IMG/VR virus record: IMGVR_UViG_3300002038_000007
Direction: 5' to 3' (one strand)
Source: an uncultured virus (IMG/VR IMGVR_UViG_3300002038_000007)
Lineage: Duplodnaviria > Heunggongvirae > Uroviricota > Caudoviricetes
DNA length: 64,000 nucleotides
The translations under genes and the position numbers were made by a program. The notes under the pieces were generated by a model. The model saw nothing but the letters and a program-made list of their open reading frames with translations, did no database searches and was not told where the DNA came from. Numbering within the stretch: position 1 is the stretch's first letter; each line of letters starts with the position of its first letter. Positions 1 through 64,000 of this stretch are shown in pieces.

Positions 1-220
1 CTTTAGATGCCAAGGCCAGCCGATGACATCAAGGGCAAATATGTTGAGCAAGGCTAGCGCGTCTTTGCTCAGAAAAGCAGTTTTTACTTTTGGCCACACC
101 GTTCGGTAACGAATGGCGCAGACCAAAAGGCCAATAATGACGTAAAGGAAGATGATCTTGGTCATAAGGTGCTCCGTTTAAGATAAAGCGCCGATTTTGG
201 CGCAATGAACATAGTCAGAG

Positions 221-400
221 CTAAGAACTAGTGCTTTTCGCATTCAATGTCTCCGATAAGATCTGTTCGACCTTCTCCAGAACTGCTTCGCGCATAAAAC
301 TTGTTCGAGAGTTAGCGCCAGCCGCCTTCCATGCCTTATCGACTTTTGCAAGAGTGTCAGGAGAGAGAGGAACGGTGATAGGGATTACAGCATTTGGCAT
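221..400 (-). CDS. Ribbon-helix-helix (CopG-like) DNA-binding protein, 59 aa (below ORF-track cutoff)
   Basis: Hand translation MPNAVIPITVPLSPDTLAKVDKAWKAAGANSRTSFMREAVLEKVEQ...: strand-helix-SRTSFMREAV pattern typical of RHH. Confidence 0.65.
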   Translation of the reverse strand: MPNAVIPITVPLSPDTLAKVDKAWKAAGANSRTSFMREAVLEKVEQILSETLNAKSTSS

Positions 401-544
401 GACTTGCCTCAGTTTTGCAAAAGCAGCATCATATAATATACTATATTAAATCCCCGAGCTGATCAATAGATATTGATCTTGAAGCGAATACGGTGCTAAA
501 GCTTTGAGGAGCAAAGCACCCGCACCCGTCCAAGGGTGTGCTGC

Positions 545-1855
545 GTGGCGCTTGTTCTTAAGGATCTCCATCTAGCGGTTACAGCACCGGTCCAAATCTG
601 GGTCTATGAGACCACAGATTCGGCGGCGGTTGTCACTGCTCCCGGCTACTTTGATGGCGCGGGGTTCCGGAAGTTCAGGGAGCGGGCCTGGGTTTTGGTC
701 CTGATCGACGGCGGTGGCGGCGCGCAAACCCATCTCATCATGACCGTGGCTTCTGTCACCGCTTCTTCTGTCACCATGACAACGGTACCAATCGGGGCTG
801 GCGGCAGTGTGATTGGTGGCATTACTCCCGGTACGGTGCCAATCTTCACGGCCAACGGCAATATCCAAATCCCCGATACCGGCACCAATAACCAATTTTG
901 GTTCATCGGTGAGGACGGCGCTCAGCGCTTCGTGATGTATTACGGCGGCAATGAGACGGCTGCTATTGCGGCCGGGCCGATCTATAGTTTTGCACCAAAC
1001 GGCATTCTTGATCTTGTGGTTGGCGGCGACGTTCGCATTGGCGGCGTATCGGTTGGCTCAGGTGGTGGCGTTTCATCAGGTCCTTTGCTAGGCCCAACAT
1101 TTGCAGCAACGACGCAGACCTACGATCCTATTTCCCATGCTGGCGAGCATGTGCGTCTCGACCCCTCTACCAACGATGTTGAACTGGCTTTGCCGGATGT
1201 TGCAACCGTCCCGGCAGGCACGCATTTTTATGCGCTCAATCTCAGTGACTCGTTCCTTTCGTCTTTGCGTGTGATCGTGCCTGGTCAGCTGCGTTCCAAC
1301 AATGGCTTTGACAGTCACAGTATTTCTTCGGACACGGTCTATTTTGGGCTGTCACAGGCCACGTCAGTGCGTGCCGGGATCTATGTGTGGAGTGACGGGG
1401 CTCGTTGGAATCTTGATGGGCTTTTCCGTGATGGCTCGGCCGTTGATCAATCGCTTCCTGACAATGAATTGCCGCCGTCACTGCCGGTCATCACGCCGGC
1501 CAGTATTGATCAGTCTGCCGATCTCCTTTTGGTCTGGGATAACAGCGACGGCCAGCTAAAACGGCTAGCCTGGCAAAACCTCTTTGATCTCCAGGTTTCT
1601 CGACCTGTCGCCAATTTCCAGATCGATGCCAATAGCCCGCCTGCTACGTTGTTTGCGCCAACCGGTGGGGCACTTTGCACAATCGCGGCAATGCGAGAGG
1701 GGCAAATCGTGCCCTTTCGGAACAAAACAGCAGCTACCTATAGCTTTGCTGCTAGCGGCGTGACGCTGACGCCGACAGCGCCAACGGTAGGACCTGGCGA
1801 GCTCGTCAACATAGAGGCCGTGTCATCTACCGATATTCATGTGGACCCGACCTGA
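545..1855 (+). CDS. Phage virion fibre/structural protein
   Basis: Long Gly/Thr/Val-rich ORF; N-terminal YETTDSAAVVTAPGYF motif shared with 4432..6771; TGATG coupling to next gene; start chosen at GTG 545. Confidence 0.6.
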   Translation: MALVLKDLHLAVTAPVQIWVYETTDSAAVVTAPGYFDGAGFRKFRERAWVLVLIDGGGGAQTHLIMTVASVTASSVTMTTVPIGAGGSVIGGITPGTVPIFTANGNIQIPDTGTNNQFWFIGEDGAQRFVMYYGGNETAAIAAGPIYSFAPNGILDLVVGGDVRIGGVSVGSGGGVSSGPLLGPTFAATTQTYDPISHAGEHVRLDPSTNDVELALPDVATVPAGTHFYALNLSDSFLSSLRVIVPGQLRSNNGFDSHSISSDTVYFGLSQATSVRAGIYVWSDGARWNLDGLFRDGSAVDQSLPDNELPPSLPVITPASIDQSADLLLVWDNSDGQLKRLAWQNLFDLQVSRPVANFQIDANSPPATLFAPTGGALCTIAAMREGQIVPFRNKTAATYSFAASGVTLTPTAPTVGPGELVNIEAVSSTDIHVDPT

Positions 1856-2616
1856 TGACGGTGGGCACCCTCATTCGACGTCGCGCGGTTGGCACAGCAC
1901 CAGCAGGCGGTGGTGGGCCTGTCACTTCACCAGTGGTGGGGGCAACAACGCCTTTTTCCAATAGCGACATCATCTCTGGCGCTCGGCAATTCACCTTCCC
2001 ACACACCACGGCGATTTCCGGCTCAGATCATGGGCTGTTGTTGTGTGTCTGGATGAAAGGCTCAACCAATGTTAATGGCGGTCATCCTTTCACGATCGAT
2101 AAGGTTGCCTTTAACAATTCGTTGATGGCGGAAATTGGCCGGAGTGGCGGCCTTCTTGCTGGCACCGCGCCAACATTGCTCGCTTTCTATCTTGCGTCGC
2201 CGCCCGCAGGCCTGTTTGATGTTGAATTCGACATCACCCCGGCTGGCGGTGAAGTTCAGGTTGTGGCGATGCAGGCGGTCAATCTGACCAACTGTGGTGG
2301 GCCTGGAACTGGGGTCGATCAGGATTCTGCAAATACCCCTGCAACCGGACTTTCGCTGATAGTGCCAGTTGGCGCGAATGATGGTCGCGTTTTTGGTATG
2401 GCCGCTGTTCAAGGCGGCCCGGTTGGTGGTGATTTTACTATACCCGCTGGCTATGCCGAACACATCAATACCGGCACCGGGTCATCAAACAGTACTGACC
2501 TTGGTTTCGCTTCTCATTCCATCGCCGTCGCCGCTGCTGGCAATCAGACTTACAGTACGTCATGGGGCTCTCTTGATAGCTATGGCGGTCTCGCTTTTCA
2601 ATTGTTGGGGGCCTAG
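1855..2616 (+). CDS. Putative tail-associated beta-sandwich protein
   Basis: 253-aa ORF in a coupled structural operon, beta-rich composition. Confidence 0.5.
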   Translation: MTVGTLIRRRAVGTAPAGGGGPVTSPVVGATTPFSNSDIISGARQFTFPHTTAISGSDHGLLLCVWMKGSTNVNGGHPFTIDKVAFNNSLMAEIGRSGGLLAGTAPTLLAFYLASPPAGLFDVEFDITPAGGEVQVVAMQAVNLTNCGGPGTGVDQDSANTPATGLSLIVPVGANDGRVFGMAAVQGGPVGGDFTIPAGYAEHINTGTGSSNSTDLGFASHSIAVAAAGNQTYSTSWGSLDSYGGLAFQLLGA

Positions 2617-2618
2617 CC

Positions 2619-2783
2619 ATGCCACAGCTTTTAATTGCTCCTGGCGTTCGTTTAAACACCAGCACGACAGCTCAAAAGGCTTTGCTGACAAGAGTGCCAT
2701 CGACAGGCGATGTTATTCTATACCCAGACGGCGACACCATTCTTTGGCCGGATGGCGACAAGATCAAATGGGATGAGTCCTGA
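2619..2783 (+). CDS. Small hypothetical protein, 54 aa
   Basis: ATG 2619 to TGA overlapping the next ATG; MPQLLIAPG...YPDGDTILWPDGDKIKWDES. Confidence 0.5.
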   Translation: MPQLLIAPGVRLNTSTTAQKALLTRVPSTGDVILYPDGDTILWPDGDKIKWDES

Positions 2784-4384
2784 TGGTTGCCCAGTCCGTT
2801 TTTGGGCCTGACGTCACTCAGATTGCTGATCCAACCGGCAACAAGAGAATTCCTATTGGCAGCTCCGCAACGGGGCCAAAAGAATTTGTTACGCCGGATC
2901 AAATTGCAGCGTTGGCGCTTGGCGGCACAACAGCCCTTGAGGGTTGGTTTAGCGTCAAAGAAACGCCAGGCAATGCCGCTGGCAATGGTGTGGCGGATGA
3001 CACGTCGGCCATTCAGGCAGTGATCGATGCGGCGCCTGAAGGTGCTGTTATTTACTTCCCTGTTGGCATTTACTCAGTCAACAGATTGAACGTGCCTTTT
3101 CAGAAGTCGCTTTCGTTCGTGGGCGCCAGTGTTCAAGGTTCTGTCCTTCGTTCGCGCTCGGTTGGCATCGACATTTTCCATTCCGATCGGGGCACAGGCA
3201 ATGCCCAGGACCGGTTCACCACCCAGCATTTCTATAAGAATTTACGGCTAGAACTGAACCTGCCTGAGAACGGCCCAGACACCGCGCCAAACTTCAACCG
3301 CTGCACCATTGAGGGCTTGGCGGTTGGCTGTGCGGCCATCGCTTACGAGACGTCAGCTCTTCCTTCCTCAGCAACGCCGGGCCAAATCGCCGTTTCCTGG
3401 CCTAATACGTTCGGCCGCGCTGAAGACATCATCGTTCAAGCCATCGACACCAATGATGGTGGCCGGATGAACTCTTGCGCGGTATTTATCTCCGGCTCGG
3501 CCTATGGCTGGGATTTCATGAACTTCGAGCTTCATGACATCTCTCATGGCTATGTTGAGACAGCGCCATTCATTCGCCGCTGCACGGTCAACACAAGTTC
3601 CAATACCTTGTCGCACTCGGGCGGGACCTATCCTAGCAATGCTCAGCTGACCGTTGCTCAGCACAGCGCAGAAGGTTCCCTGGCCTCTGGGGTAACGCGG
3701 TTCAGTGATTACTTTGCGCGGAATTCAAGCAGTGGCTCTTTGCAGCTAAGCACGTCGGCTGGCGGCGGAGCGGTCAATATCAGCAGCGCCGGCACCGCTG
3801 ACTTCTACATTTATGCTCGCGATCAGACTGCTGTGGTGGTGGCGCCTGACGGTTCCTCGATTATCAACTGGACCCAATATGGCGGTCGATCGGTGTTTAA
3901 CCTGTCGTCCCCGGAAAACAAGCTCATCCTGCGCTCGGACAGCTACCAGATTTCGGTTTCTCTTCTGGCCTGTCGGGCGTTCCCGAATAGCTCACGTCCG
4001 TTTGGCCTGACAAACAACTTCATCTGCATCTACTCGGAGAGCCCGCAAGGTCAGGCAACGCCTCCAAATCAGGCGCGCGATCCGTTTGTGATCATGGAAG
4101 GCCGTGTGGTGAATGTGAACGGCCTGCAAATCCGCGGCGCTGAACAGGGAACAGGGCGGCCAAGGATCGAGGTTGGCCAAACTGGCAGCCAAGTCTTCGG
4201 TATTCATATGATCAGCAACCTAAGCAACCAAGCCAACAGGCAGCCCGAGCTGGTGGTATCCGGCAATGGCAATCAGGTAGCGGCCACCATGCATCCTGCT
4301 TGTGTTGTCTCCAATACCGGGTCCAACAATAAAATCTTCGCTGTACGCGATGACAACGGCGCGACGGTTCTTGACACCTACTAA
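2783..4384 (+). CDS. Tailspike/depolymerase, pectate-lyase-like right-handed beta-helix
   Basis: AAGNGVADDTSAIQAVIDAA...VIYFPVGIY is the classical N-terminal pectate_lyase_3 motif. Confidence 0.8.
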   Translation: MVAQSVFGPDVTQIADPTGNKRIPIGSSATGPKEFVTPDQIAALALGGTTALEGWFSVKETPGNAAGNGVADDTSAIQAVIDAAPEGAVIYFPVGIYSVNRLNVPFQKSLSFVGASVQGSVLRSRSVGIDIFHSDRGTGNAQDRFTTQHFYKNLRLELNLPENGPDTAPNFNRCTIEGLAVGCAAIAYETSALPSSATPGQIAVSWPNTFGRAEDIIVQAIDTNDGGRMNSCAVFISGSAYGWDFMNFELHDISHGYVETAPFIRRCTVNTSSNTLSHSGGTYPSNAQLTVAQHSAEGSLASGVTRFSDYFARNSSSGSLQLSTSAGGGAVNISSAGTADFYIYARDQTAVVVAPDGSSIINWTQYGGRSVFNLSSPENKLILRSDSYQISVSLLACRAFPNSSRPFGLTNNFICIYSESPQGQATPPNQARDPFVIMEGRVVNVNGLQIRGAEQGTGRPRIEVGQTGSQVFGIHMISNLSNQANRQPELVVSGNGNQVAATMHPACVVSNTGSNNKIFAVRDDNGATVLDTY

Positions 4385-4431
4385 AACGATGCCGAAAGGC
4401 CAATAACAAAGAAACGAGAGGCAACAAGAAT

Positions 4432-6771
4432 ATGGCCTTCACTCACGAAACGCTGGTCAATGTCGCGCCTTCGGTGCCGAGTATTTACCTTTACATGACC
4501 AATGATACAGCTACAGACATGGCTGTTCCTGGTTATTTTAACCGTCGCGAAATACCACTCAACGTCAACGACACCATTATGGCGATCACGCGGGCCAGTG
4601 GAACGCCTCAGGTCGTGACCTTTGTGGTCGACATGGCAACGGCGTCATTTCAGTCAGTGGTTTTAAGTGTTGGCGGTGGCGGGGTTACCGGCCTTACCAA
4701 TCCGCTACTCGGCAATTTGATTGCCGCTGGCTTCAATGTTGATGATCTCGGGCAGGTTACGTTCAGAGACGCTGGCGGTGGCGTTTTGACGCTTGCGAAT
4801 AGTCCGACTGGCGGACTCCTGGTCAATGGCGCCCCGATTGCCTCGGATCTGGTTGGCGACACGACACCGCAGCTTGGTGGCAATCTTGATGGTCAGAACT
4901 TCAATGTGACCAATCTTGGCACCATCAATGGTCGTAATGTGGCCTTGGATGGCACAAACCAGGATGCGCTGCAAACGTTGATGGGGCTCGCCGCCGGCAC
5001 AACGATCCTTCCGGCGACCACTGACACCGTTCTTGCGCCAGCCAACCTTGTCACGCGCTTTCAGGATATTGCTACCGCTCTGTTGAGTACTGGCTCTATC
5101 AATTCGGTCGCTGCTGTCTCGCCTGTTGCTGGCGATATCCCGCTTGCGGCGCTAATCACGGCACTTGGCCAGGACCACATCCAAAACCTTTTGGGTGTGG
5201 CTGCAGGCACTAACCAACTGCCGGCGGTCCCGGCTGGCACGGGCGTTATCCTTAATGCTGGCACGGCGGCGGCTCAGATTGCGGAGCTAAAGAGCCGGAT
5301 CGATGCTGGCGGCGGCTCTGTCGGTGGCGATCTGACCGCCCTTGAAGCTCTGACAACCATCGGCATTGCTGAACGCACGGCAGTTGACACCTGGGTCACG
5401 CGCGCGGTTGGTCTTCTTGTCAACAACCTTGTTGCTCGTTCTCTGCGCGGTGGCATCGAATTCGCCGATACCGCTGGTAACGGTCAAAAATGGTGGGTTG
5501 ACGAAGAGACCGATAATAGCCTGGTCTTCCGATATGGCGCTACAGACGGCACGGCTACGGCTCGCTTTACGATCCCGCCCGGCGGTCTGACGCTTGGGGG
5601 TTCGCTAGATCTTTCTTCTAATGGCGGCGCCAACGTCAACACGGCTGCCGTCACCAAGATCGACATTGATGGAACACGCGCTACCCTGACCGAGTCCGCC
5701 ACCGCTGGCGAGATGAACCTTGCGTTCGCCGAAAGCTTGGTGATGCGAGGTGACTACAACGCCACGACCAATAACCCTGATCTAACGACGGCGACGCTAC
5801 AGGTTCAAGGCGATGCTTACCGGGTTTCGGTAGATGGCAATCAAGACATCGGCAACGGCGCTGAAGACTTCTCTGTTGACGACATCGTCTATCGCCACAC
5901 CGATGGCACCTGGCGTCAGATGCGTTTCCGCACAGCTCCGGGAGCCGCACAAACTGGCACGACGCCAGCCCAAACTGTTAGTCTTGGCGCTAGTTTCTCA
6001 AGTGATCCAATCCCATTCCCAGACGCTATATCAACTGATCATTTCGCGGCATCTGCTGGGATCGATATTGGCTTTTTGCCGACCGGTACGGTTGCCACGC
6101 CACACATTATTCAAGCAACAGCCCACTATCAAGCTGATGGGTTTGTTAGGATTATCGTCGATAACTTGTCCGCGGATAATGTTCCGTTGCCGGCGATCAA
6201 TTGGACGATCTACAAGGTCAATGAGAGCCAGGCGGCGGGTGCGGGTGGTGGCGGTGGATCTCAGATCGCTCTCACAACACCGTTCACGACCAGCTCGGAT
6301 CTTGTCGCGGTCAACACCCGCGATGCGGTTGAAGAGGTCAAGGCGCTTGCTGAGACACCGCTAAGCGCAGTCGGTCCTGGTGCTGTCCTGATGGAGCAAA
6401 CCGGTGGCGGCCATGCCGGGGAGTTGGTGACTGAGTCGATCACACCTCGCTTTATAGGTGCTGGGGATGGCTTGGTGCTGCGTATGGGGCCATTCGGATT
6501 TCCTGTCCGCGTGGTTGATTGCGGCGTATCAGTCGATAACGGTGAAAGCGGCGAGTTCTCGTTAGAAACAGACACAGGACCAGGGACAACGTCAGCCGGG
6601 GTTCCTGGAATATCCGACGTTGCCTTCGCAACATTGGCAAGAACGTCCGTTCCCCCAACCACACCGACAACCATCTATCCGGCCGGCGCTGAGTTTGTTC
6701 TTTCCTTTTCGAATACTAGCGCTGCCATCGACGGCACCAGTTTAACCCGTTTCCAGATTGCAGGCGCATAA
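4432..6771 (+). CDS. Tail/head fibre protein
   Basis: 779 aa; DTTPQLGGNLD and RGDYNATTNNPDL...GDAYRVSVDG motifs common in phage fibres; GAGG RBS. Confidence 0.7.
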   Translation: MAFTHETLVNVAPSVPSIYLYMTNDTATDMAVPGYFNRREIPLNVNDTIMAITRASGTPQVVTFVVDMATASFQSVVLSVGGGGVTGLTNPLLGNLIAAGFNVDDLGQVTFRDAGGGVLTLANSPTGGLLVNGAPIASDLVGDTTPQLGGNLDGQNFNVTNLGTINGRNVALDGTNQDALQTLMGLAAGTTILPATTDTVLAPANLVTRFQDIATALLSTGSINSVAAVSPVAGDIPLAALITALGQDHIQNLLGVAAGTNQLPAVPAGTGVILNAGTAAAQIAELKSRIDAGGGSVGGDLTALEALTTIGIAERTAVDTWVTRAVGLLVNNLVARSLRGGIEFADTAGNGQKWWVDEETDNSLVFRYGATDGTATARFTIPPGGLTLGGSLDLSSNGGANVNTAAVTKIDIDGTRATLTESATAGEMNLAFAESLVMRGDYNATTNNPDLTTATLQVQGDAYRVSVDGNQDIGNGAEDFSVDDIVYRHTDGTWRQMRFRTAPGAAQTGTTPAQTVSLGASFSSDPIPFPDAISTDHFAASAGIDIGFLPTGTVATPHIIQATAHYQADGFVRIIVDNLSADNVPLPAINWTIYKVNESQAAGAGGGGGSQIALTTPFTTSSDLVAVNTRDAVEEVKALAETPLSAVGPGAVLMEQTGGGHAGELVTESITPRFIGAGDGLVLRMGPFGFPVRVVDCGVSVDNGESGEFSLETDTGPGTTSAGVPGISDVAFATLARTSVPPTTPTTIYPAGAEFVLSFSNTSAAIDGTSLTRFQIAGA

Positions 6772-6910
6772 TGCAGCAACTCCGTCTTGCCGCTAATGGC
6801 TTTGTGGCGATGACCGCTAATGGCTTCGCCGCGGTCATGGATTTTTTCTTGCCAACACAATGGGCGGATAGCGCGGCGCCGTTCTGGGATGACGGAACGG
6901 GGTTTGATCA

Positions 6911-7855
6911 ATGAGTATGTTAGGACAAGCGAGCTATGTGAACTTTGGGGCGGGCGCTCCGCCACAGCCTACTGTTTTGTTTCGCGTGGTTGTTGAGTCT
7001 GATACCAATTTTGACCCTGTTCTTACAGGCTTCGGTGCGACTGACATCGATTGGGATTTTGGCGGTGGAGCTGCTAATATAACGGGCGGGTCTGGCACAC
7101 AATCGATCGCGATTACAGGCGCTCCGGTTATTGTTCAGGCCAGTACGTTCGCTACTCCAGCACCGTGGAGTCTTAATTTAAGAGCCGATAACGTGTCTCA
7201 AGTTCTTGAGATAAATGATCAAGTAACAGGCATTGATATTGCTAACAATAACGTTGGCGCGACTTCTGACTCAGTTCTTACAAACCTTCCGAATTTAATA
7301 GCGCTCGATATTAGGAACAACGGCTTTGCATCGAAAGATCTTACAGGGCTTCCTCTGTTAGATCAGCTGTTCATCCAAGGCAATAACATAACATCCTTGC
7401 CAAATTTCAATACAAGCCCTCTTTTGAGAATTTTAAACTTTGGATCAAACGGGTCGACTGGCGTTCTTGATATAAGCTCTCTTGATAAATTGCAGGTACT
7501 TCAGGGGGCATTTAATGACATAACAAACGTTGTGTTCCCAGCGACTTCAGTCATTTCTAACTTTCAAATGAATAATAATAAGTTGACTCCCATGGCAAGC
7601 ATTGCGGCATTTGCTGGTAGTTTGACGATATTTATTGTTTCAAATAATGATTTGCTCGCTTCTGAAATCGACGAAATTCTGATTGAATTGGACGCTGGTG
7701 GATTCACCGGCAATTTGCGCTATGACGCGCAGACCCCAACGGGGCCAAATGACGGGAACTCGTCGGCTTTTGACAGTAATAGGTCAGCCGCCGGCGCAAC
7801 TGCCCTATCTAATTTGCTTGGCGCGGGCGTTACCCGAACCGGGACGTATGCCTAA
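6911..7855 (+). CDS. Leucine-rich-repeat protein in virion gene cluster
   Basis: Repeated LxxLxLxxN units (LPNLIALDIRNN, LPLLDQLFIQGNN, LDKLQVLQGAFN). Confidence 0.75.
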   Translation: MSMLGQASYVNFGAGAPPQPTVLFRVVVESDTNFDPVLTGFGATDIDWDFGGGAANITGGSGTQSIAITGAPVIVQASTFATPAPWSLNLRADNVSQVLEINDQVTGIDIANNNVGATSDSVLTNLPNLIALDIRNNGFASKDLTGLPLLDQLFIQGNNITSLPNFNTSPLLRILNFGSNGSTGVLDISSLDKLQVLQGAFNDITNVVFPATSVISNFQMNNNKLTPMASIAAFAGSLTIFIVSNNDLLASEIDEILIELDAGGFTGNLRYDAQTPTGPNDGNSSAFDSNRSAAGATALSNLLGAGVTRTGTYA

Positions 7856-9747
7856 TGGTCTCTTCTATCGATCCCACACTTCCGATTGACGGCGTGCCGG
7901 CTGTCAAGAATGATCTGCGCAATAACCTGCAGGCCGCAAAGACCGAGATTGAAGCGCTGCAAAATGCTTTGATAGTTGACGCTGTTCGTGACTTTGGCTT
8001 ATCGCCTGCAAACTCTGACGTGCAAAATTCCACCGCTCTATTGGCGATGAGGGCAGACCTCCTTGCTCGTCAGACAGCTGAACCTGGTCGCCATTTTTAC
8101 ATCAAGATAGCGCCTGGCTTTTATCAGTATGAAACCAATTTCTGGCTGTATGGCCTAAAGCGTTTCACGCTAGAGGGATACGGGGCAACGCTGCAAAACA
8201 TCCATAATGGCGAAGGCCACGCCATGAGGTCGTTCAAGAGTGGCAATCCTTTCTCCAATGCCGCTCCGAGTCAGACGAACAACGGCGTCCTGAATGGCCA
8301 TCTGATCGACCCTGTCGTCGAGGGTCAGGCGGTCATTGTCTTGAAGACGCCAGCAGAGGCGGCAAATTATCAAATTGGATATGACGTCCTGCTGTTCGGA
8401 CTGAGTCAGCAAGCTCTTGGATTCCCGCCAAACACGTATTTTTTCGAATATCAAAAAGTTTTGTCGGTCAATGCCGGCACTGGCCAAGTGACCCTAGAGA
8501 AGGGGGCTCGATACACCTATAGAGATGATTGGGTCGAGTCTGGCGGAAGTAATGTAAAATGGGGACCTGCGCGTATGATCCCTATGACGTCAGCTTTCTA
8601 TGATTGGCCTGACTACATCAAATTCCAAGGCATCACCGTACTTAGAAATCCAAATAAAACCAATGACGGCTTGGAGATGGCAGGCAAATATGTGTCTTTC
8701 AAAGACTGCGACCTGCAAGAATGCACACAAACCTTTTCTAAGCTGTACCACTTCGAGAACTGCAAAGTCGAAGCGGTCCTTTGTGATAAATATAATGAAG
8801 ACGTTTTGTTTGATAACTGCGAACTCCATGATTTAGGCGATGGTCAGGGGACAAGGCGGGTACGCGTCAAAGGGGGCAGCATCTCCGAACCGGATGGCGA
8901 CAAGCCGTCTCTCGCATCAGAGACGGTCACGCTTGACGACGTCGAGCTGATATGCGGCACTGGCCATAATTTTGCAGTGATCAAGACGAGTGAAGGGACG
9001 CGACGGCAAGCCACGGTCGCTTTGCGCAACGTATCTATTGTTAATAGGTCGCCTACAGCTAAAGCCCTGATCGATCAGGGGGCGTTCGTTCAATTTGTTA
9101 TCCCACCTTTGGATGGTAGCGGTCGTCTGCTATTCCCGAAAGATACCGCCAGCTTCAACATTCTGCACCGCATAGGCGGGTATCGATCGCTGATCTTCAA
9201 AGAAGACGGGACAAAGGCGGGCCGTCTGGTGACGGTAACAGAGGACGCGACAAATTACATAGCTGAATACGAGTTCACGTCACCTCCTGTAGCTGGCGAA
9301 AATTTCGCAGTATTCGGCGGTCCTGACAATCTTGTAATGGATGGGACGCACGCCAAAGGCTTTCGCGTGCCGACATTTTTGAACCCGTTCGCGGTTCATA
9401 ATATTGACGAACAAATCGTTATCAATTTGGGCGACTACGACACGTCATTCGACACGTCAAACAGTGATGCATACTTCAGAATTCGATCAATAGAGGTTGA
9501 TATCGAGCCCAGCGCGCCTACAGGCGGCACGCTCAGCTTAAGGTTTGCTGGGTCTGGCATTGCCAATCAAGACTTTTCTCTGGACACCCCCGGATATCGA
9601 AAGATAGACCACGCGGCGGTTTTGGTCCTGGCTGGCGATGTCATCACACAAGCCCCTATTGGCCAATGGGTCCAACAGGCTCGATTAACGACTGATGCGC
9701 CTGCCAGCGGGCAGGTAAAGATCAATATTAGCAGGTTTAAAGTGTAA
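7855..9747 (+). CDS. Tailspike-like beta-helix protein
   Basis: DAVRDFGL...NSTAL...IKIAPGFY...LEGYGATL pattern; short N-terminal coiled-coil adaptor. Confidence 0.65.
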   Translation: MVSSIDPTLPIDGVPAVKNDLRNNLQAAKTEIEALQNALIVDAVRDFGLSPANSDVQNSTALLAMRADLLARQTAEPGRHFYIKIAPGFYQYETNFWLYGLKRFTLEGYGATLQNIHNGEGHAMRSFKSGNPFSNAAPSQTNNGVLNGHLIDPVVEGQAVIVLKTPAEAANYQIGYDVLLFGLSQQALGFPPNTYFFEYQKVLSVNAGTGQVTLEKGARYTYRDDWVESGGSNVKWGPARMIPMTSAFYDWPDYIKFQGITVLRNPNKTNDGLEMAGKYVSFKDCDLQECTQTFSKLYHFENCKVEAVLCDKYNEDVLFDNCELHDLGDGQGTRRVRVKGGSISEPDGDKPSLASETVTLDDVELICGTGHNFAVIKTSEGTRRQATVALRNVSIVNRSPTAKALIDQGAFVQFVIPPLDGSGRLLFPKDTASFNILHRIGGYRSLIFKEDGTKAGRLVTVTEDATNYIAEYEFTSPPVAGENFAVFGGPDNLVMDGTHAKGFRVPTFLNPFAVHNIDEQIVINLGDYDTSFDTSNSDAYFRIRSIEVDIEPSAPTGGTLSLRFAGSGIANQDFSLDTPGYRKIDHAAVLVLAGDVITQAPIGQWVQQARLTTDAPASGQVKINISRFKV

Positions 9748-12700
9748 TGGGCCTCGCGCGCGCCACATCTAGCGGCCTCGTTGCCGGGCTGTCCGGCGCC
9801 GTAGCCGATGGTGATCCTGATCTGACTGTCGGATTGGTGACGTTCACCAATACCGCGGCTTCGGCTTCGGCTTCGGCTTCGACTGGGTTTGTGCGCTTCG
9901 GGCTCGCGTTCGAAGTCGGCAAGGTGCCAGCCGGCAATGTGCTCAAGGGCTTTGTTGGCAGCACCGAAGTTCGTCTCGCTGTCATGGGCACCAACACCTG
10001 GGCCAATGGCTCGCTGCGCAAGGCGACGGTGGTTGCTGATGTCGGTGCGGTGCCGGCCAACGGTAGTGTGACGCTCGACGTGCAGCGCCGCGGCGCGCCG
10101 GCCCAAGGATCGAGTGGTTTAGACCCGTTCGCCTATCTGACGTCGAACACAGATTTCAGGGTCGAGGTGACCAATCACAGCGGTTCGGCAAGTGGCACGC
10201 TGCCTGATCGCACCTACAGCCTGAATACGGCGCTCGCCACCACCACGCGGCGTGAGATCCTAGATGACACCCCGCTTTGTGTGCGGGCCTTCGCCTGGGG
10301 TCATCCTGCAGGCGAGAAGCACTTGATGTGCCTGCACTATGTCGACCTATGGCTCGATGCCGGAACTGTTGGTGTCGAATGGACGCCGGTTCTTAGCCAG
10401 CACTGGTGGATTGATGATCCGTTCGGTGATGGGGCGCAAACGAAAGAGCGGCGGGAATTCGACGTCGAAGCGCTGGATGCCACAGCCAGCCTATCTGCAC
10501 GAACCGACACCGGACTGACCTACAATACCCGTTTGGCAATGCTGCGTCTTGAGAACGACGCGCAACATGCTAAGCCGCTGTGGATCGATAAGGGCTCGGC
10601 CATGCCAACTCTGGCCCTGTCCTACAGCCTCGATACGCTAAAGCAAATGATGCGTGCCAAGTATCTGCCGCCATCTGCTCAGGGCATCACTTACGACACG
10701 TCGGGTCTGGCCAACACCTATATCCCCGGTGGCGAGCAAACAGGAACAGTCCGGCACAACCATCGCCGCGGGATTAACGGCCAAGGCGGCTATAACGCCC
10801 GTGGTGAAGTCGGATCGATGGACATCATGGCGTTGTCGACGCAGACGCCTGAACTATGGCGCATTGCGCGTGTATCAGCGCAAGCGGGCGGATTGGCTCC
10901 ATTCTTTTTTGCCGATCACCGTAACCTGGCAACGGGCAAGCTTACTGCTATGCCGTTCCCGGTTGAGCAGATCGGCGCGCAATCCTATCCAGGCCTAGGT
11001 GATGAGGTTGTCGCCGCGGTCCTAACCGGCAACTTTGGATATGACGCGCCGAATAACTCTAACAACACCAAGAACCTTGGACTCACCAGTTGGGATAGCG
11101 CGCATCATCACAATTATAGCTTCATGATGGCTTTCATTGAGGGCGACGCGCATCTTCAAGATTATGTTTTTCATGCTTTCGACGCGGGCATTCGTCGGAA
11201 CTCATACAGCACTTTCGGCATTCGTCCTCAATTAGAATTTGCGACGGTGGCGGCTCGTCGAACGGCCCTCGGCATCCCGACTTCTACAACTTATGGCGTG
11301 ACGCCCTATGACATTGCACAAGAGAGATCGTATGGCCTAGGCATGCTGTCGGTTGCCCGTTGGCTTCAGCTGATGCCGGATGATGATCCGCATGCGCCAT
11401 ATGTGCGAAATCTACTGGATCACGGCGACCGTCACATCAAGGACAGTTACGCCTTCTTTCCGAATGATCATCGAAGACAAGGTGGGTGGCGTCCTCGGTT
11501 CTCTAGATTTGGTACTGCGTTCATGAACTGCTTCAACGTTACCGGCGGGTATCTCTTGGACAGCATAGCCGACGATCTGGGTTTCGACGGCTACCGTCTT
11601 TTTGCAGATCAGTGCGCGCGGCTGTTGGCCCAAAGCGCCAGAAATCCTCATAGGCCTTTTGTCACGCGAGATATGAGGTATTCGGACAATGACCGGCTTG
11701 TCCATCTCCCGGTTGATGTTTTCCCTCAGCATCGGAGGTTTGTCTCTTCCGGAAACCAGATCACACGCACGACGTCGACGACGATACCAATCTTGGATGG
11801 TGATATTATTGTTGCTAGCGATGACAACGATCAAGGCGTAGCTATCGCTCTCCCGTCACCCCTTGTGGCTGGCACAGCCTACTACGTCGTGAATTCGGCA
11901 AACACGCCAGGCGGGCCTTTTCAGCTATCGGCCACGCCTGGCGGAACCCCTTTGACGGTGGCCGATCAAGCATCGTGGTTTGCTGGTATTGATCAAGCAG
12001 CGTTTGGCACTGAGCCGATATCGAGCGCCGGCATCATCAACCCGGATAGCACCCAGCAGATCGTCAACGCAACGATTGAGCGCATGTGGGCTTCTGGTTC
12101 GGTTGAACTTTCCGAAGCGCAGTATCAGGCATGGCAATCGTTTTATGCTGCGAGGGCGGCGAATTGGCCTGGGGAAGCGTTCGCCAGCTGGAACCTCGAC
12201 GGCGATTTAGTCAGATCGAATTTTGCAGCATTATCGCATAGCCCTTATGTCCCGGCTGGCCTCCAACTTGCCTTCAACGATGAATTCCAGACTCTTAGTG
12301 TCGAGGATGGTGACATCCCCACATCTGGCGCCAATTGGAATGATAAGTTTCTCCAGTTTGGCACAAGGCACTTGGCTGGCAACAACGATATCGGAATCAA
12401 GGGTTTTCCTGGATATGCTGGTTCTGGCGGACCAACGCTTGCACAGCATGGGCTTCCAACAATGGAGATCAACGCTGACGGCAATCTTCTGATGCAAGGT
12501 TGGGAGATCCCCACCGCGCTCAGGCCTCAGTTCTTCAACTTCCCTTATGTTGCGCCTCACATAGACAGCCGCAGGACCTGCAATTTTGATTACGGATATA
12601 TCGAATATCGGTTTCGGGCAATTGACCTCGGCGGCGGAAGTCATTGGTCGCTGTGGCTTTGGACCAGCGATGATAATGTCAATCATATGGAAATTGATGC

Positions 12701-13109
12701 TGTCGAAATCATTGGTTCCAACTCGTCATCGCCAGACGGCCCTATCCCCATTCTTTTCTTGAATTCTCATGACAATCGGCCGGGAGCTAATCACTCGGCA
12801 ACTTACCCTCAAGATTTCATCAATGTGACCGTGGCTGAGCTTTTTGACTGGCACACTTACGGCGTCGAAATCACACCGTCCGTTATCAATTGGACGATCG
12901 ATGGCGTCCAGCGTCGTACCATCCCCAATATCTACCCTGCCAATCAGCCATGGCATATCTTCGTTACGTTAGAGATGGGCGCTTCCCCGAATGGGGACTT
13001 TCCTGGCCCCGTTCGTCCAGGCACCCCGTTTCCAAACCGTGCTGAGCTTGATTATATTCGGGTTTATACAGCAGATGGCTCGCTGGTTCCGCCGCCACCA
13101 TTTCCATAG
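9747..13109 (+). CDS. Large virion-associated glycanase with C-terminal GH16 domain
   Basis: LAFNDEF...YGYIEYR...WSLWLW...EIDAVE (ExDxxE catalytic motif)...WHTYGVE...LDYIRVY. Confidence 0.8.
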   Translation: MGLARATSSGLVAGLSGAVADGDPDLTVGLVTFTNTAASASASASTGFVRFGLAFEVGKVPAGNVLKGFVGSTEVRLAVMGTNTWANGSLRKATVVADVGAVPANGSVTLDVQRRGAPAQGSSGLDPFAYLTSNTDFRVEVTNHSGSASGTLPDRTYSLNTALATTTRREILDDTPLCVRAFAWGHPAGEKHLMCLHYVDLWLDAGTVGVEWTPVLSQHWWIDDPFGDGAQTKERREFDVEALDATASLSARTDTGLTYNTRLAMLRLENDAQHAKPLWIDKGSAMPTLALSYSLDTLKQMMRAKYLPPSAQGITYDTSGLANTYIPGGEQTGTVRHNHRRGINGQGGYNARGEVGSMDIMALSTQTPELWRIARVSAQAGGLAPFFFADHRNLATGKLTAMPFPVEQIGAQSYPGLGDEVVAAVLTGNFGYDAPNNSNNTKNLGLTSWDSAHHHNYSFMMAFIEGDAHLQDYVFHAFDAGIRRNSYSTFGIRPQLEFATVAARRTALGIPTSTTYGVTPYDIAQERSYGLGMLSVARWLQLMPDDDPHAPYVRNLLDHGDRHIKDSYAFFPNDHRRQGGWRPRFSRFGTAFMNCFNVTGGYLLDSIADDLGFDGYRLFADQCARLLAQSARNPHRPFVTRDMRYSDNDRLVHLPVDVFPQHRRFVSSGNQITRTTSTTIPILDGDIIVASDDNDQGVAIALPSPLVAGTAYYVVNSANTPGGPFQLSATPGGTPLTVADQASWFAGIDQAAFGTEPISSAGIINPDSTQQIVNATIERMWASGSVELSEAQYQAWQSFYAARAANWPGEAFASWNLDGDLVRSNFAALSHSPYVPAGLQLAFNDEFQTLSVEDGDIPTSGANWNDKFLQFGTRHLAGNNDIGIKGFPGYAGSGGPTLAQHGLPTMEINADGNLLMQGWEIPTALRPQFFNFPYVAPHIDSRRTCNFDYGYIEYRFRAIDLGGGSHWSLWLWTSDDNVNHMEIDAVEIIGSNSSSPDGPIPILFLNSHDNRPGANHSATYPQDFINVTVAELFDWHTYGVEITPSVINWTIDGVQRRTIPNIYPANQPWHIFVTLEMGASPNGDFPGPVRPGTPFPNRAELDYIRVYTADGSLVPPPPFP

Positions 13110-13121
13110 GCTTCCTAAGCG

Positions 13122-13322
13122 TCAGCCTCTCTTCCCCCACCCCGCGGGAGGCACAGCTGATATTCGAGGCGGTTGGGGGTAGATCTGATCCCCCTTTCTG
13201 AGAAGGTCACACAAAAAGGCTATATCGGAGCGCATTTCACTGCGCTTTTTCACGTTGAACCAACGCTCTGCGTCGCGACCGTCTAGGCGGACAAAAACGG
13301 TCTTTTTACTTTCTTCCGACAT
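13122..13322 (-). CDS. Small RHH-like DNA-binding protein
   Basis: MSEESKKTVFVRLDGRDAERW...SDIAFLCDLL; divergent from the next fibre gene. Confidence 0.5.
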   Translation of the reverse strand: MSEESKKTVFVRLDGRDAERWFNVKKRSEMRSDIAFLCDLLRKGDQIYPQPPRISAVPPAGWGKRG

Positions 13323-13432
13323 GCTAGCTAAATTATAGCAAAATGCTATTAAGCTCAATATTTTAGGGCTCAATTCACACCCAAAATCGCGGACACTCGG
13401 GCACAAATCCATCACAGTCGCGGAAATGACCC

Positions 13433-16400
13433 ATGCCCGTCTCATTGCCAGCCGCCTTTGTTGCCCAAACAACCACAGCAACTGACTTCGCCGATCCTGT
13501 TTTCCTGACGCCAGGGAAGTATCGGGTCGACGATTTATCGGCGATGGCGAACGGTGTTGAAAATCCGCCGGCTGGTGGCGGTGATTTGCTTGTTACATGG
13601 GAAAAAGTTGACACGCTGAGTTGGACGCTTGAAGCGGAACAGACGGGCCAGGAGTGGAAGCAGGGCGTCCCTACAGCGCCAGTTTCTTATGGCGGATGGA
13701 CCGAGACCGCTGACCGGGGGTTTTCCCGCGCATTCACCGGGACGTCCATCTTAGGGGCAACAGCGGTTGATGTAGCAGCGATCCATGCTCAGCTTTCGAG
13801 TTACGGCGACGAGGTTGCTGATTTTGCCACGATCACCGATGCAGAGCCTGGGGTCGCCGGCCCAGGCTATGTTCGCTCTTATGAAGTGCCCGCCAATTCG
13901 GGGCGTTATTATCGTGAGATTTTTGAAGCTGCGACCGGTGCATTCTTTAGCAACCATTGGGATGGTGCGGCGTGGGGCGGATGGCAGGGCGGCGCGGCAG
14001 TTGCCATCACCAACGAAAACTGGATTCTATCGCTAGGTGAAGCACTCACCGGACAGAACGTGCATGGACAATCAGACGGGCCGGCTGTCGTCAACTTCAG
14101 CCGAACGATCGTCCCTCCCTTAAGCGGAACTGCAGATTTCGAACTTACCTTTGGCGCCAATAGCATCGTGCCAGGCGCTTTAGATGTCGGCACCATCCTC
14201 ATTGGAACAATGCCCGGTGCTTCGGACGTTTTTGATAGCTCGGCTCTTGGGGTCAATCTCAGCTCTGCCCTGCTTGAGCGAACCGAGCCAATTACCCTTA
14301 ACCCTGGCTTCCCGCATTTCGTTACTATGGGGTCAGGCCCGGATGGATCAATCATCGATCCTTACTTTTCAGTTCGAGAGGCAAGCAATCCAGAATGGGC
14401 AGCCAGCGTCATCCCAGAGGTGACCGAAACGGTGGTTGGTTCCGTCGCCGGAAGCGATGGCCCCCAGACCTTCACCGCGACGTTCACGCCTGATGTCGAC
14501 GGGGTCTATCCATTCTCTATCGGCGCGAAACCAGGTTCGCTCACCACAAATCTTGCCATACGACTGGGCACTGCCACGGCGAACGCGAGCATCCTTGACG
14601 GGTTTACTGACCTCTCTCTTCGTCTGACAAATGCGGACCCCGTTCGAACATTCCCGGTCCAGCTCGTCGGTGGCACCGAATATATTGTCGGGTATCAACC
14701 CGGCAACGCTGGGTCGACGGCAGAGGATGTCTTCTTCTCGCTCCGGCCGATCAGTGTGGTGAGCATCAATGCTTCCGGCTTCCCTACTCCTGGTGACGAA
14801 AATAGCCTTGGCATCAACAGCGCTGACAACCTGCAAACTCTGGTCGAAAAGGCCGAAAACTACGTCGATTGGGCACCTAGCGTAGCCCCTGAGGTGACCG
14901 AAACCCTTGTTCCCGATTTCCTAGGCTCAACTGCTGTTCCATTTACGGCCACGTTTACGGCCGACGAAACCGGATACTATATCGCCGAGCATCGCGCACT
15001 CGCTGTTAACCCAAACGCCTACATTCAGATCGGCACGACACTCGGCGGCACGGATCTTCTGGACACCATCCCTTCTACAGCTGATAGGCTATTTCCTACT
15101 GAACTCACGAAATTTTATCGAATCTTTATGAGAAAAGGCCAGACCGCTTTTGCCCAAACGGCTCCAGGAGGCGCTGGAACCGCCCAAGGGATGGGCTTTT
15201 CGATCCGGCCGATTTCCAGAGGAAATGAATACACCCCAACGCATGCTATTCCGCTGCTGGGCAACTACTCGATCGATCTCCGAGTCGGTAATGAGCACAA
15301 TGAAGGATCGATCGATATTGCTGAGCCGGGCGTCACCATTGAAACGGGGCATGATCTTCTCAGCGCTGACACACTCCACATAGTAGTAACGGATATAAAT
15401 CAGCCTGGTAAACCTTGGGATATCATCGAAATTCCAATCCCTGAATTTCTCGCCAAAGGCGAGTCATTTGGGCATGTTTATGGTACCGGATATATCGAAG
15501 TTTTTGTTGGTAACGCTGCTACTGGTCAAATCCTCTTTGAGGACGAGAATCGCAACCTGACCTATGAGCGCTCATGGGTAACCAAGCGAACGTTGGTTGG
15601 CACCAGCGGCATTAGTCCGCGCGTTGGTGAGATAGTTCCCGTAGCCGCAGTCGGGTTCAAAACCCCAGCGCAAGGCTACCTTCCTTGGAAAGATGGCAGA
15701 GTGGTCAATGGCGCGGTTGACTACCCTGTGTTTGCCTCAATGGTGCCGTGGTGGGTGGATGGCGATGACCTCTTATTTGAGGGCACAGTTGATGGTGCGT
15801 ACATCCGGAATCTTGGCGGCAATGCAGGGCCGGAAGGTACATTCCAAGGTCAGGCTACGGCGGTCAATGGGCTGTCTGCAACCTATCGTCGTCCAAACAA
15901 CCCCACACCTTCCCAAGTTAATGGCGGCGGCGGCAATATGGTGCGGGGGAACACCAATCAGCCGGTCCCGATTACAGGCGACACCGAAACGCGGCCTGAC
16001 AGCTACGCCTTTCAACACTATGTGATTGTTGACACATATCGCGAGACTGCCGGCGCCGGGGCGGCATCTATCACCCCAGCTCATGGTCGAATGGAGCTGA
16101 CTAACAACCAAGCCATTGCGGCATCCATCCAAGCCATCACGATGAACACCGGAGGCGGTAGCGATCGGGGCGTCTACCCGTTTGATACGGTCACGGTCGC
16201 CAAAGGCGGCATGGTCGTTACACCTGGCGGATTCGTCGATAATGACGCAACGACGCAGGTCATGGATGGCACGAACACAACAAGCTCTATGGTGGTGCCG
16301 CGCCCTGGTGATTATGAATTCAAAATCGCTGTTCCATCAGCTCTCGATAGCACGATCGAGAGCGACGATCGGCCCCTTGCGGCGATCTCGGTCAACGGGT

Positions 16401-16924
16401 CGATCGTCAAAGTTTATAACATCCACGATCTTGCAAACAGTTCTAGCAGCGCCGATCAAGACAAGGTGATCAGCGACATCATTACCTTGCCGGCAAACGC
16501 GCTTGTTCAGGCTGGCTACTACATCGAAGGCGGCGACGATGAAGCTTGGGGCTACAGGGACCCGCTTGAAACGATACCGCCTGATAGTGCAACGGTAGTC
16601 TATGGATATTTCGAGCTTCGGCAGCTGCCAGAATCCGTGACGCCTTTGACTACATCCACAGGTCATGAACCGCCTCATATTCAATCTTTCGACACCACAA
16701 CGGACTGGGGCACGGCAGCGGGTGGTTTCTACACAATCACCGTCCCAGCCGCCACGCACGGCAAGACCGCGCCCTCGACCATTCAGTTCTGGCAAGACAT
16801 TGCTGGCGTTCTGGGGCTAACTCAGGTCGACACTGTGCGGCGCCAAGCTAATGGCGATGTCGAGTTCTCTGTACCTGATTCGCCCGATGCCCGGTTTGCC
16901 GGTGAAGTGTCGATTGGAGACTGA
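13433..16924 (+). CDS. Long tail fibre protein with collar-like region
   Basis: 1163 aa; VGEIVP...GYLP..DG...YP.F...GAYIRN...GTFQ...ETRP collar signature; internal repeat WAxSVxPEVTET. Confidence 0.75.
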   Translation: MPVSLPAAFVAQTTTATDFADPVFLTPGKYRVDDLSAMANGVENPPAGGGDLLVTWEKVDTLSWTLEAEQTGQEWKQGVPTAPVSYGGWTETADRGFSRAFTGTSILGATAVDVAAIHAQLSSYGDEVADFATITDAEPGVAGPGYVRSYEVPANSGRYYREIFEAATGAFFSNHWDGAAWGGWQGGAAVAITNENWILSLGEALTGQNVHGQSDGPAVVNFSRTIVPPLSGTADFELTFGANSIVPGALDVGTILIGTMPGASDVFDSSALGVNLSSALLERTEPITLNPGFPHFVTMGSGPDGSIIDPYFSVREASNPEWAASVIPEVTETVVGSVAGSDGPQTFTATFTPDVDGVYPFSIGAKPGSLTTNLAIRLGTATANASILDGFTDLSLRLTNADPVRTFPVQLVGGTEYIVGYQPGNAGSTAEDVFFSLRPISVVSINASGFPTPGDENSLGINSADNLQTLVEKAENYVDWAPSVAPEVTETLVPDFLGSTAVPFTATFTADETGYYIAEHRALAVNPNAYIQIGTTLGGTDLLDTIPSTADRLFPTELTKFYRIFMRKGQTAFAQTAPGGAGTAQGMGFSIRPISRGNEYTPTHAIPLLGNYSIDLRVGNEHNEGSIDIAEPGVTIETGHDLLSADTLHIVVTDINQPGKPWDIIEIPIPEFLAKGESFGHVYGTGYIEVFVGNAATGQILFEDENRNLTYERSWVTKRTLVGTSGISPRVGEIVPVAAVGFKTPAQGYLPWKDGRVVNGAVDYPVFASMVPWWVDGDDLLFEGTVDGAYIRNLGGNAGPEGTFQGQATAVNGLSATYRRPNNPTPSQVNGGGGNMVRGNTNQPVPITGDTETRPDSYAFQHYVIVDTYRETAGAGAASITPAHGRMELTNNQAIAASIQAITMNTGGGSDRGVYPFDTVTVAKGGMVVTPGGFVDNDATTQVMDGTNTTSSMVVPRPGDYEFKIAVPSALDSTIESDDRPLAAISVNGSIVKVYNIHDLANSSSSADQDKVISDIITLPANALVQAGYYIEGGDDEAWGYRDPLETIPPDSATVVYGYFELRQLPESVTPLTTSTGHEPPHIQSFDTTTDWGTAAGGFYTITVPAATHGKTAPSTIQFWQDIAGVLGLTQVDTVRRQANGDVEFSVPDSPDARFAGEVSIGD

Positions 16925-16926
16925 CC

Positions 16927-17148
16927 GTGGAAGTTAAGGGAACCGTCGAGACTGATCGGATTCAACTAAAACCAATGACTCAAGCTCAGCGTAATGCTCT
17001 GCCAAATCAGCGGGAAGGCGATGTGGTTTTTGTTGCCGATGGAGCGGGCAGTAAGCTGAGTACGCATGATGGGGCGGGGTTCACTGAGCCCGGGCCTACG
17101 GGGCAAGACTTCCAGCAAAACCAATCCAATGATCACGGCTTTTTTTAG
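16927..17148 (+). CDS. Small fibre-associated protein
   Basis: MTQAQRNAL...EGDVVF motif typical of fibre shoulder domains. Confidence 0.5.
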   Translation: MEVKGTVETDRIQLKPMTQAQRNALPNQREGDVVFVADGAGSKLSTHDGAGFTEPGPTGQDFQQNQSNDHGFF

Positions 17149-17157
17149 GAGTTGACT

Positions 17158-17907
17158 ATGGCTAACGAACTGCAACTGAAGCGCCGTATTTCTGGATCTG
17201 CTGGAGCTCCCCCCGCTCTTAAATCTGGCGAGCCTTCGGTCAATATGGTCGATGAGATCGTTTACATTGGCTTTGGTGATGATGGGGCAGGCGCGGCGAC
17301 ATCGATTGTCGCGATTGCCGGTCCTGGCGCCTATGTGGATAAGGTCAGTGGCCAAACGATCTCAGGCATCAAAGTTTTCTCAGTCCCGCCGACCGTACCA
17401 TCGCCTGTTGGCCCGAATGACGCCGTTAACAAAGCCTACGCAGATTCATTGGCAGGCACCGGGTTTACTGCAGGCAGCGGCATTGATGCAGCCCAGCTAA
17501 CATCTATGGTCATTCAAGCCGATGCCACCATCGCTCGCTTGGCTGACCCAATCTTTTCTGGAACCCCTACAGCACCTACCGCAACTACCGGCACCAACAC
17601 CACTCAGCTAGCAACAACTGCATTCGTTGCCGCGGCTGTAGCAGATTTGATCGGATCGGCCCCAGGGGCACTCGATACACTGGAAGAATTCGCAACTGCC
17701 TTGCAGAACAACCCGGATCAAATCACCGATATTCTGACTGCACAGGCGGGAAAGCTGACAGCATCCAGCAATTTATCCGATGTCGTAGACGCGGTTGTGG
17801 CGCGGGGCAACCTTGGGCTTGGCAGCATGGCCGTTCAGGATGCTGGGGCGGTAGCTATCACTGGCGGCACGATCGATAATGTGGTGATTGATGGAGGAAC
17901 GTTTTGA
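17158..17907 (+). CDS. Tail fibre protein (Mtd/hyaluronidase-type N-terminus)
   Basis: LQLKRR...PPALKSGEP...YIG; PTAPTATTGTNTTQLATTAFV; APGALDTLEE; NLSDV...ARGNLGLG; AGGAG RBS. Confidence 0.8.
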   Translation: MANELQLKRRISGSAGAPPALKSGEPSVNMVDEIVYIGFGDDGAGAATSIVAIAGPGAYVDKVSGQTISGIKVFSVPPTVPSPVGPNDAVNKAYADSLAGTGFTAGSGIDAAQLTSMVIQADATIARLADPIFSGTPTAPTATTGTNTTQLATTAFVAAAVADLIGSAPGALDTLEEFATALQNNPDQITDILTAQAGKLTASSNLSDVVDAVVARGNLGLGSMAVQDAGAVAITGGTIDNVVIDGGTF

Positions 17908-17910
17908 TCG

Positions 17911-18534
17911 ATGGCTGTCTCGCTGCGTATAAAAAAGTCGACAACAGCTGGCAATGTTCCGGCTTCACTTGATATCGGTGAAATCGCCGTTAACGAAGCT
18001 GATGAGCTGTTGTTCTATCGAGACAGTGCGGGTGAGGTTCAAGCGCATGATCTCGCTCCTCGATTTTACATCCCCATTTCCGGTCGAATTTACCTGCAAA
18101 CCAATGAGTATAACGGGTTTTCAGCTCTAGGGCCTTATGTTCAGAATCACAATAATGATCTTGGCAATGCGAATGCTGCATTCAATCCCAATCGCAATGC
18201 AACTGGGTTTTCTTTCCCACACAACATGACGGTGGAGCGTCTTTATGGGGACTTTCGAAACAACAATGTTGGCGCCCCTGCCTGGTCATTTGTCGTTTGG
18301 AAGCAGCTCAAAACCGAAGATAGCACTGTGGTCACAAATACGGTGCTATGGCAAGATTCAGATGACTTTCGAAACTATGCCGACAATTTACCGCACAAGA
18401 TCGATCAGACTATCGACCAACCATTAGCGGCGGGTGAAATGTTATCGCTCGCAGTGAGAGCTGCGATAAACAACAACACTGAATATGTCTACCCTCTTTC
18501 ACTGAGTTTTGTTTTAAAACGGGACTTTAGCTGA
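17911..18534 (+). CDS. Fibre/receptor-binding protein (Mtd-type N-terminus)
   Basis: IKKSTTAGNVPASLDIGEIAVNEADELLFY. Confidence 0.65.
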   Translation: MAVSLRIKKSTTAGNVPASLDIGEIAVNEADELLFYRDSAGEVQAHDLAPRFYIPISGRIYLQTNEYNGFSALGPYVQNHNNDLGNANAAFNPNRNATGFSFPHNMTVERLYGDFRNNNVGAPAWSFVVWKQLKTEDSTVVTNTVLWQDSDDFRNYADNLPHKIDQTIDQPLAAGEMLSLAVRAAINNNTEYVYPLSLSFVLKRDFS

Positions 18535-19022
18535 TGAACGCTCGCCAACTGAAGGACAAGCTTCGCCGTGACATTCGCGACGAGATTCTTGCGATTGATC
18601 CTGACGCTGAGATTACCGATGTTGCCATTGTGTACTGGCAGGATATTGATTGGCGAAGCCATATCAATGGCATTTATTCGGCGATCGATCGGCGCTATGT
18701 AGACACAATGTCAGCTCGCACGATTAAGGCGATGCATCAGCGCATCGATGCTTTGGTAAGCGCCTATAGAGCTGATAAAGAGAACGTACTGGTTGATGAG
18801 ACAGATTACCGTGGTTTAACCATCTACCTCGACCGGGAGGGCGAAGGAGCGGGCGCCATTCAGCCCCAAGGCGGGAGCCCTATTGCTCTCGATGAGGCTT
18901 TTGACGCGGTCTATGAGCTCCTTGATGTGCAGGCGCGAAAGATAGAATCTATGCAACAAGAGCTGAACCGATTCAAGGTGGCTGCTCAGCAGTTAGCGTT
19001 GTCGCTGTCGGAACCGGGTTGA
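18534..19022 (+). CDS. Hypothetical protein with C-terminal coiled coil
   Basis: Coupled 162-aa ORF ending the structural operon. Confidence 0.55.
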   Translation: MNARQLKDKLRRDIRDEILAIDPDAEITDVAIVYWQDIDWRSHINGIYSAIDRRYVDTMSARTIKAMHQRIDALVSAYRADKENVLVDETDYRGLTIYLDREGEGAGAIQPQGGSPIALDEAFDAVYELLDVQARKIESMQQELNRFKVAAQQLALSLSEPG

Positions 19023-19048
19023 CGCATCGTCTCTGGCTCCATTATGGT
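19019..19048 (+). promoter_or_regulatory. Sigma70-type promoter, tRNA module 1
   Basis: TTGACG (19019-24), 18 nt, TATGGT (19043-48); leader ATG 7 nt downstream, so probably a leaderless transcript. Confidence 0.65.
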
Positions 19049-19054
19049 GAGCCA

Positions 19055-19126
19055 ATGATCACTAGCCGCACGTCTTTGTTACGACTCCTGACCGGACCAA
19101 CTTTCGGATCGGAGACTCGCGACTAG
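19055..19126 (+). CDS. Leu-sensing attenuator leader peptide MITSRTSLLRLLTGPTFGSETRD
   Basis: TTG TTA CGA CTC CTG at 19076-90, followed by antiterminator, terminator and three tRNA-Leu genes. Confidence 0.8.
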   Translation: MITSRTSLLRLLTGPTFGSETRD

Positions 19127-19153
19127 TTTTCTAGAACATCGTTGAGCAGGGCA

Positions 19154-19179
19154 GCCTCCGATCTTTCGGGGGCTTTTTT
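19154..19179 (+). terminator. Intrinsic terminator (attenuator 1)
   Basis: GCCTCCGA-TCTT-TCGGGGGC-TTTTTT. Confidence 0.85.
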
Positions 19180-19185
19180 GTGTTG

Positions 19186-19262
19186 GCTGGAGTAGCCCAA
19201 TTGGCAGAGGCACTGGTTTTAGGCACCAGTCAGTGTCGGTTCGAATCCGACCTCCAGTACCA
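19186..19262 (+). tRNA. tRNA-Leu(TAG), short variable loop
   Basis: Cloverleaf; CTGGT-TTTAGGC-ACCAG; encoded CCA. Confidence 0.9.
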
Positions 19263-19339
19263 GCCCAACTGGCGCAATTGGCAGACGCGGCAAGCTTAAA
19301 CCTTGTCTGTTCTCGGTTCGATCCCGAGGTTGGGCACCA
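19263..19339 (+). tRNA. tRNA-Leu(TAA), short variable loop
   Basis: GCAAG-CTTAAAC-CTTGT; CCA. Confidence 0.9.
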
Positions 19340-19340
19340 T

Positions 19341-19417
19341 GCCGAGGTGACGCAATTGGTAGACGTGCTGGCCTCAAAAACCAGATGGTGAGGGTTCGAC
19401 TCCCTCCCTCGGCACCA
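19341..19417 (+). tRNA. tRNA-Leu(CAA), short variable loop
   Basis: CTGGC-CTCAAAA-ACCAG; CCA. Confidence 0.9.
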
Positions 19418-19423
19418 ATCTTC

Positions 19424-19453
19424 TTGACATGATAAATTCCGTCACTCTATATT
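19424..19453 (+). promoter_or_regulatory. Sigma70-type promoter, tRNA module 2
   Basis: TTGACA (19424-29), 18 nt, TATATT (19448-53). Confidence 0.75.
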
Positions 19454-19458
19454 TCCGA

Positions 19459-19534
19459 CGTGCTGTGGAGCAGTGGCTAGCTCGTCAGGCTCATAACCTG
19501 AAGGTCGTCGGTTCGAGTCCGACCAGCGCAACCA
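19459..19534 (+). tRNA. Initiator tRNA-fMet(CAT)
   Basis: C1:A72 mismatch; TCAGG-CTCATAA-CCTGA; CCA. Confidence 0.9.
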
Positions 19535-19551
19535 ACATGAGGTGTATCGAC

Positions 19552-19617
19552 GTGAACGCAATCTACTATTCGTGCTCATGGTTTAGTTCCGAAAAGGGGC
19601 TGCTGACGCACGTGTAA
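19552..19617 (+). CDS. Tyr/Ser/Cys/Trp/Phe-sensing leader peptide MNAIYYSCSWFSSEKGLLTHV
   Basis: GAGGTG RBS then GTG (in-frame ATG also at 19537); nine consecutive control codons TAC TAT TCG TGC TCA TGG TTT AGT TCC. Confidence 0.85.
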   Translation: MNAIYYSCSWFSSEKGLLTHV

Positions 19618-19647
19618 ACGCTTGATCACCATACACCGGCAGTCAGA

Positions 19648-19681
19648 GGTCCCCTCGGAGAAATCCCTGGGGGCCTTTTTT
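19648..19681 (+). terminator. Intrinsic terminator (attenuator 2)
   Basis: GGTCCCC-TCGGAGAAATCCCT-GGGGGCC-TTTTTT. Confidence 0.85.
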
Positions 19682-19689
19682 GTGTCAAC

Positions 19690-19764
19690 GCCTCTGTAGC
19701 TGAGAAGGATTAGCGCCGGTTTGAAGAACCGGAGAGGGCGGCTCGATACCGTCTGGGGGCACCA
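19690..19764 (+). tRNA. tRNA-Phe(GAA)
   Basis: CCGGT-TTGAAGA-ACCGG; CCA. Confidence 0.88.
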
Positions 19765-19784
19765 AACAAGGAGAGTAAAGCGAA

Positions 19785-19857
19785 GGGTAGGAGCCAGGGC
19801 AGTGGGCACGGTCTGTAAAACCGACGCCAGAGGGTTCGAGACCTTCCCTACCCACCA
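19785..19857 (+). tRNA. tRNA-Tyr(GTA), short variable loop
   Basis: CGGT-CTGTAAA-ACCG; acceptor GGGTAGG/CCTACCC; CCA. Confidence 0.85.
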
Positions 19858-19858
19858 T

Positions 19859-19932
19859 GCGGGATTCGTCTAATGGCAAGACAGCGGTCTCCAAAACCGA
19901 CAATGGAGGTTCGATTTCTCCATCCCGTGCCA
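19859..19932 (+). tRNA. tRNA-Trp(CCA)
   Basis: CGGT-CTCCAAA-ACCG; G73 CCA. Confidence 0.9.
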
Positions 19933-19938
19933 AATTAA

Positions 19939-20024
19939 GGATGGTTGGCAGAGTGGTAATGCAGCGCCCTGCTAAGGCGTACAAGGGCAACCTTGCGTTG
20001 GTTCGATCCCAACACCATCCGCCA
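19939..20024 (+). tRNA. tRNA-Ser(GCT)
   Basis: GCGCC-CTGCTAA-GGCGT; long variable arm; CCA. Confidence 0.92.
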
Positions 20025-20025
20025 T

Positions 20026-20101
20026 GATCCGGTAACGCAGAGGCCGACGTGCCTGGCTGCAAACCAGGAATACGCCGGTTCGACTCCGGCCCGGATCTCC
20101 A
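20026..20101 (+). tRNA. tRNA-Cys(GCA)
   Basis: CCTGG-CTGCAAA-CCAGG; U73 CCA. Confidence 0.9.
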
Positions 20102-20102
20102 A

Positions 20103-20189
20103 GGAGGAGAGGTGTATTGGCGGCATAACCGGTCCTGAAAACCGTCCGACCGCAAGGTCGTGTGGGTTCGATTCCCACCTCCTCCGCCA
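20103..20189 (+). tRNA. tRNA-Ser(TGA)
   Basis: CGGT-CCTGAAA-ACCG (C at position 33); long variable arm; CCA. Confidence 0.85.
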
Positions 20190-20199
20190 ACATTTTTGA

Positions 20200-20229
20200 T
20201 TGACAGTCTTATCAACTTATGCGTAACAG
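20200..20229 (+). promoter_or_regulatory. Probable promoter, tRNA module 3
   Basis: TTGACA at 20200-05 within imperfect palindrome TTGACAGTCTTATCAA; weak -10 (TAACAG). Confidence 0.55.
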
Positions 20230-20243
20230 TCATTATCTCTCTC

Positions 20244-20381
20244 ATGGCGAGACCAGCGATGACTATATTTTGCACACGAACAGTCGTCACAATAATCGGG
20301 CAGACCAGCGTCGTCCGTACCAATAAACGCGCCATGACGATGAAGACCATTCGAAATATCCGGCGACATAGACGCGGCTAA
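20244..20381 (+). CDS. Arg/His/Lys/Met/Thr/Ile/Val/Asn-rich leader peptide, 45 aa
   Basis: MARPAMTIFCTRTVVTIIGQTSVVRTNKRAMTMKTIRNIRRHRRG; 35 of 45 residues match the downstream tRNA set. Confidence 0.75.
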   Translation: MARPAMTIFCTRTVVTIIGQTSVVRTNKRAMTMKTIRNIRRHRRG

Positions 20382-20389
20382 TCAACTAG

Positions 20390-20465
20390 CTCCGCGTCGC
20401 CAACTGGACAGGCAGCCAGTCTTCTAAACTGGTTTGTGTGGGTTCGAATCCCGCCGCGGAGTCCA
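20390..20465 (+). tRNA. tRNA-Arg(TCT)
   Basis: CCAGT-CTTCTAA-ACTGG; CCA. Confidence 0.9.
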
Positions 20466-20466
20466 T

Positions 20467-20543
20467 GGTGGCCGTAGCTTAGTGGTAAAAGCGCTGGATT
20501 GTGACTCCAGAGATCGTCGGTTCAAATCCGATCGGCCACCCCA
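20467..20543 (+). tRNA. tRNA-His(GTG) with G-1:C73
   Basis: CTGGA-TTGTGAC-TCCAG; G-GTGGCCG/CGGCCAC-C-CCA. Confidence 0.92.
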
Positions 20544-20549
20544 ATCACC

Positions 20550-20625
20550 CCGCTCGTAGCTCAACAGGAAGAGTCGATGAGTCCTAATCATCAGGTTGCA
20601 AGTTCGAGTCCTGCCGGGAGCCCCA
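20550..20625 (+). tRNA. tRNA-Arg(CCT), acceptor stem defective (possible pseudogene)
   Basis: GATGA-GTCCTAA-TCATC; 5' strand GCTCG versus 3' CGGGAGC looks like a 2-nt deletion. Confidence 0.65.
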
Positions 20626-20630
20626 ATCAT

Positions 20631-20706
20631 GCCCATGTAGCTCAACTGGATGAGCAGCGGTCTACGAAGCCGCGTGATGGAGGTTCGAGTCCTCTCATGG
20701 GCTCCA
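20631..20706 (+). tRNA. tRNA-Arg(ACG)
   Basis: GCGGT-CTACGAA-GCCGC; CCA. Confidence 0.9.
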
Positions 20707-20747
20707 TCCACGAAACACGTCCACGAAAAGATCAATTCGTGGATATC

Positions 20748-20821
20748 GGGCCACAAGCATAGTGGCGATGCGTCGGCCTCTTAACCCGATGAGCACAGTT
20801 CAATTCTGTGGTGGCCTTCCA
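20748..20821 (+). tRNA. tRNA-Lys(CTT)
   Basis: TCGGC-CTCTTAA-CCCGA; CCA. Confidence 0.85.
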
Positions 20822-20846
20822 GAAAGGAGAATGTGACGTTTAATGA

Positions 20847-20920
20847 TCCTGCGTAGCTCAATGGTAGAGCGGGTCGCTCATAACGATTTGACGGTGGTTC
20901 GATTCCACCCGCAGGTACCA
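20847..20920 (+). tRNA. tRNA-Met or Ile2 (CAT)
   Basis: GGTCG-CTCATAA-CGATT; CCA; Met versus Ile2 not resolvable by eye. Confidence 0.85.
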
Positions 20921-20921
20921 C

Positions 20922-20998
20922 GCCCTCGTAACTCAGTGGTCAGAGTAGCTGTTTTGTAATCAGCCGGTCGCGGGTTCGAATCCTCGCCGAGGGCTCCA
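20922..20998 (+). tRNA. tRNA-Thr(TGT)
   Basis: GCTGT-TTTGTAA-TCAGC; CCA. Confidence 0.9.
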
Positions 20999-21001
20999 TT
21001 T

Positions 21002-21075
21002 GCTGGCGTAGCTCAATAGTAGAGCATTCGGCTGATAACCGGACGACGGTGGGGCAGAACCATCCGCCAGTACCA
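21002..21075 (+). tRNA. tRNA-Ile(GAT)
   Basis: TTCGG-CTGATAA-CCGGA; atypical T-loop GGCAGAA; CCA. Confidence 0.85.
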
Positions 21076-21076
21076 T

Positions 21077-21154
21077 AGAAGGGTAGCTCAGCCTGGCCAG
21101 AGCTGCGGTGTTACATACCGCGAGTCGTCGGTTCGAATCCGGCCCCTTCTACCA
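21077..21154 (+). tRNA. tRNA-Val(TAC)
   Basis: GCGGT-GTTACAT-ACCGC; CCA. Confidence 0.9.
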
Positions 21155-21156
21155 GT

Positions 21157-21234
21157 TCCAGGCTGGGGGAATGGTAGACCCGGCTGGCTGTTAACCAGCG
21201 TCTTTTCTCGGTTCGAGTCCGAGGCCTGGAGCCA
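21157..21234 (+). tRNA. tRNA-Asn(GTT)
   Basis: GCTGG-CTGTTAA-CCAGC; CCA. Confidence 0.9.
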
Positions 21235-21247
21235 ATTTTTCTGATGA

Positions 21248-21323
21248 GGGTGTGGGGCCGCACGGCGACGGCAAGATCCTTTTAAGTTCTAGGCAGCAGG
21301 TTCGACTCCTGTCACACCCTCCA
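21248..21323 (+). tRNA. tRNA-Lys(TTT)
   Basis: AGATC-CTTTTAA-GTTCT; acceptor GGGTGTG/CACACCC; CCA. Confidence 0.85.
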
Positions 21324-21603
21324 ATGCTCGGCACATGAGGATGACACGGCGCGACGGTTTTCTTCTGCCGTTGACGAGACGTTCGATGTAGTCTGGGGAG
21401 TAACCTAGAAGTTCGCCGACAGGCGCATAATCGCTTTTGATGCCGGGATGACCTGTGTCGTAATTATGTTCTAAAAACCATTCTCGAAAATTGAATTGCT
21501 CTGGACCGCCCGGTTCCTCGCCGGGCTCGATATCGTCGTATGCCCCACCGGGTCGCCCGCTCGGCTGTTCGGTAGGGTTGGTCGCGGCTGGTTGCGGTTG
21601 CAT
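21289..21603 (-). CDS. XRE-type HTH protein with Gln/Pro/Ala/Glu/Gly/Asp-rich N-terminus (putative autorepressor of tRNA module 4)
   Basis: AAGGA RBS; VGELLGYSPDYIERLVNGRRKPS HTH; last gene of the minus-strand tRNA operon. Confidence 0.8.
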   Translation of the reverse strand: MQPQPAATNPTEQPSGRPGGAYDDIEPGEEPGGPEQFNFREWFLEHNYDTGHPGIKSDYAPVGELLGYSPDYIERLVNGRRKPSRRVILMCRALEGVTGVEPAA

Positions 21604-21622
21604 GACGGTTTCCTTCGAGGGT

Positions 21623-21699
21623 TGGCAGGTCGGGCGGGATTCGAACCCACGATCCTGAATTCAAAGTCCAGAGCATTAGGCCAACTATGCTACCGACCA
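21623..21699 (-). tRNA. tRNA-Gln(TTG)
   Basis: Reverse complement: CTGGA-CTTTGAA-TTCAG; CCA. Confidence 0.9.
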
Positions 21700-21711
21700 G
21701 CAAGAGGGGAT

Positions 21712-21786
21712 TGGCAGCCGCACTAGGACTTGAACCTAGAACATCCACATTCAGAGTGTGGCGCTCTACCATTGAGCTATACGGCA
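21712..21786 (-). tRNA. tRNA-Gln(CTG)
   Basis: CCACA-CTCTGAA-TGTGG; CCA. Confidence 0.9.
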
Positions 21787-21796
21787 TTACCAAGAA

Positions 21797-21870
21797 TGGA
21801 GCGGGAGACGGGAATCGAACCCGTGTCATCAGTTTGGAAGACTGCGGCTCTACCATTGAGCTACACCCGC
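21797..21870 (-). tRNA. tRNA-Gly(TCC)
   Basis: CAGT-CTTCCAA-ACTG; GCGGG acceptor, U73 CCA. Confidence 0.92.
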
Positions 21871-21923
21871 TTAGCTTCCGCCGCCTCCTGAGTAGCTGCC
21901 CCATATGATAAGGCGGCGGAATT

Positions 21924-22001
21924 TGGAGCTGCTGACCGGATTCGAACCGGCATTTTCCAGAGTGAAAATCTGGAGTCCTAGTCCTGTTAGACGACAGCAG
22001 C
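21924..22001 (-). tRNA. tRNA-Glu(TTC)
   Basis: CCAGA-TTTTCAC-TCTGG; CCA. Confidence 0.9.
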
Positions 22002-22006
22002 AAAAC

Positions 22007-22082
22007 TGGCGAGCGTAAGGGGATTCGAACCCCTGTTGTCGGATAGACAATCCGAAGTCCTAGGCCTCTGGACGATACGCCC
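22007..22082 (-). tRNA. tRNA-Asp(GTC)
   Basis: TCGGA-TTGTCTA-TCCGA; CCA. Confidence 0.9.
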
Positions 22083-22087
22083 GTTGT

Positions 22088-22163
22088 TGGAACCGCCAAC
22101 CGGATTTGAACCGGTGTTTTCAGGTTGAGAACCTGATGTCCTTGACCGCTAGACGATGGCGAT
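22088..22163 (-). tRNA. tRNA-Glu(CTC)
   Basis: TCAGG-TTCTCAA-CCTGA; CCA. Confidence 0.9.
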
Positions 22164-22164
22164 T

Positions 22165-22240
22165 TGGTCAGGGTGGCTGGCACTGCCCCAGCGACCCCCT
22201 GCTTCCAAGGCAGGTACTCTGCTAGCTGAGCTACACCCTG
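22165..22240 (-). tRNA. tRNA-Pro(TGG)
   Basis: CCTGC-CTTGGAA-GCAGG; atypical T-loop GGCAGTG; CCA. Confidence 0.88.
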
Positions 22241-22241
22241 T

Positions 22242-22316
22242 TGGTGGATCTGGCAGGATTCGAACCCGCAACCTTCGCTGTGCAAAAGCGCTGCTCTCCC
22301 GTTGAGCTACAAACCC
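22242..22316 (-). tRNA. tRNA-Ala(TGC)
   Basis: CGCT-TTTGCAC-AGCG; G3:U70; CCA. Confidence 0.92.
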
Positions 22317-22329
22317 GATGATGTGGAGA

Positions 22330-22358
22330 TACTTAACGGACAAAATCCGTTAAGTCAA
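22330..22358 (-). promoter_or_regulatory. Promoter of tRNA module 4 with overlapping palindromic operator
   Basis: Minus strand TTGACT, 17 nt, TAAGTA; perfect inverted repeat ACTTAACGGA-N5-TCCGTTAAGT (22331-55) spans it. Confidence 0.8.
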
Positions 22359-22381
22359 TTATGGAATGATCGGCTGGTGAT

Positions 22382-22630
22382 CTAAGTATCTAGCTCTATC
22401 GTCACCATCATACCTTCAATCGGCAGGATCACAGGCGGGCTCTTAGGCACACGCCACAGCGCGCCCCTGCTATTCAAAATGAACCAGAACCCATCGACGA
22501 ATTTGTAGGTGGTGCCATCGCGGCATGGTGGCTTTGGGAGAGGCGTTGGGGGCGATGCGAGCGACGCGGCGCAGACTGGTATGGATGCGAAACCGATGGG
22601 AGCGGATCGAAGGAAGTCTCGACGGTTCAT
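22382..22630 (-). CDS. Small hypothetical protein with Tat-like N-terminus
   Basis: MNRRDFLR; ATGA overlap with upstream gene. Confidence 0.5.
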   Translation of the reverse strand: MNRRDFLRSAPIGFASIPVCAASLASPPTPLPKPPCRDGTTYKFVDGFWFILNSRGALWRVPKSPPVILPIEGMMVTIELDT

Positions 22631-23346
22631 GGGCTGTTATTAAAACAGTAAATGCATCGGTCTAATCCAATGGCGATCTCTAACACAGCAACGTCTTTGT
22701 TTTTTATTTGCGTAGGAAAGTCGGTTCGCTTTGAAATGGAGCACAGCTCCATCCACTTTTCGCCATTGTTGACTTCGACGTCCATTGTCAAGGTCGAGTA
22801 AGAGGGCAGCCGGTCGGATTCAATAATCCTTGTTGGCAATCCAAGGGCTTGATGAAACATCGCCTCAGCGTGTGGCCAAAATGACCCGTGGTAGTCATTT
22901 CCGCTATCGGCAGAGTAAGCACATTGAAATTCGAGCTGGTAGAATTCCTTCAGTCTCATATGCTTCACGGGCTGGATTTGCTCTCGTCGGAAGGACTTCC
23001 CGTATTGCCAGCAGCAGTATGGCAAACGGACTTTGTCATGTGACTCTAGTCGCTGCATCATATGAGCATAAGACGACGCGGTTGTTTCGGGGCGAAGGAT
23101 TAACCAGTGATCATGCTCGTCGGCGACGCGTTGATCAAAGACATCGGTCTCTGCGTCATAGGCGTCAGACAACAAGTTGACCGGCATAAGCAATGGTGCT
23201 TCGATTTGTTCAAATGACCATGCCTGATTCATGCCTAACAGGCGATCACGAACTGATATCGAAAAGAAGTCGATCAACCAGTTTCTGGTCTTGATGTCCT
23301 TCTCTGACCATGTCACCAGCCCGTTGATATCGAAAGTATTATCCAT
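22627..23346 (-). CDS. Class II aminoacyl-tRNA synthetase catalytic core (GlyRS alpha2-like), no anticodon-binding domain
   Basis: LRPETT, motif 2 QYGKSFRRE...RLKEFYQLEFQ, motif 3 LEIAIGLDR; only 239 aa. Confidence 0.85.
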   Translation of the reverse strand: MDNTFDINGLVTWSEKDIKTRNWLIDFFSISVRDRLLGMNQAWSFEQIEAPLLMPVNLLSDAYDAETDVFDQRVADEHDHWLILRPETTASSYAHMMQRLESHDKVRLPYCCWQYGKSFRREQIQPVKHMRLKEFYQLEFQCAYSADSGNDYHGSFWPHAEAMFHQALGLPTRIIESDRLPSYSTLTMDVEVNNGEKWMELCSISKRTDFPTQIKNKDVAVLEIAIGLDRCIYCFNNSP

Positions 23347-23836
23347 CAGGGAGATCCACCAACGCCTTTAACTTCTGGGCAAGAAACTCACATTCTGCGG
23401 TAACGTAGGCAAGATCACGATAAGGAGGCGGGAGGGGTTGGAAAGACAAGTGTTGCATCATCTCCCTCTCTCGAGAAACCATAGCTGGTAGCAAATCGGA
23501 ACCATGGGCGCAGTCAAACCCAAACCACCAAACATGATCGGATTCGCCTTCGCCTGGAATATGGCAGATAGAGTTCTTTTCATCACCTTCGGAACAAGGG
23601 CCGCTGAAGGTGAGTCCACCGTGAACATCGAAGTCGATATCGGCGTAGTTTTTTTCAAAAAACGGATGCCTTCGCTCGACACCAACGTAGCCGCACAAAC
23701 CGCCGAAACGATTGCGCACGATCAGACAAGGGAGCCCCGTCTCCTTGTCCTTCCATTGTTTTTTGTCAGGCTCGTCCTGCCAAGCGCCGTCCCCCCAGTC
23801 TGACTTATCCATCGTTTGATAGGTTATCGTTTCCAT
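23339..23836 (-). CDS. Conserved phage hypothetical protein
   Basis: LCGYVGV...HP...VHGGLTFS...WWFGFDCAH motif recognised from phage proteins. Confidence 0.7.
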   Translation of the reverse strand: METITYQTMDKSDWGDGAWQDEPDKKQWKDKETGLPCLIVRNRFGGLCGYVGVERRHPFFEKNYADIDFDVHGGLTFSGPCSEGDEKNSICHIPGEGESDHVWWFGFDCAHGSDLLPAMVSREREMMQHLSFQPLPPPYRDLAYVTAECEFLAQKLKALVDLPDG

Positions 23837-23930
23837 TTTACTCCCAATTCTTATTTTTTCGTGGCTCTCTCAAATCATAGACTCACTTCAATTTCAACGC
23901 TAAAAAGAAAGAAAATGGGCAACAACCATC

Positions 23931-24278
23931 ATGAAACTAGCGCTCGTCACCATTATTTCACCACTGCTCGTCGGTCCTTTGAGTCCAGTCGTGGCAAGCG
24001 ACATTGTGATTGAAAGGAATATTCCCGGCCGGCCAACGTCTTTGTTGGGCCACAACCCGCTGCTCGATGGCGTCGATCTCGAGACCCAGGTGAAAATGGC
24101 TCAAGACTTGCATGATCAGATCAATTTGGAAATCCGCCGCCTACAGGGGCTTCTCCAAAAACTACGCGCCCAAAGCGCAGAACACATCGAAGAAATCAAC
24201 GCGATAACCGATGAGATTGACGATGCTCGCACGGTGTTCAGCCTCCCTGGCCTGGAAGGCCAAGCTCTAAGCGATTAA
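23931..24278 (+). CDS. Secreted coiled-coil hypothetical protein
   Basis: Signal-peptide-like N-terminus, heptad pattern. Confidence 0.5.
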   Translation: MKLALVTIISPLLVGPLSPVVASDIVIERNIPGRPTSLLGHNPLLDGVDLETQVKMAQDLHDQINLEIRRLQGLLQKLRAQSAEHIEEINAITDEIDDARTVFSLPGLEGQALSD

Positions 24279-24371
24279 TGCGTTAAGGCTAGATAAGACT
24301 GTAAACTAAAGGCTCAAAAAAACAAGAAACCCTGGCTATCTGTGTGCCGGGCAAAAAAGAGAGCTACTGTG

Positions 24372-25250
24372 ATGTCCGAAGTCATCAATACGCCCGAACT
24401 GGCGCATCGTCTTGATATGCTCACGGTCAGAATTGAAGAGCGCGAAAAGGCCGCGGCTGCTCAAGAACAATTAAGAGAGAAGGCTGGCACCGCCATTGAT
24501 TGGCGGGCCATGATCTCAGCGGCGGGCCTTGCGACGATGGCTGTCAGCACCATTGGGACGATGTTTGTTGGCGGGGCCATCAATGCCGCTTTCGAAAAAG
24601 AACTGGATCCCCTGAAAAACTCCGGCATTCGCTATGCGGGCCGAATTGACTCGCTTGAAAACGAGGTTGCCGTCCAATCCGCGACAATGGTGACTGAAAC
24701 CGAAGGGGCAATCAGAAACGCTGAAAAGCTGGTTGCTCAGATTGAGCAGGATTTGGAACGGGCCTTTAGTGATCAAGACAAATTGAACACCAAGATCGAA
24801 TCCCTTGAAACCGACGTCACTGGCTCGATCAGTGAAGTTCGGTTTGATGAAAAACTCTCAGAAATATCCGCCGAACGAAGCCGCGCGATTGAGCGGGTAA
24901 GGGAAGGGCTTGCTGATGATATTTCGCGCCTTACTCAAGTGGAGGATGAGACGGGGCGAAATATCGACGATCTCAAAGATCGATTGGCGCAAACGCTGGG
25001 CGTTGCGGTCTTCGAAGAGCGGTTCACATTCCTTCGTGAACAAAGGGAAGACGATCTTGCGGTTCTACGTGAACAGCGCAAGAATGACCAGGCCGCCTTG
25101 TTTCGCATCATCGGCGACCGCATTACACCCCGGATTGTCACGATCGAACATCGGCTGGATAGGCTGGATGAGCGCATTCAAGGCATTGCCCTTTCCCTCT
25201 CCAAAATTAATCAAGGCAACAACGTTAGCTATCGTCCTGGCGGGGCGTAG
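24372..25250 (+). CDS. Membrane-anchored coiled-coil protein
   Basis: One hydrophobic helix then long E/R-rich coiled coil; start at second Met. Confidence 0.6.
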   Translation: MSEVINTPELAHRLDMLTVRIEEREKAAAAQEQLREKAGTAIDWRAMISAAGLATMAVSTIGTMFVGGAINAAFEKELDPLKNSGIRYAGRIDSLENEVAVQSATMVTETEGAIRNAEKLVAQIEQDLERAFSDQDKLNTKIESLETDVTGSISEVRFDEKLSEISAERSRAIERVREGLADDISRLTQVEDETGRNIDDLKDRLAQTLGVAVFEERFTFLREQREDDLAVLREQRKNDQAALFRIIGDRITPRIVTIEHRLDRLDERIQGIALSLSKINQGNNVSYRPGGA

Positions 25251-25268
25251 AAACAGCGATGTTCGCAC

Positions 25269-25547
25269 ATGATTATGCTCAACCTGGAACAGGCCATCGT
25301 CGGCGGGTTATTGTTTTTACTCCCCGTCGTGCTTTTTCTGTGGGCAAAGGATCGATATTTTTTCCGCAAAGAAATCGACTTTTTACATGAGCGCGAACGT
25401 AACATGACCGAATATCACCGACGATCAATTGATGTGGCGAACACCAGAGCTGACGTCAACATGGATAAAATTGAGCAGCTAACGATAGCCTTCAACGCTG
25501 TCTATAAGCTAATGAAGGCAACGAAGAAGTCACAAGGCGGACGTTAA
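25269..25547 (+). CDS. Small membrane protein (holin-like candidate)
   Basis: N-terminal TM segment, basic tail, lysis-region context. Confidence 0.4.
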   Translation: MIMLNLEQAIVGGLLFLLPVVLFLWAKDRYFFRKEIDFLHERERNMTEYHRRSIDVANTRADVNMDKIEQLTIAFNAVYKLMKATKKSQGGR

Positions 25548-25568
25548 TCAATAGACAGGAGAACTGTC

Positions 25569-26066
25569 ATGAGTGCTTGGGATGATCTTTACTATTACAG
25601 AGTTCGTGTTCACCGTTGCTATGACGGCGACAGTATTACTGAGGCTGAAGTTCGCCTCGGCTTTAATGTGCTTATGGAAAAGCAAGAACTTCGGTTTTTT
25701 GCGGTGGACACCCCGGAGATGAGAACCAAGGTAAAAATCGAAAAACGCCTTGCAAAAACCGCGCTCGATTTCGTGATGGAGCTTTTGCCGGAAGACGATG
25801 AAGGGCTGCTGCTCAGCATCAAAGACAAATCCGGAAAATTTGGCCGCGCGCTCGGCTATCTCTTCACCAATGCTGATGGTGAGCTTGATCACCTTGATGG
25901 TCTGCCACCCCCGGAGATGAGCATCAACCACATGCTCATAAGAAATCACCTGGCCTATGAGTATTATGGCGGGAAGAAACCCACCTCTTCACCGGGTTTC
26001 TGGCAAAAGCATTACCTCAAGCATCGTAATGTGTTAGATCCTTTGCTAGAACGGTATGGTCATTAA
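25569..26066 (+). CDS. Thermonuclease (SNase family)
   Basis: RCYDGDS, LRFFAVDTPE, GKFGRALG, INHMLIRNHLAYEYYGG. Confidence 0.85.
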   Translation: MSAWDDLYYYRVRVHRCYDGDSITEAEVRLGFNVLMEKQELRFFAVDTPEMRTKVKIEKRLAKTALDFVMELLPEDDEGLLLSIKDKSGKFGRALGYLFTNADGELDHLDGLPPPEMSINHMLIRNHLAYEYYGGKKPTSSPGFWQKHYLKHRNVLDPLLERYGH

Positions 26067-26096
26067 TCAATCAAGAGCCTGAAAAGGGCCAAAACG

Positions 26097-27524
26097 TTGT
26101 CTACGACCCTCATCTCAACCAGCGAAGGACAGATCGCGCTAGCTGTGATTGTGATGGCGGTCGCTGGCTTTTTCATGGGAAAAATTCCCATTGGGGAAGC
26201 GATTGAATATGCCGTGATGGCCCAAGGAATCTTGACAGCATCGCGAACGCTCAAAAAAAGCGTCGACAGGTTCTCCGACTCTTCTGAGGCCCAAGCCGAG
26301 GCTGCAAAGGCCGAAGCCGAGGCTGAGGCGGTCGAGGCCTTTGCGCGCATAAAGGAGAAGTAGAATGGGTGTAGCCATGATTGGCGCCTTTGTAACTGTC
26401 TTGGCATTCTCAACGCCATCTCATGTTGAAGATCAGCATGCCGCCCTTAGACAGCAATTTCAGCTGTTGGCAGAGTCGATTGAAAGGCACCGGCATCAGC
26501 TTACTAGCAATGGCAAATATCTTTCACTTCGGAGGGAATTTATTGAATTGCACAAAGATTATCGGTCAACGGTCTGGCTTTCAAAGAATATCTCAAAAGA
26601 TAAACTGGACCTATGGCATCGCGTCATCCATCACCGACTTTGGCCTCGGGTTTACCATGAACTTGAACGAGCGGGAGGCGGAAAGTGATCATCCTTAGGA
26701 AAATCAAAGCCTGCTACGCTAAGCTGGTGCCGATCACGGTCTCAGCCATTACCGCCGCTCTTTTGAGCCTTGGCTCATGGATCACCTGGCGTGTGCCGCA
26801 AACGCCAAAACCACCGAAGCAAGATAAGGCACCTGCGGATGCATAGGCCGGCATTGTTCGCTGCTGGCCTTGTTGTTGGTCTCGGTCTATGCGGGCTGGT
26901 TGGCGGGTGCGCTTTTCCTCTCGTTCCTGAGACTGCCGAGACAGCGCTTGAAAACCAGTCTCTAGGCGCGCTGGTCGAGGCTTGTGCCGAATTCAACCAA
27001 GTTTCAAGCCAGCTTGGCGACAGACTTGAGGCGCTGCCGGTTGGTGAGCTCACTGTTGATCAGGCGGACCGCTATGACGACGCCGTGACTGCAGCGGCCT
27101 GGCGTTGCAAGGATGATGAGCGCGCCGGCCAACATATCTCAGTGGTGCGGGAGCTGACCGAAGATCTCCGCCAAATGCTACCCGAGACGGGCGGGCTCTA
27201 CTGATGCCTTTGCCGTTACTTCTCGGAATGGCATTAAAGACGGTGGCCGCTTCCCTTGCTCAAGGAGCAGCCCAGAGCTTGGTTGAAAGCATGCGCTCGG
27301 CGCCTGGCTCTCAGCAAGAGGAAGAAATGGACCGCGCGGCCAATGCCTTCATGGGACTAGGTGAGCTACTGCAAACTGGGCAAGACATGATCAGCCCTGA
27401 TACCAAGAAAAAGCTACAAGAAAAACTCGATATCGTGAATGCCAACCTTCAAGATCGTGTGGATACGGTCGGGCGGTTGCGAGAAAAACTTAAAGCTGAG
27501 CGCCGAGGACCAGACGATGAGTAA
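26097..27524 (+). other. Cluster of small membrane/lipoprotein genes (26097-26363 holin-like, 26365-26688, ~26839-27204 lipoprotein, 27204-27524)
   Basis: Coupled ORFs with TM segments; LVGGC lipobox. Confidence 0.5.
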
Positions 27525-29115
27525 AGGCTATCTGGATGAGATCGATCATCATTTGACATCAGCCAAATTGAAGTTAAGCGCTTATCGCAACTCTTTGAAT
27601 GGCGAGGCACTCCCTAAGTCAACGGTGAAGCGTCGGGCCATTCCAAAAAAGCGCGGCGCTATCCACTGCACACCTGATGAGCTGCCCCAACGTCTCAGTC
27701 AGCTAAAGCCTGGCCAAAACCTTGTGGTGTCGCCTGGCGTCTATTATGGCACGCTCAATATTAAAAATGCAGCGGCGGCATCCATCGTTGCTGAGACGCC
27801 GGGCACTGTTCGGATCTCTGGCCTTTGGAAGGGCGCCGACCTTGGCAAAACCAAGTGGGTCAAAGAGCAAGGTGTGTGGTCAGCGCCGCATGCCGACAGT
27901 TTTATGGGCGCTGCTCAGGGGTGCTTTCTGTTTCGTTACAAAACCGTTGCCGATCTAAAGGCTGCGCGTGTGGCGGGCGTTACTAAACCTGCCTATGGCT
28001 ATGCCTATCAAGGCAAAAAGATCTACCTACAGATGCCTGCCAAAGGTGATCCAAATGGCAAATCGGTAAAGCTGGCTGACAAAAAAAGTCAAAATATCGT
28101 TAAGATCACCAACAGTCCCGATCTTCGGATTGACGGGTTTTGCTTCGAGGGCAGCGGTGATGCCGATGCTATCCTGTTCGATGCCAAGTCGATAAACCCG
28201 GTTTTGCGCAATTGCGTGTTTGAATATTGCCGCCGCGCTGCCCGGCTGCCTCATGGATCATTGGTTGAGTGGTGTGAATACACCTATCCAGGCTTCAAGA
28301 AATTCTTTGACCAACTCTTTGACTTAAACAAAGGCAAGGGCGAGGTCATTTTCGACCTTGTTAAAAAATACTGGGCCGCAAAAGGGAACGCGGCTATCGA
28401 AGGCGGCTTTGCTGAGTCGGTTTACCCTGGCGGGTCCGAAGGCTGTGAATTCCGTTTCAACTACTATCATCAGCTGTTCGATTGTTCTCGTCTTGGTGCT
28501 TTCAAGGGCAAGAAGGGCAAGAAGGGCAAAGGCGGCAAGCTTCGTCGCACCGAATCTCACCACAATGTTTTCCAGTACGCCTACGACAACTTTGTGGAAT
28601 TCGAGAATTGGTCAGCCAAGAGACCAACCACCGGGCTGCATCTTCATCACTGCCTGCTTCTCGACTGCATTGCGGGACCGCTGTCGCATCAAGATAGCAC
28701 CAATAACGGCATGAAGGGTGACCACCTGGTTTCTCACAACATCCTTCGATCGACTGCTCCTAAGCGCTATCACCCACCCTATTTGATCAAACTGCTTAAC
28801 CTGCAGAATGTAAAAAAGCCGATCGTCTATGAGTTCAATTACTTGGAGCAAGCGCCTGGCCATAATGATGGGTATGGCGACGCGAATTCTCTAGCAAAAG
28901 GGCTTCGAGGACAAAAGGTTGATTCCAGCAAAATCATTGTCCGGAAAAACATCATTGCCAGGGTAACCACGAAGGCTGATGGCGAGCCCAACTATGCCAA
29001 AGACAATGTTGTCATCAAAACGCCGATCAGAGACTTAGCCAAACTAAGTGAAATTATCGGTGAAACAGTTGATGAGAACTGGCCTCGTCCAAGAAAGAGG
29101 GCCTTTAGCGAGTAG
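27517..29115 (+). CDS. Basic right-handed beta-helix (polysaccharide lyase-like) protein
   Basis: LKPGQNLVVSPGVY, AETPGTVRISG, repeated xxHHNxF turns; start at ATG overlapping the previous gene. Confidence 0.65.
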   Translation: MSKGYLDEIDHHLTSAKLKLSAYRNSLNGEALPKSTVKRRAIPKKRGAIHCTPDELPQRLSQLKPGQNLVVSPGVYYGTLNIKNAAAASIVAETPGTVRISGLWKGADLGKTKWVKEQGVWSAPHADSFMGAAQGCFLFRYKTVADLKAARVAGVTKPAYGYAYQGKKIYLQMPAKGDPNGKSVKLADKKSQNIVKITNSPDLRIDGFCFEGSGDADAILFDAKSINPVLRNCVFEYCRRAARLPHGSLVEWCEYTYPGFKKFFDQLFDLNKGKGEVIFDLVKKYWAAKGNAAIEGGFAESVYPGGSEGCEFRFNYYHQLFDCSRLGAFKGKKGKKGKGGKLRRTESHHNVFQYAYDNFVEFENWSAKRPTTGLHLHHCLLLDCIAGPLSHQDSTNNGMKGDHLVSHNILRSTAPKRYHPPYLIKLLNLQNVKKPIVYEFNYLEQAPGHNDGYGDANSLAKGLRGQKVDSSKIIVRKNIIARVTTKADGEPNYAKDNVVIKTPIRDLAKLSEIIGETVDENWPRPRKRAFSE

Positions 29116-29408
29116 TCGCCATGATTGTGTTTGCTGTCCCTGAAATGACCGAAAAAGCTATCGCGGCCCTTCTGTGCGCGTGGCTGCTGTTGGTCTTTGT
29201 CGTTGTCGTTCCGATCGTGCTGACAATGGCCTTTTTTTACTGGTGTTTACTCCCGGCGCCTTACCGCACGTTTGACGAAATCGGCAAGGCTTGTGATCGG
29301 AAACGCCCGTCATGATCGAATTCTCTTATGGCGTCGCCACGCTGATCGGGATTGCCATCCTGCTTCGGCTTGCGGTCTCGGCCGTGCTTGCTGCACTGGG
29401 TGGATCCA

Positions 29409-29843
29409 ATGATCAGGGTTGATCATTGGAGCGATGCCGTCGCGTCCGGTGAATGGCGCTGGGAGCGCTTCTCAGCGGAGCTGATGGCTTGCCGGTGCTG
29501 CGGCCGCCTTGAGATCGACCAGGGCTTCATGGACCGCCTGAGCGCGCTCAGGGAGGCGTTTGGTGAGCCGATGCGGGAAACGTCGGGCTACCGGTGCCCT
29601 ATTCACAACGCCAATGAGTCACCAACCGGCTTAACCGGGCCGCACACCATGGGTCGCGCAGTCGACATCGCAATCTATGGAAAAAGCTTGTTCAAGCTGC
29701 TGCCGCTGGCCTTCGAGCATGGCTTCACCGGTATCGGCGATAAACAAAAGAGCGGCTCGGATTACAACCAGCGTTTTTTGCATCTCGATGACCTTCAGGA
29801 TCATGAGCACACTGGGCCGCGGCCTTGGAAGTGGACTTACTAA
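29409..29843 (+). CDS. Peptidase M15A (D-Ala-D-Ala carboxypeptidase-like) endolysin
   Basis: FSAELMACRCCG, TSGYRCPIHN, HTMGRAVDI, FLHLD. Confidence 0.88.
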   Translation: MIRVDHWSDAVASGEWRWERFSAELMACRCCGRLEIDQGFMDRLSALREAFGEPMRETSGYRCPIHNANESPTGLTGPHTMGRAVDIAIYGKSLFKLLPLAFEHGFTGIGDKQKSGSDYNQRFLHLDDLQDHEHTGPRPWKWTY

Positions 29844-29973
29844 GTCTTCAGTCCATAAAAAAAGCAGCGCCGAAGCGCTGCCTGAATCGCTTATGACCTT
29901 CCCTGGCTGCCGCGCCTCTGTGGCAACAGGGGAGGGGGAAACGTCGCCATAACAACTTGTGTGCGCTGGCTTG

Positions 29974-30606
29974 TCAAGTTTTTTCGGGTCCGTGCAGGCG
30001 ACAATGGGACTCCCCTGTCAATCGTGGCTGGCCACACGGCTTCCCGTTTTTTTTGGGTCGTCCGCATAAGTGCTCCGCGGACATTCCATTTTTTTTAGCC
30101 CCCTCCTTCTCTGGCTGATCACGTCCTTTTGCTGGTTCCTGATCATCGTGGCGCTTGCAGCAGGTCATGCCAGCGCGCGCATGATCAGCACATTGGCCCT
30201 TGCCCTGTAGTAGTTGCCCAGCACAACGAGGCCGCTTGTTATAATTTGGGCGCCGACTATAGGAGCGTTTTGCTGAAGGGGGCCTTGGCGCTGGCTTCCC
30301 ATACACTGAATGATAGCAGGCTGCACAGAGACCATCTGCGGCAGCATACATCGGACATGGGTTACCTTTAGCTGTAATCCCACAACATTTGACGCGGTCG
30401 TTTGTTTTCTCTGTTGGTTTTGGTGACTGATTTGCGATGAGTTTTGGCGCCGGTTTTTCTTCCTCAATAGCATTCGTAATGTTGATGGTAGGAGTCGCTC
30501 CGCTTGGCGCTTGTTCAGCGGAAACTTGAGCGGCTTGAAGAAGCTGTGAGAAGCCTATCTCTCTTCGCAGATAAGCCAGCTTGGCGAACTCAACTAGATC
30601 ATTCAT
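29974..30606 (-). CDS. Protein with three Cys/His Zn-binding repeats (CxGxxKxGxPC...CxxH)
   Basis: CCGITAKGNPC...CAACYH; CAGQLLQGKGQC...CKRH; CGRPKKNGKPC...CRLHG. Confidence 0.65.
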   Translation of the reverse strand: MNDLVEFAKLAYLRREIGFSQLLQAAQVSAEQAPSGATPTINITNAIEEEKPAPKLIANQSPKPTEKTNDRVKCCGITAKGNPCPMYAAADGLCAACYHSVYGKPAPRPPSAKRSYSRRPNYNKRPRCAGQLLQGKGQCADHARAGMTCCKRHDDQEPAKGRDQPEKEGAKKNGMSAEHLCGRPKKNGKPCGQPRLTGESHCRLHGPEKT

Positions 30607-31283
30607 GCCGCTTGCCTAAGCTTCCATGACTTGAGCTTGCCCTTCAGTTTAGGATCAATGCTCTCCATGACGCCTTTGATCTCATCCATCATATCGTTCG
30701 CAACATCGCCAAGATTTCCATAGAGGTTTTCATTAATGGCGCGGCCCCGATCATGATAGCTCCGATAGGAGCGTCGCTCTGGAATGGCGGTGTCCAGAAA
30801 AGGGACGTTAAAGCCGTTGAAATAGTCCTTGGCTTTGTTCTCTTCAATATCTGAGCCAAAGCCAACCAAGGCTATACGGGCGATCGCTATCTCTCCTTTC
30901 TGTCTCTCCAGCGCTTTGTAGGTAAGCGCTGCCGGTTGGAACTGATCATTTTCGCCAGGACCTACAGGGATGATAATCAGATCGCCTTGCTTGGCGAGCT
31001 CTCCTGTGTTTGCTTTAGCGCGGGGTTTCAGGTCGGCCACAACATGATCATATTTCTGCCCATCGGCGATGCAAGTCTCTACGCTGTTGTAGGGTTCGCA
31101 CCAAATCCTAGGTTCAACATCGGCATCAATGCGCCGTGCTGCCCATTTTAAGGTGGTGCCCTGTTCCCAGTCGAGATCAGCGAGGAGAACGCTGAAGTCG
31201 TTGCCCGAGAGCGCCACGGCCATGGCCCTCGCCAGAGTCGACTTTCCAGCGCCCCCTTTCATGGAAGCAAATAGAATATTCAT
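30603..31283 (-). CDS. parA: ParA-family partition ATPase
   Basis: Deviant Walker A KGGAGKST, DLDWEQG, DLIIIPV. Confidence 0.88.
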   Translation of the reverse strand: MNILFASMKGGAGKSTLARAMAVALSGNDFSVLLADLDWEQGTTLKWAARRIDADVEPRIWCEPYNSVETCIADGQKYDHVVADLKPRAKANTGELAKQGDLIIIPVGPGENDQFQPAALTYKALERQKGEIAIARIALVGFGSDIEENKAKDYFNGFNVPFLDTAIPERRSYRSYHDRGRAINENLYGNLGDVANDMMDEIKGVMESIDPKLKGKLKSWKLRQAA

Positions 31284-31486
31284 GGTTGCTTTCTTTTTTG
31301 ATTGAACTGGACGGCCATTGCATGGCTGTCAACGATGCGCCTAGCCTTTTCCAGGCCGGCGACCTTGAAGAACTTGTTGACCGTTAGCTCTGGAGAATCC
31401 CTCTTCAGGATTTCAACGGCTCGATCGACGAGTTGGGATTCTTGGTTGTTTATCCGAGGGGTCACGGCCCGTGTGGATTCTGCCAT
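31280..31486 (-). CDS. RHH (DUF1778-like) DNA-binding protein
   Basis: TRAVTPRINNQESQLVDRA...TVNKFFKVAGLEKARRIV; coupled to parA. Confidence 0.6.
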   Translation of the reverse strand: MAESTRAVTPRINNQESQLVDRAVEILKRDSPELTVNKFFKVAGLEKARRIVDSHAMAVQFNQKRKQP

Positions 31487-31687
31487 TGGCGCGCTCTTTC
31501 TTGCTTGATTGCAATGAAGTGAGCTTGCATATCACAAAATAACAGCTTGTCAAGTCTTGGTTGAATAAACGTAACAAAAACGCCCACGGGCGCGCGGGCG
31601 TTAAATTGCGTCTGCCAATGCGGGGGGGGGGGCAGACATTCTATGGGCACGTTATTGGCCGCGCCAATCAATAATTCAAGCGCGACT

Positions 31688-32062
31688 CTATTGAGGTAGA
31701 GCGCTGTGAGATTGAGGCAAGAGGCTGCTCGCCAGCCCTATTTGCTCCGCGGGGTCCGGGGCCGGCAACATCAACACCTCCTCGAGCTCAATCTTCTCGA
31801 CATGGATCTCATCAACGATCACCGGGGCGTTGGCATAACCCTCGATCGCTTGCCAGACCAGCTTGTCCCAGATGACGAAGACGATCTTCCCCATAACTCC
31901 CACGCAAGCATAGCTCACCAAGATATCGAGCCAAGACAGCTCGCTCAGTGGGATGTAGTCGCCGAGGCCTGGACAGAACAATGCGCATGCCTTGGTGACT
32001 GGCAGGAACAGGATCGCGGCGGTTAGGCCGTAGGAGATGAGGGATGCGGATTTAGGGGTCAT
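31688..32062 (-). CDS. Membrane hypothetical protein
   Basis: Two hydrophobic segments. Confidence 0.45.
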   Translation of the reverse strand: MTPKSASLISYGLTAAILFLPVTKACALFCPGLGDYIPLSELSWLDILVSYACVGVMGKIVFVIWDKLVWQAIEGYANAPVIVDEIHVEKIELEEVLMLPAPDPAEQIGLASSLLPQSHSALPQ

Positions 32063-32083
32063 TGGTTATCCAATATATTTGAT

Positions 32084-33124
32084 TTATGAGATCTCATCGC
32101 CAGTCTCTTTGTATTTTGGATTGAGGATCTTCACCATCAGGCGCGTGCCGTCTTCAGCTCGTCGATCAACGGAAGGCCGTATAACGATGCCTTCCTTGAT
32201 GTTATCTTCTGTCCCACTGACTTGTTCTCGACCTTTTGCCAGCTCGCGAATCTTGGCTTCGTTGAAGGGGCCTTCGTAGAGGATGGGCACCCATAATTTC
32301 AGTAGCGTTTCGGATACGTCTTCCATTCTAACCGATTCTCCATCGGCTCGAATATCGAAGATCCGTAGCGTTGGCATGCTCTGGCCATATTTGAAGGCCT
32401 GGGCTGGAATAACCTCACCCAAAAGCTGAACCGAGTGCTTAATCATTCCTTGGAGATTATTGATACGCGCCATTTCCCTCAGATAGCCCATCAACCCAAC
32501 ATTCTTCATCGCTGTCCAATAGATGTTTCGATCGCTTTCTAGGATATGGAGTCCCTTGCCTGCCATACCTTTGGAGGTGATGAAAACTCCACCATCAGGA
32601 GTGAACGTGCAGTTGATCTGTGTTCCGTGGATCTTCTCTGTGACGACGACCGCTTCACCATCCTGGAAATCATCTCGATAGATGCCAAATTGCTCAACAT
32701 CGTGCTTAGAAAACACGATACCATCAGGAAACGGCTCGCATAGGCCAGCCATGTCTTGAGAGATAGGAGGTTCGTACTTTGTGATGCCCAAGCGCCCGGC
32801 CAGGCATTCACCATTGTCAGCCTGGGCAACGAAGTCAGGAAGATCAGGCAAGGCGATTGTTACACCTTGAGACAGCTCTCCACGAAGCCGAACAGCCTTC
32901 ACGCGATCTTTGTTTGGGCCAACAAGGTAGTTTTTAAATGGCTCGGCAATATCATCAGGCAAAACCGATTTTTCCGGCGCAAAGACGACAACATCGCCGA
33001 TCACAAATGTGTCTTTCCGGGCAACGACCTGGAACGATCCCAGCTTGATGATATCCAGAGAATCCGCGTTGTAGTGCTTATTGATTCGTGTCACTTCGAG
33101 TTTAGCAACGGACCATTCACTCAT
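32084..33124 (-). CDS. RNA ligase, DRB0094/Rnl5-like family
   Basis: N-terminal OB-like module (HYNADSL, LRGELSQG); motif I TEKIHGT; KEGIVIRP; KILNPKY. Confidence 0.88.
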   Translation of the reverse strand: MSEWSVAKLEVTRINKHYNADSLDIIKLGSFQVVARKDTFVIGDVVVFAPEKSVLPDDIAEPFKNYLVGPNKDRVKAVRLRGELSQGVTIALPDLPDFVAQADNGECLAGRLGITKYEPPISQDMAGLCEPFPDGIVFSKHDVEQFGIYRDDFQDGEAVVVTEKIHGTQINCTFTPDGGVFITSKGMAGKGLHILESDRNIYWTAMKNVGLMGYLREMARINNLQGMIKHSVQLLGEVIPAQAFKYGQSMPTLRIFDIRADGESVRMEDVSETLLKLWVPILYEGPFNEAKIRELAKGREQVSGTEDNIKEGIVIRPSVDRRAEDGTRLMVKILNPKYKETGDEIS

Positions 33125-33207
33125 TCACCCTTCCTTTCCCATTTCTCAATCGCCACAACGGCAAGATCTATGCGGCGCCATAGTTGGGGGATCATCACCT
33201 CGACTCC

Positions 33208-34700
33208 TCAGCTTGAAATAACCTCACTGCTACGCGCACGGCTACCAGAACTATTCGGATCGCGGCCCATTCTCTTTTGGTACGATTGCCCCTTGAGCTC
33301 GGCAGTTGCTTCCACAAAGGGTTTGGCGCATTCAGCGCATGAATCAAGCGGCTCTGTTGAGTTTGGATCGCAGGGGGCGGACACGATTTTGACAGCGTAT
33401 ACACCGCCGTTGTCAATCTTCTTGCCGCATGCATCACAGTGGTAGGTTTCGGTCTTCATTACCTCTCCTCATTCCATATTCTAGCCGTCACGGCATTGGT
33501 CATCCAATCAATTACCGAACATCGGGAGAAAAACCGGGTCAGCATGTTCGCATTGAAGCTCTTTGGCGGCGAAAATCGCGGCTTCGGAACATTCGTCTTC
33601 CGAGTACGCGTTGTTTCCTTCCGTGAAGTCATAAGCGGCTTCGCCCACACTCATGCTGGCCCTCACCTCCATGCCTCGACATCGGTCATAAAGTGCGAGT
33701 TTTTGCCTGCTGAAATCTTTGTAGGTCAGACCCCTCATGCGCCTGTTGACCTTGCCCCAGGCTTCATCGTTCATTTGCTCAACCCAGTGCCAAAACGCGA
33801 ACACATGACGTGTATTGCCATCCATAAATCTTTGTGGATAAGCGATCGCCTCTTGGATTTGATTGGGATGAGTGTCTCTGATCCGCATCATGAAATATTC
33901 GTGCGCTTTAATTAGCCTTGGCGCGATCTCGGTAACAGTGGAGGCCGGCATTGCGCTTGTAATCGTTTGGGTAACGGGGTGCATCGTATCACTCCTTTGA
34001 TGAATTAGAGCTGTCGCTTACTAGATTCCCATCCAGATTCCATAGGCCAGCTAGGCTCTCCAATTTGACCTCCAAAAAGTTAGGTAGTTTGGTTTCGATT
34101 CTTCCAAACTTCGGCTGAACATTTACCATAGGATTCAGATGTGCCGCCCACATCAGGGCCACCATGGTTTTGACAAATCCCATGATGGTCGAGTTGGCAT
34201 TCTCCCTCGGCGTACCAATCCATTACCGGCCCGGCGATTTCCAAATCAGCGATGACTTGAGAAAGAACGTTGGGGTCAATATCGCCTATCGACAACAGAT
34301 CGAATTGTGATTCGGCTGTTGCTCCATCAAGTGCTTTGATGTGGCTCCTGACCGCCCTTTCTATGGTTTTAAGTCGGTCAAGGTTTGTTATCGATTGGCA
34401 TCTATCGCCCATCACTCACTCCAATCCAATCATCGTGACGGCCTTCCATAGACACAAACCAACGCCAATACACAAAAGAATGTTCAGCGCCATCATCTCG
34501 AAATCGATGCCGGAAGTCTCACCCTCCACAACTCTAGCGAAACGATCCGTCTCGGCCCGTCGTTCTGCAAGGTGCGCTTGCCACTTTGCTTCCCGCGCAC
34601 GATCCTTGTCAGCTAGCCGCATCTCTCCTTCTGTGAGGGGCCATAAGTCTTCTAGCTCTGGGTAGTCCTCGCTTTTTCGGTTGGTCACATCACCTCTCCT
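33208..34700 (-). other. Cluster of small phage early hypothetical genes (33208-33459 Zn finger, 33508-33984, 34080-34415, 34416-~34688)
   Basis: Co-oriented ORFs with AGGAG/GAGG RBSs. Confidence 0.55.
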
Positions 34701-34763
34701 CATTCCATATCCTAGCCATCACGGCATAGGCTGTGGGCTCACCTTGCGATTCAATCTTAGCTT

Positions 34764-35032
34764 TAGGTACAATATAGGTACAAACAAAAATAACAAAAAT
34801 GAACCAATGTCGTAGATAAGGATGCTAAGTCGTTGAAAAAATGGTGGCCCCTGTCGGGATCGAACCGACACGTTCACAGGGGAACAACAGATTTTAAGTC
34901 TGTTCAAGGCCACATTCATCGTTATTTGCCGCCATTCATCGTCAAAAAATCCAATGATTTCAACGACGGCTGACGATGGGTGCTTGTGGATGACAATGCT
35001 TGGCGCGAAGTTTGGGTGCAAAATAGGTACAA
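34764..35032. mobile_element. attP: core is the 3' part of a tRNA-Leu(TAA) (34842-34905, minus), flanked by arm-type repeats TAGGTACAA
   Basis: Minus strand AACAGA-CTTAAAA-TCTGTT...GTCGGTTCGATCCCGACAGGGGCCACCA lacking the 5' half; TAGGTACAA at 34764, 34775 and 35024; adjacent to integrase 3' end. Confidence 0.8.
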
Positions 35033-35038
35033 TTTCAT

Positions 35039-36097
35039 TCACCCCTTCCTCCATTTCTGCGCCGCCTCAGCAGCTTCTCGAACATGTGATCTACGACGAT
35101 GGGCATAGCGCCTGGTCGTCGAGAGCGATGAGTGGTGCAACGCATCCTGCACCAATGCCACGTCACCCGTAGCGTCCATCAGGGATTGGGCGAAGGTGTG
35201 GCGAAGATCATGGAAACGGACATCCGGTAGACCTGCATCGCATCGCGATCGTTCCCAAATGCCCTTGATGGATCTGATCTGGGCGCCGTCTCGGGTAAAC
35301 ACCGGCCCGAGATCCTTTGGGCCTATGCGGGTCAGGATTTCCATCGCCCATTCTGTAAGCTCCACCGGATTTGACTTTTTCCCTTTTCCGATCGGAACAA
35401 TCTTTTGTTTTTCGAGATCGACATCCCGCCATTGCAAAGAGAATATAGGTGCTCGCCTAAGCCCGGTGGCGAGGGCGAACTCAACGATATCAGCAAGCCA
35501 GGGAGGGCAGGCGTTGATCAAAAGCCGCTGCTCACTCGTCGATAGATTGCGCTCAACCGTTTCCGCCTCAGGCCTCATCAAGGCTTCCCAGGAGACCGAC
35601 GGAACGTCTTCCCATTGCCAAAGACGCTGGGCTTTTCTCATAGCGCCCCGGAGCACTGCCAGGCGACGGTTTATCGTCGCGTTCGTGGGCAGCTTTGGCT
35701 TGTTCGATCGTCGATCCATCACGACCTGCTGACGAGATCGGTTATAAACCGGAGTCGTTCGCCATTTTGTGACGGCTTCGGAAATGCGAGATGTGGTCAA
35801 ATCGGCAATACGAGAGTGATCTCCGAATTCATCAGTCATGGTCTCCAAGTGCTGACCGATGGTTCGCGCCCATGCCAGACCTTCAGCGTGCTCCGTCCAA
35901 TATTTTTCCATCATGTTAGAGAATGTATGTTGGCCCGCCGCTTCGGCTGCGTCTTCTGCTTTGAGCCTTTGTTCCAAGGCCTGGACGTCCCGCTTGCGCG
36001 GGTAGTCTTTCGCTTTGACCGTTTGCTGACAGCGCGTGCCATCTCCCCGATAGAATCGGATGATCCAATTTCCGTTTTTTCTTTTATAGACCGGCAT
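35039..36097 (-). CDS. int: Tyrosine recombinase (phage integrase)
   Basis: ATGLRR, RFHDLRHT, LHHSSLSTTRRY catalytic motifs. Confidence 0.93.
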   Translation of the reverse strand: MPVYKRKNGNWIIRFYRGDGTRCQQTVKAKDYPRKRDVQALEQRLKAEDAAEAAGQHTFSNMMEKYWTEHAEGLAWARTIGQHLETMTDEFGDHSRIADLTTSRISEAVTKWRTTPVYNRSRQQVVMDRRSNKPKLPTNATINRRLAVLRGAMRKAQRLWQWEDVPSVSWEALMRPEAETVERNLSTSEQRLLINACPPWLADIVEFALATGLRRAPIFSLQWRDVDLEKQKIVPIGKGKKSNPVELTEWAMEILTRIGPKDLGPVFTRDGAQIRSIKGIWERSRCDAGLPDVRFHDLRHTFAQSLMDATGDVALVQDALHHSSLSTTRRYAHRRRSHVREAAEAAQKWRKG

Positions 36098-36312
36098 CGA
36101 TTCGCCTCGATGAAATCCACAAGATCAGAATGGTAAATACGCTTGGATGATCCAATCCTCACAAAGGCGATGAGACCGTCCTCAACGAGGGACCGAAGCG
36201 TATCGCGACTAACACCAAGCTTTTTCGCTGCATCTGACTGTGTCAGCAAAAGCGGGGCATCATCGTCCTGGACCATAGCAGAGGACAAGGTGATCATATC
36301 AGGAACATCCAT
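35911..36312 (-). CDS. xis: Excisionase-family HTH protein overlapping int
   Basis: LLTQSDAAKKLGVSRDTLRSLVEDGLIAFVRIGSSKRI. Confidence 0.8.
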   Translation of the reverse strand: MDVPDMITLSSAMVQDDDAPLLLTQSDAAKKLGVSRDTLRSLVEDGLIAFVRIGSSKRIYHSDLVDFIEANRCRSIKEKTEIGSSDSIGEMARAVSKRSKRKTTRASGTSRPWNKGSKQKTQPKRRANIHSLT

Positions 36313-36551
36313 CCTGTATCTCGCGAAGCATGTCAGTCATGGCCCTATAAGGCAGCTCATTCCGTCCAAGTCCGCCTTTGGGGATATAGTCAATTCTCAC
36401 TAGCAAAGTCATGCTCATCATCCTTCCTGCCTATGCCTATCTTGCTATTGGCGGGCAGCGGCTGACTATATCTGCTGGGACGAACCGAGCTCTCGGTATC
36501 CAGCTTTGATCGATAGCCGCTGCCCTGTGCCCAACGGGCATCTCGTGTTGA

Positions 36552-36920
36552 CGGCCATGCCCTGCCTTGACTAGCCCTCCTGGCCCCAACCCGCCCTGAC
36601 TAGCCATACTCAGACTTGCCATGCCTGCCAAACCACGCCTTGCCTCTACTGACCGTTCCCGGCCACAACTCACCTCGACCCGTCGCGCCCCGCCTGCCGA
36701 CCTTGCCTTGACTCGCCCGGACAAACCGCACCATGCCTCGACCCGTCGCGCCTAGCCTGCCTCGCCTGGACTTGACTCGACAAACCTTGCCTTTTGCTGC
36801 CAAGCCGCGCCTTGCCTGCCATGACAACCCAACCCCGCCGTGACTTGCCAAACCGCGTCTCGCCTCGCCTGCCATGCCATGCCTTGCCAAACCGCACCAT
36901 GCCTCGCCTGCCATGCCATG
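36552..36920 (-). repeat. GGY-NN pentamer array (putative guide ncRNA), six units delimited by GGCAGGC
   Basis: Minus strand GGC-GA-GGC-AT-GGT-GC-GGT-TT-GGC-AA...; GCCTGCC on + strand at 36623, 36692, 36755, 36814, 36867, 36906. Confidence 0.88.
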
Positions 36921-37403
36921 CTATGCGGCGGCTTGATCGTGCTCGACTTGATCAACCTCACTAAAGACGCGAGCAAGTTCTACCAGGCCTTTATATTTAG
37001 CTTCGAGTCTTCTGAGATCATTTAGCGCATGGGTCAGCACCTCCTTTCGCATCGCGGGGTCCTGGAGAGCGTCATCGACTGACACATACCTTCTGGTCTC
37101 CTCGGCAGGCGCAACGCTCACAAAGGCCCTTATCGGCTGCGCCGCATCCGGTTGGTCTTGATACTTGACAACCACAGCGCCGATAAGCTTTCGAGCTTGC
37201 CAAAGACGATATTGATGAGCAGCTGCCTCGTCATTCCATTGAAACAATTGGTGCAGTGGCGAGGACGTCTTCTCTGCGTCTTTCAGCACAGAGGCTGTTT
37301 CAAGTTTTCCGCCATGCTTGTCTTTAAGTTTGTCCAGATGCGCGCCAATGACCTGAGGGTCTGCGTTATAGCGCGTTCCCTCTGCAAATGCGTAGATCGT
37401 CAT
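36921..37403 (-). CDS. Conserved phage protein, partner of the RAMP gene
   Basis: SPLHQLFQWNDEAAAHQYRLWQARKLI...RAFVSV...RYVSV; ATGA-coupled to the RAMP gene. Confidence 0.75.
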   Translation of the reverse strand: MTIYAFAEGTRYNADPQVIGAHLDKLKDKHGGKLETASVLKDAEKTSSPLHQLFQWNDEAAAHQYRLWQARKLIGAVVVKYQDQPDAAQPIRAFVSVAPAEETRRYVSVDDALQDPAMRKEVLTHALNDLRRLEAKYKGLVELARVFSEVDQVEHDQAAA

Positions 37404-38068
37404 GCTGCTTCTTTCCTGCCAACCAAGGCTTTAACTTCATCTTCTTGGGCGCAATGGAAGAGGCCATACTGACCATCCTTTTCCGGTCGCCACTCACCTA
37501 CACCAACGCCAAATCCAGCGTGGTTAAACAGGTTTAAAATTTGTTCGGGCGACAGAGCGCTTGCATTGAAACGAACAGTCAATGTCACCCACCATGGCCA
37601 ATACTCACCCCGATATCGTATGTCAGCTGTGCCCATGCCTACACGAACCATGTCTTCTCGAATTTGAGGCTTGGATCCTTCTATCCTGACAAGATCGTGT
37701 CGCATAAGAACACCATCAAGAGCGCCTTGAACCATGGCCTGCTCACCAACCACATGAAAGGCTTGGCGAGTGGCAACCTTGGTAACGCCAGCGACCGATG
37801 TCACGGCCGTTACGGCAGCCGTTTTGAAAGCTACTGACGGAAATCCATAGCCGCCACCATCGATCTTGTACAAACTATCCTCGAAGTCAGCGTAAGGGTC
37901 CTTTGCTGATTTTGCTGTCTTGGCCTTCTTGGTCTGCTTGTCCAGCATTTCCTTTTTGGCTTTAAGGCTCCACGCATGAGTGATCAAAGGCGTGTCGCCG
38001 ATTAGCGTGATTTCCATTGTTGGTGTTGTAATTTTTGGCAGCTCGATTGCCGTATCCGTCTTGGCCAT
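37400..38068 (-). CDS. Stand-alone RAMP (Cas7/Csm3-like) protein
   Basis: ITLIGDTPLITH first strand, YGFPSVAFKTA, C-terminal Gly-rich loop AGFGVGVGEWRPEKDGQYGLF; GGAG RBS. Confidence 0.8.
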   Translation of the reverse strand: MAKTDTAIELPKITTPTMEITLIGDTPLITHAWSLKAKKEMLDKQTKKAKTAKSAKDPYADFEDSLYKIDGGGYGFPSVAFKTAAVTAVTSVAGVTKVATRQAFHVVGEQAMVQGALDGVLMRHDLVRIEGSKPQIREDMVRVGMGTADIRYRGEYWPWWVTLTVRFNASALSPEQILNLFNHAGFGVGVGEWRPEKDGQYGLFHCAQEDEVKALVGRKEAA

Positions 38069-38137
38069 TTCTTACTCCATTGATTTTTGTTGTTTGCAAT
38101 TCCGCCGCGCTCTTCATCGCCTTTCACTGTTGGTCGC

Positions 38138-38539
38138 TTAAGCCGATGATATGCTAGAAGGCATTATTTCTTGATTTTGATCAGCAGCGACCTCCGGTGG
38201 ATGTGGCGTTGCCTTCTTGGTAAGCACCTCCTCGATCGTCAGTTTTTTCCAGCCAGCAACCAAGGCAGAATATTGTGCCCATTCTGGCGAATAAGCTTTA
38301 ATAATGTCCCAAAAATTGACAATCCTCCCTTCGTCGGAAAGAGAATAGCCGCCAGTCGGACCTTTTTTAGAAACAAGCCAACCTTTTGAAACCATGTCTT
38401 GGAGGATTGGTTCATAATAACGGGCCGCTCTGTTATTTGCTGCCGCGATGACATCCCGCTGTGTAAGCGCCGTGCCGTCTTGGATACCTCGCAAAGTAAC
38501 CAAAACTTCGCATGCACTCAGAACCTTTTTTCCAATCAT
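38138..38539 (-). CDS. Rrf2-family transcriptional regulator
   Basis: YYEPILQDMVSKGWLVSKKGPTGGYSL; no Fe-S Cys triad. Confidence 0.8.
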   Translation of the reverse strand: MIGKKVLSACEVLVTLRGIQDGTALTQRDVIAAANNRAARYYEPILQDMVSKGWLVSKKGPTGGYSLSDEGRIVNFWDIIKAYSPEWAQYSALVAGWKKLTIEEVLTKKATPHPPEVAADQNQEIMPSSISSA

Positions 38540-38542
38540 GAT

Positions 38543-40055
38543 TTAATCCAGAGCTGGAATGTTAGCCAAGCGGTCATTAAGAGCATCCATTCGGCTTTGG
38601 ATGTTACGCAAAGAGGATGTGGTTGGTCCAAACCTCTCCTCGACAAGAGATCCAACTTCGCTGAGGGCGCTTCTAAGCAAGCCTTCGTTTAGGGAACCAG
38701 CGTCTTGGTGCGCCTGAAGGCCGTTGATCGCCGTTTGAATTCCAAGACCGGCATCTTCCAGCGCCGCAATGGAGGATTTCAATTCTTCATAGGTAGCTTG
38801 AGCCCTGGAAGATGCGTTCCGTAGCTCAACCACGTTCTTCGCCAAACCCGCAATCGCCATTGCTTGATCGGCGTTCCGGCTGTAGGTGGACCAAGCCAAG
38901 CCTGCGGCAATGGCGGCGGCGACAAGGGAGCCAATGACCCAAAAGGGTGTGTCCCCGCTTCCTTCTGGCCGGATCCCATGATAGGGGGCTGGCCAATTGT
39001 TGGCTTCTTTTTGTTGGTTTGTCTCAATGTTCATTGCAGTTTATGGCCTTATCGATCGGGTTTGGGATTTTCTTATCTCGACTGGTTAGGGGGAGGTGAT
39101 AGGGTTCCGTTCCTGTTGCCCAAGGCGTGGGTGGTTGTTGTCGTTCCTCGATATGCTCTCTAATGCGAAGAAACAGCGCTGCCAGCGCTCGCTCGATCAA
39201 AGGTGAATGTTGATTTTCAGCAAAAGCGGCTGCTGGCAGCAAAAAGAGGGAGATGGCCAGAAAGACCCTCACCACTAAATTGGGTTTGTCTGAGCGATAA
39301 TCACGAGCGCTACATCAAACTTTGGCGCTTCGCTAATTGACGACAAACCTAATTCATCCATGCGCGCATGATTGGCCCAAATGACGTAGTCATCGTCGAT
39401 CTTTCTGGTCACAGCCAAAAGTTTCTGGTTGCGATAGACCTCCCAGCACTGGCCCCATGGTGTGGTGACCGGACGAGCCTCGAGACCGTATCCGTAACGC
39501 GCGGTACGGATTGGAACCGGTGTATCCCTGGCAGGCTCATTTGGCCTGCGCCAATAGCGCTCATGACGCGACGGAAAGGTTATTGAGGTCGGCAGATGCG
39601 GTCTTGAGGCCGTTGTGTGCCATCACCGCTATGGCCCGCAGGCTTGGCGGTGTGTTGGCATCATCAAGAAGGGCGGCCACCGCCAGTCTCGCTTCAATGG
39701 TTTTGATTTCAACGTCAGAAAATAAGCCAGTGGCTTTGCGGCTGCCATAGGTGTGGCCGCCATAGGTTAGGGCGCACTGGGTTAAGGCGTCCTCGATGGC
39801 TGCATCGAGACTAGGCGCGTAGGTGTAGATATTGTCTGGGTGCGTTTCGCTGATGCTTGGGTGATGGTGGTTGCCAAGATGCCAGTAGTAACGAGGGGTA
39901 CCTCCGTGGCCCAGATTGTCGGTCTTGACAAATCCGAGTTGCCCACGGTCGGTGATGTTTTCATAAGGCCCTGTGATGGACCCGTCGATCTCAACGGTCC
40001 ACGGCCCGCGGCTCACAGGCGAGTCCATAATGCTACAGCCTGGCAAAAATTGCAT
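38543..40055 (-). other. Leftward early operon hypothetical genes (38543-39034 TM plus coiled coil, 39024-39275, 39561-40055)
   Basis: Co-oriented ORFs downstream of an AT-rich promoter region near 40100-40140. Confidence 0.5.
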
Positions 40056-40097
40056 GATGTCGGTCCTTTTGCTCGTCCACCGGAAGGTGATACTCTA

Positions 40098-40141
40098 TTT
40101 ATCTAACAGATTGTTTATCTAACAGACTGTCATATTGTCAA
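40098..40141 (-). promoter_or_regulatory. Leftward promoter/operator region
   Basis: TTGACA on minus strand at 40136-41; direct repeat TTTATCTAACAGA (40098, 40114); TAACAGACTGTCA palindrome. Confidence 0.6.
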
Positions 40142-40299
40142 TGAGAAAAAACAATTACGTTTGTAAAATCGCGCATCGCGTGAGTTATTAAATCGCGTAA
40201 TGCGTTAGTATCATTTTCCAAAAAAAAACTGTTGTGCTTGTGGATAAATTGCGCAAAAACAAGCGCTCTTTTGATTAAATAACCGAAAAGAAAGAACTA

Positions 40300-40599
40300 A
40301 TGGCGACCTCAGTTGAAACCCACTCAAGCCTTTCCGCCGTCATTTCGACACTTACAGCCGAGTATATGAACACATCAGGAATGGATGTTTTTACTGTGGC
40401 GGAAAGAATACAAAAAATGCAATCTGAACTTATTGATAATTACATTTCTTCAAGTGATACATTAACTGTAGGTGTCGACCATGCCGCGGACAAACTTGTT
40501 ATGACGCTCAATATGCTTGACTTGGATGACGAAGATCCGCTTGAGCGGGCGCATAAGCAAAATTTAACGCTCGCTGTGGATACCCTTCGCAGCCTCTAA
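40300..40599 (+). CDS. Hypothetical protein in immunity region (AT-rich)
   Basis: 99-aa ORF convergent with the repressor. Confidence 0.45.
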   Translation: MATSVETHSSLSAVISTLTAEYMNTSGMDVFTVAERIQKMQSELIDNYISSSDTLTVGVDHAADKLVMTLNMLDLDDEDPLERAHKQNLTLAVDTLRSL

Positions 40600-40944
40600 G
40601 GTGGCTGAGATGTCCCGGATTGATTTAGTGAGGAGGGGAGAGGCTTCCTTTGCCTTCATATCACCACACACTATCCAAGCAGCACCAACGCCGAGCGCTT
40701 CGATTAGCGCTGGCAGTTTGTGGATCTCCGGTGTCCTGCGTCCAGCTTCCCAGGCGCTCCAAACGTCCCTGTTATATTTAAAATGGTCAGCCGCGGCGAT
40801 GGCCGTTTCGTAACCAAGCGCCAAACGCGTGATCACCAAGCGCTCACCAAAGCCTGTGCGATAGGCCTGCCTTTCCAACTTGTCCAAATCTGCGCTCGCT
40901 ACCACTGGAATCCTCTGCTTATTTCTTAGCAGCACATTATGCAT
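40564..40944 (-). CDS. CI-like XRE repressor
   Basis: FGERLVITRLALG...WSAWEAGRRTP...LIEALGVGAAWIVCG; divergent from 41019. Confidence 0.8.
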   Translation of the reverse strand: MHNVLLRNKQRIPVVASADLDKLERQAYRTGFGERLVITRLALGYETAIAAADHFKYNRDVWSAWEAGRRTPEIHKLPALIEALGVGAAWIVCGDMKAKEASPLLTKSIRDISATLEAAKGIHSER

Positions 40945-41018
40945 AACAGCTTGTTAAATGCAAATAAGCGCAGATCCCTCTTGATAGTCTGACAGTCTGT
41001 TATGTAGAGTGCCTCCTT

Positions 41019-41327
41019 ATGTCTGAACAACGATCAAAAAAGAACGGCCGCGAGAAGCTGACTGTAGGGCATCTGGTTCGTGCTTTCGGCGGAAACGCAG
41101 CATTTATCGAGGCGCTCAATCGACAGGTTCAAAAGCATGCGGGCAAAAACTCGCCAAAGTTGAAATTTGTCAACCTCGATATCATCATGAACCGGGGCTA
41201 TATCCCGGCTAAATGGGCCTGGTGGGTCCGTAATGCCATGGAAGAGAGCGATATCAAGGCCGTCAAGGCGATCACTCCTGAGGATTTGGAGAGAGCCGAG
41301 CTAATCCCATTACCGTACAACCGATGA
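41019..41327 (+). CDS. Cro-like protein
   Basis: LVRAFGGNAAF...RGYIPAKW; divergent from repressor with shared operator motifs. Confidence 0.55.
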   Translation: MSEQRSKKNGREKLTVGHLVRAFGGNAAFIEALNRQVQKHAGKNSPKLKFVNLDIIMNRGYIPAKWAWWVRNAMEESDIKAVKAITPEDLERAELIPLPYNR

Positions 41328-41535
41328 GGACCGACAATGTCAAACAAGACGCCCAAAACATGCGTCATTTGTGGAAAGCCCGCCCATGATGACGATTTAA
41401 CCGCCATTACCTTTTTGGATGGAAAACCCAGGCACCTCGCTTGCGTTTCCAAGCAACAGGCAGAGCAAGGGAAGGAGTCATCATGAGATTTTCCCTCCCT
41501 GCAACACAGCAGCGCGCGCAATACGAGAGCCGATC

Positions 41536-41886
41536 ATGAGTGGGGTATCAGCCGCCCGCATGATCGGTGGGAACTGCGATCATCGCGTCAAGGATGACTT
41601 CTACCCAACACCCGATGAGGTGACCAAAGCCCTCATCCGAGAGTGGCCCGACATGGGGTCACATATTTGGGAGTGCGCTTGTGGTGATGGCGCCATGAGC
41701 AAGGTGCTCGAGCGGTCTGGCAAGACCGTCGTTTCCACTGATCTTGTTGATCGTGGTTATGGGCAAGGCGGCGTCGATTTTTTAATGGAGACGTCTTCAT
41801 TAGCACCAGCCATTGTCCCTCAAGTGGTCGAGATGATCGGTCATGCCATCCTTGCAAATGAAGCAGCGCAGGAGTCATCAGCATGA
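41536..41886 (+). pseudogene. Truncated or chimeric DNA methyltransferase
   Basis: DDFYPTP, WECACGDG, STDLVDRGYG, VDFL but no NPP(F/Y); ends AIVPQVVEMIGHAI like a C5-MTase tail. Confidence 0.6.
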
Positions 41887-42314
41887 GTATCGCCGCCGAC
41901 AACCGCCTGTCCGCTGCCGATTATCTGAAAGAGGTTGGAAGCAATGGCGCTGGGCCAGCGCCTGTTCCTGGCAAGCCAAAGAAGAACAAATGGAGAAATA
42001 AACCTACTTGGTATGAAAGCCCAACCGTAGGGCTTATGCGCTTTGACAGCAAACGTGAGGCGACGAGGGCGCGGTATCTCGACACCCTTGCGCTTACTGG
42101 AAAAATCACCGCCTGGTGGTCTCAATATCCGATTTACTGTGGCTTCGATAATGATAATGGCAGCCCATGCCGCATGATGGTGGATTTTAAAATTTTATGG
42201 ACCGATGGCAGCGTTACCTATGAAGACGCCAAAGGACCAAAGCCCACCCAAGATTGGATTCTTAAGCGCAAAGCAGTTCGCGATCTTCATAGCATCGACG
42301 TCACGACGGTGTAG
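41883..42314 (+). CDS. DUF1064-like PD-(D/E)xK nuclease
   Basis: NKWRNKP, FDSKREA, VDF...YEDAKG...LKRK. Confidence 0.8.
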   Translation: MSIAADNRLSAADYLKEVGSNGAGPAPVPGKPKKNKWRNKPTWYESPTVGLMRFDSKREATRARYLDTLALTGKITAWWSQYPIYCGFDNDNGSPCRMMVDFKILWTDGSVTYEDAKGPKPTQDWILKRKAVRDLHSIDVTTV

Positions 42315-42319
42315 ATGAC

Positions 42320-42607
42320 ATGGCTTACGTATCCCGCGTTGACACCATAGACAAGCCTGATCCGGCAAAGGCCCCGCTTGACGACTTCGAAGCGCTCGTC
42401 GAGGTCACGGCGGTCGCCCTGACAGCAGGGATGAACCCGGACGACCCGGAGCACTCCACTCACCCAGACGATCGCCTCATCGACGTTGAGGCTTGGGTCA
42501 AACGGAATTTCAAAGAACAACGGATCACCGCACGACAAATGAAAGCGATCCGAGAAACTTTTGGTTTGGAACACGTTGACGAGGATACCAAGGAGTCAAT
42601 TCCATGA
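42320..42607 (+). CDS. Hypothetical protein
   Basis: Coupled 95-aa ORF. Confidence 0.5.
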   Translation: MAYVSRVDTIDKPDPAKAPLDDFEALVEVTAVALTAGMNPDDPEHSTHPDDRLIDVEAWVKRNFKEQRITARQMKAIRETFGLEHVDEDTKESIP

Positions 42608-42957
42608 CACCTATTTTTGTTTTTGGCTCAAACCTTGCTGGCCGTCACGGCAAGGGTGCTGCGCTGTTTGCGAAGAATAATCGAGGCGCAGTCTACGGGC
42701 AGGGCATCGGGCTCCAAGGTTCGTCATACGCAATACCAACCAAAGACAAAAACCTGAGGACGCTACCGCTTGATGAGATTAGCGGTTACGTCGATGAGTT
42801 TTTACAATTCGCAGAGTCTCACCCCGAAATGTCGTTTGAAGTGACGGCTATAGGGACCGGGCTTGCTGGGTACGACCATGGCCAAATAGGTCCAATGTTC
42901 GCTAGCGCGCCCCAAAATTGCATTCTACCAAAAGAATGGCGCCTCTACGCCGAGTAA
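42604..42957 (+). CDS. A1S_2505-like phage protein (macro-domain related)
   Basis: IFVFGSNLAGRHGKGAA...SYAIPTK...VTAIGTGLAG. Confidence 0.8.
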   Translation: MTPIFVFGSNLAGRHGKGAALFAKNNRGAVYGQGIGLQGSSYAIPTKDKNLRTLPLDEISGYVDEFLQFAESHPEMSFEVTAIGTGLAGYDHGQIGPMFASAPQNCILPKEWRLYAE

Positions 42958-43122
42958 GAAAAGAAACGACAGAATGGAATCGTCATTGACAAATAATAGG
43001 CGTTGGACGTATGCTGCTGATTGTGCAGAGATTGACAGCTCTGGAAAGCAAGATCAGCGGCGCAGCGTCCAACGCGCCAGAGGTTCATCTGAGCGTGTTT
43101 TTTTGTGCTTGGATGCACGATA

Positions 43123-43208
43123 TGGTCGGACGCAACGGGACCCTCGGGGTGCCGGAAATTCGCAGCCGCTGAGCGAGCTACCGGTCTGTCACCCGGAACG
43201 TCCGGCCA
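43123..43208 (+). ncRNA. C4-like antisense RNA
   Basis: Closing stem TGGTCGGACG/CGTCCGGCCA, internal CCCTCGGG and ACCGGTCTGTCACCC; complementary TCAGCGG sites upstream and downstream; TTGACA promoter at 42986. Confidence 0.6.
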
Positions 43209-43257
43209 CCAGACTTATAACAGAGTCTGCTGACCGGCTAATCAGCGGACCCGCTTG

Positions 43258-44469
43258 ATGACTTCGCTTCCCTTCATGCCTTTGGCTGTAGAAGCTTATA
43301 TCACCGACACAAGTCATCTCGATGATGGCGAGCAAGGTCGATACATAAGCCTTCTTTTACGCATGTGGGTTTCTCCAAATCAGCGCATACCAAATGACGA
43401 TAATTGGATCGCAAAGAGATTTCATCGCACTGATGATGACGTCAAAAACCTATGGCGCCCGATCATCAAAGAGTTTCTCAAATGCGATGGAAATTGGATT
43501 TACAGCAAAAGACTCCAAGAAGAATACCAAAAAGCCGTAAAACGGTCGCAAAAACAAAGCGATCGGGCTAAGTCACGGTGGAATAAGGAAAAATCCAAAA
43601 CCCATGGCATTGCAACGCCTGCATTGCAGGATGTAACGCCGCGGCATGTGCAAGGACACATGTGTGACGAGGAAGATGGAATCGCCGATTCGGACAACCC
43701 TTTGAATGAAAAGAGTTTAGGCGACAGCCGCGGGAATGCACCTACACTTACACCTACACTTACACCTATAGATTCAGAGTCTCATACAGACTCAGAGTCT
43801 CCTAAAAAAGACTCAGAGAATGATAATACCATTTGTCCAGCTGCGCCGGACGAACCGGAAAAACCATTCGAAGATTTCGACGACTTTTGGAAGTGCTGGA
43901 GACTGGCCGGCGCCAAGCGGGGCAGTAAGCCCAGGTCAAAACAGCTGTACGAAAAAATCACCCGCTCAAGAAAACGATCCCACCAAGAACTTTGTGCAGA
44001 TGTGGAACGCCTTCAGCGATTTTACGAAACAAACGGAACCGAGGTTTCGAAAATGCTGCATCCAGCAACCTGGCTTTACCAGGAGCGTTGGAACGACGAA
44101 CTTGTAGGCGACACACTTAACGGAGATTCCCATGGCCGACAGGGATCAAAATCATCTCGCGCTGGTATCACCCACCGGCTCGATCAGTACCGAGCAGCTC
44201 CGCTTGACGACGGTGGAGGAGGCCGCACAATTTCTGGAGATTATGTGGTCCACGATGAGGGTGAGCCAGCACCAGGAGATCCACGAACAACAGATCGTGG
44301 ATTATTTCATGGCGATGATGACCAAAACGCCGTTCCCGCAAACAGAACGGGCCGTCAAGCATCTGCTAGCAACGGAGGATTGGTTTCCGACGCCGGCTGG
44401 TTTCCAGAGGGCGAGGTTTCACCGGGAGATCAACCCCATGTTTCGGGTCGAATAGGACGCCGGAGATGA
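43258..44469 (+). CDS. Replication initiator (YdaU/DUF1376 N-terminus) with internal iterons
   Basis: LPFMPL...YITDTSHL...EQGRY..LL..MW; FDDFW; HPATWLYQERWNDE. Confidence 0.85.
   Translation: MTSLPFMPLAVEAYITDTSHLDDGEQGRYISLLLRMWVSPNQRIPNDDNWIAKRFHRTDDDVKNLWRPIIKEFLKCDGNWIYSKRLQEEYQKAVKRSQKQSDRAKSRWNKEKSKTHGIATPALQDVTPRHVQGHMCDEEDGIADSDNPLNEKSLGDSRGNAPTLTPTLTPIDSESHTDSESPKKDSENDNTICPAAPDEPEKPFEDFDDFWKCWRLAGAKRGSKPRSKQLYEKITRSRKRSHQELCADVERLQRFYETNGTEVSKMLHPATWLYQERWNDELVGDTLNGDSHGRQGSKSSRAGITHRLDQYRAAPLDDGGGGRTISGDYVVHDEGEPAPGDPRTTDRGLFHGDDDQNAVPANRTGRQASASNGGLVSDAGWFPEGEVSPGDQPHVSGRIGRRR
43739..43819 (+). repeat. Putative origin iterons
   Basis: CACCTACACTTA about 2.5 copies, then GA(T/C)TCAGAG three times. 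Confidence 0.6.
44132..44455 (+). CDS. Helicase loader/inhibitor-like protein nested in the initiator ORF
   Basis: GGAG RBS; AVKHLLATEDWFPTPA resembles G39P-like loaders. Confidence 0.55.
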   Translation: MADRDQNHLALVSPTGSISTEQLRLTTVEEAAQFLEIMWSTMRVSQHQEIHEQQIVDYFMAMMTKTPFPQTERAVKHLLATEDWFPTPAGFQRARFHREINPMFRVE

Positions 44470-44472
44470 TCA

Positions 44473-44814
44473 ATGGCAACCATCATTCAGCGCCTGCAGG
44501 CCATGGGCATTGCTGTGGTCAAACAGGGAATTTTCCGTTTGATCTGTCCTTGGTGCGCCCACAAGCGCAAGCCGCAGAACCGCAAAAAACGCACGCTCAA
44601 AGTTTGGGTCGAACCGACCAGAGCAGGTTGGTATTGCCATCACTGCAGCGAAAAGAACGGGATTTTTAGTGATGACCAATCAGGCCAACGTAACACCGGG
44701 CAAGGCGCTTACCGAAAGCGCAATGCAGGGGCTCCAAAATCGTTCTATCGATCTGGAACTGGCCAGTCAGTTTGGGGTGGTCAGCGCCAAACCAAGCTGG
44801 CGTATCGCGCCTGA
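44473..44814 (+). CDS. Primase Zn-binding domain protein
   Basis: CPWCAHKRK...WYCHHC. Confidence 0.7.
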   Translation: MATIIQRLQAMGIAVVKQGIFRLICPWCAHKRKPQNRKKRTLKVWVEPTRAGWYCHHCSEKNGIFSDDQSGQRNTGQGAYRKRNAGAPKSFYRSGTGQSVWGGQRQTKLAYRA

Positions 44815-46213
44815 TGAAAACTGGATCGGTTTTCCGCATCTGCAAACCAAAAACGGCAAGCGCGATGTTGTTCACTGGTCGTTTCGAACGGTCAGTGGCG
44901 AGAAGAAATTCTTTATGCAACGAGGCGCCAAGGGAATTTTTTGGAACGTCGACGTTATCAGCGACCCAACATTACGCGATGAGCCTCTGGTGATTACCGA
45001 GGGCTGCATGGATGCTATCCCGGCGATCGACGTCGGCTACGTCAGAACGGTGTCTGTCCCCAACGGCGCTTCTGACAAGCGCTTGGATCCTGACGAGTAT
45101 GACGGTGATTTCTACGATTTTTTGGATCTTCCCGAGCTCATGAATCCGGAGCATCCAAATTACGTCCAAGAGATCGTTCTTGCCGTCGACAATGATGGAC
45201 CAGGCACCAATTTGTTGTTCGATCTAGCGCTTCGTCTTGGCCATGAGCGCTGCAAGTGGGTGCGTTTTCCTCGAGGCTGCAAAGATCCGAGGGACGTTTT
45301 TGAAAAGCACGGTCCAGAGGCACTCCGTGAAGCGCTCGACAATCGCCGCTGGGTCGCTGTGGAAGGTCTCTACGAGTATGATGACCTACCGCCCACGCCG
45401 CCGATGACCGTGCTTGATGTTGGTATGCCTGGGCTTGAGGAAATTTGGAAACCAGCCCTTCGGCACCTGACGATCCTTACGGGAGTGCCAGGGCACGGAA
45501 AATCGACGATGATGGTCGAAATCATGGCGCGCTTGGCCGACAAAGGCCGTGTTGTGGTGGTTGCCGTGTTTGAAAACGACGTTAAGCACAGCCTTTGTCA
45601 AAAGCTGATGCGCTGGAAGTTCATGGGCGATCCCAAGAATGCCAGCGCCGAGCAGTACGATAAGCTGGAGGATTGGATTAGGGCTCACTTTAAATTCATC
45701 GTTTACCACCCGGCCAGCAAAGAAACGCCAACGGTTCAGTGGTATCTCGATCGGGTTAAGATCGCGGTCGTTCGCTACAACGCAAAATTCGCAGTGGTCG
45801 ATCCCTGGAACCGCCTGGACCACACGGTAAGGCCCAGCAACATGACTGCTGAGCAATACGACATGACGCAAATCAATAAATTTGACATGCACTGCAAGGA
45901 GTTCAACTACGCATCCGTGATCATCGCTCACCCGAAAAAGCCCATGGCCGATACGAACCGAGAGCCTTTGCCGCCGACCGGCTACAGCATTTCTGGCGCG
46001 GCCCATTGGTTCAACATGCCATCGTCAGGCATCACGGTGCATTGGCATCGAAGCGATTATGCCAGAACCGAAATGATGTGCTGGAAGGCTAGGGAGAATG
46101 GCGAGATTGGCACGGCTGGCGCATCGATGTCGTTCAATTTCGTACCAGAGGAGAACCGCTACTACGCCGACCCTCAACTTCATGCCATGGCGAAAGCTTC
46201 GAAAAACGCTTGA
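44669..46213 (+). CDS. T7 gp4/Twinkle-like TOPRIM primase-helicase
   Basis: ITEGCMDA, SVPNGA, AVDNDGPG, CKD; Walker A TGVPGHGKST, VVDPWN, IIAHPKK, YSISGAAHW. Confidence 0.9.
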   Translation: MMTNQANVTPGKALTESAMQGLQNRSIDLELASQFGVVSAKPSWRIAPDENWIGFPHLQTKNGKRDVVHWSFRTVSGEKKFFMQRGAKGIFWNVDVISDPTLRDEPLVITEGCMDAIPAIDVGYVRTVSVPNGASDKRLDPDEYDGDFYDFLDLPELMNPEHPNYVQEIVLAVDNDGPGTNLLFDLALRLGHERCKWVRFPRGCKDPRDVFEKHGPEALREALDNRRWVAVEGLYEYDDLPPTPPMTVLDVGMPGLEEIWKPALRHLTILTGVPGHGKSTMMVEIMARLADKGRVVVVAVFENDVKHSLCQKLMRWKFMGDPKNASAEQYDKLEDWIRAHFKFIVYHPASKETPTVQWYLDRVKIAVVRYNAKFAVVDPWNRLDHTVRPSNMTAEQYDMTQINKFDMHCKEFNYASVIIAHPKKPMADTNREPLPPTGYSISGAAHWFNMPSSGITVHWHRSDYARTEMMCWKARENGEIGTAGASMSFNFVPEENRYYADPQLHAMAKASKNA

Positions 46214-46307
46214 GCCCTTAAACAACTGTGGCTCGGGGAGGACCGACCCAACCCAAGCCACAGCGTTCCGCATCACCTGCTAACGTCACCGAGCAAAGGA
46301 GACATCA

Positions 46308-46654
46308 GTGAGTAATCCTATACAGCTTGAAATCGGAGAAGGCAAGGTTTTGGCTAAAAAGCCATATAACTTCGAAGACATCACCACGGCCGTTGGTCAC
46401 AAATTCGGGCACACGCTTTGTCAGGTTAAGAGATGCCGGAATGCTCAGAACCGAGGCACCGCGAGAACGCGGTGTGCGATGATCTATGCGGTGAAGCGCA
46501 TCACGGGCGCTCGATCACATGAGCTAGCGGATAGCGCAAAGTTTGACCGCGGGTCTTCTGCGATCCGTATGGCCTTGAAAAAGGCCAAGGGACTGATGGA
46601 GACCGATGCCAAATTCGCTGAGGAGATCAACAGCGTAATCNNNNNNNNGCATGA
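46308..46654 (+). CDS. DnaA C-terminal-like HTH hypothetical protein (3' end in N gap)
   Basis: AAGGAG RBS; helical pattern; interrupted by Ns at 46641-48. Confidence 0.4.
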
Positions 46655-47160
46655 GTGGTTTTAGCCCAGTTGACCGCGAGCTGACCTATTTTGAGCATCT
46701 CCTGAAAAAGCTCGGCGATGACTTTGACACCACGGATATGGAGGCGGTTGACGCTCTTCTTGAAGGTGAAACTGACCTTTTGGAGATGGCGCAAAGCAGC
46801 CTGGACGAGATCGACTTTATTGAAGCGTTGCAAATCGGCGTTGAGACCAAGGCCAAAGCTCTGATGGAACGCTCGGCGAAGTATAAAGCCCAGATCGGAA
46901 CGATCAAAGCGGTCTTGGAAAAAATTACTGTCAAGATGCCTGATCAAAAACTCAGGCTGGACAGCGCTACTTGCTACATGCGCAAGGGATCTCAGTCGGT
47001 GGTTATCGTCGATCAGGACAAGATACCCTTCGACCTGATGCGCACCAAAGATCCAGAGCCGGACAAGACTGCCATCGCCGAACTTCTTAAAGCGGAAAAG
47101 GCAGTAGACGGCTGTACGCTCAGCAATGGCGCACCATCATTTCAAATAAAAAGGAAATAA
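46651..47160 (+). CDS. Siphovirus Gp157-like protein
   Basis: LEGETDL...SVVIVDQDKIP...PDKTAIAELLK...VDGCTLSNG. Confidence 0.8.
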   Translation: MSGFSPVDRELTYFEHLLKKLGDDFDTTDMEAVDALLEGETDLLEMAQSSLDEIDFIEALQIGVETKAKALMERSAKYKAQIGTIKAVLEKITVKMPDQKLRLDSATCYMRKGSQSVVIVDQDKIPFDLMRTKDPEPDKTAIAELLKAEKAVDGCTLSNGAPSFQIKRK

Positions 47161-47164
47161 TAAC

Positions 47165-48472
47165 ATGACTGCTAAAAAGTCAGACAACAAAGCAATTTGG
47201 GACCATGTCAAGAAGACTGACCCCAAGTTTACCAAACCATTCGATACCGGCACCTTTAAAGGCACGGCGGTTGACTTCAATTACAATGCCATGCGGGCTA
47301 CGGATCTATTTGGTCCATATGGCATAGGATGGTGGGTGGTGATCACCAAAGATGAGATGGTGACCATGGGCGATCCAGAAGAGCCGGAAATTGTTCACAC
47401 GATGCACATTGAACTTCACTACAATCACGACGGGAACGAAGGGGTTGCTATCGGGATTGGCCACACGCCGGTAAGCTACAAGACCAGGGCTTACAAAGAC
47501 AAGCCGGCGAGATGGAGGACCGATCGAGAATACGGCAAAAAGAGCATGACCGACGCTATGGCAAAGGCCATGTCACTCATGGGCTTCTCAGTCGACATCC
47601 ACCTTGGGTTCTACGACAACAAATATTATGTCCAGGCCCTCGAAGAGGAGGCGGCAAGAAAGAAGGCTGGCAACGGCAAGAAAAACAACGATGGCGGCGA
47701 TCCAAAGGATGACGCTCCAAAGAGCAATAACCCGAAGGGTGGGAGCTCTAATGAAAAGCCAGAATCCAACGCCAAGTCGGCAACGTCCAATGAAGACCCG
47801 CCACCACCGCCGCCAAACCAAAAGCAATCTCATGACCAGGCTCGACAGATGGGGTCTATCACGGTTCATCTTAGCGATGGAAACAACGAAGAGTCGCCAA
47901 GAGAGTGCAAAGACGGCCATGAGGCCGTGAAACTTCTTGCTGATCGGATCACGGCGACCGACTCTTGGTTCAACGCCAATAAGCTTCTGGGAAGCAACCT
48001 CGATTGGGTGGCCCAACTGCCTGATGGCTGGCGCGAGCGCCTGGAGTCTCTGGTAAAACAGAAGAGACCGGCAGGCGACATCAACGGTGTCTCTTCGGGC
48101 AAGACGTCAAACGAGTCCATGTCAAAAATTGAGATCCTGGCATCAACCCAACTTTTGGCCGAGGTTGATGCTATCGAGGACGAGTATAATCAGCAAAAAC
48201 CGAAAATGAGGCCTGCCCAGCGCAAGGTTATTGAGGGTTCAATCCGGGCGGCTAGAGAACGCCTCGAGAGCACCCAGCGCCAGCCCATTGACCGAGGTGC
48301 GGAAAAGTCCAAAGAGGTTGCTGAGGCCTACGCCAAGAGGATTGATAGCAACGAAGACATTCCCAGGCTGGTTGGCCAAATTGACGGCGACCAGTTTTTG
48401 ACACCTGACGATCGTCAGAACCTCTATACCAAGATCGAAGCCTTGGGTGCCCAAGAGCACGCTAACGCATAG
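47165..48472 (+). CDS. Rad52/Sak-like single-strand annealing protein
   Basis: TDPKFTK, ATDLFGPYGIGW, KKSMTDAMAKAMSLMGFSVDIHLG. Confidence 0.75.
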   Translation: MTAKKSDNKAIWDHVKKTDPKFTKPFDTGTFKGTAVDFNYNAMRATDLFGPYGIGWWVVITKDEMVTMGDPEEPEIVHTMHIELHYNHDGNEGVAIGIGHTPVSYKTRAYKDKPARWRTDREYGKKSMTDAMAKAMSLMGFSVDIHLGFYDNKYYVQALEEEAARKKAGNGKKNNDGGDPKDDAPKSNNPKGGSSNEKPESNAKSATSNEDPPPPPPNQKQSHDQARQMGSITVHLSDGNNEESPRECKDGHEAVKLLADRITATDSWFNANKLLGSNLDWVAQLPDGWRERLESLVKQKRPAGDINGVSSGKTSNESMSKIEILASTQLLAEVDAIEDEYNQQKPKMRPAQRKVIEGSIRAARERLESTQRQPIDRGAEKSKEVAEAYAKRIDSNEDIPRLVGQIDGDQFLTPDDRQNLYTKIEALGAQEHANA

Positions 48473-48482
48473 GAGACAACAG

Positions 48483-48914
48483 ATGCTTAATCGATGTGAA
48501 TTTATCGGTCGGCTTGGCGCCGACCCCGAACAGCGCCAGCTCCAAAATGGAGGGTCAGTCGTCAACATGAGGCTAGCCGTCACAGACAGCTGGCGCGACA
48601 AGCAAACCGGCGAGCGCAAGGAGCGCACTGAATGGGTTCCTGTCGTTATCTGGAACGAGAAGATCGCCGAGCTCGTGATGAAATATCTCAAAAAGGGCTC
48701 CCGGTGTTTCATTGCTGGTGAGATGCAAACCCGAAAATGGATCGACCAGAGCGGACAGGATAAATTTACCACTGAGATCGTTTTGCAGCGCTTTCGTGGC
48801 GAGTTTCTGCTGCTCGACGACCGGAAGGACGGGCAGCGCGGCGGCGGCGCTTCAACACCGCCTCAAGAGTCGCCAGGTGGCTATAATGACTTGGATGATG
48901 AGATTCCGTTCTAG
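48483..48914 (+). CDS. ssb: Single-stranded DNA-binding protein
   Basis: LNRCEFIGRLGADPE...KERTEW...TRKW...DLDDEIPF; AGGAG RBS. Confidence 0.95.
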   Translation: MLNRCEFIGRLGADPEQRQLQNGGSVVNMRLAVTDSWRDKQTGERKERTEWVPVVIWNEKIAELVMKYLKKGSRCFIAGEMQTRKWIDQSGQDKFTTEIVLQRFRGEFLLLDDRKDGQRGGGASTPPQESPGGYNDLDDEIPF

Positions 48915-49195
48915 GGAGAGTGTGATGGCTGTTGCTGATAAATTTTTGAGGAACACTAAGGGCTGGGTGCGCGATGGCCGCTATATCAAGGACGAATGCG
49001 ACCATGTTATGGCGACATGTCCAGATGAGATCACCGCGGCCACTCTGCTGTCATGCGTTAATATCGCTAATATCGCTCGTGATGAAATCGAGAAGAGCAA
49101 TAAATCGAATGCAGAATCCCCACTGCCGTCCGTGATCGGTCAAAGGCGGGCATGAGGATTTCGAGGATGAGATTCCGTTCTAGGAAGATGATGAG

Positions 49196-49639
49196 ATGCG
49201 CGAGCAATTCTATGATGACGATGATTCCGTGGAATCAAAAACAATGGAGGAAATCCAGACAATCGCCTTGGAGAATGCTGCTAGAGGCTTCCAATATATC
49301 CAAGACATTGTCCACAAAACAGCCAACGACGCCGGCTGGCACAAGGACCCCGCGACCGGCCAACTGATCGAGCGCAACTTCGGCGAAGCTGTTGCGTTAA
49401 TGCACAGCGAATTGAGCAAAGCCCTGGAAGCCAATCGCAAAAATTTAATGGATGACAAGCTTCCTCACCTGCCAGGTGAAGTGGTTGAATTTGCTGACGC
49501 AGTCATTCGCATCATGGACACTTGCGCTGCGTATGGCTACGACCTTGCCGGCGCGATCATCGAGAAAAATGAATACAACCGACAGCGAGCGGACCACAAG
49601 CTTGAGAACCGCGCCAAGGCTGGCGGGAAGAGGTATTGA
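49196..49639 (+). CDS. MazG-like all-alpha NTP pyrophosphatase
   Basis: ALMHSELSKALEANRK...EFADAVIRIMD...IIEKNEYN. Confidence 0.85.
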   Translation: MREQFYDDDDSVESKTMEEIQTIALENAARGFQYIQDIVHKTANDAGWHKDPATGQLIERNFGEAVALMHSELSKALEANRKNLMDDKLPHLPGEVVEFADAVIRIMDTCAAYGYDLAGAIIEKNEYNRQRADHKLENRAKAGGKRY

Positions 49640-49650
49640 GAGATGGAACA

Positions 49651-50349
49651 ATGACCCAAGCAACCCCGATGCCTTGGTATAGCACGCCTGCTGGTATTTT
49701 CGCAGAAGGTGGGGAGGCCATCGCAATCCCGATTAAGCAACCCAACGCCGACCTAATCGTCCGCGCCGTCAATGCTCATGATGAGCTGGTGGCGGCTTTG
49801 GAGGAGGCCATTACCTGGAACAGCCATGACGACGAAGACGTTCCCGCTGTGTGGCTCGACCAAGCCAAAGCAGCGTTGGCTAAGGCGATGTATGCCGTGA
49901 TGTCTGGAGAAGTGAATAGTACCCCTGCGTCTTCTGAGGACTGGGCTAAGAAGAGGTCGCTCGACCTAGAGCCGATTAAGGCGCGGGCGGAAGCAGCAAC
50001 GCCAGAACCTTGGGTGGCATCGAACGAGGGTGGAACGGCATTTCTTATGGAAGGCGACCAAGATGGCGATTTGTTAGTTAACGATTCTGATGGACAGTTT
50101 TTTGAGCGCTGGGATGTTCTCTTTTGCGCCCACGCTCGCCAGGACATCCCAGCGCTCATCGCCGAAATCGAACGCCTGCGAGACGAGAAATCCACGATCG
50201 CTGCAGATCTTGTTTTGGAGAAGTTACTAAAAAACCGGCTAAGTCACAAGATTGATACGGCACAAAGCATCTTGTCCCAGACTCAGGGCGGAATGAACGG
50301 TGCCGAGCCAAAAGACATGGTCGCCGATCTGGCTAAGCTGCTTCTATGA
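49651..50349 (+). CDS. Ead/Ea22-like phage protein
   Basis: NADLIVRAVNAHDELV; IKARAEAATPEPW...AHARQDIPALIAEIERLR. Confidence 0.65.
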   Translation: MTQATPMPWYSTPAGIFAEGGEAIAIPIKQPNADLIVRAVNAHDELVAALEEAITWNSHDDEDVPAVWLDQAKAALAKAMYAVMSGEVNSTPASSEDWAKKRSLDLEPIKARAEAATPEPWVASNEGGTAFLMEGDQDGDLLVNDSDGQFFERWDVLFCAHARQDIPALIAEIERLRDEKSTIAADLVLEKLLKNRLSHKIDTAQSILSQTQGGMNGAEPKDMVADLAKLLL

Positions 50350-51158
50350 CCGCTCTGCCCCAATCCACCGTCGATCAAGTTCTTGCGCTCCATGTGCAAG
50401 GAAGCCCGTCTCTTGCAACCATCGCCAAGGCGACCGGGATTACTCACCGATCGACGGTGAGACGAATCCTGCTCAGAGCTGGGCTTTCGACATCATCAGG
50501 TCGAGTCAATCCGGGCAAGCGCAAATATGATTGGGAGGCGATGAGGCATGACTGGCATAACGGTATGTCTCACGCGGATATCGCCAAGAAGCATGGATGC
50601 TCGGACGCCACAGCAAGGAGGGTCGTCGGCAGGGTTCGGTGTTTCGATTTAGAACTGATAGCTCTAGATCGGATGTGCGGAATGCCACGCCACAAAATTT
50701 TGAAGAAGCGTCGGTGTAGTCTCGGGACATACTACGCCGCGATGGAGGCGGGCGGTGTCCACCCTCATGCGATCCAGTGCGCTGAGAATATCAACCCCTC
50801 TCTCAAGCGGCTGGTATTTGCGCTCAATGATCGAGGGTTCACGTTGAAAGGTGTTGTGGCTCGAATTGGCCACCCTCTGTCCGTGGTGCATAAGTGGTTC
50901 ATGGGAAAAACTTCGCCAAGTTTGGAGGCGTTCGAAAATCTGGCTGAACTCGCGAAAAAGCAGATCCGTCTTGACGATGTCTCGGAATGGCAAGGCGAAC
51001 AGGCTATGACGGATTTCGAGAAGGAGCTAATGTCTTTGCATTACGATGGCGCTTTGCCGGTTAGAACAATGCAAAGGCACCTGCAGATAAGCGACTCACG
51101 GTATCGTCGCTTCCTTAAGCGGCATGGCATTCCTAGCCGTGGGGAGGATGGCTTTTGA
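50346..51158 (+). CDS. Multi-HTH DNA-binding protein
   Basis: IAKATGITHRSTVRRIL; MSHADIAKKHGCSDATARR; VVARIGHPLSVVHKW. Confidence 0.7.
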   Translation: MTALPQSTVDQVLALHVQGSPSLATIAKATGITHRSTVRRILLRAGLSTSSGRVNPGKRKYDWEAMRHDWHNGMSHADIAKKHGCSDATARRVVGRVRCFDLELIALDRMCGMPRHKILKKRRCSLGTYYAAMEAGGVHPHAIQCAENINPSLKRLVFALNDRGFTLKGVVARIGHPLSVVHKWFMGKTSPSLEAFENLAELAKKQIRLDDVSEWQGEQAMTDFEKELMSLHYDGALPVRTMQRHLQISDSRYRRFLKRHGIPSRGEDGF

Positions 51159-51651
51159 AACCTCGTCCTAATAATCTCGTTACCGAACGGCAATTCACCA
51201 AGGCTATAGCGTCGTTTTCTTTTCTTCGGGCAAGAAGAGCTGAGATCCTGGCCTGGCTCGCGGTAGGCTTATGGATTGATCATGTGTTCGGTCATTTAAT
51301 GGGCGGATGGTGAGGCACAAGAAACGAAATATCTTGACATGCATGATCGTCAGTGGCAGCCATCAGCTTGAAAAAGTGAATTTTCCACCCATTTTGTTGT
51401 TGGTAAGACCGGGGAGGAAAATCGAGGAGCCGCCATGTCTGACCCCATTGATGCGCTTAAGCGCACGCTCGACATCCATGCTGATCCTATTCGCCAGCGG
51501 TTACAAGGTGATGATCTTGCTCATTATGACGCCGCCATTCGGGGCGGACGGGGTGTTATTTTGCTAGGTCGCGGTTCCATGCTTTTGGGCGCTGCGCTGC
51601 GCAATGTCACAGTTATCTTAAGCGACGGGGTCACGCCACACATGCCGGCAG

Positions 51652-53226
51652 CTATTCAACAGCGCCCCGCGGTCGATCGTTGCTGGCCGCCTGCCGATCT
51701 GGCAACCTATCCCCAAATGGCCGATTAAATATTCCGGTGTCCGTTGGTAGCGGTTCTAGTTGCCAGAGAACATTTTGGGATAGGGTCGACTCGCAAACCG
51801 GGCACGGTAATGCGGCTACCTCCTCGACGAAGGTGAGCCCCTCAATGTCTCGGGATTCAGGATCCACAAGCCGCACGCTTTTGCAGCCTGAGCAATAAAG
51901 TCGTATGTGATTCCCTCTAGGGATGTTCGAAATGAACATGTCGGTCCTCCATTAAGGAGCAACGTTAGGTGGAAAAATTAATGAAGTCGTGTAGAAAAAG
52001 ATGTTGATGTTTCGACCACCGGTTGGGACTGGCGAGGTTTGCGCTTCCGCCTTATCTTGCCCTTAGCCTTGATCGGCTTGTCAGGAGCAGCCACCGCCTC
52101 TGTCTGAGGCATCCAAAAGCGCTCAAGGCCGATTATCGTTGTCCGGTTTGATGCGGGGTCGTACCAATGATCGAGGCAATAAGCGAGCCTGGCCAACGTC
52201 GGATCCCAAGCTTCGTTTGTCATCGGGTTGGCCAGGCGATCCAATAAGTCGGACATCGCGCCCGCGGTGGCGCCAGGAAAAAAACTGATAGACCAGAGCA
52301 AAGGGCGTAAGATCAAGATCTCTGCTGTCCTGATCAAGAGAACGTCGCCCTTTTTGGCCAGCAGCGCCGTGATGACGCCGACTAGCCCGATGTTTGCTTC
52401 AGTATCAGAAAACGGCAGCCTTGGGGGTTCCATGCCAAGATATGCCGCGCAATAGCAGATGATGTGAGCGGCTAAGGTTAGAAATCCGAGCGCCGCAAAA
52501 AAACGGATCATGGTATTCTGCCCATCCGCAGGCGTGCCCGCCGCTCATACCCCCGCACCCAGCGCGTGAAGATTTCATCGCTGTGCCAGACGATGAAACC
52601 GAGCAGCCCGGCAAGCATGCCGTTGATCAAGATGAGTGGCAGGTAATCGCCTTTTTGGTAAAGCTCGACATAGCACCAATCGATCCAAAGGCAGACGCCA
52701 AACGCCCAGATCATTATCGCGGCCGCCATGGCGTACCGATGCTGACGCCTCACTGAAAGCTTTCCAGCGTTTCGTTGGCCTTGGCGATGATCTTTTCTTC
52801 GACGCCGTCCACCCAAGCTCTGAGAGGCTCGAAGCGATCTCCCCGCAAGACGTTGTCAAATGTGGCAAAAATACAGAGGGTGATAACGGCGGTCAGCCAT
52901 GCGCGTTTGAAAGTCAGCCAAGCGGCTTTGCCGTAATGACCAACATCCCACCACCCCCAGAAAGTTGTTGGGTAAATGGCAATGGCGCGCCGTGGGTTAT
53001 TGAGATCGGCGTCATCGGTGACTGGCTCGATTGAAAAACGAGCGCCGTTGTAGGTAACCTTCTTGCCATCAAAGTCGACGCTGTCTTTGGCGGCGTCGAT
53101 GCCGATCATTTCTGGGCTATCGCAATACCAAATATCGGTGATTTCAAGGACGCCGTGATTATCACCATAATTCTCATCGAGAATCGCGGGCGCGTATTTT
53201 GTGATTTGATACCAATTAGCTCGCAT
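51652..53226 (-). other. Minus-strand accessory genes (51652-51939 Zn finger; 51978-52511, 52508-52816 and 52750-53226 membrane proteins)
   Basis: CxxC pairs, TM segments, RBSs. Confidence 0.5.
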
Positions 53227-53331
53227 AAGGGGTTCTCCGTTTCAGGCGTGTGTAAACTATGTTGCTTTTCTCGATAAAATTAACTATTATTCGGGTTGAC
53301 TGTCAACCTTTAAATGGGTTATTTCTTTTTC

Positions 53332-53532
53332 ATGATGAATGGTTCAAAGATAAAAGATCGCCGGAAAAAGCTAGGAATGTCGCGAGACACGCTCGCGCGG
53401 CTTTCAGGCGTAGCGAGATCGGGCCTCCAAAGGATTGAGGGCGGTAGCAACGCGACAGTGGCAACGATGATAAAGATCGAAAAAGCGCTTGATGTCGCTG
53501 AGCGCGAGAAGGAGGAAGAAGCCAATGATTGA
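53332..53532 (+). CDS. XRE HTH protein
   Basis: IKDRRKKLGMSRDTLARLSGVARSGLQRIEGG. Confidence 0.85.
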   Translation: MMNGSKIKDRRKKLGMSRDTLARLSGVARSGLQRIEGGSNATVATMIKIEKALDVAEREKEEEAND

Positions 53533-54877
53533 GACAGATCAGACTTTCGAGACTACCACGCTGACATGTGATGAGTGCGGCGAGGAGCACGAGGCCGATA
53601 CCACTGATTGGTCAACTGCCGTTGCCAGCGCTCGTGAATATGGCTGGACCGTCAAATACCAGAGTGGGGACTATTCCCACTACTGCGGCGATTGCAGCGA
53701 AGGAAACTGAGTAAACCCCGTCGCCCGGAGCCACGAACTCCGGACGACGGCACACCGGCCAACCTGCTGAAAGGGATCAAGGCCAATGCTTGTTCGTTTT
53801 AACGCAGCGCTTCTCGTCGCGCTATCCCTGCTGAGCGTTTCGCCAGCATATGGTGATGAAGACGACTACAACCGTGGCAAGGCCTGGGTTGAGGATCTGT
53901 TCGGAACCTCCTCGATCCCGGACCCATTTGAGCAAATTGACCAAGGCAAACAGGTCGCCGATCAAGCCTGTGCATCCATCGGTGTTGATCAACTTGGCGA
54001 GCTCGCGACGTTCGATGATGCCTGCTTAGTCGTTCTTGACGCGCAGTTTTCTTCTTACCGGAAGACCGCGGAGACTGTCCACCAAGCCATTCAGACTGAG
54101 ATTGATCTCCGTATCGCAGCAGGGGTGTTCAACAATGGAAGTTAACCCCATTGAAATTGCAGTGCTGGCGTTCATCGCCCTTGTCTTGTTTTCGCTGATC
54201 TTCGCTGTGCTGACGGCGGCTGTGGTGTATTCGCAATATCGCCAGCCGCTTCCCTCGACGCGCATGATAGAGAAACCCAAACAGAGAGGAGCCTGATATG
54301 GCATTTTTCCCGTTTTTGGGAGGAGGTGTTAGTTGGTTTCCAGGGGCAGGCTTGGGGTTTGGTCTCGGCCTTGGTGGAATCTTCGGTCCATCAAGGTGCA
54401 GAATCAATGATGAGGATGCTTCCGCCACCGATTACGAGGAAGAGGATGACGAAACCGAAGAGGATTTTGATGATGATTTTGACGGAGAGTAGATGTGGGC
54501 AGAATTACAGGGCGAGGTTTTTTGCGCTGTTGCTGGTCGCTCTTACCTTCAACCCCTCTGTGGTGAGCTATGTCGGCCTGCTTACTCATGTTGATGGCGC
54601 AGGGCCTACCAAGGCGGTTCTCGGTATTATTTTAGCAATCGTCTACGTCATCTATTTCCGCGCAACGTTTAACTCTATCGGCTTGATTGGGATCGGAATC
54701 ATGATCCTTCTTTTTGGATCGATTGGGTGGTTCATCGTTGATCTCATCCCGGCTGATTGGATCAATAGCTGGATGGTCTGGATTTTCATTGCCCTTACAA
54801 TCGGCACAACGATGGCTGTCGGAATGTCGTGGTCGTTCGTTCGACGTTTTCTCTCTGGTCAGTTTGACGGCGCTTAA
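53525..54877 (+). other. Small accessory genes (Zn finger 53525-53710, secreted 53786-54145, acidic 54298-54492, membrane ~54493-54877)
   Basis: Coupled ORFs; CxxC pairs, signal and TM segments. Confidence 0.5.
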
Positions 54878-54913
54878 GGAGTTACAGATGAACAGAACAA
54901 TAGTGAGGCGATC

Positions 54914-55771
54914 ATGAGCTGGGCTGTAATTGTCATATGCATCGCCGCCGCCGTGTTTCTCATTTTGGCAGGCCTACTGATCTTCGTGTCAATCGTGGTG
55001 ATCGACGAGAAAGACCGCGGGGTAGTTCTGACATTTGGTCGCTATGCCGGCACGCGAAAGCCCGGCCTCCGATTTGTCCTTCCGGTGATACAACAAATGG
55101 AGCTTGTCGACATTCGAGAAAGGGTTATCGATACGTTGCCGCAGGCGCTATATACGCAAGACAATGTTCAGATCACAACCAATGCGGTGATTTATTACAA
55201 GATCGTTGACCCAGGAAAAGCCATTCTTAGAGTGATGGATATCGAAACATCGATCCGTGAAATGGGACAGTCTCTTCTTTTGGCGCGGGTCCAGCAAACG
55301 CCGTTGGATGGCCTTTCAAGTACGACAGCTATTGCCGCTGACATGCTGACTGTGCTCGCGAAAGAGGTCAAAGAGTGGGGCGGACAAGTTAGCAATGTTG
55401 TGGTCAAAGAGCTTGAGGTTGATCCCTCAATGGTCAGAGCCCTGGCTCGGGAAGCAGAGGCCGCGCGTGAAGCAAAGGCCAAGATCGTGGAATCCGAAGC
55501 GGAGAAGCAGGTTGCGAGGAACCTTGTTGACGCCGCTGAGATCCTTCAATCCAGCCCTGCTGCTATGCAGCTTCGTCATTATGAGGCGTTGACTGCGATT
55601 AGTGGCAATCAAGCGGCTACCGTCATACTCCCTGACATAGCTAAGGCGCTGGGGTTTGGTGGCGGCAGAGAGATGGAAACTGGAGAAGAGATCGTAAAAA
55701 TGATCAGCCAGGATCCCAAGGCAATGAAGCTGTTGGAGCATTTCGCGAAAAAGGCTGCCAATCCGGCTTGA
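54914..55771 (+). CDS. SPFH/Band 7 (stomatin-like) protein
   Basis: RGVVLTFGR...PGLRFVLPVI...VDIR...TQDNV...EAEAAREAKAKIVESEAE...AMQLR. Confidence 0.9.
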   Translation: MSWAVIVICIAAAVFLILAGLLIFVSIVVIDEKDRGVVLTFGRYAGTRKPGLRFVLPVIQQMELVDIRERVIDTLPQALYTQDNVQITTNAVIYYKIVDPGKAILRVMDIETSIREMGQSLLLARVQQTPLDGLSSTTAIAADMLTVLAKEVKEWGGQVSNVVVKELEVDPSMVRALAREAEAAREAKAKIVESEAEKQVARNLVDAAEILQSSPAAMQLRHYEALTAISGNQAATVILPDIAKALGFGGGREMETGEEIVKMISQDPKAMKLLEHFAKKAANPA

Positions 55772-55795
55772 ATCTCAGCCAAGATTGGACAAAAG

Positions 55796-55829
55796 AAAAC
55801 CCCGCGAACATAACATCCGCGGGGTTTTT
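55796..55829. terminator. Bidirectional intrinsic terminator
   Basis: AAAACCCCGCG...CGCGGGGTTTTT. Confidence 0.75.
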
Positions 55830-56260
55830 CGTGGGCTCGAGTGGAGAAGTCAGACGGCAGCGATATAAGCAAGTGCGAGCGCTGCTACCGTTAGGGCGAT
55901 GCCGCCGAACACTCGGGTGGCAGGGCAGTTCGTAATCTGTGCTAAAAACATCGGTCCTCCATAAGGTTGAATTATATAGGCCCCAACCACACTAGTTGCG
56001 ATTATTTTTCAAGTCAACCCACTTGACCCACTGGCCCCACTATGGTTATGTGCAATCCATGAAAAAGCGCAATCTACGAATCAGAACCACGGTCAATCGC
56101 GCCGAACATGAAAGCGTCTCAGACTGGGCAAAAGCTCACTGCCCAGCACGATACCCTTTGTCTGCTGTTTTGAGACTTAACCACCAGATGGTGGTTGATG
56201 CCGGACTCAAACCAACGAAACAGCAGATCAAAGACGCTGATGCTGGGAAAGGAAAGTCGG

Positions 56261-58760
56261 ATGACTCTACTTGAACTTATCCAGGGACTCATGGTTCGAA
56301 TTTTGATCATGGGCATTCTCGTTGCTTGTTTCTTTGCCATGGCCATCAATGACGTCGATATCGTTCTTCTTGAGCTGTCGGGAGCAACCATCGAATTGCC
56401 GTGGTTTTCAATGCTGGGCGCGATCGCGCTCTGGTATGTCACAAGCCATAAGCTGCTGCTCGATTATCCACCGTTTCAATGGCTCATCCTGATCGTAGGC
56501 ATCGTCATTGCGCTGACCCAGTGGGACCGAATTTCCGTGCCCATGTTTTCAGCGGACCTCGAGATTCGCGTGATGTCCCTTCTTGGTATCGTTGCGCTGC
56601 AAAACCCGATCGCAATCTGGATCTTGAAAATATACCAAAGGAAAGCCGGAAAGACCGACCGCACGCTTAAAATCAGAATGGCAGGAAGGGAGCAGATTAG
56701 CTCATGAATACACCAGCCCAACCGCAACAGCCAGGACAGCAACCAAAAATTCTTCCTGGTGTTGGCTTTAGCGTCGCCGTGCTTGCTGTGATTACGATGC
56801 TCATAGGCCTAGCGATCTCAACCCCCGCACTGACCCTCGTAGGCGCTCTCTTGTTGATTGGTTACAACAGGGTCAAGCATGGGACCGAAGGCATCGTCTA
56901 CACCCTTCTTGGCTTGGCGGTTGTTGCTTGGTTTTATGGTGACACGCTTTGATGCCGGATAGACCGCAATTTTGTATGTCGTCGCGCAGTAAGGTGACTG
57001 TCCGACCTTATCATGACGATGACGGCAGTCACTTATCAAACGACGAACGCGAAAGGGACACCTGGTTTCAGGATGTGATGACCCACGCCGACAAATGGAT
57101 TGGGGGGGTCTCAATGCTGTGCGGCATAACGATGGGCAGTACCATTTTTATCAGCTGGCTTGTTCTTGGCTTCCCATCGAGTGTGCAGGATTTAATTGCT
57201 AGCGCTGCTTCCAACTTTGCCATGACCATCGGCGACCCAAGGGCTAATGAAGTTGGTCTTTATGTCGGTCGCATGGTCAGTGCTGTATTGTTTGGGGTTG
57301 GCCTGATTGGTGCTCTTTGTTTGGTCTGGTATGGCATGTTGTTTGGTCAGGTTTATGCGACCAATAAAGGCAGGGGATTTCGCAGTATTTTAGATCCTAT
57401 ATCCGACGTGGTTTTGAAGAATAAAGCGTTGCCATCGGGGGAGACTCCTTTTGGAGCCGAGCTTGGCGAGCGAAGCATTGGCGTGATGTTCTTTTGGTAT
57501 GCCAGCTTTTTTGTTGCCGAGATGATCTTGATTGTCCTTGGTGTCTATATTGCCATTCTTTGGGTGCAGATAATATTAGGTGCGATTGCCACGATCCTTT
57601 CGATTTTTGCTCTTCTTCGAAACATCAACAAGTCGGCCCTTAGGCAAGTAGAGCTCGCCGAATTGACCGCGGCGGCTGCCAATAAGATTGATCGGGACGA
57701 CAAAAAAGCGAAGATTCTCCGTGACCCTCTTGCTGCCGCAAAGCAGAAGAAGAAGCTTGCCGAGCTCGCCGACAAACATCAGGCGATGATGATCATGACC
57801 ATCGTTGATTTTTTCCTGGCGATTTCCCATGGGGTTGCTTGCGTCTTATTGTTGGGGGATGGCCACGGCCTTTGGGTTGACGTGCTCGCCAGCTTCACGT
57901 TTTTAGCGACCGGGTTTTGGATGACCATCCTCGGCCACACCACGGGCTATGGTAATCCAGGACACCATCCCGACGAGCCCAATGACCACGCTGTTCGTGC
58001 AGAGCCAAGGTCCTCTGTGACACAGCTCTTGCTAGAGGCGCGCAAACGGCGCGAGGAAGGCTTGTGAAGCCTTAGCCAATTGACCCAGTCACCGAGCGGA
58101 GTAAAATACTGTTATGGAAGAAAATAATGATCTCACTCTTCAGGGCCTGTTCCTGGCTGTTGGCGGCATAAAAAAAGAGGTCGTTGCCTCCTTGGCTAAA
58201 ATAGAGGGAACGTTGGCTGCCCATACCCTAAGCCTGGCCGGTATGAACAAGCGACTTGTCCGCATCGAAGAGCAGTTGTCGAGCGCTCACGATGAACGGC
58301 AGGCCATGCGCGATGCTATCGATGCCCTCCCTTGCTTTAGCCAGGTCAAGGGGGTGGAGGATGGACAAGGCAAGTTGGCTGCCGAGATCCGGAAGACCAG
58401 CAACAAAGTCGCCGATCTAAAAAGAAGAGTTGGCGAATTGGAAAAGGCTTGATGGCTGGTGGCAAGCGGCGAAACGAAGCTTTGCGTGGTAAATCGTGCC
58501 CGACATGCAAGGCTGTTCTTGACGCGGCTGCCGCGGGCGACGGATCGGATAAGGAGCCTCAGCCAGGCGATGTAACGGTTTGTTTTAGGTGCGGCGCGGT
58601 GCTCCAATTTATGATTGGTCTTGCCCTAATACCGGCGCCTGATAATGTCTTGGTTGAGTTGGCTGGCGACGAGAGTTTCAAAAGAGCGCTATCCATTCAA
58701 CAGGAGATATCAGAAGCAATTAGAAAAAAAGAAAAGGGGCCGAAGCCCCTCCTCTTCTGA
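56261..58760 (+). other. Membrane-protein operon (56261-56707, 56704-56952, 56952-58067) plus 58114-58452 coiled coil and 58452-58760 Zn finger
   Basis: Multi-TM coupled ORFs; no family recognised. Confidence 0.55.
58724..58750 (-). terminator. Intrinsic terminator of the parM operon
   Basis: Minus strand AGGGGC-TTCG-GCCCCT-TTTCTTTTTTT. Confidence 0.75.
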
Positions 58761-58776
58761 CATTCATTAGACGTTC

Positions 58777-59016
58777 CTAATCTAAGGCCCCTGCCAGATC
58801 GATCTTCGCCGCCTCGACCTCTTCAGTGGCGGCGATCGGCGGCTTCCCTGCTATGAACTGCTCAACACACACAAACTGATGGGCACCAAGCGTTTGGAAG
58901 TGCTTCAGGAGCTTTGCCCAATCACGCTCGTCGATTTGGTCAAGCAACCGGCAGACAGTTCGATCGCCGACCTCATCAAGCGTGACGGTAACTCGACGTT
59001 TCTTAGCCATGGGCAC
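58777..59016 (-). CDS. ParR-like adaptor/DNA-binding protein
   Basis: KKRRVTVTLD N-terminal strand; overlaps parM 3' end. Confidence 0.55.
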   Translation of the reverse strand: MPMAKKRRVTVTLDEVGDRTVCRLLDQIDERDWAKLLKHFQTLGAHQFVCVEQFIAGKPPIAATEEVEAAKIDLAGALD

Positions 59017-60001
59017 CAGCCAGCATCAAGAAGCCTCGGAGATTGGCGCTGACCGGGTTCTCCATAACCACGATGGTGGGGCCGCTGATGTGGTTTTTCA
59101 GCTCAGCACCAGGGTAGATAGCGCCTCCGCCGCTTACCAATATAGTGTCGATGTTTTTCAATGACCCCAAGCACCCGGTTGCGTCGGTGACGATGTCTTT
59201 GGCGATGGTGTCAGCATGCCTTTTGGCAATGTCGCTAAGATCGACCGTCGCGCCCCACTTTTCGAAGGATGTTTCGCCGTTTCGGAACGCCTCGTCGATT
59301 TGAGAAGGAGACACCTCAAAGTCGTAAGAGGTAGCTACCTCCTTGGCAACTGCCTCACAAACGGCTCGCATCGCGGCCTCGGTTGACGTGGAGTGATCAA
59401 GGTTGACTTTCCCACGAACGATCAGCGCAATGTCCGTGGTGCCGTAGCCAATGTCGATGACAAGCAGACGTTGGCGCTTAAGATCATCGGCGTGATCTTG
59501 AAAATAGAGCGCGCCGCTGCCGAGCGGCTGATTAGCGACCAGGACGTCATCGACGGTGAATTCCTGCCCTCGGATTTCGAATGTTCCAGCGAATGCCGCC
59601 TTCAGGTATTCCTTGGCCGGTGAGTTGAACTCTCTTGTTGGCAGCCCAAGCACCATCTTGCTGATTCTCGGCTCACCAAGACGGAAGAGCGTTTCGAGGT
59701 AGAGAGCGTGATAGTCAGGGGACACCGCAAACATCGCGCCTTGGTGACGCACATGCTCAGTTCCGTCAGGCTCAAAGCCGGCGTAATACGGCACACCCTC
59801 AACGCTCAGCGGTTCGTCTTTCTCGCCAGAGAACCCAGCATTGACCCGTTTGGCAGGGGCCGCGCCGCTAGGCATCCACAAGAGGTCACCCGCCTTCCCA
59901 TCAGCCATCACCATGGCCTTGGTGCTACCATAGCCAATGTCCGCGGCGGCGGTCACGACGCTAGGGGCTGCATTCGATCTGATCTTAGTAACTGCTGCCA
60001 T
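59003..60001 (-). CDS. ParM/StbA actin-like ATPase
   Basis: ADIGYGSTK, VLGLP, NQPLG, VIDIGYGTTD, LVSGGGA, PVSANLRG. Confidence 0.9.
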   Translation of the reverse strand: MAAVTKIRSNAAPSVVTAAADIGYGSTKAMVMADGKAGDLLWMPSGAAPAKRVNAGFSGEKDEPLSVEGVPYYAGFEPDGTEHVRHQGAMFAVSPDYHALYLETLFRLGEPRISKMVLGLPTREFNSPAKEYLKAAFAGTFEIRGQEFTVDDVLVANQPLGSGALYFQDHADDLKRQRLLVIDIGYGTTDIALIVRGKVNLDHSTSTEAAMRAVCEAVAKEVATSYDFEVSPSQIDEAFRNGETSFEKWGATVDLSDIAKRHADTIAKDIVTDATGCLGSLKNIDTILVSGGGAIYPGAELKNHISGPTIVVMENPVSANLRGFLMLAGAHG

Positions 60002-60246
60002 CGTATATTCCTTTTTGTTGACGGATGATCACTTTTTGATCATTCAATGAACCGAACATGAGCTGTATGAGAGGTCATTCAAGCGTGTGCGGCTCATTTG
60101 TTGATAATTGGTCACCTTTTTAGCTTTCGCAAGGAAATAATCGGTCCAACCTCAAATAAATTGAGGTAAACAGCTTTTATTGAAGGTATATGGGGTTAAA
60201 ATGCATATTCCTTGCCAAAATTGCGTTTATCTGGAATAAAGAGAGG

Positions 60247-60543
60247 ATGATTGTTACCAGAGAGATGATTGCCGCCGTCCAGCACGGCTTGGGCCACACC
60301 AACCGTAGCCTCTCCGCCCTGACGAGAGAGCGCTGTGCGGCAGGGCTGGGGCCGTTTGTTTCGGCCGAAGCAATATCTGGTTTCCTTAAAGCAGGTTATC
60401 CCGGCACTGATATAAAAGGATCGCTCCGGGATACGTTGATTGAGGCGCTGGTGGCTGAAGGGGGGCGGTTTGTTGCGCAAGACACAGTATTCGTTCCGAA
60501 AGGGGCTTTGGCCGCGGGAAGGGGCAGGAAAACCTCTAAATAA
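60247..60543 (+). CDS. Small HTH-like protein
   Basis: GAGAGG RBS; VTREMIAAVQHGLG...AEAISGF. Confidence 0.45.
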   Translation: MIVTREMIAAVQHGLGHTNRSLSALTRERCAAGLGPFVSAEAISGFLKAGYPGTDIKGSLRDTLIEALVAEGGRFVAQDTVFVPKGALAAGRGRKTSK

Positions 60544-60896
60544 TTAAGGCAAGGAGGAATTTTAAAGAGGATCGCGTAAATAAATAGAGAAAAATGTATA
60601 TAGAGGCAGCTTGCAACCAATGTTATCTCGTTGAAATAAAAGAAAACACGGCCAATTCACTACTAGCAGTAAAATAATACGTTTTCCGACAGGTTTTTAC
60701 AGTTGAAAAACGACGATGTTATGAGTTACACATGAATCATCAGACAACAAGCTGTTGTCACTATGAAAAAAGAAGCGACGTAGGAGAGAAGCGTCAGATG
60801 CGAGGATGAGGAGCCAGGGTTTGTAACCGCCCTGGCTCCCCACCACTAAAAGGCGGCCGGGACGCCGCCTTAACACCACACGCGGAGCTATCGCGC

Positions 60897-61895
60897 ATGG
60901 CCTTGGAAGGTTTCGCCGAAAAACACATCGGCGGCAAGAGTAAACGGGTTTTTGGACGACCGTTTGAAGGCGACGCCCACGCAAATGGGTTGTTGGCGCT
61001 TCATCGCCTTGGGCCGTCGTTGCCTCGGCATTTTGCCGATCACGCGGGCCTGAAGGTCAGCTCGGTCGAACGACGCATTCTCCCAGCCTATGCCAAACGA
61101 GACATCCCTCTTGTCAAGTCAGTGCCTTTGACTGGCACTGGCGTTGGCACTGGCGGTCGGCCGGTCCTTCTCTACGCTCTCACCAAATACGGCTATAATG
61201 AGTTGCTGGAATGCGCCAACGCCAATTGGCCAGAGGAAGAGCCGGAAGCCGCACTTGGCCATTTCATCAAGCCTCCTGACCATGTCCGGTGGAAGCTAAC
61301 CACTGATCATGATCTTGTCACACGGGATATTTTACTAGCTGCGGATCGAGATGCTCGGCATCTAGTTGGCACCCGCTTGATCGATCAAGTGCCAGAGTTT
61401 CGCCACTGGGGAGGCAAGCCATCGCCAACGGCGATTATGACCCCCCTTGATCGTCGCATGAAGCCAGACGCCGCCAATGTGTTGCAGCGCGGAAATATTT
61501 CCTTTGCCGATGAGATAGAAATCGATCTAGGCACCGAAGCGCTGGTGACCAACAATCCTGATCGGGTTTTTGAGACGATTGAAGGCAAGATAAGGTCCTA
61601 TTGGAGCGTGCTCGCTGCTGGTCTGGTCAAGGCCAAGTACCAGGTTGAAAGCCCGATCTTTCGGGTTCTATTTGTGACGACCAGCTTAGCTCGAGCTAAG
61701 CACATCGCGGAACTTGTTGCTGATCTTGCTAGTGAGGGAGCTCTGGAAAGTCTTGTTGCTGGCAACATGGAAGTCACCCCCCACGACATCTTTTTGGCAA
61801 CCACCATCGAGCAGGCCAAGGCGGCGTTTTTTGATAACCACTGGATCAAGCCTGATCTTTCAACAACAGCTCTTGCCGAAAGGGCGGTGTCATGA
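60897..61895 (+). CDS. Replication-relaxation (Replic_Relax) family protein
   Basis: wHTH-like N-terminus (LLYALTKYG), HDL, MKPDA, EIDLGTE, KIRSY, FRVLFVT. Confidence 0.75.
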   Translation: MALEGFAEKHIGGKSKRVFGRPFEGDAHANGLLALHRLGPSLPRHFADHAGLKVSSVERRILPAYAKRDIPLVKSVPLTGTGVGTGGRPVLLYALTKYGYNELLECANANWPEEEPEAALGHFIKPPDHVRWKLTTDHDLVTRDILLAADRDARHLVGTRLIDQVPEFRHWGGKPSPTAIMTPLDRRMKPDAANVLQRGNISFADEIEIDLGTEALVTNNPDRVFETIEGKIRSYWSVLAAGLVKAKYQVESPIFRVLFVTTSLARAKHIAELVADLASEGALESLVAGNMEVTPHDIFLATTIEQAKAAFFDNHWIKPDLSTTALAERAVS

Positions 61896-62266
61896 CCGTC
61901 GCACGGATTACTTTCAGAAGCAGGCCTAGAACACGGTTTGTCATCAAGTGGCCCTTTCTCTACGGCTTTTGGGCGACGACAACGCTCAAGCTTGATGTCC
62001 CTGATCGCTACGCCGATGAGATGTTTGTCCAAGGTCACAACAAGACCACGCTGTGCGTTGTGAAAGCTGGATTCGGCGGCAGAATGATTCGGGTCACGCT
62101 CAAAAAACTTATGCGGAAACGAGGCCTTAAACTTTGGGCATGGAGAGAAGCCACGCTGTGGCTCGCCATTCGAGCGATCGATACTGCGCTCGATAAAAAA
62201 AAGCAGGAGCTTGACGGGCAGCGCTTCAGTGAGACGGCAACTGACATTGGCCGAGAGATCACGTGA
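61892..62266 (+). CDS. Hypothetical protein
   Basis: ATGA-coupled 124-aa ORF. Confidence 0.5.
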   Translation: MTVARITFRSRPRTRFVIKWPFLYGFWATTTLKLDVPDRYADEMFVQGHNKTTLCVVKAGFGGRMIRVTLKKLMRKRGLKLWAWREATLWLAIRAIDTALDKKKQELDGQRFSETATDIGREIT

Positions 62267-64000
62267 TGGCGATCAACTGGCTAAAAAAACAGTTTTTAGG
62301 AAAAGCACGGACGGTCGTTGTAGCACCAGACGTGACGTCGTCAGTCTCATTGAACGATGGTGAGTGGCCGTACAAAAAGGCCGACCTCGAAGAGATCAAG
62401 ACGCGCCTTGCTTTTGTTGCCTATAAGGCCGCTTGGAAAAGACCGCCAAAGGCGGAAACGCACCAAGCACTTTTGCCGTTCGCTGATTTTCTTATTGATC
62501 GATCAGGCATGTTCGTGAAAAGCCCAAAGGGCCAGGCGGCGCTAACTGCTAGGCAATATCGATATGAGGATGGGCGTTGGATGAAAGCATCCATCCAGTT
62601 GCTTAAGTTGATCTTCTGCGAATTGCCGAAAGAGCTTGGCGTCGACCACATGGGCATCGAAGTTCATGCTTGGGCGCTCTCAAAGAGTCCAACCAAGCTT
62701 GTTAAAAAGGTCGCTGGTTTTATGGCCGAAGAGGGCGGCCCGGCAACTGGCGTTATGCAGACGTGGCAAGATTCGACGATTCTTCGAATGCGCGAAGTCA
62801 AGGGCGTTGAACTCCGTCACCTTCCTGACCTCAGTACAGCCTTCCCAGCTTGGCGTGATCGGCACGCAACGGATTTGATGGACGAGTCTTTTAGAGGTTC
62901 GCCATTCAAGGAACTGCTAGAGCTCTGGGTACCGATCACAATCCCTGATGAGGCAACCCGAACTCACATCCACGGTATGGGACCAACCGGGTGCGGCAAG
63001 ACCACTTTCAATGAAGCAACCATCCTTAAGCATATCGGCAAAAAAGGCATGGTCCTATTTGACACCAAAGGCGGTATGGCCGCACGACTTATTCGCCATT
63101 CAGGATCCGCAGAACACATCCTTGAAGTCAACTTTGACCATGAAGATCAACGGCCCTTGTTTAACCTCTTGCAGCCAGCGATCGGCGGCAAGCCGAATAA
63201 GGTTGCAAAGACGCTGAAGTTTATCTTGGCCGGCTTTGGCGTCGAGCTAACTTCCCTGCAAGAGATTGTCTTGGAGCTAGCCGTTAAAATTGCCGTGACG
63301 GTTCCTAACGCGACCATCTCGACTTTGGTCAAGGTGCTGACCAATGAAGGGTATGCCCAGCGTTACGTGGTGAATTGCTCGGAAGATGACCAGGAGTGGT
63401 TCGCGTCTCAGTATGACAGCACCAGATGCCAGGCCAGGCGCGATGAGCTTTTAACCAAGCTTGGCGCGATTAAAAATGCTGAAGAAATGAACGGACTGTT
63501 CAACGGCGATCGCAACACCCTCGATATCAAAACGCTCTTGGATAGCAGAAAGCTGGTGATCTTCACCATCAACAAAGAACATTTCCAGGAATACACCCAG
63601 ATCATCAGTCGCGCCGTGATCAACAGCATCAATGCAGCGATGTGGAAGCGCGACATGCCGATCGGCGATCAACCGCTCTGGATCATCTTTGTTGATGAGT
63701 TGCGTGATGTCATCGGCAGCCTTGATGATAGCTTGATTGAGCAGATTGCTGACCAGGGCCGCGAGCGTGGCGTTTGTTTGCACTTCACCCATCAGCGGCT
63801 CAAGCAAATGAGCACAGCTATCCAAGACGCTATTTTGAACAACGCTTCGGTGAACTTTTACGCCAATATCGATCCAAAGGAAGCCAAATGGCTTGCCGAT
63901 CGTATGGGCTGCAAGTCAACCGACATGCTCAACATCCGCAAGGATGACACTTACCTTTATTTTTGCCTCTCGATCAAAGGCTATGCCCACGCTAGCAAGT
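62266..64000 (+). CDS. VirD4/TrwB-like coupling ATPase (runs off window; absent from ORF track)
   Basis: Hand translation: THIHGMGPTGCGKTT (Walker A), LFDTKG, IIFVDE (Walker B), QGRERGVCLHFTHQRLKQ. Confidence 0.82.
   Translation, partial: MAINWLKKQFLGKARTVVVAPDVTSSVSLNDGEWPYKKADLEEIKTRLAFVAYKAAWKRPPKAETHQALLPFADFLIDRSGMFVKSPKGQAALTARQYRYEDGRWMKASIQLLKLIFCELPKELGVDHMGIEVHAWALSKSPTKLVKKVAGFMAEEGGPATGVMQTWQDSTILRMREVKGVELRHLPDLSTAFPAWRDRHATDLMDESFRGSPFKELLELWVPITIPDEATRTHIHGMGPTGCGKTTFNEATILKHIGKKGMVLFDTKGGMAARLIRHSGSAEHILEVNFDHEDQRPLFNLLQPAIGGKPNKVAKTLKFILAGFGVELTSLQEIVLELAVKIAVTVPNATISTLVKVLTNEGYAQRYVVNCSEDDQEWFASQYDSTRCQARRDELLTKLGAIKNAEEMNGLFNGDRNTLDIKTLLDSRKLVIFTINKEHFQEYTQIISRAVINSINAAMWKRDMPIGDQPLWIIFVDELRDVIGSLDDSLIEQIADQGRERGVCLHFTHQRLKQMSTAIQDAILNNASVNFYANIDPKEAKWLADRMGCKSTDMLNIRKDDTYLYFCLSIKGYAHASK

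Follow-up and report, generated by a model that had tools for sequence, protein, structure and literature searches.

A phage tRNA array possibly organised as tRNA-supply feedback units

Layout of the tRNA array

The 64,000-nucleotide stretch analysed here (the window), from an uncultured virus (IMG/VR IMGVR_UViG_3300002038_000007), carries 29 tRNA genes covering all 20 amino acids in four blocks, separated by gaps of 155, 200 and 299 nt (Table 1). This count is the union of 26 genes called by ARAGORN and three further genes found with Rfam, namely Ile-GAT, Pro-TGG and a Tyr-like GTA gene. All were detected by ARAGORN or scored above the Rfam tRNA cut-off, with the exception of the Tyr-like gene (28/29); the Asn tRNA (21157-21234) was called by ARAGORN and missed by Rfam. 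The inventory given in a preliminary description of this DNA, with 29 tRNAs in four units, was therefore confirmed, one gene being just sub-threshold. An RNA ligase gene lies near the array.

The same description assigned each unit its own TTGAC promoter, which held for three of the four sites, as matches to a simple promoter pattern, and failed for unit 3, where the candidate has a poor -10. The expected start of P1 (~19055) coincides with the ATG of sORF1, and that of P2, the strongest promoter-like site, with the 5' end of a tRNA-Met that has an initiator-like C1/A72 mismatch. The YYSCSWFSS element does precede the Phe, Tyr, Trp, Ser, Cys, Ser block as described, but unit 2 is headed by this tRNA-Met, upstream of sORF2.

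Table 1. Features of the tRNA array, with positions in the window
Feature	Position	Strand	Basis or remark
P1, TTGACG-18-TATGGT (unit 1)	19019..19048	+	Promoter scan; 9/12 consensus positions
sORF1, MITSRTSLLRLLTGPTFGSETRD, 23 codons	19055..19126	+	Sequence reading
Attenuator 1 (putative)	19085..19183	+	Folding, terminator scan
tRNA-Leu TAG, TAA, CAA (unit 1)	19186..19417	+	ARAGORN, Rfam
P2, TTGACA-18-TATATT (unit 2)	19424..19453	+	11/12 consensus positions
tRNA-Met CAT, upstream of attenuator 2	19459..19534	+	ARAGORN
sORF2, 26 codons, YYSCSWFSS at 19564-19590	19537..19617	+	Sequence reading
Attenuator 2 (putative)	19566..19683	+	Folding (z -2.94), terminator scan
tRNAs Phe, Tyr-like, Trp, Ser-GCT, Cys, Ser-TGA (unit 2)	19690..20189	+	ARAGORN, Rfam
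Tyr-like GTA tRNA, 70 nt	19785-19854		Rfam 28.3 bits, under cut-off 29; not called by ARAGORN
P3 candidate, TTGACA, -10 TAACAG (unit 3)	20200..20229	+	Read from sequence; not reported by promoter scan
sORF3, 45 codons, 35 residues in R/H/K/M/T/I/V/N	20244..20381	+	Sequence reading
Hairpin, sORF3 end with tRNA-Arg	20371..20398	+	-13.9 kcal/mol; 15/2000 shuffles
tRNAs Arg-TCT, His, Arg-CCT, Arg-ACG, Lys-CTT, Met, Thr, Ile, Val, Asn, Lys-TTT (unit 3)	20390..21323	+	ARAGORN, Rfam
Ile-GAT tRNA	21002-21072		Rfam 52.3 bits
Putative HTH protein, 104 aa	21603-21289	-	ORF; encoded after unit 4 tRNAs
tRNAs Ala, Pro, Glu-CTC, Asp, Glu-TTC, Gly, Gln-CTG, Gln-TTG (unit 4, transcription order)	21623..22316	-	ARAGORN, Rfam
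Pro-TGG tRNA	22168-22240	-	Rfam 48.7 bits
P4, TTGACT-17-TAAGTA (unit 4)	22330..22358	-	Simple promoter pattern match

Reading frames written in the amino acids of their blocks

Three short open reading frames (sORF1-3), each with a start and a stop codon, lie upstream of tRNA blocks and on the same strand, whereas the corresponding frame of unit 4 lies downstream of its block and encodes a putative helix-turn-helix (HTH) protein. All four elements that had been proposed, the three sORFs and the HTH tail, were located in the sequence, and the variety of synonymous codons attributed to them (4 Leu, 4 Ser, 4 Thr, 3 Ile, 4 Pro and 5 Arg) was correct. Under strict wobble, a cognate codon is present in the unit's own frame for 26 of the 28 block anticodons: sORF1 provides one for each of the three Leu anticodons (TTG TTA (CGA) CTC CTG, 19076-19090), sORF2 for six of six, and sORF3 for nine of eleven, with CCT and TAC left without one. 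sORF3 is the best-matched frame and has the strongest composition match among the units.

The best in-set segment of each spacer (S1-S4), scored against the amino-acid set of its block, was compared with 5000 dinucleotide shuffles. The observed score was reached by one shuffle for S2, none for S3 or S4, and 1149 for S1 with Leu; LLRLL by itself is likewise not significant, as at least four Leu in five codons occurred in 803 of 10,000 shuffles. Enrichment of each element in its own unit's amino acids, as previously claimed, is thus upheld for units 2, 3 and 4 and is marginal for LLRLL taken alone. The 12 non-cognate pairs of spacer and set were all non-significant (lowest 60/500 shuffles), and unit 4 has no upstream leader match (203/1000). 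In a six-frame search of the window, sORF3 and the HTH tail were the top segments for the sets of units 3 and 4, and the sORF2 element was joint top for that of unit 2. When element composition was permuted against the block tRNA sets, none of 20,000 random partitions of the 20 amino acids reached the observed total, with 3 and 7 of 20,000 reaching the single values of sORF2 and sORF3, respectively. The same pipeline applied to 56 spacers of the control phages T5, KVP40, Bxz1, CcrColossus and Atu_ph07 found no match near these (lowest 120/1000).

The comparison with a relative of ~86% identity covers fragments of this one relative, from another study (run X2), and the changes listed for them. 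The relative keeps the sORF2 and terminator stretch, in which the sORF2 stop codon changes from TAA to TGA. Among the changes listed for its sORF3 are I8T, F9Q, C10I, R12H and I18T, such that all three in-set positions stay in-set. Position offsets in the relative's sORF3 hint at a one-letter indel.

No convincing Shine-Dalgarno sequence was found at sORF1, sORF2 or sORF3. The leader ATGs lie at the expected transcript start in unit 1 and 2-3 nt past the 3' end of tRNA-Met in unit 2, positions that would fit leaderless translation. The missing Shine-Dalgarno sequences would also be consistent with non-regulatory frames, either untranslated spacers or ordinary micro-proteins plus a regulator with a low-complexity tail, in which case the terminators would do no more than insulate the units, with leakage at a steady level, and the match would come from sorting by first codon base together with local bias. 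The blocks are indeed largely sorted in this way, as judged from the anticodons (U-; A-; G- and C-), disordered P/E/G/Q/A/D tails are common, and the unit 3 set also has a high-scoring segment antisense to S3 (16.5, third in the window). This explanation is nevertheless unlikely, since the dinucleotide shuffles and random partitions exclude composition as the cause of the match, three separate elements are the top or joint-top segments in the window for the set of the block they adjoin, the control phages give no match, and the terminators leave no promoter space ahead of the blocks.

Candidate control elements

In attenuator 1, region 1 (19085-19095, with the CUC CUG codons) pairs with region 2 (19103-19113), which can pair alternatively with the 5' arm (19155-19163) of a terminator hairpin (19153-19174) followed by a T-run. 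In attenuator 2, region 1 consists of the Ser-Cys-Ser-Trp-Phe-Ser-Ser codons, region 2 begins at ~19596 (GGGGCUGCUGAC...), and region 3 is the 5' arm of a terminator hairpin (19645-19678), again followed by a T-run. In silico, the 1:2, 2:3 and 3:4 helices are mutually exclusive and of similar energy in both units (-11.6, -20.0 and -20.6 kcal/mol in unit 1; -17.5, -23.8 and -22.2 kcal/mol in unit 2). The intrinsic terminators are strong and stand 5 and 7 nt ahead of the first block tRNA, and the promoter scan found no promoter-like site between terminator and first tRNA in either unit; blocks 1 and 2 would therefore be made only by read-through. This full leader-peptide attenuator anatomy, as read from the sequence, supports ribosome-sensing control of the two units.

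Truncated folds of the nascent transcripts adopted the 2:3 form in both units when region 1 was blocked. This form was not adopted in unit 1 with the stop codon occupied, and in unit 2 it arose even without a ribosome. The antiterminator pairing is modest relative to chance, being reached by 57 of 2000 shuffles in unit 1 and 24 of 2000 in unit 2 (p about 0.03 and 0.01). When the full leaders were folded at equilibrium, the terminator kept the lowest energy whichever of the ribosome blocks was applied, so the switch would need to be kinetic.

The persistence of the terminators in these folds is also consistent with sORFs that act as translated sensors of a different output, the processing, folding or stability of the polycistronic tRNA precursor, with a ribosome whose progress might, for instance, release the first tRNA's acceptor stem and hairpins that serve mainly as processing or stability elements. 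Unit 3 points in the same direction: the terminator scan and folding found no terminator after sORF3, and the leader's fold does not surpass those of shuffled sequences (z -0.5), yet a hairpin joins the final codons of sORF3 (GACGCGG) to the 5' acceptor strand of tRNA-Arg (CCGCGUC) and displaces the cloverleaf in the minimum-energy fold. However, units 1 and 2 have canonical terminators, hairpin plus T-run, with matched 2:3 alternatives, and ribosome control of tRNA processing has no precedent known to us, which makes this output improbable as a general account. Direct binding of tRNA by the leader RNA, with codon-like triplets pairing with anticodons in the style of a T-box specifier and without translation, would suit the weak ribosome-binding signals and the cognate triplets within or beside the terminator-switching region, but it is very improbable, given that the triplets share one frame from ATG to stop codon, that the stop is retained as TGA in the relative, that the folds have no T-loop-binding platform or discriminator-like element, and that neither the T-box covariance model nor any other Rfam family matched the spacers at E <=1 (18000-23500 yielded only tRNAs and chance-level matches).

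The matched element of unit 4, counted among the sensors in the preliminary description, is not a leader; it is encoded after its tRNAs, as the tail of the HTH protein, and a different logic is therefore needed there. The HTH frame has a GAAGGA Shine-Dalgarno sequence 7 nt ahead of its ATG, and its 3' end overlaps tRNA-Lys. Residues 2-36 form the disordered tail, in which 28 of 35 belong to A/P/E/D/G/Q, a composition kept in homologues (34/45, 30/37 and 8/12 residues in the set). The protein scores 24.9 bits against Pfam HTH_31, below the cut-off of 27, and has no sequence match in the PDB. Its predicted structure consists of the tail followed by four helices, with a pLDDT of about 85 at residues 61-90, and its best fold matches, all weak (E 0.27 or worse), are all HTH domains of the Xre/Cro/C-protein/Aca type. 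Between the -35 and -10 of P4 lies a perfect palindrome, TTAACGGA-N5-TCCGTTAA (8+5+8; 22333-22353), which is unique in the window and is a candidate operator.

Proposed feedback and known systems

We put the probability that this array works as a set of tRNA-supply feedback units at about 55%. Each block lies beside a frame written in its own amino acids, and each tRNA set would probably be made only when ribosomes are short of it. In units 1 and 2, the promoter would drive a short leader frame with codons read by the tRNAs behind it, and an antiterminator could arise if the 5' arm of the terminator paired with a segment further upstream. A ribosome slowed on the cognate codons would cover region 1, regions 2 and 3 would pair, and transcription would enter the tRNA genes; a ribosome at the stop codon would cover region 2, the terminator would form, and the block would not be made. 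Because the product would be the very tRNA being tested, such a loop would be self-regulating. The idea in the preliminary description that ribosome stalling on a depleted tRNA induces the matching block agrees with the anatomy of units 1 and 2, but units 3 and 4 do not fit it as stated, the former having no terminator and the latter carrying its element after the tRNAs. Unit 3 may use the same kind of test frame; its output might then be the way the first tRNA is processed or folds, or might involve Rho. In unit 4, the test sequence would be the disordered tail, translated from behind eight tRNAs; the HTH protein may act as a repressor of its own operon by binding the promoter palindrome, so that the supply of unit 4 tRNAs would set the repressor level.

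Phage tRNA arrays have been presented as a counter to host defences that cleave tRNA, PARIS AriB among them (PMC12409363). Like those arrays, the present one is a large set that could make up for host tRNAs lost to cleavage, and such cleavage may be what depletes them; that literature deals with the tRNAs themselves, however, and not with on-demand control of their synthesis. We found no paper on codon-matched leaders gating phage tRNA blocks.

The enterobacterial leader-peptide attenuators (trp, his, leu, thr, ilvGMEDA) combine a codon-rich leader frame, overlapping helices and a terminator, and in the thr and ilv leaders several amino acids are sensed by one leader. Units 1 and 2 resemble them in their short codon-enriched leader frames, their 1:2, 2:3 and 3:4 helices and the terminator before the genes, and a single leader would likewise read several amino acids. 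In contrast to the enterobacterial systems, the number of amino acids read by one leader in the array would be as high as eight, and the regulated genes are tRNA genes and not biosynthetic enzymes, so the product would relieve the stall directly; the leaders appear leaderless or start where a tRNA is processed, they belong to a phage, and one unit has no terminator. T-box riboswitches bind uncharged tRNA directly, with no ribosome involved, and control aminoacyl-tRNA synthetase or amino-acid genes; like this array as proposed, they use codon-anticodon logic to sense tRNA status and act on a terminator ahead of genes related to translation. Unit 4 is closest in form to small HTH autorepressors that bind a palindrome in their own promoter, namely the controller C proteins of restriction-modification systems and the anti-CRISPR-associated Aca proteins, with a small putative HTH protein at the operon end and a perfect palindrome in the operon's promoter, and the weak fold matches include Aca11, C.BclI and C.AhdI. 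It differs from them in that its operon is made up of tRNA genes and the disordered 35-residue tail of the candidate autorepressor is composed largely of the amino acids that those tRNAs carry.

Reading frames matched to the tRNA blocks

ARAGORN called 26 tRNA genes at 19186-22316, and the Rfam tRNA model added three more, of which the short Tyr-like GTA gene scored just below the cut-off of 29 bits; tRNA-Asn, called by ARAGORN, was missed by Rfam. The union of both methods bears out the 29 tRNAs for all 20 amino acids counted in the preliminary description. The Ile and Pro genes share an unusual T-loop (GGGGCAG), probably the reason why ARAGORN missed them. A search with the 17-nt T-arm of this type returned 11 IMG/VR loci, and tRNA arrays occur at four of these on three contigs (L014, L015 and L021/L022, the last two on one contig). 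At L014, L015 and L021, each on a large, unrelated IMG/VR phage contig (160-223 kb), the same T-arm lies at about 4001-4017 inside the array and is likewise uncalled by ARAGORN.

The array is broken up by large gaps of 163 nt 5' of the three Leu genes (unit 1), 41 nt 5' of tRNA-Met, 155 nt 5' of Phe, Tyr, Trp, Ser, Cys, Ser (unit 2), 200 nt 5' of an 11-gene block running from Arg to Lys (unit 3, amino-acid set R/H/K/M/T/I/V/N), and 299 nt ahead of unit 4, the convergent block on the minus strand (Ala, Pro, Glu, Asp, Glu, Gly, Gln, Gln). Two of the tRNAs have CAT anticodons, and the one at 20847-20920, with a T1/T72 mismatch and three G-T pairs in its anticodon stem, may be either Met or Ile2. 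In sequencing run X1, a second variant at lower depth (a 641-nt contig within 21574-22116) joins 21706 to 21797 and 21870 to 22007, and is thus apparently without tRNA-Gln-CTG and tRNA-Glu-TTC of unit 4.

Features of the tRNA region and selected genes
Feature	Position	Strand	Detail
P1, promoter-like	19019-19048		TTGACG-18-TATGGT; consensus scan
sORF1	19055-19126		contains LLRLL
Terminator 1	19153-19183		strong hairpin and T-run
P2, promoter-like	19424-19453		TTGACA-18-TATATT, near-perfect; consensus scan
tRNA-Met (CAT)	19459-19534	+	C1/A72 mismatch
sORF2	19537-19617		contains YYSCSWFSS
Terminator 2	19645-19683		strong hairpin and T-run
Tyr-like GTA gene, short	19785-19854		Rfam, 28.3 bits
sORF3	20244-20381		35/45 residues in R/H/K/M/T/I/V/N
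tRNA (CAT)	20847-20920	+	
tRNA-Ile-GAT	21002-21072	+	Rfam, 52.3 bits
tRNA-Asn	21157-21234		ARAGORN
104-aa ORF (HTH protein)	21603-21289	minus	28/35 residues directly after Met in A/P/E/D/G/Q
tRNA-Pro-TGG	22168-22240	minus	Rfam, 48.7 bits
P4, promoter-like	22358-22330	minus	TTGACT-17-TAAGTA
Synthetase core, 239 aa	22627-23346	minus	Pfam tRNA-synt_2b, 39.3 bits
ParA-type ATPase	30603-31283	minus	
RNA ligase	32084-33124	minus	Pfam RNA_ligase, 65.3 bits; N-terminal PHA02142 OB-fold
Tyrosine integrase	35039-36097	minus	
ParM-like actin	59003-60001	minus	
Replication-relaxation-like and TrwB-like proteins	60897-63999	+	

All four reading frames proposed to match the blocks are present as described. 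To score the match, the best run of residues from a block's amino-acid set was taken in three frames of every spacer (S1-S4, beside units 1-4), with dinucleotide-preserving shuffles as the null. The cognate score was reached by 1 of 5000 shuffles for S2 and by none of 5000 for S3 and S4, and by 1149/5000 for S1 with Leu; the 12 non-cognate spacer-set pairs were unremarkable, the lowest at 60/500. For the unit 3 and unit 4 sets, the highest score across six frames of the 64 kb window falls precisely on sORF3 and on the N-terminal tail of the HTH protein, respectively, and for the unit 2 set sORF2 shares the top rank. Permuting the tRNA sets against sensor composition, as had been proposed, gave the same picture: 0/20000 random same-size partitions of the 20 amino acids matched the observed total (maximum 36.5 vs 53), and the elements taken singly were matched in 3, 7 and 9/20000. 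The correspondence between frame and tRNAs is therefore far beyond chance in three of the four units, but LLRLL alone (unit 1) is marginal, with at least four Leu in five codons found in 803/10000 shuffles and in 27 places across the six frames of the window. The variety of synonymous codons attributed to each putative sensor was also correct, and under strict wobble all block anticodons but Arg-CCT and Val-TAC (26 of 28) find a cognate codon in their own ORF.

The same procedure reproduced the result in a control run on the window (S2 and S3 both 0/1000) and found no match in five named phages with large tRNA sets, where the lowest of 56 spacers (T5, 16; KVP40, 14; Bxz1, 11; CcrColossus, 6; Atu_ph07, 9) stood at 120/1000. 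Two of 26 spacers in the three IMG/VR array contigs were at or below 50/1000. The stronger of the two, an RRRRR run in L015 (1/1000), is not a leader, since it is read in an alternative frame within a longer ORF that carries a GACGTA hexamer repeat. Rhizobium phage B1VFA and Roseobacter phage DSS3P8, with scattered tRNAs, were set aside. These negative controls indicate that the composition match is neither general to phage tRNA arrays nor an artefact of the test.

Predicted leader structures of units 1 and 2

The two terminators end 5 nt before tRNA-Leu and 7 nt before tRNA-Phe, and the consensus scan found no promoter-like site in either interval, which implies that both blocks are made only by read-through. 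Upstream of each terminator, alternative helices can form between an early segment and a middle segment (1:2), the middle segment and the terminator 5' arm (2:3, antiterminator), or within the terminator itself (3:4). In unit 1 the CUC-CUG codons and the bases that follow (19085-19095) pair with 19103-19113, a segment that is also a 9-nt complement of the terminator 5' arm (19155-19163). A hairpin in unit 2 has the Ser-Cys-Ser-Trp-Phe-Ser-Ser codons as its 5' arm, and its 3' arm, from about 19596, can alternatively pair with the terminator 5' arm. The 1:2, 2:3 and 3:4 energies are -11.6, -20.0 and -20.6 kcal/mol in unit 1 and -17.5, -23.8 and -22.2 kcal/mol in unit 2; the energy together with the arm pairing was met by 57/2000 and 24/2000 shuffles of the upstream segment, respectively.

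Nascent transcripts, folded after truncation before the terminator 3' arm, take the 2:3 form when a ribosome footprint covers the cognate codons; in unit 1 this form is lost when the ribosome sits at the stop codon. In unit 2 the truncated folds give the 2:3 form also without a ribosome, which counts against a switch. When the full-length leaders are folded at equilibrium, no ribosome block tried displaces the terminators from the minimum-energy structure, so that any switch must be kinetic; the terminator of the trp attenuator is likewise the minimum-energy structure at equilibrium.

The translation signals of the sORFs are weak. The sORF1 ATG lies at the expected start of the P1 transcript, and that of sORF2 lies 2-3 nt past the 3' end of tRNA-Met, the first gene transcribed from P2; judged from sequence, these placements would fit leaderless translation. 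P2 is the strongest of the promoters, and its first product, this tRNA-Met, is initiator-like by its terminal mismatch.

Different architectures of units 3 and 4

The best-matched element of the four, sORF3, has no terminator 3' of it, its leader fold is not better than shuffles (z -0.5), and the TTGACA at 20200 is followed by a poor -10. The tRNA-Arg gene starts 9 nt past the sORF3 stop codon, and its 5' acceptor strand can pair with the last sORF3 codons (GACGCGG, 20371-20377). The duplex, at -13.9 kcal/mol, has an energy reached by 15/2000 shuffles and, in the minimum-energy fold, takes the place of the cloverleaf acceptor stem. The output step of unit 3 could be the processing or folding of its first tRNA, Rho, or nothing.

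The unit 4 element proved not to be a leader: it is instead the N-terminal tail of a gene that directly follows the eight tRNAs on their own strand, with a GAAGGA Shine-Dalgarno 7 nt 5' of its ATG, and no matched frame was found upstream of the block (203/1000 shuffles). An AlphaFold model shows residues 1-38 disordered, followed by four helices. Pfam HTH_31 matches at 24.9 bits, under the cut-off of 27, and the best Foldseek matches, weak at E 0.27 or worse, are all Xre/Cro/controller/Aca-type HTH domains; a sequence profile built from the HTH alignment retrieved no solved structure. Three homologues (59-67% identity) keep the tail composition, with 34/45, 30/37 and 8/12 residues in-set, inserted stretches included. 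The last 35 nt of the ORF (21289-21323) overlap the convergent tRNA-Lys-TTT gene; since the homologues stop about 6-9 residues earlier, this C-terminal extension may be incidental. The spacer of P4 holds a perfect palindrome, TTAACGGA-N5-TCCGTTAA, unique in the window. We infer that the HTH protein would act as an autorepressor and would itself depend for its synthesis on the tRNAs under its control.

Relatives, genome context and a putative tRNA-supply feedback

Viral contigs queried with three window proteins or the HTH alignment yielded no related locus, nor was one found in genome contigs; a single related metagenome locus has no tRNA. The HTH protein had no tblastn match in GenBank phages and plasmids, a structural protein was without a match in phages, and the primase-helicase matches did not exceed 29% identity. 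A degenerate sORF2 pattern gave 0 matches in both viral and genome contigs, a 25-mer from tRNA-Ile gave 0 in genome contigs, and blastn of the array matched single tRNAs only. The 73-aa sORF-containing frame had no protein homologue, and the 121 protein matches of the 62-aa frame all fall on its translated tRNA-Met part.

No RNA run was listed among those carrying the sequence. Logan contigs of four coded runs were aligned to the region, and run X2, from a different study, contains a relative at about 86% identity. Its contig over 19534-19679 has 15 changed letters and 6 gaps; among the changes listed for sORF2 are L23M and TAA to TGA, which keeps the stop, with further changes behind it. That the regulatory codons do not appear among the listed changes is not evidence of conservation. 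The alignment places three of the six extra letters between 19603 and 19616, which would keep the frame. Another X2 contig covers 20235-20632, 20602-20706 and 20845-21076. The changes listed for sORF3 (I8T, F9Q, C10I, R12H and I18T) are all non-synonymous and 3/3 in-set positions remain in-set, with a hint of a one-letter indel before codon 18. As far as listed, these changes hint only weakly at selection on composition.

The window represents a novel phage or phage-plasmid, with tail-fibre proteins, integrase, ParA, ParM-like actin, primase-helicase and a T4CP-like ATPase; the partition, integrase, relaxation-like and TrwB-like genes beside tail-fibre genes make it look like a phage-plasmid. 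A stand-alone class II aminoacyl-tRNA-synthetase catalytic core adjoins the array, and its nearest homologues ('aminoacyl-tRNA ligase-related', about 249 aa, 52-57% identity) in Rhizobium, Devosia, Mesorhizobium and Agrobacterium point to a Hyphomicrobiales host. A 99%-identical copy of the core occurs on a 15-kb JGI contig. The RNA ligase could serve in tRNA repair; the neighbouring genes tested include no polynucleotide kinase. At 38543-39034 and 38138-38539, both on the minus strand, a SLATT_1-like match (20 bits, weak and under the cut-off) adjoins an Rrf2-type regulator (39.9 bits); the two may form a defence-related pair.

The usual view of phage tRNA genes is that they help constitutively with codon usage or stand in for tRNAs that defences cleave. 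The combination of matched frames and tRNA blocks is most likely a tRNA-supply feedback, in which units 1 and 2 would act by classic leader-peptide attenuation and unit 4 may act through a repressor with a codon-matched tail. At its fullest, to which we give roughly one chance in four, this would be a four-channel homeostat for decoding capacity across all 20 amino acids, with two ribosome-read attenuators, a test ORF that lacks a terminator and is coupled to how the first tRNA folds or is processed, and a repressor throttled by its codon-matched tail, rebuilding exactly the tRNAs removed by infection or by host anticodon nucleases. Should leaders gate tRNA blocks by probing the codons which those tRNAs read, phages would gauge decoding capacity and restore missing tRNAs on demand. 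The tRNAs that a phage expects to lose could then be predicted from a direct sequence signature, simple reporters could test how phages respond to tRNA-targeting immunity, and the compact multi-amino-acid sensors could find new use in synthetic biology.

No description of leader-peptide or attenuator control of tRNA genes, phage or cellular, was found in the full-text literature searched, where older work in subscription journals may be missed; the passage on a 'tRNA operon' in PMC3082878 concerns proM supercoiling. As far as that literature shows, the arrangement is unpublished: the mechanism is known and its target, tRNA genes, is new, which, if true, would add a new target class to one of the oldest known regulatory mechanisms.

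Follow-up and report, generated by a model that had tools for sequence, protein, structure and literature searches.

Why would a phage place a short open reading frame with a cluster of leucine codons, followed by an intrinsic terminator, in front of three tRNA-Leu genes? A preliminary description of this locus had read it as a leucine attenuator. We analyzed the whole 64-kb stretch of DNA in which it lies (the window). Sequence and folding models make it likely that the locus, called module 1 here, is a ribosome-mediated leader-peptide transcription attenuator that regulates the three phage tRNA-Leu genes, with a predicted readthrough response. Taken by itself, module 1 is borderline above chance, and the case rests on the context of the neighbouring modules in the same tRNA array.

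The window belongs to a divergent tailed phage, with PHROG matches that include primase/helicase, exonuclease, terminase and tail proteins. No close relatives were found in INPHARED by megablast or blastn; the matches there were generic tRNA only (1 record, then 478 records, none with at least 80% query coverage). Searches with the flanking proteins found no relatives among viral contigs, and the 162-aa protein upstream of the array matched only itself among 5.8 billion proteins. A class II aaRS-like protein adjoins the tRNA array and is about 55% identical to proteins of Rhizobium, Devosia and Mesorhizobium, from which we conclude that the host is probably one of the Hyphomicrobiales. Since its 1778 homologues are mostly from cellular Hyphomicrobiales, this protein cannot be used as a phage marker.

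ARAGORN identified 26 tRNA genes in the array and Rfam added three more, read as Tyr(GTA), Ile(GAT) and Pro(TGG), with the Tyr gene confirmed by ARAGORN at a lower threshold. The resulting 29 tRNA genes cover all 20 amino acids. Upstream lies an 18-kb co-directional block of plus-strand structural genes, the last of which stops at 19022. The plus-strand tRNA genes form three blocks separated by gaps of 130-200 nt, and a fourth block is on the minus strand. Block 1 consists of tRNA-Leu(TAG) at 19186-19262, tRNA-Leu(TAA) at 19263-19339 and tRNA-Leu(CAA) at 19341-19417, each of 77 nt with a short variable loop and found by both ARAGORN and Rfam (57.5, 50.0 and 58.2 bits, respectively), which confirms the three genes and their anticodons as first described. 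The best promoter-like site in bases 1-20000 follows (TTGACA-18-TATATT, 19424-53, plus strand, 11/12 matches), and after it, within 19424..19534, stands a lone initiator-like tRNA-Met(CAT) with a C1.A72 mismatch, predicted by ARAGORN. Block 2 (19690..20189, plus strand; ARAGORN, Rfam) contains Phe(GAA), Tyr(GTA), Trp(CCA), Ser(GCT), Cys(GCA) and Ser(TGA). Block 3 (20390..21323, plus strand; ARAGORN, Rfam) contains Arg(TCT), His, Arg(CCT), Arg(ACG), Lys(CTT), Met(CAT), Thr(TGT), Ile(GAT), Val(TAC), Asn(GTT) and Lys(TTT). For the minus-strand block (Ala...Gln), a promoter-like site is present and no leader ORF was found.

The 23-codon ORF with TTG TTA CGA CTC CTG on which the attenuator reading was built is present. 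This leader ORF, L1, encodes MITSRTSLLRLLTGPTFGSETRD and runs on the plus strand from an ATG at 19055 to a TAG at 19124-26 (19055..19126). The regulatory codons occupy 19076..19090, with Leu codons at 19076 (TTG), 19079 (TTA), 19085 (CTC) and 19088 (CTG) and a CGA in between. TTG is cognate to Leu(CAA), TTA to Leu(TAA), and CTG, though strictly not CTC, to Leu(TAG), so that each of the three downstream Leu anticodons has a cognate codon within the cluster.

How L1 would be expressed is suggested by a promoter-like sequence, TTGACG-18-TATGGT (19019..19048, plus strand), which would start transcription at about the A of the leader ATG. With 9/12 matches it is a weak site, as six sites of that quality occur in 6 kb where 4.2 are expected. 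No Shine-Dalgarno sequence precedes the L1 ATG; an SD-like 4-mer is carried by only 19 of the 34 long ORFs of the window. L1 is possibly leaderless, a reading that hangs on the weak 9/12 promoter-like match. The same frame is also opened by a TTG at 19019 (ORF 19019..19126), which shares bases with the TGA that ends the upstream gene.

Downstream of L1, the intrinsic terminator (19153..19185, plus strand) consists of a stem-loop at 19153-19174, with nine pairs of which six are G-C and a tetraloop, followed by TTTTTT (U-run 19174-79) and then GTGTTG. Its hairpin energy is -15.6 kcal/mol for the core and -17.9 kcal/mol when extended, and it ranks first of 28 terminator-like sites in bases 1-20000. 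A U-tailed terminator had thus been recognized correctly in the preliminary description, but its distance from the first tRNA-Leu is 6 nt from the U-run and 11 nt from the stem instead of 7 nt. Between L1 and the trio (19127-19185) no promoter-like site was found, and therefore the trio would be transcribed only through the terminator.

The pairings needed for a switch are also present. The element GATCGGAG (19107-14) is, as claimed, the exact reverse complement of CTCCGATC (19156-63) in the 5' arm of the terminator (19153-64, region 3), and in the folds this antiterminator helix grows to nine pairs, 19106-14 with 19156-64. Its upstream strand belongs to region 2 (19103..19116, plus strand), which folding showed to have two alternative partners, the terminator 5' arm or region 1 (19072..19096, plus strand). 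Region 1 overlaps the Leu codons and acts as the anti-antiterminator strand in prefix folds and in the minimum free energy (MFE) structure of free nascent RNA. The described pairing over the Leu codons, CTCCTGACCGGA (19085-96) with 19103-14, indeed is the nascent-RNA MFE at prefixes 19116-19124. It is later displaced by a longer leader hairpin in which GUCUUUG (19072-78, including the TTG codon) pairs with CGGAGAC (19110-16).

To relate these pairings to ribosome position, parts of the leader were masked in the folding, with the mask size set by an assumed ribosome footprint. In free nascent RNA (19055-19165), the 1:2 fold with outer stems had an energy of -26.9 kcal/mol, as compared to -23.8 kcal/mol for the forced antiterminator. 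When the RNA was masked to 13 nt past an A-site Leu codon (TTA or CTG), the MFE structure became the antiterminator (-20.3 and -20.0 kcal/mol, respectively), composed in nascent RNA to 19165 of 19106-14 paired with 19156-64 plus inner helices. Region 2 stays accessible when the ribosome has a Leu codon in its A site (mask to about 19101), whereas a ribosome at the stop codon (mask 19109-19137) covers region 2 and prevents the antiterminator from forming. Folding with and without the Leu codons masked thus gives energetically competitive alternatives (-20.0 against -15.6/-17.9 kcal/mol), and the 1:2 / 2:3 / 3:4 layout attributed to the locus is borne out by mutually exclusive folds with matching geometry. 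In the full-length RNA, the terminator state is by far the more stable one (-42.6 versus -30.2 kcal/mol), and any switch in module 1 must therefore be kinetic, as is the trp attenuation switch.

The statistics of module 1 alone are borderline. At least four Leu in five codons, in any plus-strand frame of the 130-nt leader, occurred in 241 of 5000 dinucleotide shuffles, and the plus strand of the whole window has 18 five-codon stretches with at least four Leu. The Leu content of the entire L1 ORF is 4/22 (P=0.13). An antiterminator that was as stable and paired as much of the terminator arm was obtained in 36 of 1000 shuffles; energy alone was equalled in 77, and as many terminator-arm bases were paired in 234. 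The codon evidence and the structural evidence are not independent either, because CTC CTG sit in the strand that the structure itself requires.

The neighbouring modules carry more weight. The module 2 leader ORF, MRCIDVNAIYYSCSWFSSEKGLLTHV (19537..19617, plus strand), starts 2 nt after the initiator-like tRNA-Met and contains the codon run YYSCSWFSS (19564-19590, plus strand), which precedes tRNA genes for Phe-Tyr-Trp-Ser-Cys-Ser. With nine codons this is the longest F/Y/W/S/C run in the six frames of the window (followed by runs of 8 and 7), and it was matched in one of 5000 shuffles. The run leads into a second switch (19587..19681, plus strand) composed of an antiterminator, 19587-19609 with 19638-19660 (-31.0 kcal/mol, equalled in 3/1000 shuffles), and a terminator at 19645-19678 with a U-run (-22.2 kcal/mol). 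The terminator lies about 10 nt before tRNA-Phe and ranks third of the 28 sites in 1-20000, and no promoter-like site occurs between it and its tRNAs. The antiterminator starts where the codon run ends and also forms in untranslated RNA, and therefore termination would need a ribosome that reads through the leader. The antiterminator is lost when the ribosome stalls on the final codons of the run (mask to 19601).

For module 3, the leader ORF MTIFCTRTVVTIIGQTSVVRTNKRAMTMKTIRNIRRHRRG (20259..20381, plus strand; a further in-frame ATG is at 20244) has 32 of its 39 codons in the amino-acid set of the block, including Val, and the frame ending at 20381 reads MTMKTIRNIRRHRRG. The ORF spells MTMKTIRNIRRHRR before tRNA genes for Arg-His-Arg-Arg-Lys-Met-Thr-Ile-Val-Asn-Lys, and this 14-codon run is the longest R/H/K/M/T/I/V/N run in the six frames of the window (next 11; 7/5000 shuffles). 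This ORF ends with a stop codon 8 nt before tRNA-Arg and is not followed by a terminator, and the fold of the leader does not stand out (z -1.19). Under standard wobble rules, which we take to apply here, the anticodons of block 1 would read three of the four Leu codons in the module 1 cluster, those of block 2 eight of the nine codons of the module 2 run, and those of block 3 12 of the 14 codons of the module 3 run.

Several other explanations of these leaders were considered. A paralogous origin of modules 1 and 2 was rejected, as only the 3' half of the terminator (GGGGGC..TTTTTTGTGT) is common to both. A 62-aa frame over tRNA-Met and leader 2 gave 121 protein matches, and the nine that were inspected were all spurious ORFs over tRNA-Met genes, so the frame was dismissed; for a 73-aa frame over leader 3, no homologue was found. 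DNA patterns of leader 2 and of the Arg-His tRNA junction had no match in viral or genome contigs. Among the contigs of four sequencing runs, those of X2-X4 revealed a relative whose pieces cover 19534-19679 (15 other letters and 6 gaps relative to the window) and 20235-20632 (43 other letters and 14 gaps); among the pieces listed, none spans leader 1. Over leader 2, the eight listed differences are all at or after 19603, and one of them keeps the stop codon (TAA to TGA).

We then asked how often codon-matched leaders precede tRNA blocks elsewhere. In a run-based survey of 313 tRNA blocks, taken from the window and 90 unrelated viral loci fetched by a tRNA D-loop pattern, modules 2 and 3 ranked first and second, and four sense blocks had E <0.01 as compared to none of the antisense controls. 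One of these four, a 'GRGRG' run in locus L075, was rejected as part of a genuine 43-aa gene. When 289 distinct blocks were surveyed by ORF, six sense blocks had a corrected P <0.001, with one antisense and one swapped-set control at the same level; module 1 was outside the top 30. The remaining hit of the run-based survey is in the unrelated phage contig L024, where a promoter-like TTGACA-17-TAATCT is followed by the ORF MVTRFSALLRLSSLRLPVCLSSYPASFSPSSYPSL, with 25 of 34 codons in the set, which ends 4 nt before Tyr-Phe-Pro-Leu-Leu-Leu-Ser-Ser and is not followed by a terminator.

A search of metagenome contigs with a triple Leu D-loop pattern gave 30 loci (38 blocks), none related to the window. 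One of them, the unrelated phage contig L099, has five Shine-Dalgarno-led mini-ORFs before their tRNAs: the Leu-rich MLLRLRLSKLQLNIL... before five tRNA-Leu, MKGDYYYYIDYY before Tyr-Tyr-Glu, MKRKQKQYFKPK before Lys-Lys, MKSRFRSGF before Phe and MKMRIPNIR before Ile-Thr. Four of these stop 3-6 nt short of the first tRNA, and the mini-ORFs lack a terminator. Codon-matched leaders were absent from all three cultured phage arrays inspected (Rhizobium B1VFA, Roseobacter DSS3P8 and Aeromonas TSW001). Codon matching between leader and tRNAs is thus rare but recurrent and not universal, and the Leu-specific case exists elsewhere, in L099. As module 3, L024 and L099 have no terminator, codon matching alone does not imply an attenuator mechanism; some other coupling of ORF to tRNA must exist, or those ORFs do something else. 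Sequestration of the 5' strand of the first tRNA by the leader 3' end was dropped as such a coupling, since in all seven cases the pairing was no better than in shuffles (26-191 of 300 equalled or exceeded it).

The sequence elements, the mutually exclusive pairings with their energies, the promoter-free gap and the codon-to-tRNA matching of the neighbours are observations; from these we infer translation of L1, ribosome stalling, the way in which readthrough responds and what triggers it physiologically. The transcript, originating from the weak promoter at 19019 or from read-in of the late structural operon, would carry the 23-codon ORF. If the Leu codons are decoded fast, a ribosome at the stop codon would cover region 2, the terminator would form and RNA polymerase would halt 6 nt before the first tRNA. 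If charged tRNA for UUG, UUA or CUN is scarce, the ribosome would stall at 19076-19090, allowing region 2 (19106-14) to pair with 19156-64, so that no terminator forms and the tRNA-Leu trio is transcribed. Without translation, region 2 would be held by region 1 and termination would be the default. The net effect would be negative feedback on Leu-codon decoding capacity. What the leader senses would be decoding by charged tRNA-Leu and not leucine itself, and candidate triggers are a mismatch with host codon usage or the loss of host tRNAs.

A wider and more tentative reading, which we regard as possible and less likely than not, is that the plus-strand blocks are separately gated, each behind a test ORF written in its own amino acids, and together form a codon-family-resolved sensor of decoding capacity that switches on the matching tRNAs. 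If so, the phage would detect host tRNAs that are scarce or destroyed, e.g., by anti-phage anticodon nucleases, and module 3, L024 and L099, which lack terminators, would suggest that translation can be linked to tRNA output by a second route.

The most serious alternative is that the module 1 hairpin is the ordinary terminator of the long plus-strand structural operon, that the tRNA-Leu genes are transcribed by constitutive leak-through or from an unrecognized promoter, and that the Leu cluster and the 8-nt complement arose by chance. The position of the terminator, 130 nt after the last gene (stop 19022) of the 18-kb co-directional block, suits this explanation, as do the borderline shuffle statistics of module 1 and the ease with which a GC-rich sequence pairs a GC-rich arm (234/1000 shuffles). 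However, it leaves unexplained why a second strong terminator lies inside the array, about 10 nt before tRNA-Phe and after a leader matched in 1/5000 shuffles. It also fits poorly with the missing promoter-like site after either the module 1 or the module 2 terminator, and with the Leu-rich ORF that precedes five tRNA-Leu genes in the unrelated L099. We consider an operon-end terminator unlikely, while giving it more credit than the following two alternatives.

One of these accepts that the leader ORFs are translated and sense tRNAs, and proposes that they act through tRNA precursor processing or stability, or through Rho-dependent termination, with the module 1 terminator being secondary. The ORFs that end shortly before the first tRNA without a terminator, in module 3 (8 nt), L024 (4 nt) and four of the L099 mini-ORFs (3-6 nt), would be expected in that case. 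Modules 1 and 2, on the other hand, have strong terminators and competing antiterminators in the right geometry, the leader 3' end paired with the tRNA 5' strand no better than shuffles did in 7/7 cases, and the fold of the module 3 leader does not stand out (z -1.19), which makes this route improbable. Direct binding of tRNA-Leu by an untranslated RNA element, T-box-like or otherwise, would also be consistent with codon-like triplets that match the anticodons and precede a terminator/antiterminator pair. The codons, however, lie in one ATG-to-stop frame, and the runs of modules 2 and 3 comprise 9 and 14 in-frame codons, none of which a specifier loop needs; moreover, no significant non-tRNA Rfam family was found in 18500-22500 at E up to 1. 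Direct binding of tRNA is therefore very hard to credit, and we retain ribosome-mediated attenuation as the preferred explanation of module 1.

Known cases of leader-peptide attenuation concern genes for making or charging amino acids, and module 1 probably represents this known mechanism with a new output, tRNA. Our literature search did not turn up a description of tRNA genes under leader-peptide attenuation; in the main text of an eLife phage-tRNA paper, the terms leader, attenuat-, terminator and promoter do not occur. If module 1 works as proposed, the tRNAs themselves are regulated in a direct feedback loop on decoding, which would explain how phages with large tRNA arrays avoid producing dozens of unneeded tRNAs. 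Why phages carry tRNAs is currently debated, with codon compensation and escape from tRNA-cleaving defences as the proposed reasons (PMC10264068, PMC11555353). An attenuator of the module 1 type would respond in both cases. As short, self-contained elements the leaders lend themselves to testing in reporters, and their codon content predicts which tRNAs they control.

Comparison with known systems places module 1 closest in design to the enterobacterial leader-peptide attenuators of amino-acid operons, i.e., the leu leader (leuL), trpL, hisL, thrL and pheL. Like these, it combines a short ORF in which regulatory codons cluster with alternative 1:2, 2:3 and 3:4 helices and a terminator just before the regulated genes, and ribosome position would likewise decide the outcome. 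pheL is described as such a leader-peptide attenuator in PMC3082878. Unlike the enterobacterial leaders, module 1 is phage-borne and possibly leaderless, and cmscan of 18500-22500 (E up to 1) yielded nothing beyond tRNA-type and chance-level matches, with no match to the Rfam models Leu_leader, Trp_leader, His_leader and Thr_leader. The downstream genes are also different: the proposal that tRNA takes the place of biosynthetic enzymes holds, as three tRNA-Leu genes follow the terminator and not the biosynthesis, transport or aminoacyl-tRNA synthetase genes expected for this class. The loop would consequently close on decoding capacity.

The ilvGMEDA and thr leaders are multivalent, one leader sensing several amino acids. 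Modules 2 and 3 resemble them in mixing codons for 5 and 8 amino acids per leader, respectively, but the list of amino acids corresponds to the downstream tRNA genes and not to a shared biosynthetic pathway. In the pheST attenuator, Phe codons control phenylalanyl-tRNA synthetase. Both pheST and module 1 would attenuate the translation apparatus, the output being a protein enzyme in pheST and tRNAs in module 1. The T-box riboswitch binds uncharged tRNA directly, without translation; it shares with the proposed module 1 switch the sensing of tRNA status and the choice between terminator and antiterminator, whereas no T-box covariance-model match was found in 18500-22500 (cmscan, E up to 1).

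The closest published analogue that we found is in mycobacteria, where leaderless poly-Cys short ORFs act as attenuators (10.1101/834739). They have in common with the proposed module 1 switch a short ORF that is leaderless (possibly so in module 1), codons that sense one charged tRNA and an effect on the genes downstream, but they precede protein-coding operons and belong to a cellular organism and not a phage. In work by Barth et al. 2021, cleavage of tRNA-Cys by VapC4 reportedly engages small ORFs, a case in which the loss of a tRNA can be the trigger.

Statistical support for module 2 (window 19537-19689), whose leader ORF contains the run YYSCSWFSS, is far above that for module 1, the leader ORF rich in Leu codons that precedes the three tRNA-Leu genes. 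The module 2 ORF is combined with an antiterminator and a strong terminator, and the tRNA genes directly downstream of these elements are Phe-Tyr-Trp-Ser-Cys-Ser. The antiterminator has a predicted folding energy of -31 kcal/mol, and according to the predicted fold translation is not needed for it to form.

Module 3 (window 20244-20389) has a leader ORF of 40-45 codons, and 32 of 39 codons specify amino acids served by the 11 tRNAs encoded downstream. The distance from its stop codon to tRNA-Arg is 8 nt, and a terminator is absent between the two. Two variants of this leader were present among the contigs of the run that is the probable source of the window, with 0 and 8 other letters, respectively, in the 128 nt of window 20250-20377, i.e., there is strain variation inside the leader.

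The module 1 leader had been proposed to be leaderless. The same frame is also opened by a TTG that forms a TTGA (19019-19022) with the TGA stop codon of the upstream 162-aa gene, the two codons overlapping. Because of this overlap, the leader could be translated by coupling to the late operon and would then not be leaderless.

Bacterial Leu and Tyr tRNAs usually carry a long variable arm. The three tRNA-Leu genes (77 nt; 19186-19417) and tRNA-Tyr (73 nt; 19785-19857) have short variable loops with no long arm, and tRNA-Leu genes of 74-77 nt are common to many unrelated phage arrays among the 120 compared loci. Unusual T-loops, GGCAGAA and GGCAGTG, were found in tRNA-Ile(GAT) (21002-21075, plus strand; Rfam, 52.3 bits) and tRNA-Pro(TGG) (22165-22240, minus strand; Rfam, 48.7 bits), respectively. 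ARAGORN reported neither gene, and lowering its threshold did not change this.

Within window 19424-19534, a C1.A72 mismatch, the hallmark of bacterial initiator tRNA, occurs in tRNA-Met(CAT), and the best match to a sigma-70-like promoter in the first 20 kb lies immediately upstream of this gene. This tRNA-Met may be an initiator tRNA encoded by the phage itself. The array also adjoins a gene for a class II aminoacyl-tRNA-synthetase-like protein of 239 aa (22627-23346, minus strand; PF00587), which consists of the core domain only and shares about 55% identity with 'aminoacyl-tRNA ligase-related' proteins from Rhizobium, Devosia and Mesorhizobium.

Codon-matched ORFs also precede tRNA genes in two unrelated loci. 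In L099 (JAEEGL015453048.1, 880-3800), five mini-ORFs led by Shine-Dalgarno sequences each have a high content of the amino acid(s) served by their downstream tRNA genes (Tyr, Phe, Ile, Leu, Lys), which begin 3-6 nt past the mini-ORF stop codons; no terminators were seen at these mini-ORFs. In L024 (IMGVR_UViG_3300032397_000002, 2078-2226), a promoter-like site accompanies a 35-codon ORF in which F, L, P, S and Y make up 25 of 34 codons; the end of this ORF is separated by 4 nt from a tRNA block of the order Tyr-Phe-Pro-Leu-Leu-Leu-Ser-Ser.

What the first reader, a model, noticed from the sequence alone, without database searches (positions are those of the whole stretch)
19424..20189. Module 2: five-amino-acid attenuator behind an unattenuated initiator tRNA
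Seen: promoter, tRNA-fMet, RBS, then a leader with nine consecutive codons TAC TAT TCG TGC TCA TGG TTT AGT TCC (Y Y S C S W F S S). AGGGGCTGCTGAC (19595-607) can pair with GTCAGAGGTCCCCT (19642-55), which overlaps the terminator arm. After the terminator come exactly Phe, Tyr, Trp, Ser(GCT), Cys and Ser(TGA). The sensed set and supplied set match one to one. Inference: fMet, which an elongation stall cannot sense, is placed upstream of the attenuator.
Basis: partly seen in the sequence, partly recalled or inferred. Interest (0 to 1): 0.9.

Follow-up and report, generated by a model that had tools for sequence, protein, structure and literature searches.

The report
Leader-peptide attenuator gating phage tRNA genes
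A tiny translated test gene, written in the codons for Phe, Tyr, Trp, Ser and Cys and wired to a switchable transcription stop, sits just before the phage's tRNA genes for those five amino acids, so the phage probably makes them only when ribosomes read those codons slowly.

Summary
A near-consensus promoter (19424-19453) is followed by an initiator-type tRNA (19459-19534). Next come a Shine-Dalgarno site, a 21-codon reading frame (19552-19617) and a strong intrinsic terminator (19645-19681). The terminator ends 8 nt before tRNA-Phe, with no promoter in between.

The run YYSCSWFSS is the only run of 9 or more Phe/Tyr/Trp/Ser/Cys codons in all six frames of the window. Seven of 200,000 shuffles of the spacer reach that length.

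Folding with a ribosome mask gives a classical attenuator. A ribosome stalled on the first 7-8 regulatory codons lets an antiterminator form (19595-19609 with 19639-19655). A ribosome at the stop codon blocks it.

Two neighbouring units repeat the codon match: a Leu leader before three tRNA-Leu, and a 14-codon run before Arg/His/Lys/Met/Thr/Ile/Val/Asn tRNAs.

This phage has no relatives in any collection searched. Unrelated uncultured phages do carry the same design, and there the leader composition tracks the downstream tRNAs.

Nine literature searches found no description of such control of tRNA genes. This scan's earlier notes report the same design on other DNA (71 findings, at least 66 genomes).

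All evidence is computational. The tRNA-Tyr call is just under threshold.

The parts
19424..19453 (+). Sigma-70-type promoter: TTGACA, 18-nt spacer, TATATT. The predicted start is about 19459-19460, at the 5' end of the first tRNA.
   Evidence: 11 of 12 matches; sequence
19459..19534 (+). Initiator-type tRNA-Met(CAT) with C1xA72 and A11:U24 and an encoded CCA. It lies upstream of the gate.
   Evidence: (62.4 bits)
19539..19544 (+). Shine-Dalgarno site GAGGTG, 7 nt before the GTG start. In the full-length fold it is paired with 19631-19637.
19552..19617 (+). Leader reading frame of 21 codons plus stop: (V/M)NAIYYSCSWFSSEKGLLTHV*. An in-frame alternative ATG lies at 19537.
19564..19590 (+). Nine regulatory codons: TAC TAT TCG TGC TCA TGG TTT AGT TCC (YYSCSWFSS).
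   Evidence: unique in six frames of the window; 7 of 200,000 shuffles reach this length
19571..19612 (+). Hairpin 1:2, pairing the regulatory codons with segment 2 (dG -15.7 for 19564-19614).
19595..19609 (+). Segment 2, the 5' arm of the antiterminator.
19639..19656 (+). Segment 3, the 3' arm of the antiterminator. It overlaps the terminator's 5' arm.
   Evidence: 2:3 helix dG -23.8 for 19592-19660
19645..19681 (+). Intrinsic terminator: a 10-pair outer stem plus a 3-pair inner stem, then T6. It ends 8 nt before tRNA-Phe.
19690..19764 (+). tRNA-Phe(GAA)
19785..19858 (+). Probable tRNA-Tyr(GTA), with a short variable arm and an encoded CCA.
   Evidence: 28.3 bits, gathering score 29; not called by ARAGORN
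19859..19932 (+). tRNA-Trp(CCA)
19939..20024 (+). tRNA-Ser(GCT)
20026..20101 (+). tRNA-Cys(GCA)
20103..20189 (+). tRNA-Ser(TGA)
   Evidence: (best Rfam hit is the tRNA-Sec model at 39.3 bits, same clan)

Best explanation
Module 2 is a ribosome-mediated (leader-peptide) transcription attenuator that gates six phage tRNA genes.

Transcription starts at the promoter at 19424-19453 and always yields the initiator-type tRNA. A ribosome then loads on the Shine-Dalgarno site just behind that tRNA and translates the 21-codon leader.

If Tyr-, Ser-, Cys-, Trp- and Phe-tRNAs are plentiful, the ribosome runs to the stop codon at 19615. There it covers segment 2 (19595-19609). Segment 3 is left to pair with segment 4, the terminator forms, and RNA polymerase stops 8 nt before tRNA-Phe.

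If any of these charged tRNAs is scarce, the ribosome stalls within 19564-19584. Hairpin 1:2 is disrupted and segment 2 stays free. Segment 2 pairs with segment 3 before segment 4 is made, and transcription runs on into Phe, Tyr, Trp, Ser, Cys and Ser.

The result is negative feedback: the phage supplies a tRNA set on demand.

Shown: the sequence elements, their order, the codon statistics and the predicted alternative folds. Inferred: that the leader is translated, that termination responds to stalling, and that the natural trigger is host tRNA shortage or damage rather than amino-acid starvation.
For: Anatomy. The order is promoter, tRNA-fMet, Shine-Dalgarno site, leader, terminator, then six tRNAs. 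No promoter-like site lies between the terminator and tRNA-Phe.

Codon match.
- This is the only run of 9 or more FYWSC codons in six frames of the window (0.047 expected). 7 of 200,000 spacer shuffles reach 9.
- All five amino acids are present. The Ser codons cover both Ser isoacceptors: AGT for GCT, and TCG/TCA for TGA.

Structure.
- Helix energies are 1:2 -15.7, 2:3 -23.8 and 3:4 -22.0 kcal/mol.
- The antiterminator pairs 8-9 of the 10 bases of the terminator's 5' arm when the A site is at 19552-19582, and 0-1 from 19585 to the stop.
- 26 of 1000 shuffled leaders show the same stall/stop contrast.

Internal replicates.
- Module 1 (19019-19185) has the codons TTG TTA CGA CTC CTG and a terminator before three tRNA-Leu. 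Its antiterminator forms only for stalls at 19073-19091. 21 of 1000 shuffles match the stall/stop contrast, and 3 of 1000 also match the no-ribosome state.
- Module 3 holds MTMKTIRNIRRHRR, the longest run of RHKMTIVN codons in the window, before tRNAs for exactly those eight amino acids.

Independent analogues in IMG/VR.
- A motif scan found 50 loci of one leader family, giving 32 distinct leader/tRNA-set combinations. 64 of 73 downstream tRNA amino-acid types (Trp excluded) occur in the leader. 0 of 20,000 permutations reach 64.
- In a strict survey of 9 spacers, mean coverage was 0.898 against 0.757 for permuted sets, and 0 of 2000 permutations reached it.
- Further lineages with the design are L092, L114 and L081/L095.
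Against: - No relative of this phage was found. Conservation and compensatory changes in this particular element therefore cannot be tested.
- No transcript data are available.
- In equilibrium folds of the full leader the terminator always forms, whatever the ribosome mask. The switch therefore depends on co-transcriptional kinetics that were not modelled.
- Without any ribosome the truncated transcript also forms the antiterminator (8 pairs). This differs from trp-type leaders and from Module 1.
- The last two codons (AGT, TCC) are not permissive stall sites at front edges of +13 or more. AGT is the only codon for Ser-GCT.
- TCC is not a standard wobble partner of either Ser tRNA.
- tRNA-Tyr scores 0.7 bit below Rfam's cut-off, and ARAGORN does not call it.
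- 2.6% of shuffles mimic the structural switch.
- Module 3 has the codon match but no intrinsic terminator. Codon matching and this gating mechanism need not always go together.
Confidence: 0.72

Rival explanations
1. The terminator is a fixed, leaky stop. It sets a constant ratio of initiator tRNA to the six elongator tRNAs. The short reading frame is not translated, or its composition is accidental.
For: The terminator is strong and forms in every equilibrium fold. Internal terminators in tRNA operons need not be regulated. 26 of 1000 shuffled leaders show the same predicted switch.
Against: It does not explain the nine-codon run (7 of 200,000 shuffles). It does not explain the strong Shine-Dalgarno site at 7 nt. 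It does not explain the same codon-to-tRNA match in Modules 1 and 3, or in unrelated phage families where leader composition tracks the tRNA set.
Confidence: 0.1
2. The leader does sense decoding of these codons, but the output is not the 2:3 versus 3:4 switch. Stalling might act through Rho, through RNase cleavage and tRNA maturation, or through transcript stability.
For: Module 3 has the codon match without an intrinsic terminator. Instead its leader's 3' end (20369-20375) pairs with the 5' acceptor strand of tRNA-Arg. In Module 2 a long-range helix pairs the Shine-Dalgarno region with 19631-19637.
Against: Modules 1 and 2 both have a canonical terminator abutting the first tRNA. In both, an antiterminator's availability follows the ribosome position as in classical attenuators.
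Confidence: 0.1
3. The run of codons works as RNA, not through translation. Uncharged tRNAs would pair by their anticodons with the leader, as with T-box specifier codons, and stabilise the antiterminator.
For: The regulated products are tRNAs, and the codons are complementary to their anticodons.
Against: The permissive Rfam scan of 17000-24000 gave only tRNA-clan hits, plus two sub-threshold Plastid-ycf2 matches that lie over tRNA genes. It gave no T-box hit. The codons lie in one frame, between a Shine-Dalgarno site with a start codon and a stop codon placed so that a terminating ribosome covers segment 2. Nine adjacent specifiers have no precedent in T-box leaders (from my own knowledge).
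Confidence: 0.03
4. The reading frame encodes a small functional peptide unrelated to tRNA control.
For: Small proteins are common among phage tRNA genes. The T5 tRNA region has many annotated small reading frames.
Against: No homologue or family could be sought for a 21-residue peptide. The composition and position are explained by the attenuator model. T5's small frames show no comparable codon match.
Confidence: 0.03

Closest known systems
Multivalent leader-peptide attenuators of enterobacterial amino-acid operons (ilvGMEDA leader for Leu/Val/Ile, thr leader for Thr/Ile; trpL, hisL, pheL as single-amino-acid forms). Named from my own knowledge; the pheL mechanism is described in passages of PMC3082878.
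   Same: A short translated leader with clustered regulatory codons. Overlapping 1:2, 2:3 and 3:4 helices. An intrinsic terminator. A stall at the regulatory codons favours the antiterminator, and a ribosome at the stop favours the terminator.
   Different: The regulated genes are tRNAs, not biosynthetic enzymes. Five amino acids are sensed by nine different consecutive codons, mostly one or two each. The element lies in a phage. A tRNA gene lies between the promoter and the leader. Without a ribosome the antiterminator is predicted to form.
pheM leader of the pheST (phenylalanyl-tRNA synthetase) operon of E. coli (from my own knowledge)
   Same: Attenuation that adjusts a component of the translation apparatus in response to the level of a charged tRNA.
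   Different: It controls a synthetase, not tRNA genes, and senses a single amino acid. I checked E. coli pheV directly. It has a plain promoter and no leader frame, so my recollection that tRNA-Phe genes are attenuated was not borne out for that gene.
T-box riboswitches
   Same: They sense the tRNA charging state and switch a terminator/antiterminator pair.
   Different: They need no translation, use one specifier codon and have a conserved T-box fold. No T-box match was found here.
Leader-peptide attenuators in front of phage tRNA arrays, noted earlier by this scan on other DNA (unpublished AI notes) and found independently here in IMG/VR contigs
   Same: Promoter, short frame written in the codons of the downstream tRNAs, and a terminator a few bases before the first tRNA.
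   Different: There is no sequence similarity to those families. This phage splits its plus-strand array into three codon-matched units.

Membership tests
Leader-peptide (ribosome-mediated) transcription attenuators | A short reading frame with translation start signals, upstream of the regulated genes | tested here: met
   GAGGTG at 19539-19544, 7 nt before GTG at 19552; 21 codons; stop at 19615
Leader-peptide (ribosome-mediated) transcription attenuators | A cluster of codons for the amino acid(s) to which the regulated genes relate | tested here: met
   Nine consecutive codons covering all five amino acids of the six downstream tRNAs. Unique in the window; 7 of 200,000 shuffles reach this length.
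Leader-peptide (ribosome-mediated) transcription attenuators | An intrinsic terminator between the leader and the regulated genes, with no promoter after it | tested here: met
   Stem plus T6 at 19645-19681, 8 nt before tRNA-Phe. The plus-strand promoter-like sites in 18000-22000 are at 19019, 19424 and 20269 only.
Leader-peptide (ribosome-mediated) transcription attenuators | A mutually exclusive antiterminator that uses the terminator's 5' arm | tested here: met
   19595-19609 pairs with 19639-19655, dG -23.8 kcal/mol
Leader-peptide (ribosome-mediated) transcription attenuators | Geometry: a stall at the regulatory codons frees the antiterminator arm, and a ribosome at the stop covers it | tested here: met
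   Masked folds give 8-9 pairs for the A site at 19552-19582 and 0-1 from 19585 to the stop. This is robust for front edges of +10 to +17. 26 of 1000 shuffles do the same.
Leader-peptide (ribosome-mediated) transcription attenuators | Read-through that rises when the cognate charged tRNA is limiting | not testable with these tools
   One DNA run holds the stretch, so no transcript data could be examined.
Leader-peptide (ribosome-mediated) transcription attenuators | The regulated genes are amino-acid biosynthesis or synthetase genes (all described members, to my knowledge) | tested here: not met
   The regulated genes are six tRNAs. This makes it a new target class, not a failure of the mechanism.
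Leader-peptide (ribosome-mediated) transcription attenuators | Conservation of the helices, with compensatory changes, in relatives | not testable with these tools
   No relative was found in GenBank phages, PLSDB, IMG/VR, GTDB genomes or JGI metagenomes.
T-box riboswitch | A match to the T-box covariance model | tested here: not met
   The permissive Rfam scan of 17000-24000 gave no T-box hit.
Phage tRNA-array leader attenuators (unpublished; this scan's notes) | Leader amino-acid content matches the tRNA genes behind the terminator | tested here: met
   5 of 5 amino acids in Module 2. In the analogue family, 64 of 73 amino-acid types.

The most novel reading that the evidence does not exclude
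Phage tRNA arrays are demand-driven regulons. Each block of tRNA genes would be transcribed only when ribosomes stall on a test peptide written in the codons that block reads. This gives the phage a per-codon-class sensor of host tRNA shortage, damage (for example by anticodon nucleases) or under-modification, while the initiator tRNA is made constitutively ahead of the gate. In this phage the blocks follow codon classes: Module 2 uses almost only UNN codons, whose decoders share A36 and A37 modification by MiaA (from my own knowledge). The leader could therefore also report the modification state of the host's tRNA pool.
Probability: 0.45. Interest if true: 0.9.

Novelty: new variant of a known kind. 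Interest (0 to 1): 0.8.

Why it matters
Why phages carry tRNA genes is much debated, and how they control them is essentially unknown. If these leaders work as predicted, tRNA supply is regulated by the same ribosome-stalling logic that bacteria use for amino-acid synthesis. The logic would be turned onto the translation machinery itself and split by codon class.

That would make phage tRNA arrays a responsive countermeasure to host tRNA depletion rather than a fixed codon-usage supplement.

It would also provide compact natural sensors of decoding speed for chosen codons, which are directly testable with reporters. This window offers an unusually clean case: nine of nine codons, five of five amino acids, and an initiator tRNA outside the gate.

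Tried and rejected
Relatives of this phage. None was found, by any of these routes:
- blastn of 18900-22400 against GenBank phages and PLSDB plasmids matched single tRNAs only.
- An IMG/VR scan for the exact 27-mer of regulatory codons found nothing.
- IMG/VR scans with the upstream 162-aa protein and the primase/helicase found nothing.
- The MazG-like neighbour gave 15 loci, none with a syntenic tRNA array.
- A pattern built from segments 2 and 3 found nothing in IMG/VR.
- GTDB genomes searched with the 162-aa protein gave nothing.
- JGI metagenomes searched with the initiator tRNA's 3' 23-mer gave nothing.

Other dead ends:
- No whole genome is held for the window.
- Sequencing runs: one DNA holder (an algae metagenome) and no RNA holder listed. 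I did not lay reads.
- Roseobacter phage DSS3P8, the best tRNA-level hit, has scattered tRNAs and no comparable unit.
- The T5 tRNA region has many small frames but no codon-matched leaders.
- The analogue leader family has no match among cultured phages.
- The minus-strand array (Ala, Pro, Glu, Asp, Glu, Gly, Gln, Gln) has no leader. The frame upstream of it is an 82-aa protein with a twin-arginine-like start.
- Equilibrium folding of the whole leader with ribosome masks was uninformative, because the terminator always wins. I switched to transcripts truncated before the terminator's 3' arm.
- My recollection that E. coli tRNA-Phe genes have attenuator leaders was checked on pheV and not borne out.

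Literature. Nine full-text searches and passages of PMC3082878 and PMC4810235 gave no description of leader-peptide attenuation of tRNA genes. Older subscription papers on the T5 tRNA region are not in the library.
Full report
**What the window is.** The window is a phage. It encodes tail-fibre proteins, an integrase, an RNA ligase, a primase/helicase, a partition protein and a terminase. Its G+C content is 52.7%. Only one public DNA run holds it, an algae metagenome, and no whole genome is held.

Between 19186 and 22316 lies an array of 29 tRNA genes. ARAGORN finds 26. The Rfam tRNA model adds three: 19785-19854, 21002-21072 and 22168-22240 on the minus strand. By their anticodon loops, read by eye, these are Tyr-GTA, Ile-GAT and Pro-TGG. 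Together the 29 genes cover all 20 amino acids.

**The observation.**
- The promoter TTGACA-18-TATATT at 19424-19453 matches 11 of 12 positions.
- The tRNA at 19459-19534 has anticodon CAT, a C1xA72 mismatch and A11:U24. These are two hallmarks of bacterial initiator tRNA, named from my own knowledge. It has two of the three G:C pairs in the anticodon stem.
- A second CAT tRNA, at 20847-20920, has the elongator pattern C11:G24.
- Directly behind the first tRNA lie GAGGTG (19539-19544), 7 nt of spacer and GTG at 19552. An in-frame ATG lies at 19537.
- The frame reads (V/M)NAIYYSCSWFSSEKGLLTHV and stops at 19615-19617. The nine codons TAC TAT TCG TGC TCA TGG TTT AGT TCC occupy 19564-19590.
- A terminator follows: a 10-pair outer stem (19645-19654 with 19669-19678), a 3-pair inner stem, a T6 run at 19676-19681, and dG of -22 kcal/mol.
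- tRNA-Phe starts 8 nt later, at 19690. The consensus scan finds no promoter-like site between the leader and tRNA-Phe. Its only plus-strand sites in 18000-22000 are at 19019, 19424 and 20269.
- Phe-GAA, Trp-CCA, Ser-GCT, Cys-GCA and Ser-TGA follow.
- Tyr-GTA at 19785-19854 scores 28.3 bits against a gathering score of 29. It has a short variable arm and is not called by ARAGORN. It is probable, not certain.

**Is it more than chance?** The amino-acid set is fixed by the downstream tRNAs, not chosen after the fact.
- In all six frames of the 64-kb window this is the only run of 9 or more Phe/Tyr/Trp/Ser/Cys codons. 0.047 such runs are expected, and the next longest run is 8.
- Of 200,000 dinucleotide-preserving shuffles of the 155-nt spacer, 7 reach a run of 9.
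- All five amino acids occur in the run.
- At the codon level, TAC/TAT fit GTA, TGC fits GCA, TGG fits CCA, TTT fits GAA, AGT fits GCT, and TCG/TCA fit TGA. TCC is not a standard wobble partner of either Ser tRNA.

**Structure.** The full leader folds into hairpin 1:2, which pairs the regulatory codons with 19596-19612, plus the terminator. A long-range helix also pairs the Shine-Dalgarno region (19541-19547) with 19631-19637. The energy is -55.3 kcal/mol, with a z-score of -2.7 against shuffles.

With ribosome masks on the full-length RNA the terminator always forms. Equilibrium folding is therefore uninformative, as it would be for any kinetic switch.

I then folded the transcript as it exists before the terminator's 3' arm is made, up to 19660-19664. 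In that transcript 19595-19609 pairs with 19639-19655. Helix energies are 1:2 -15.7, 2:3 -23.8 and 3:4 -22.0 kcal/mol.

The masked-ribosome results are as follows.
- With the A site anywhere from the start codon to TTT (19582), 8-9 of the 10 bases of the terminator's 5' arm are held by the antiterminator.
- From AGT (19585) to the stop codon, only 0-1 are held.
- The boundary moves by one or two codons for front edges of +10 to +17.
- The last two Ser codons are therefore poor stall sites for read-through.
- As a control, 26 of 1000 leaders shuffled between the start codon and the terminator show the same stall/stop contrast.
- Without any ribosome the antiterminator also forms (8 pairs). Failure to translate the leader would thus be predicted to open the gate, unlike trp.

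**Internal replicates.**

Module 1:
- It consists of the promoter at 19019-19048, a reading frame at 19055-19126 (MITSRTSLLRLLTGPTFGSETRD) and a terminator at 19153-19174 followed by a T run (to about 19181).
- Three tRNA-Leu (TAG, TAA, CAA) follow.
- Its ATG lies 7 nt after the -10 hexamer, which suggests a leaderless message.
- The four Leu codons TTG, TTA, CTC and CTG fit the three anticodons.
- In masked folds the antiterminator (19109-19117 with 19153-19161) forms only for A sites at 19073-19091. That is the Leu codons plus one codon on either side.
- It does not form without a ribosome or at the stop.
- 21 of 1000 shuffles match the stall/stop contrast. 3 of 1000 also match the no-ribosome state.

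Module 3:
- The frame 20244-20381 ends in MTMKTIRNIRRHRR, 14 codons at 20334-20375.
- This is the longest run of Arg/His/Lys/Met/Thr/Ile/Val/Asn codons in the window, and the only one of 12 or more.
- It is followed by tRNAs for Arg, His, Arg, Arg, Lys, Met, Thr, Ile, Val, Asn and Lys, which is exactly that set.
- It has no intrinsic terminator. Instead its 3' end (20369-20375) pairs with the 5' acceptor strand of tRNA-Arg.
- Its mode of action is therefore open.

The minus-strand array has no leader.

**Related sequences.** I found no relative of this phage. This particular element therefore cannot be tested by conservation.

I asked instead whether the design recurs elsewhere.

- *Sample.* A pattern of three adjacent canonical T-loops drew a sample of 121 IMG/VR tRNA arrays.
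- *First survey.* A script scored the reading frames in 413 spacers upstream of tRNA runs against the amino acids of each run. Among the top scorers were modules with the same architecture in unrelated, AT-rich contigs.
- *One leader family.* This family has a conserved Shine-Dalgarno site, the C-terminus G(R/G)GMS and the terminator AGCCCCTAGC...GTTAGGGGCTTTTTTT. A motif scan recovered it at 50 loci, giving 32 distinct leader/tRNA-set combinations.
- *Examples from that family:*
  - MIKTNTTSIIGWPSRKWGMS before Trp, Pro, Gly, Ser, Met, Ile.
  - ...QQPIYWYPILGRGMS before Trp, Ile, Tyr, Pro.
  - ...QQSSSQNWCPPKGRGMS before Trp, Pro, Gln.
- *Statistics for that family.*
  - Excluding the invariant Trp, 64 of 73 downstream tRNA amino-acid types occur in the leader core.
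  - None of 20,000 permutations of tRNA sets among leaders reaches 64 (mean 52.3, sd 2.6).
  - Cys codons track tRNA-Cys, with counts 18/6/0/8 and Fisher p = 2.9e-4. The other amino acids tested singly are not significant.
  - Shared ancestry is not removed by this test.
- *Fold behaviour.* In six members the GGGG:CCCC antiterminator forms for A sites up to the Trp codon and drops one to three codons later. At the stop codon the result is mixed, 0-7 of 10 bases.
- *Stricter survey.* I required a terminator 45 nt or less from the first tRNA. This gave 16 spacers, 9 of which had three or more amino acids and a short frame.
  - 6 of the 9 leaders contain every downstream amino acid. 41 of 2000 permutations reach 6.
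  - Mean coverage is 0.898 against 0.757 for permuted sets, and 0 of 2000 permutations reach it.
- *Further lineages.*
  - L092: ...TTTVRTRVNGRG... before Gly, Thr, Arg, Arg, Ala, Val.
  - L114: an Asn/Pro-rich leader before Asn, Asn, Pro, Pro, Pro.
  - L081 and L095...YSQPNLIWEGR... before Asn, Tyr, Pro, Trp, Arg, Leu.
- *Negative case.* Phage T5 shows nothing comparable.

**The initiator tRNA.** By position it is transcribed from the promoter at 19424 whatever the terminator does.

In the analogue family all 11 CAT tRNAs behind the terminator are elongator-type, with G1:C72 and Y11:R24. Only one further initiator-like tRNA occurs in the sample, and its context is uninformative.

**Mechanism proposed.** This is classical ribosome-mediated attenuation, applied to tRNA supply as negative feedback.
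- Fast decoding of the nine codons carries the ribosome onto segment 2, and the terminator fires.
- A stall on any of roughly the first seven or eight codons leaves segment 2 free to capture segment 3, and RNA polymerase runs into the six tRNA genes.

The trigger could be host tRNA scarcity, tRNA cleavage by host defences, poor modification, or amino-acid starvation. The sequence cannot tell which. Eight of the nine codons start with U. Their decoders share A36 and, in bacteria, MiaA-dependent modification of A37 (my own knowledge). Passages of PMC3082878 name miaA among mutants that lower tRNA-Phe function and can de-repress pheA, though its authors saw no de-repression with miaA1 on their own reporter.

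**Comparison with what is known.** The mechanism is that of the trp, his, phe, thr and ilv leaders. Sensing of several amino acids at once is known from thr and ilv (my own knowledge).

What differs is the regulated product (tRNA genes), the phage setting, the one-to-one design of the sensed and supplied sets, and a tRNA gene ahead of the leader.

T-box control is excluded by the lack of any T-box match and by the translation signals.

I checked E. coli pheV and found no leader.

**Prior descriptions.** Nine full-text searches found no description of leader-peptide attenuation of tRNA genes. The library lacks most older subscription papers.

The scan's own earlier notes report the same design on other DNA: 71 findings in at least 66 genomes. 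One of them has an initiator tRNA ahead of the gate. These are unchecked AI notes. I list them as agreement only, not as independent evidence. My own survey stands apart from them.

**Verdict.** The attenuator reading is the best explanation, with confidence about 0.72. It rests on sequence, predicted folds, two internal replicates and analogous modules in unrelated phages. No experiment and no conservation of this particular element support it yet. Against the published record it is a new variant of a known kind of control.

Noticed in passing
window 19019-19185: Module 1: a promoter, a probably leaderless frame MITSRTSLLRLLTGPTFGSETRD (its ATG lies 7 nt after the -10 hexamer), and a terminator, directly before three tRNA-Leu. 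The predicted antiterminator forms only when the ribosome sits on the Leu codons (plus one codon on either side).
   Followed up: yes
window 20244-20398: Module 3: the frame ends in MTMKTIRNIRRHRR, the longest run of these eight amino acids in the window. It lies before tRNAs for exactly those eight. There is no intrinsic terminator. Instead the leader's end pairs with the 5' acceptor strand of tRNA-Arg(TCT). The gating mechanism is unexplained.
   Followed up: partly
window 19186-22316: 29 tRNA genes cover all 20 amino acids. The blocks follow codon classes: Leu; then UNN decoders plus Ser-GCT; then mostly ANN decoders plus His, Arg-ACG and Val; then, on the other strand, Ala, Pro, Glu, Asp, Gly and Gln.
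   Followed up: partly
window 22627-23346 (-): A 239-aa protein next to the tRNA array matches the class II aminoacyl-tRNA synthetase core (PF00587, 39.3 bits) and, weakly, HisRS. It is only core-sized. Its role is unknown.
   Followed up: no
window 32084-33124 (-): An RNA ligase (PF09414, phrog_968) in the same phage. This would fit a phage that meets tRNA-cleaving host defences, but no kinase/phosphatase partner was looked for.
   Followed up: no
window 19541-19547 with 19631-19637: In the full-length leader fold the Shine-Dalgarno region is paired with a segment between segments 2 and 3. This could limit the leader to one round of translation.
   Followed up: no
window 19785-19854: The probable tRNA-Tyr has a short variable arm, unlike the long-arm tRNA-Tyr usual in bacteria, and falls 0.7 bit below Rfam's cut-off.
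   Followed up: partly
L139-L188 (IMG/VR), e.g. L144:1480-1700: A conserved leader family (...W-P/C...G-M-S stop, terminator AGCCCCTAGC...GTTAGGGGCT) heads tRNA runs that start with tRNA-Trp in 49 of 50 loci. The leader core and terminator look more conserved than the few tRNA-Trp genes I compared by eye. No cultured phage matched.
   Followed up: partly
L092, L114, L081, L095 (IMG/VR): Further, sequence-unrelated leader-plus-terminator units whose peptides contain the amino acids of the tRNAs behind them.
   Followed up: partly
L189:14628-14756 (-), phage T5 gene T5.070: A 42-aa frame with five Cys (CxxC-type pairs) lies directly upstream of T5 tRNA-Cys. It is probably a small zinc-ribbon protein and a coincidence.
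   Followed up: no
window 21289-21603 (-): A 104-aa protein with a weak helix-turn-helix match sits between the two tRNA arrays. Its frame ends inside tRNA-Lys on the opposite strand.
   Followed up: no
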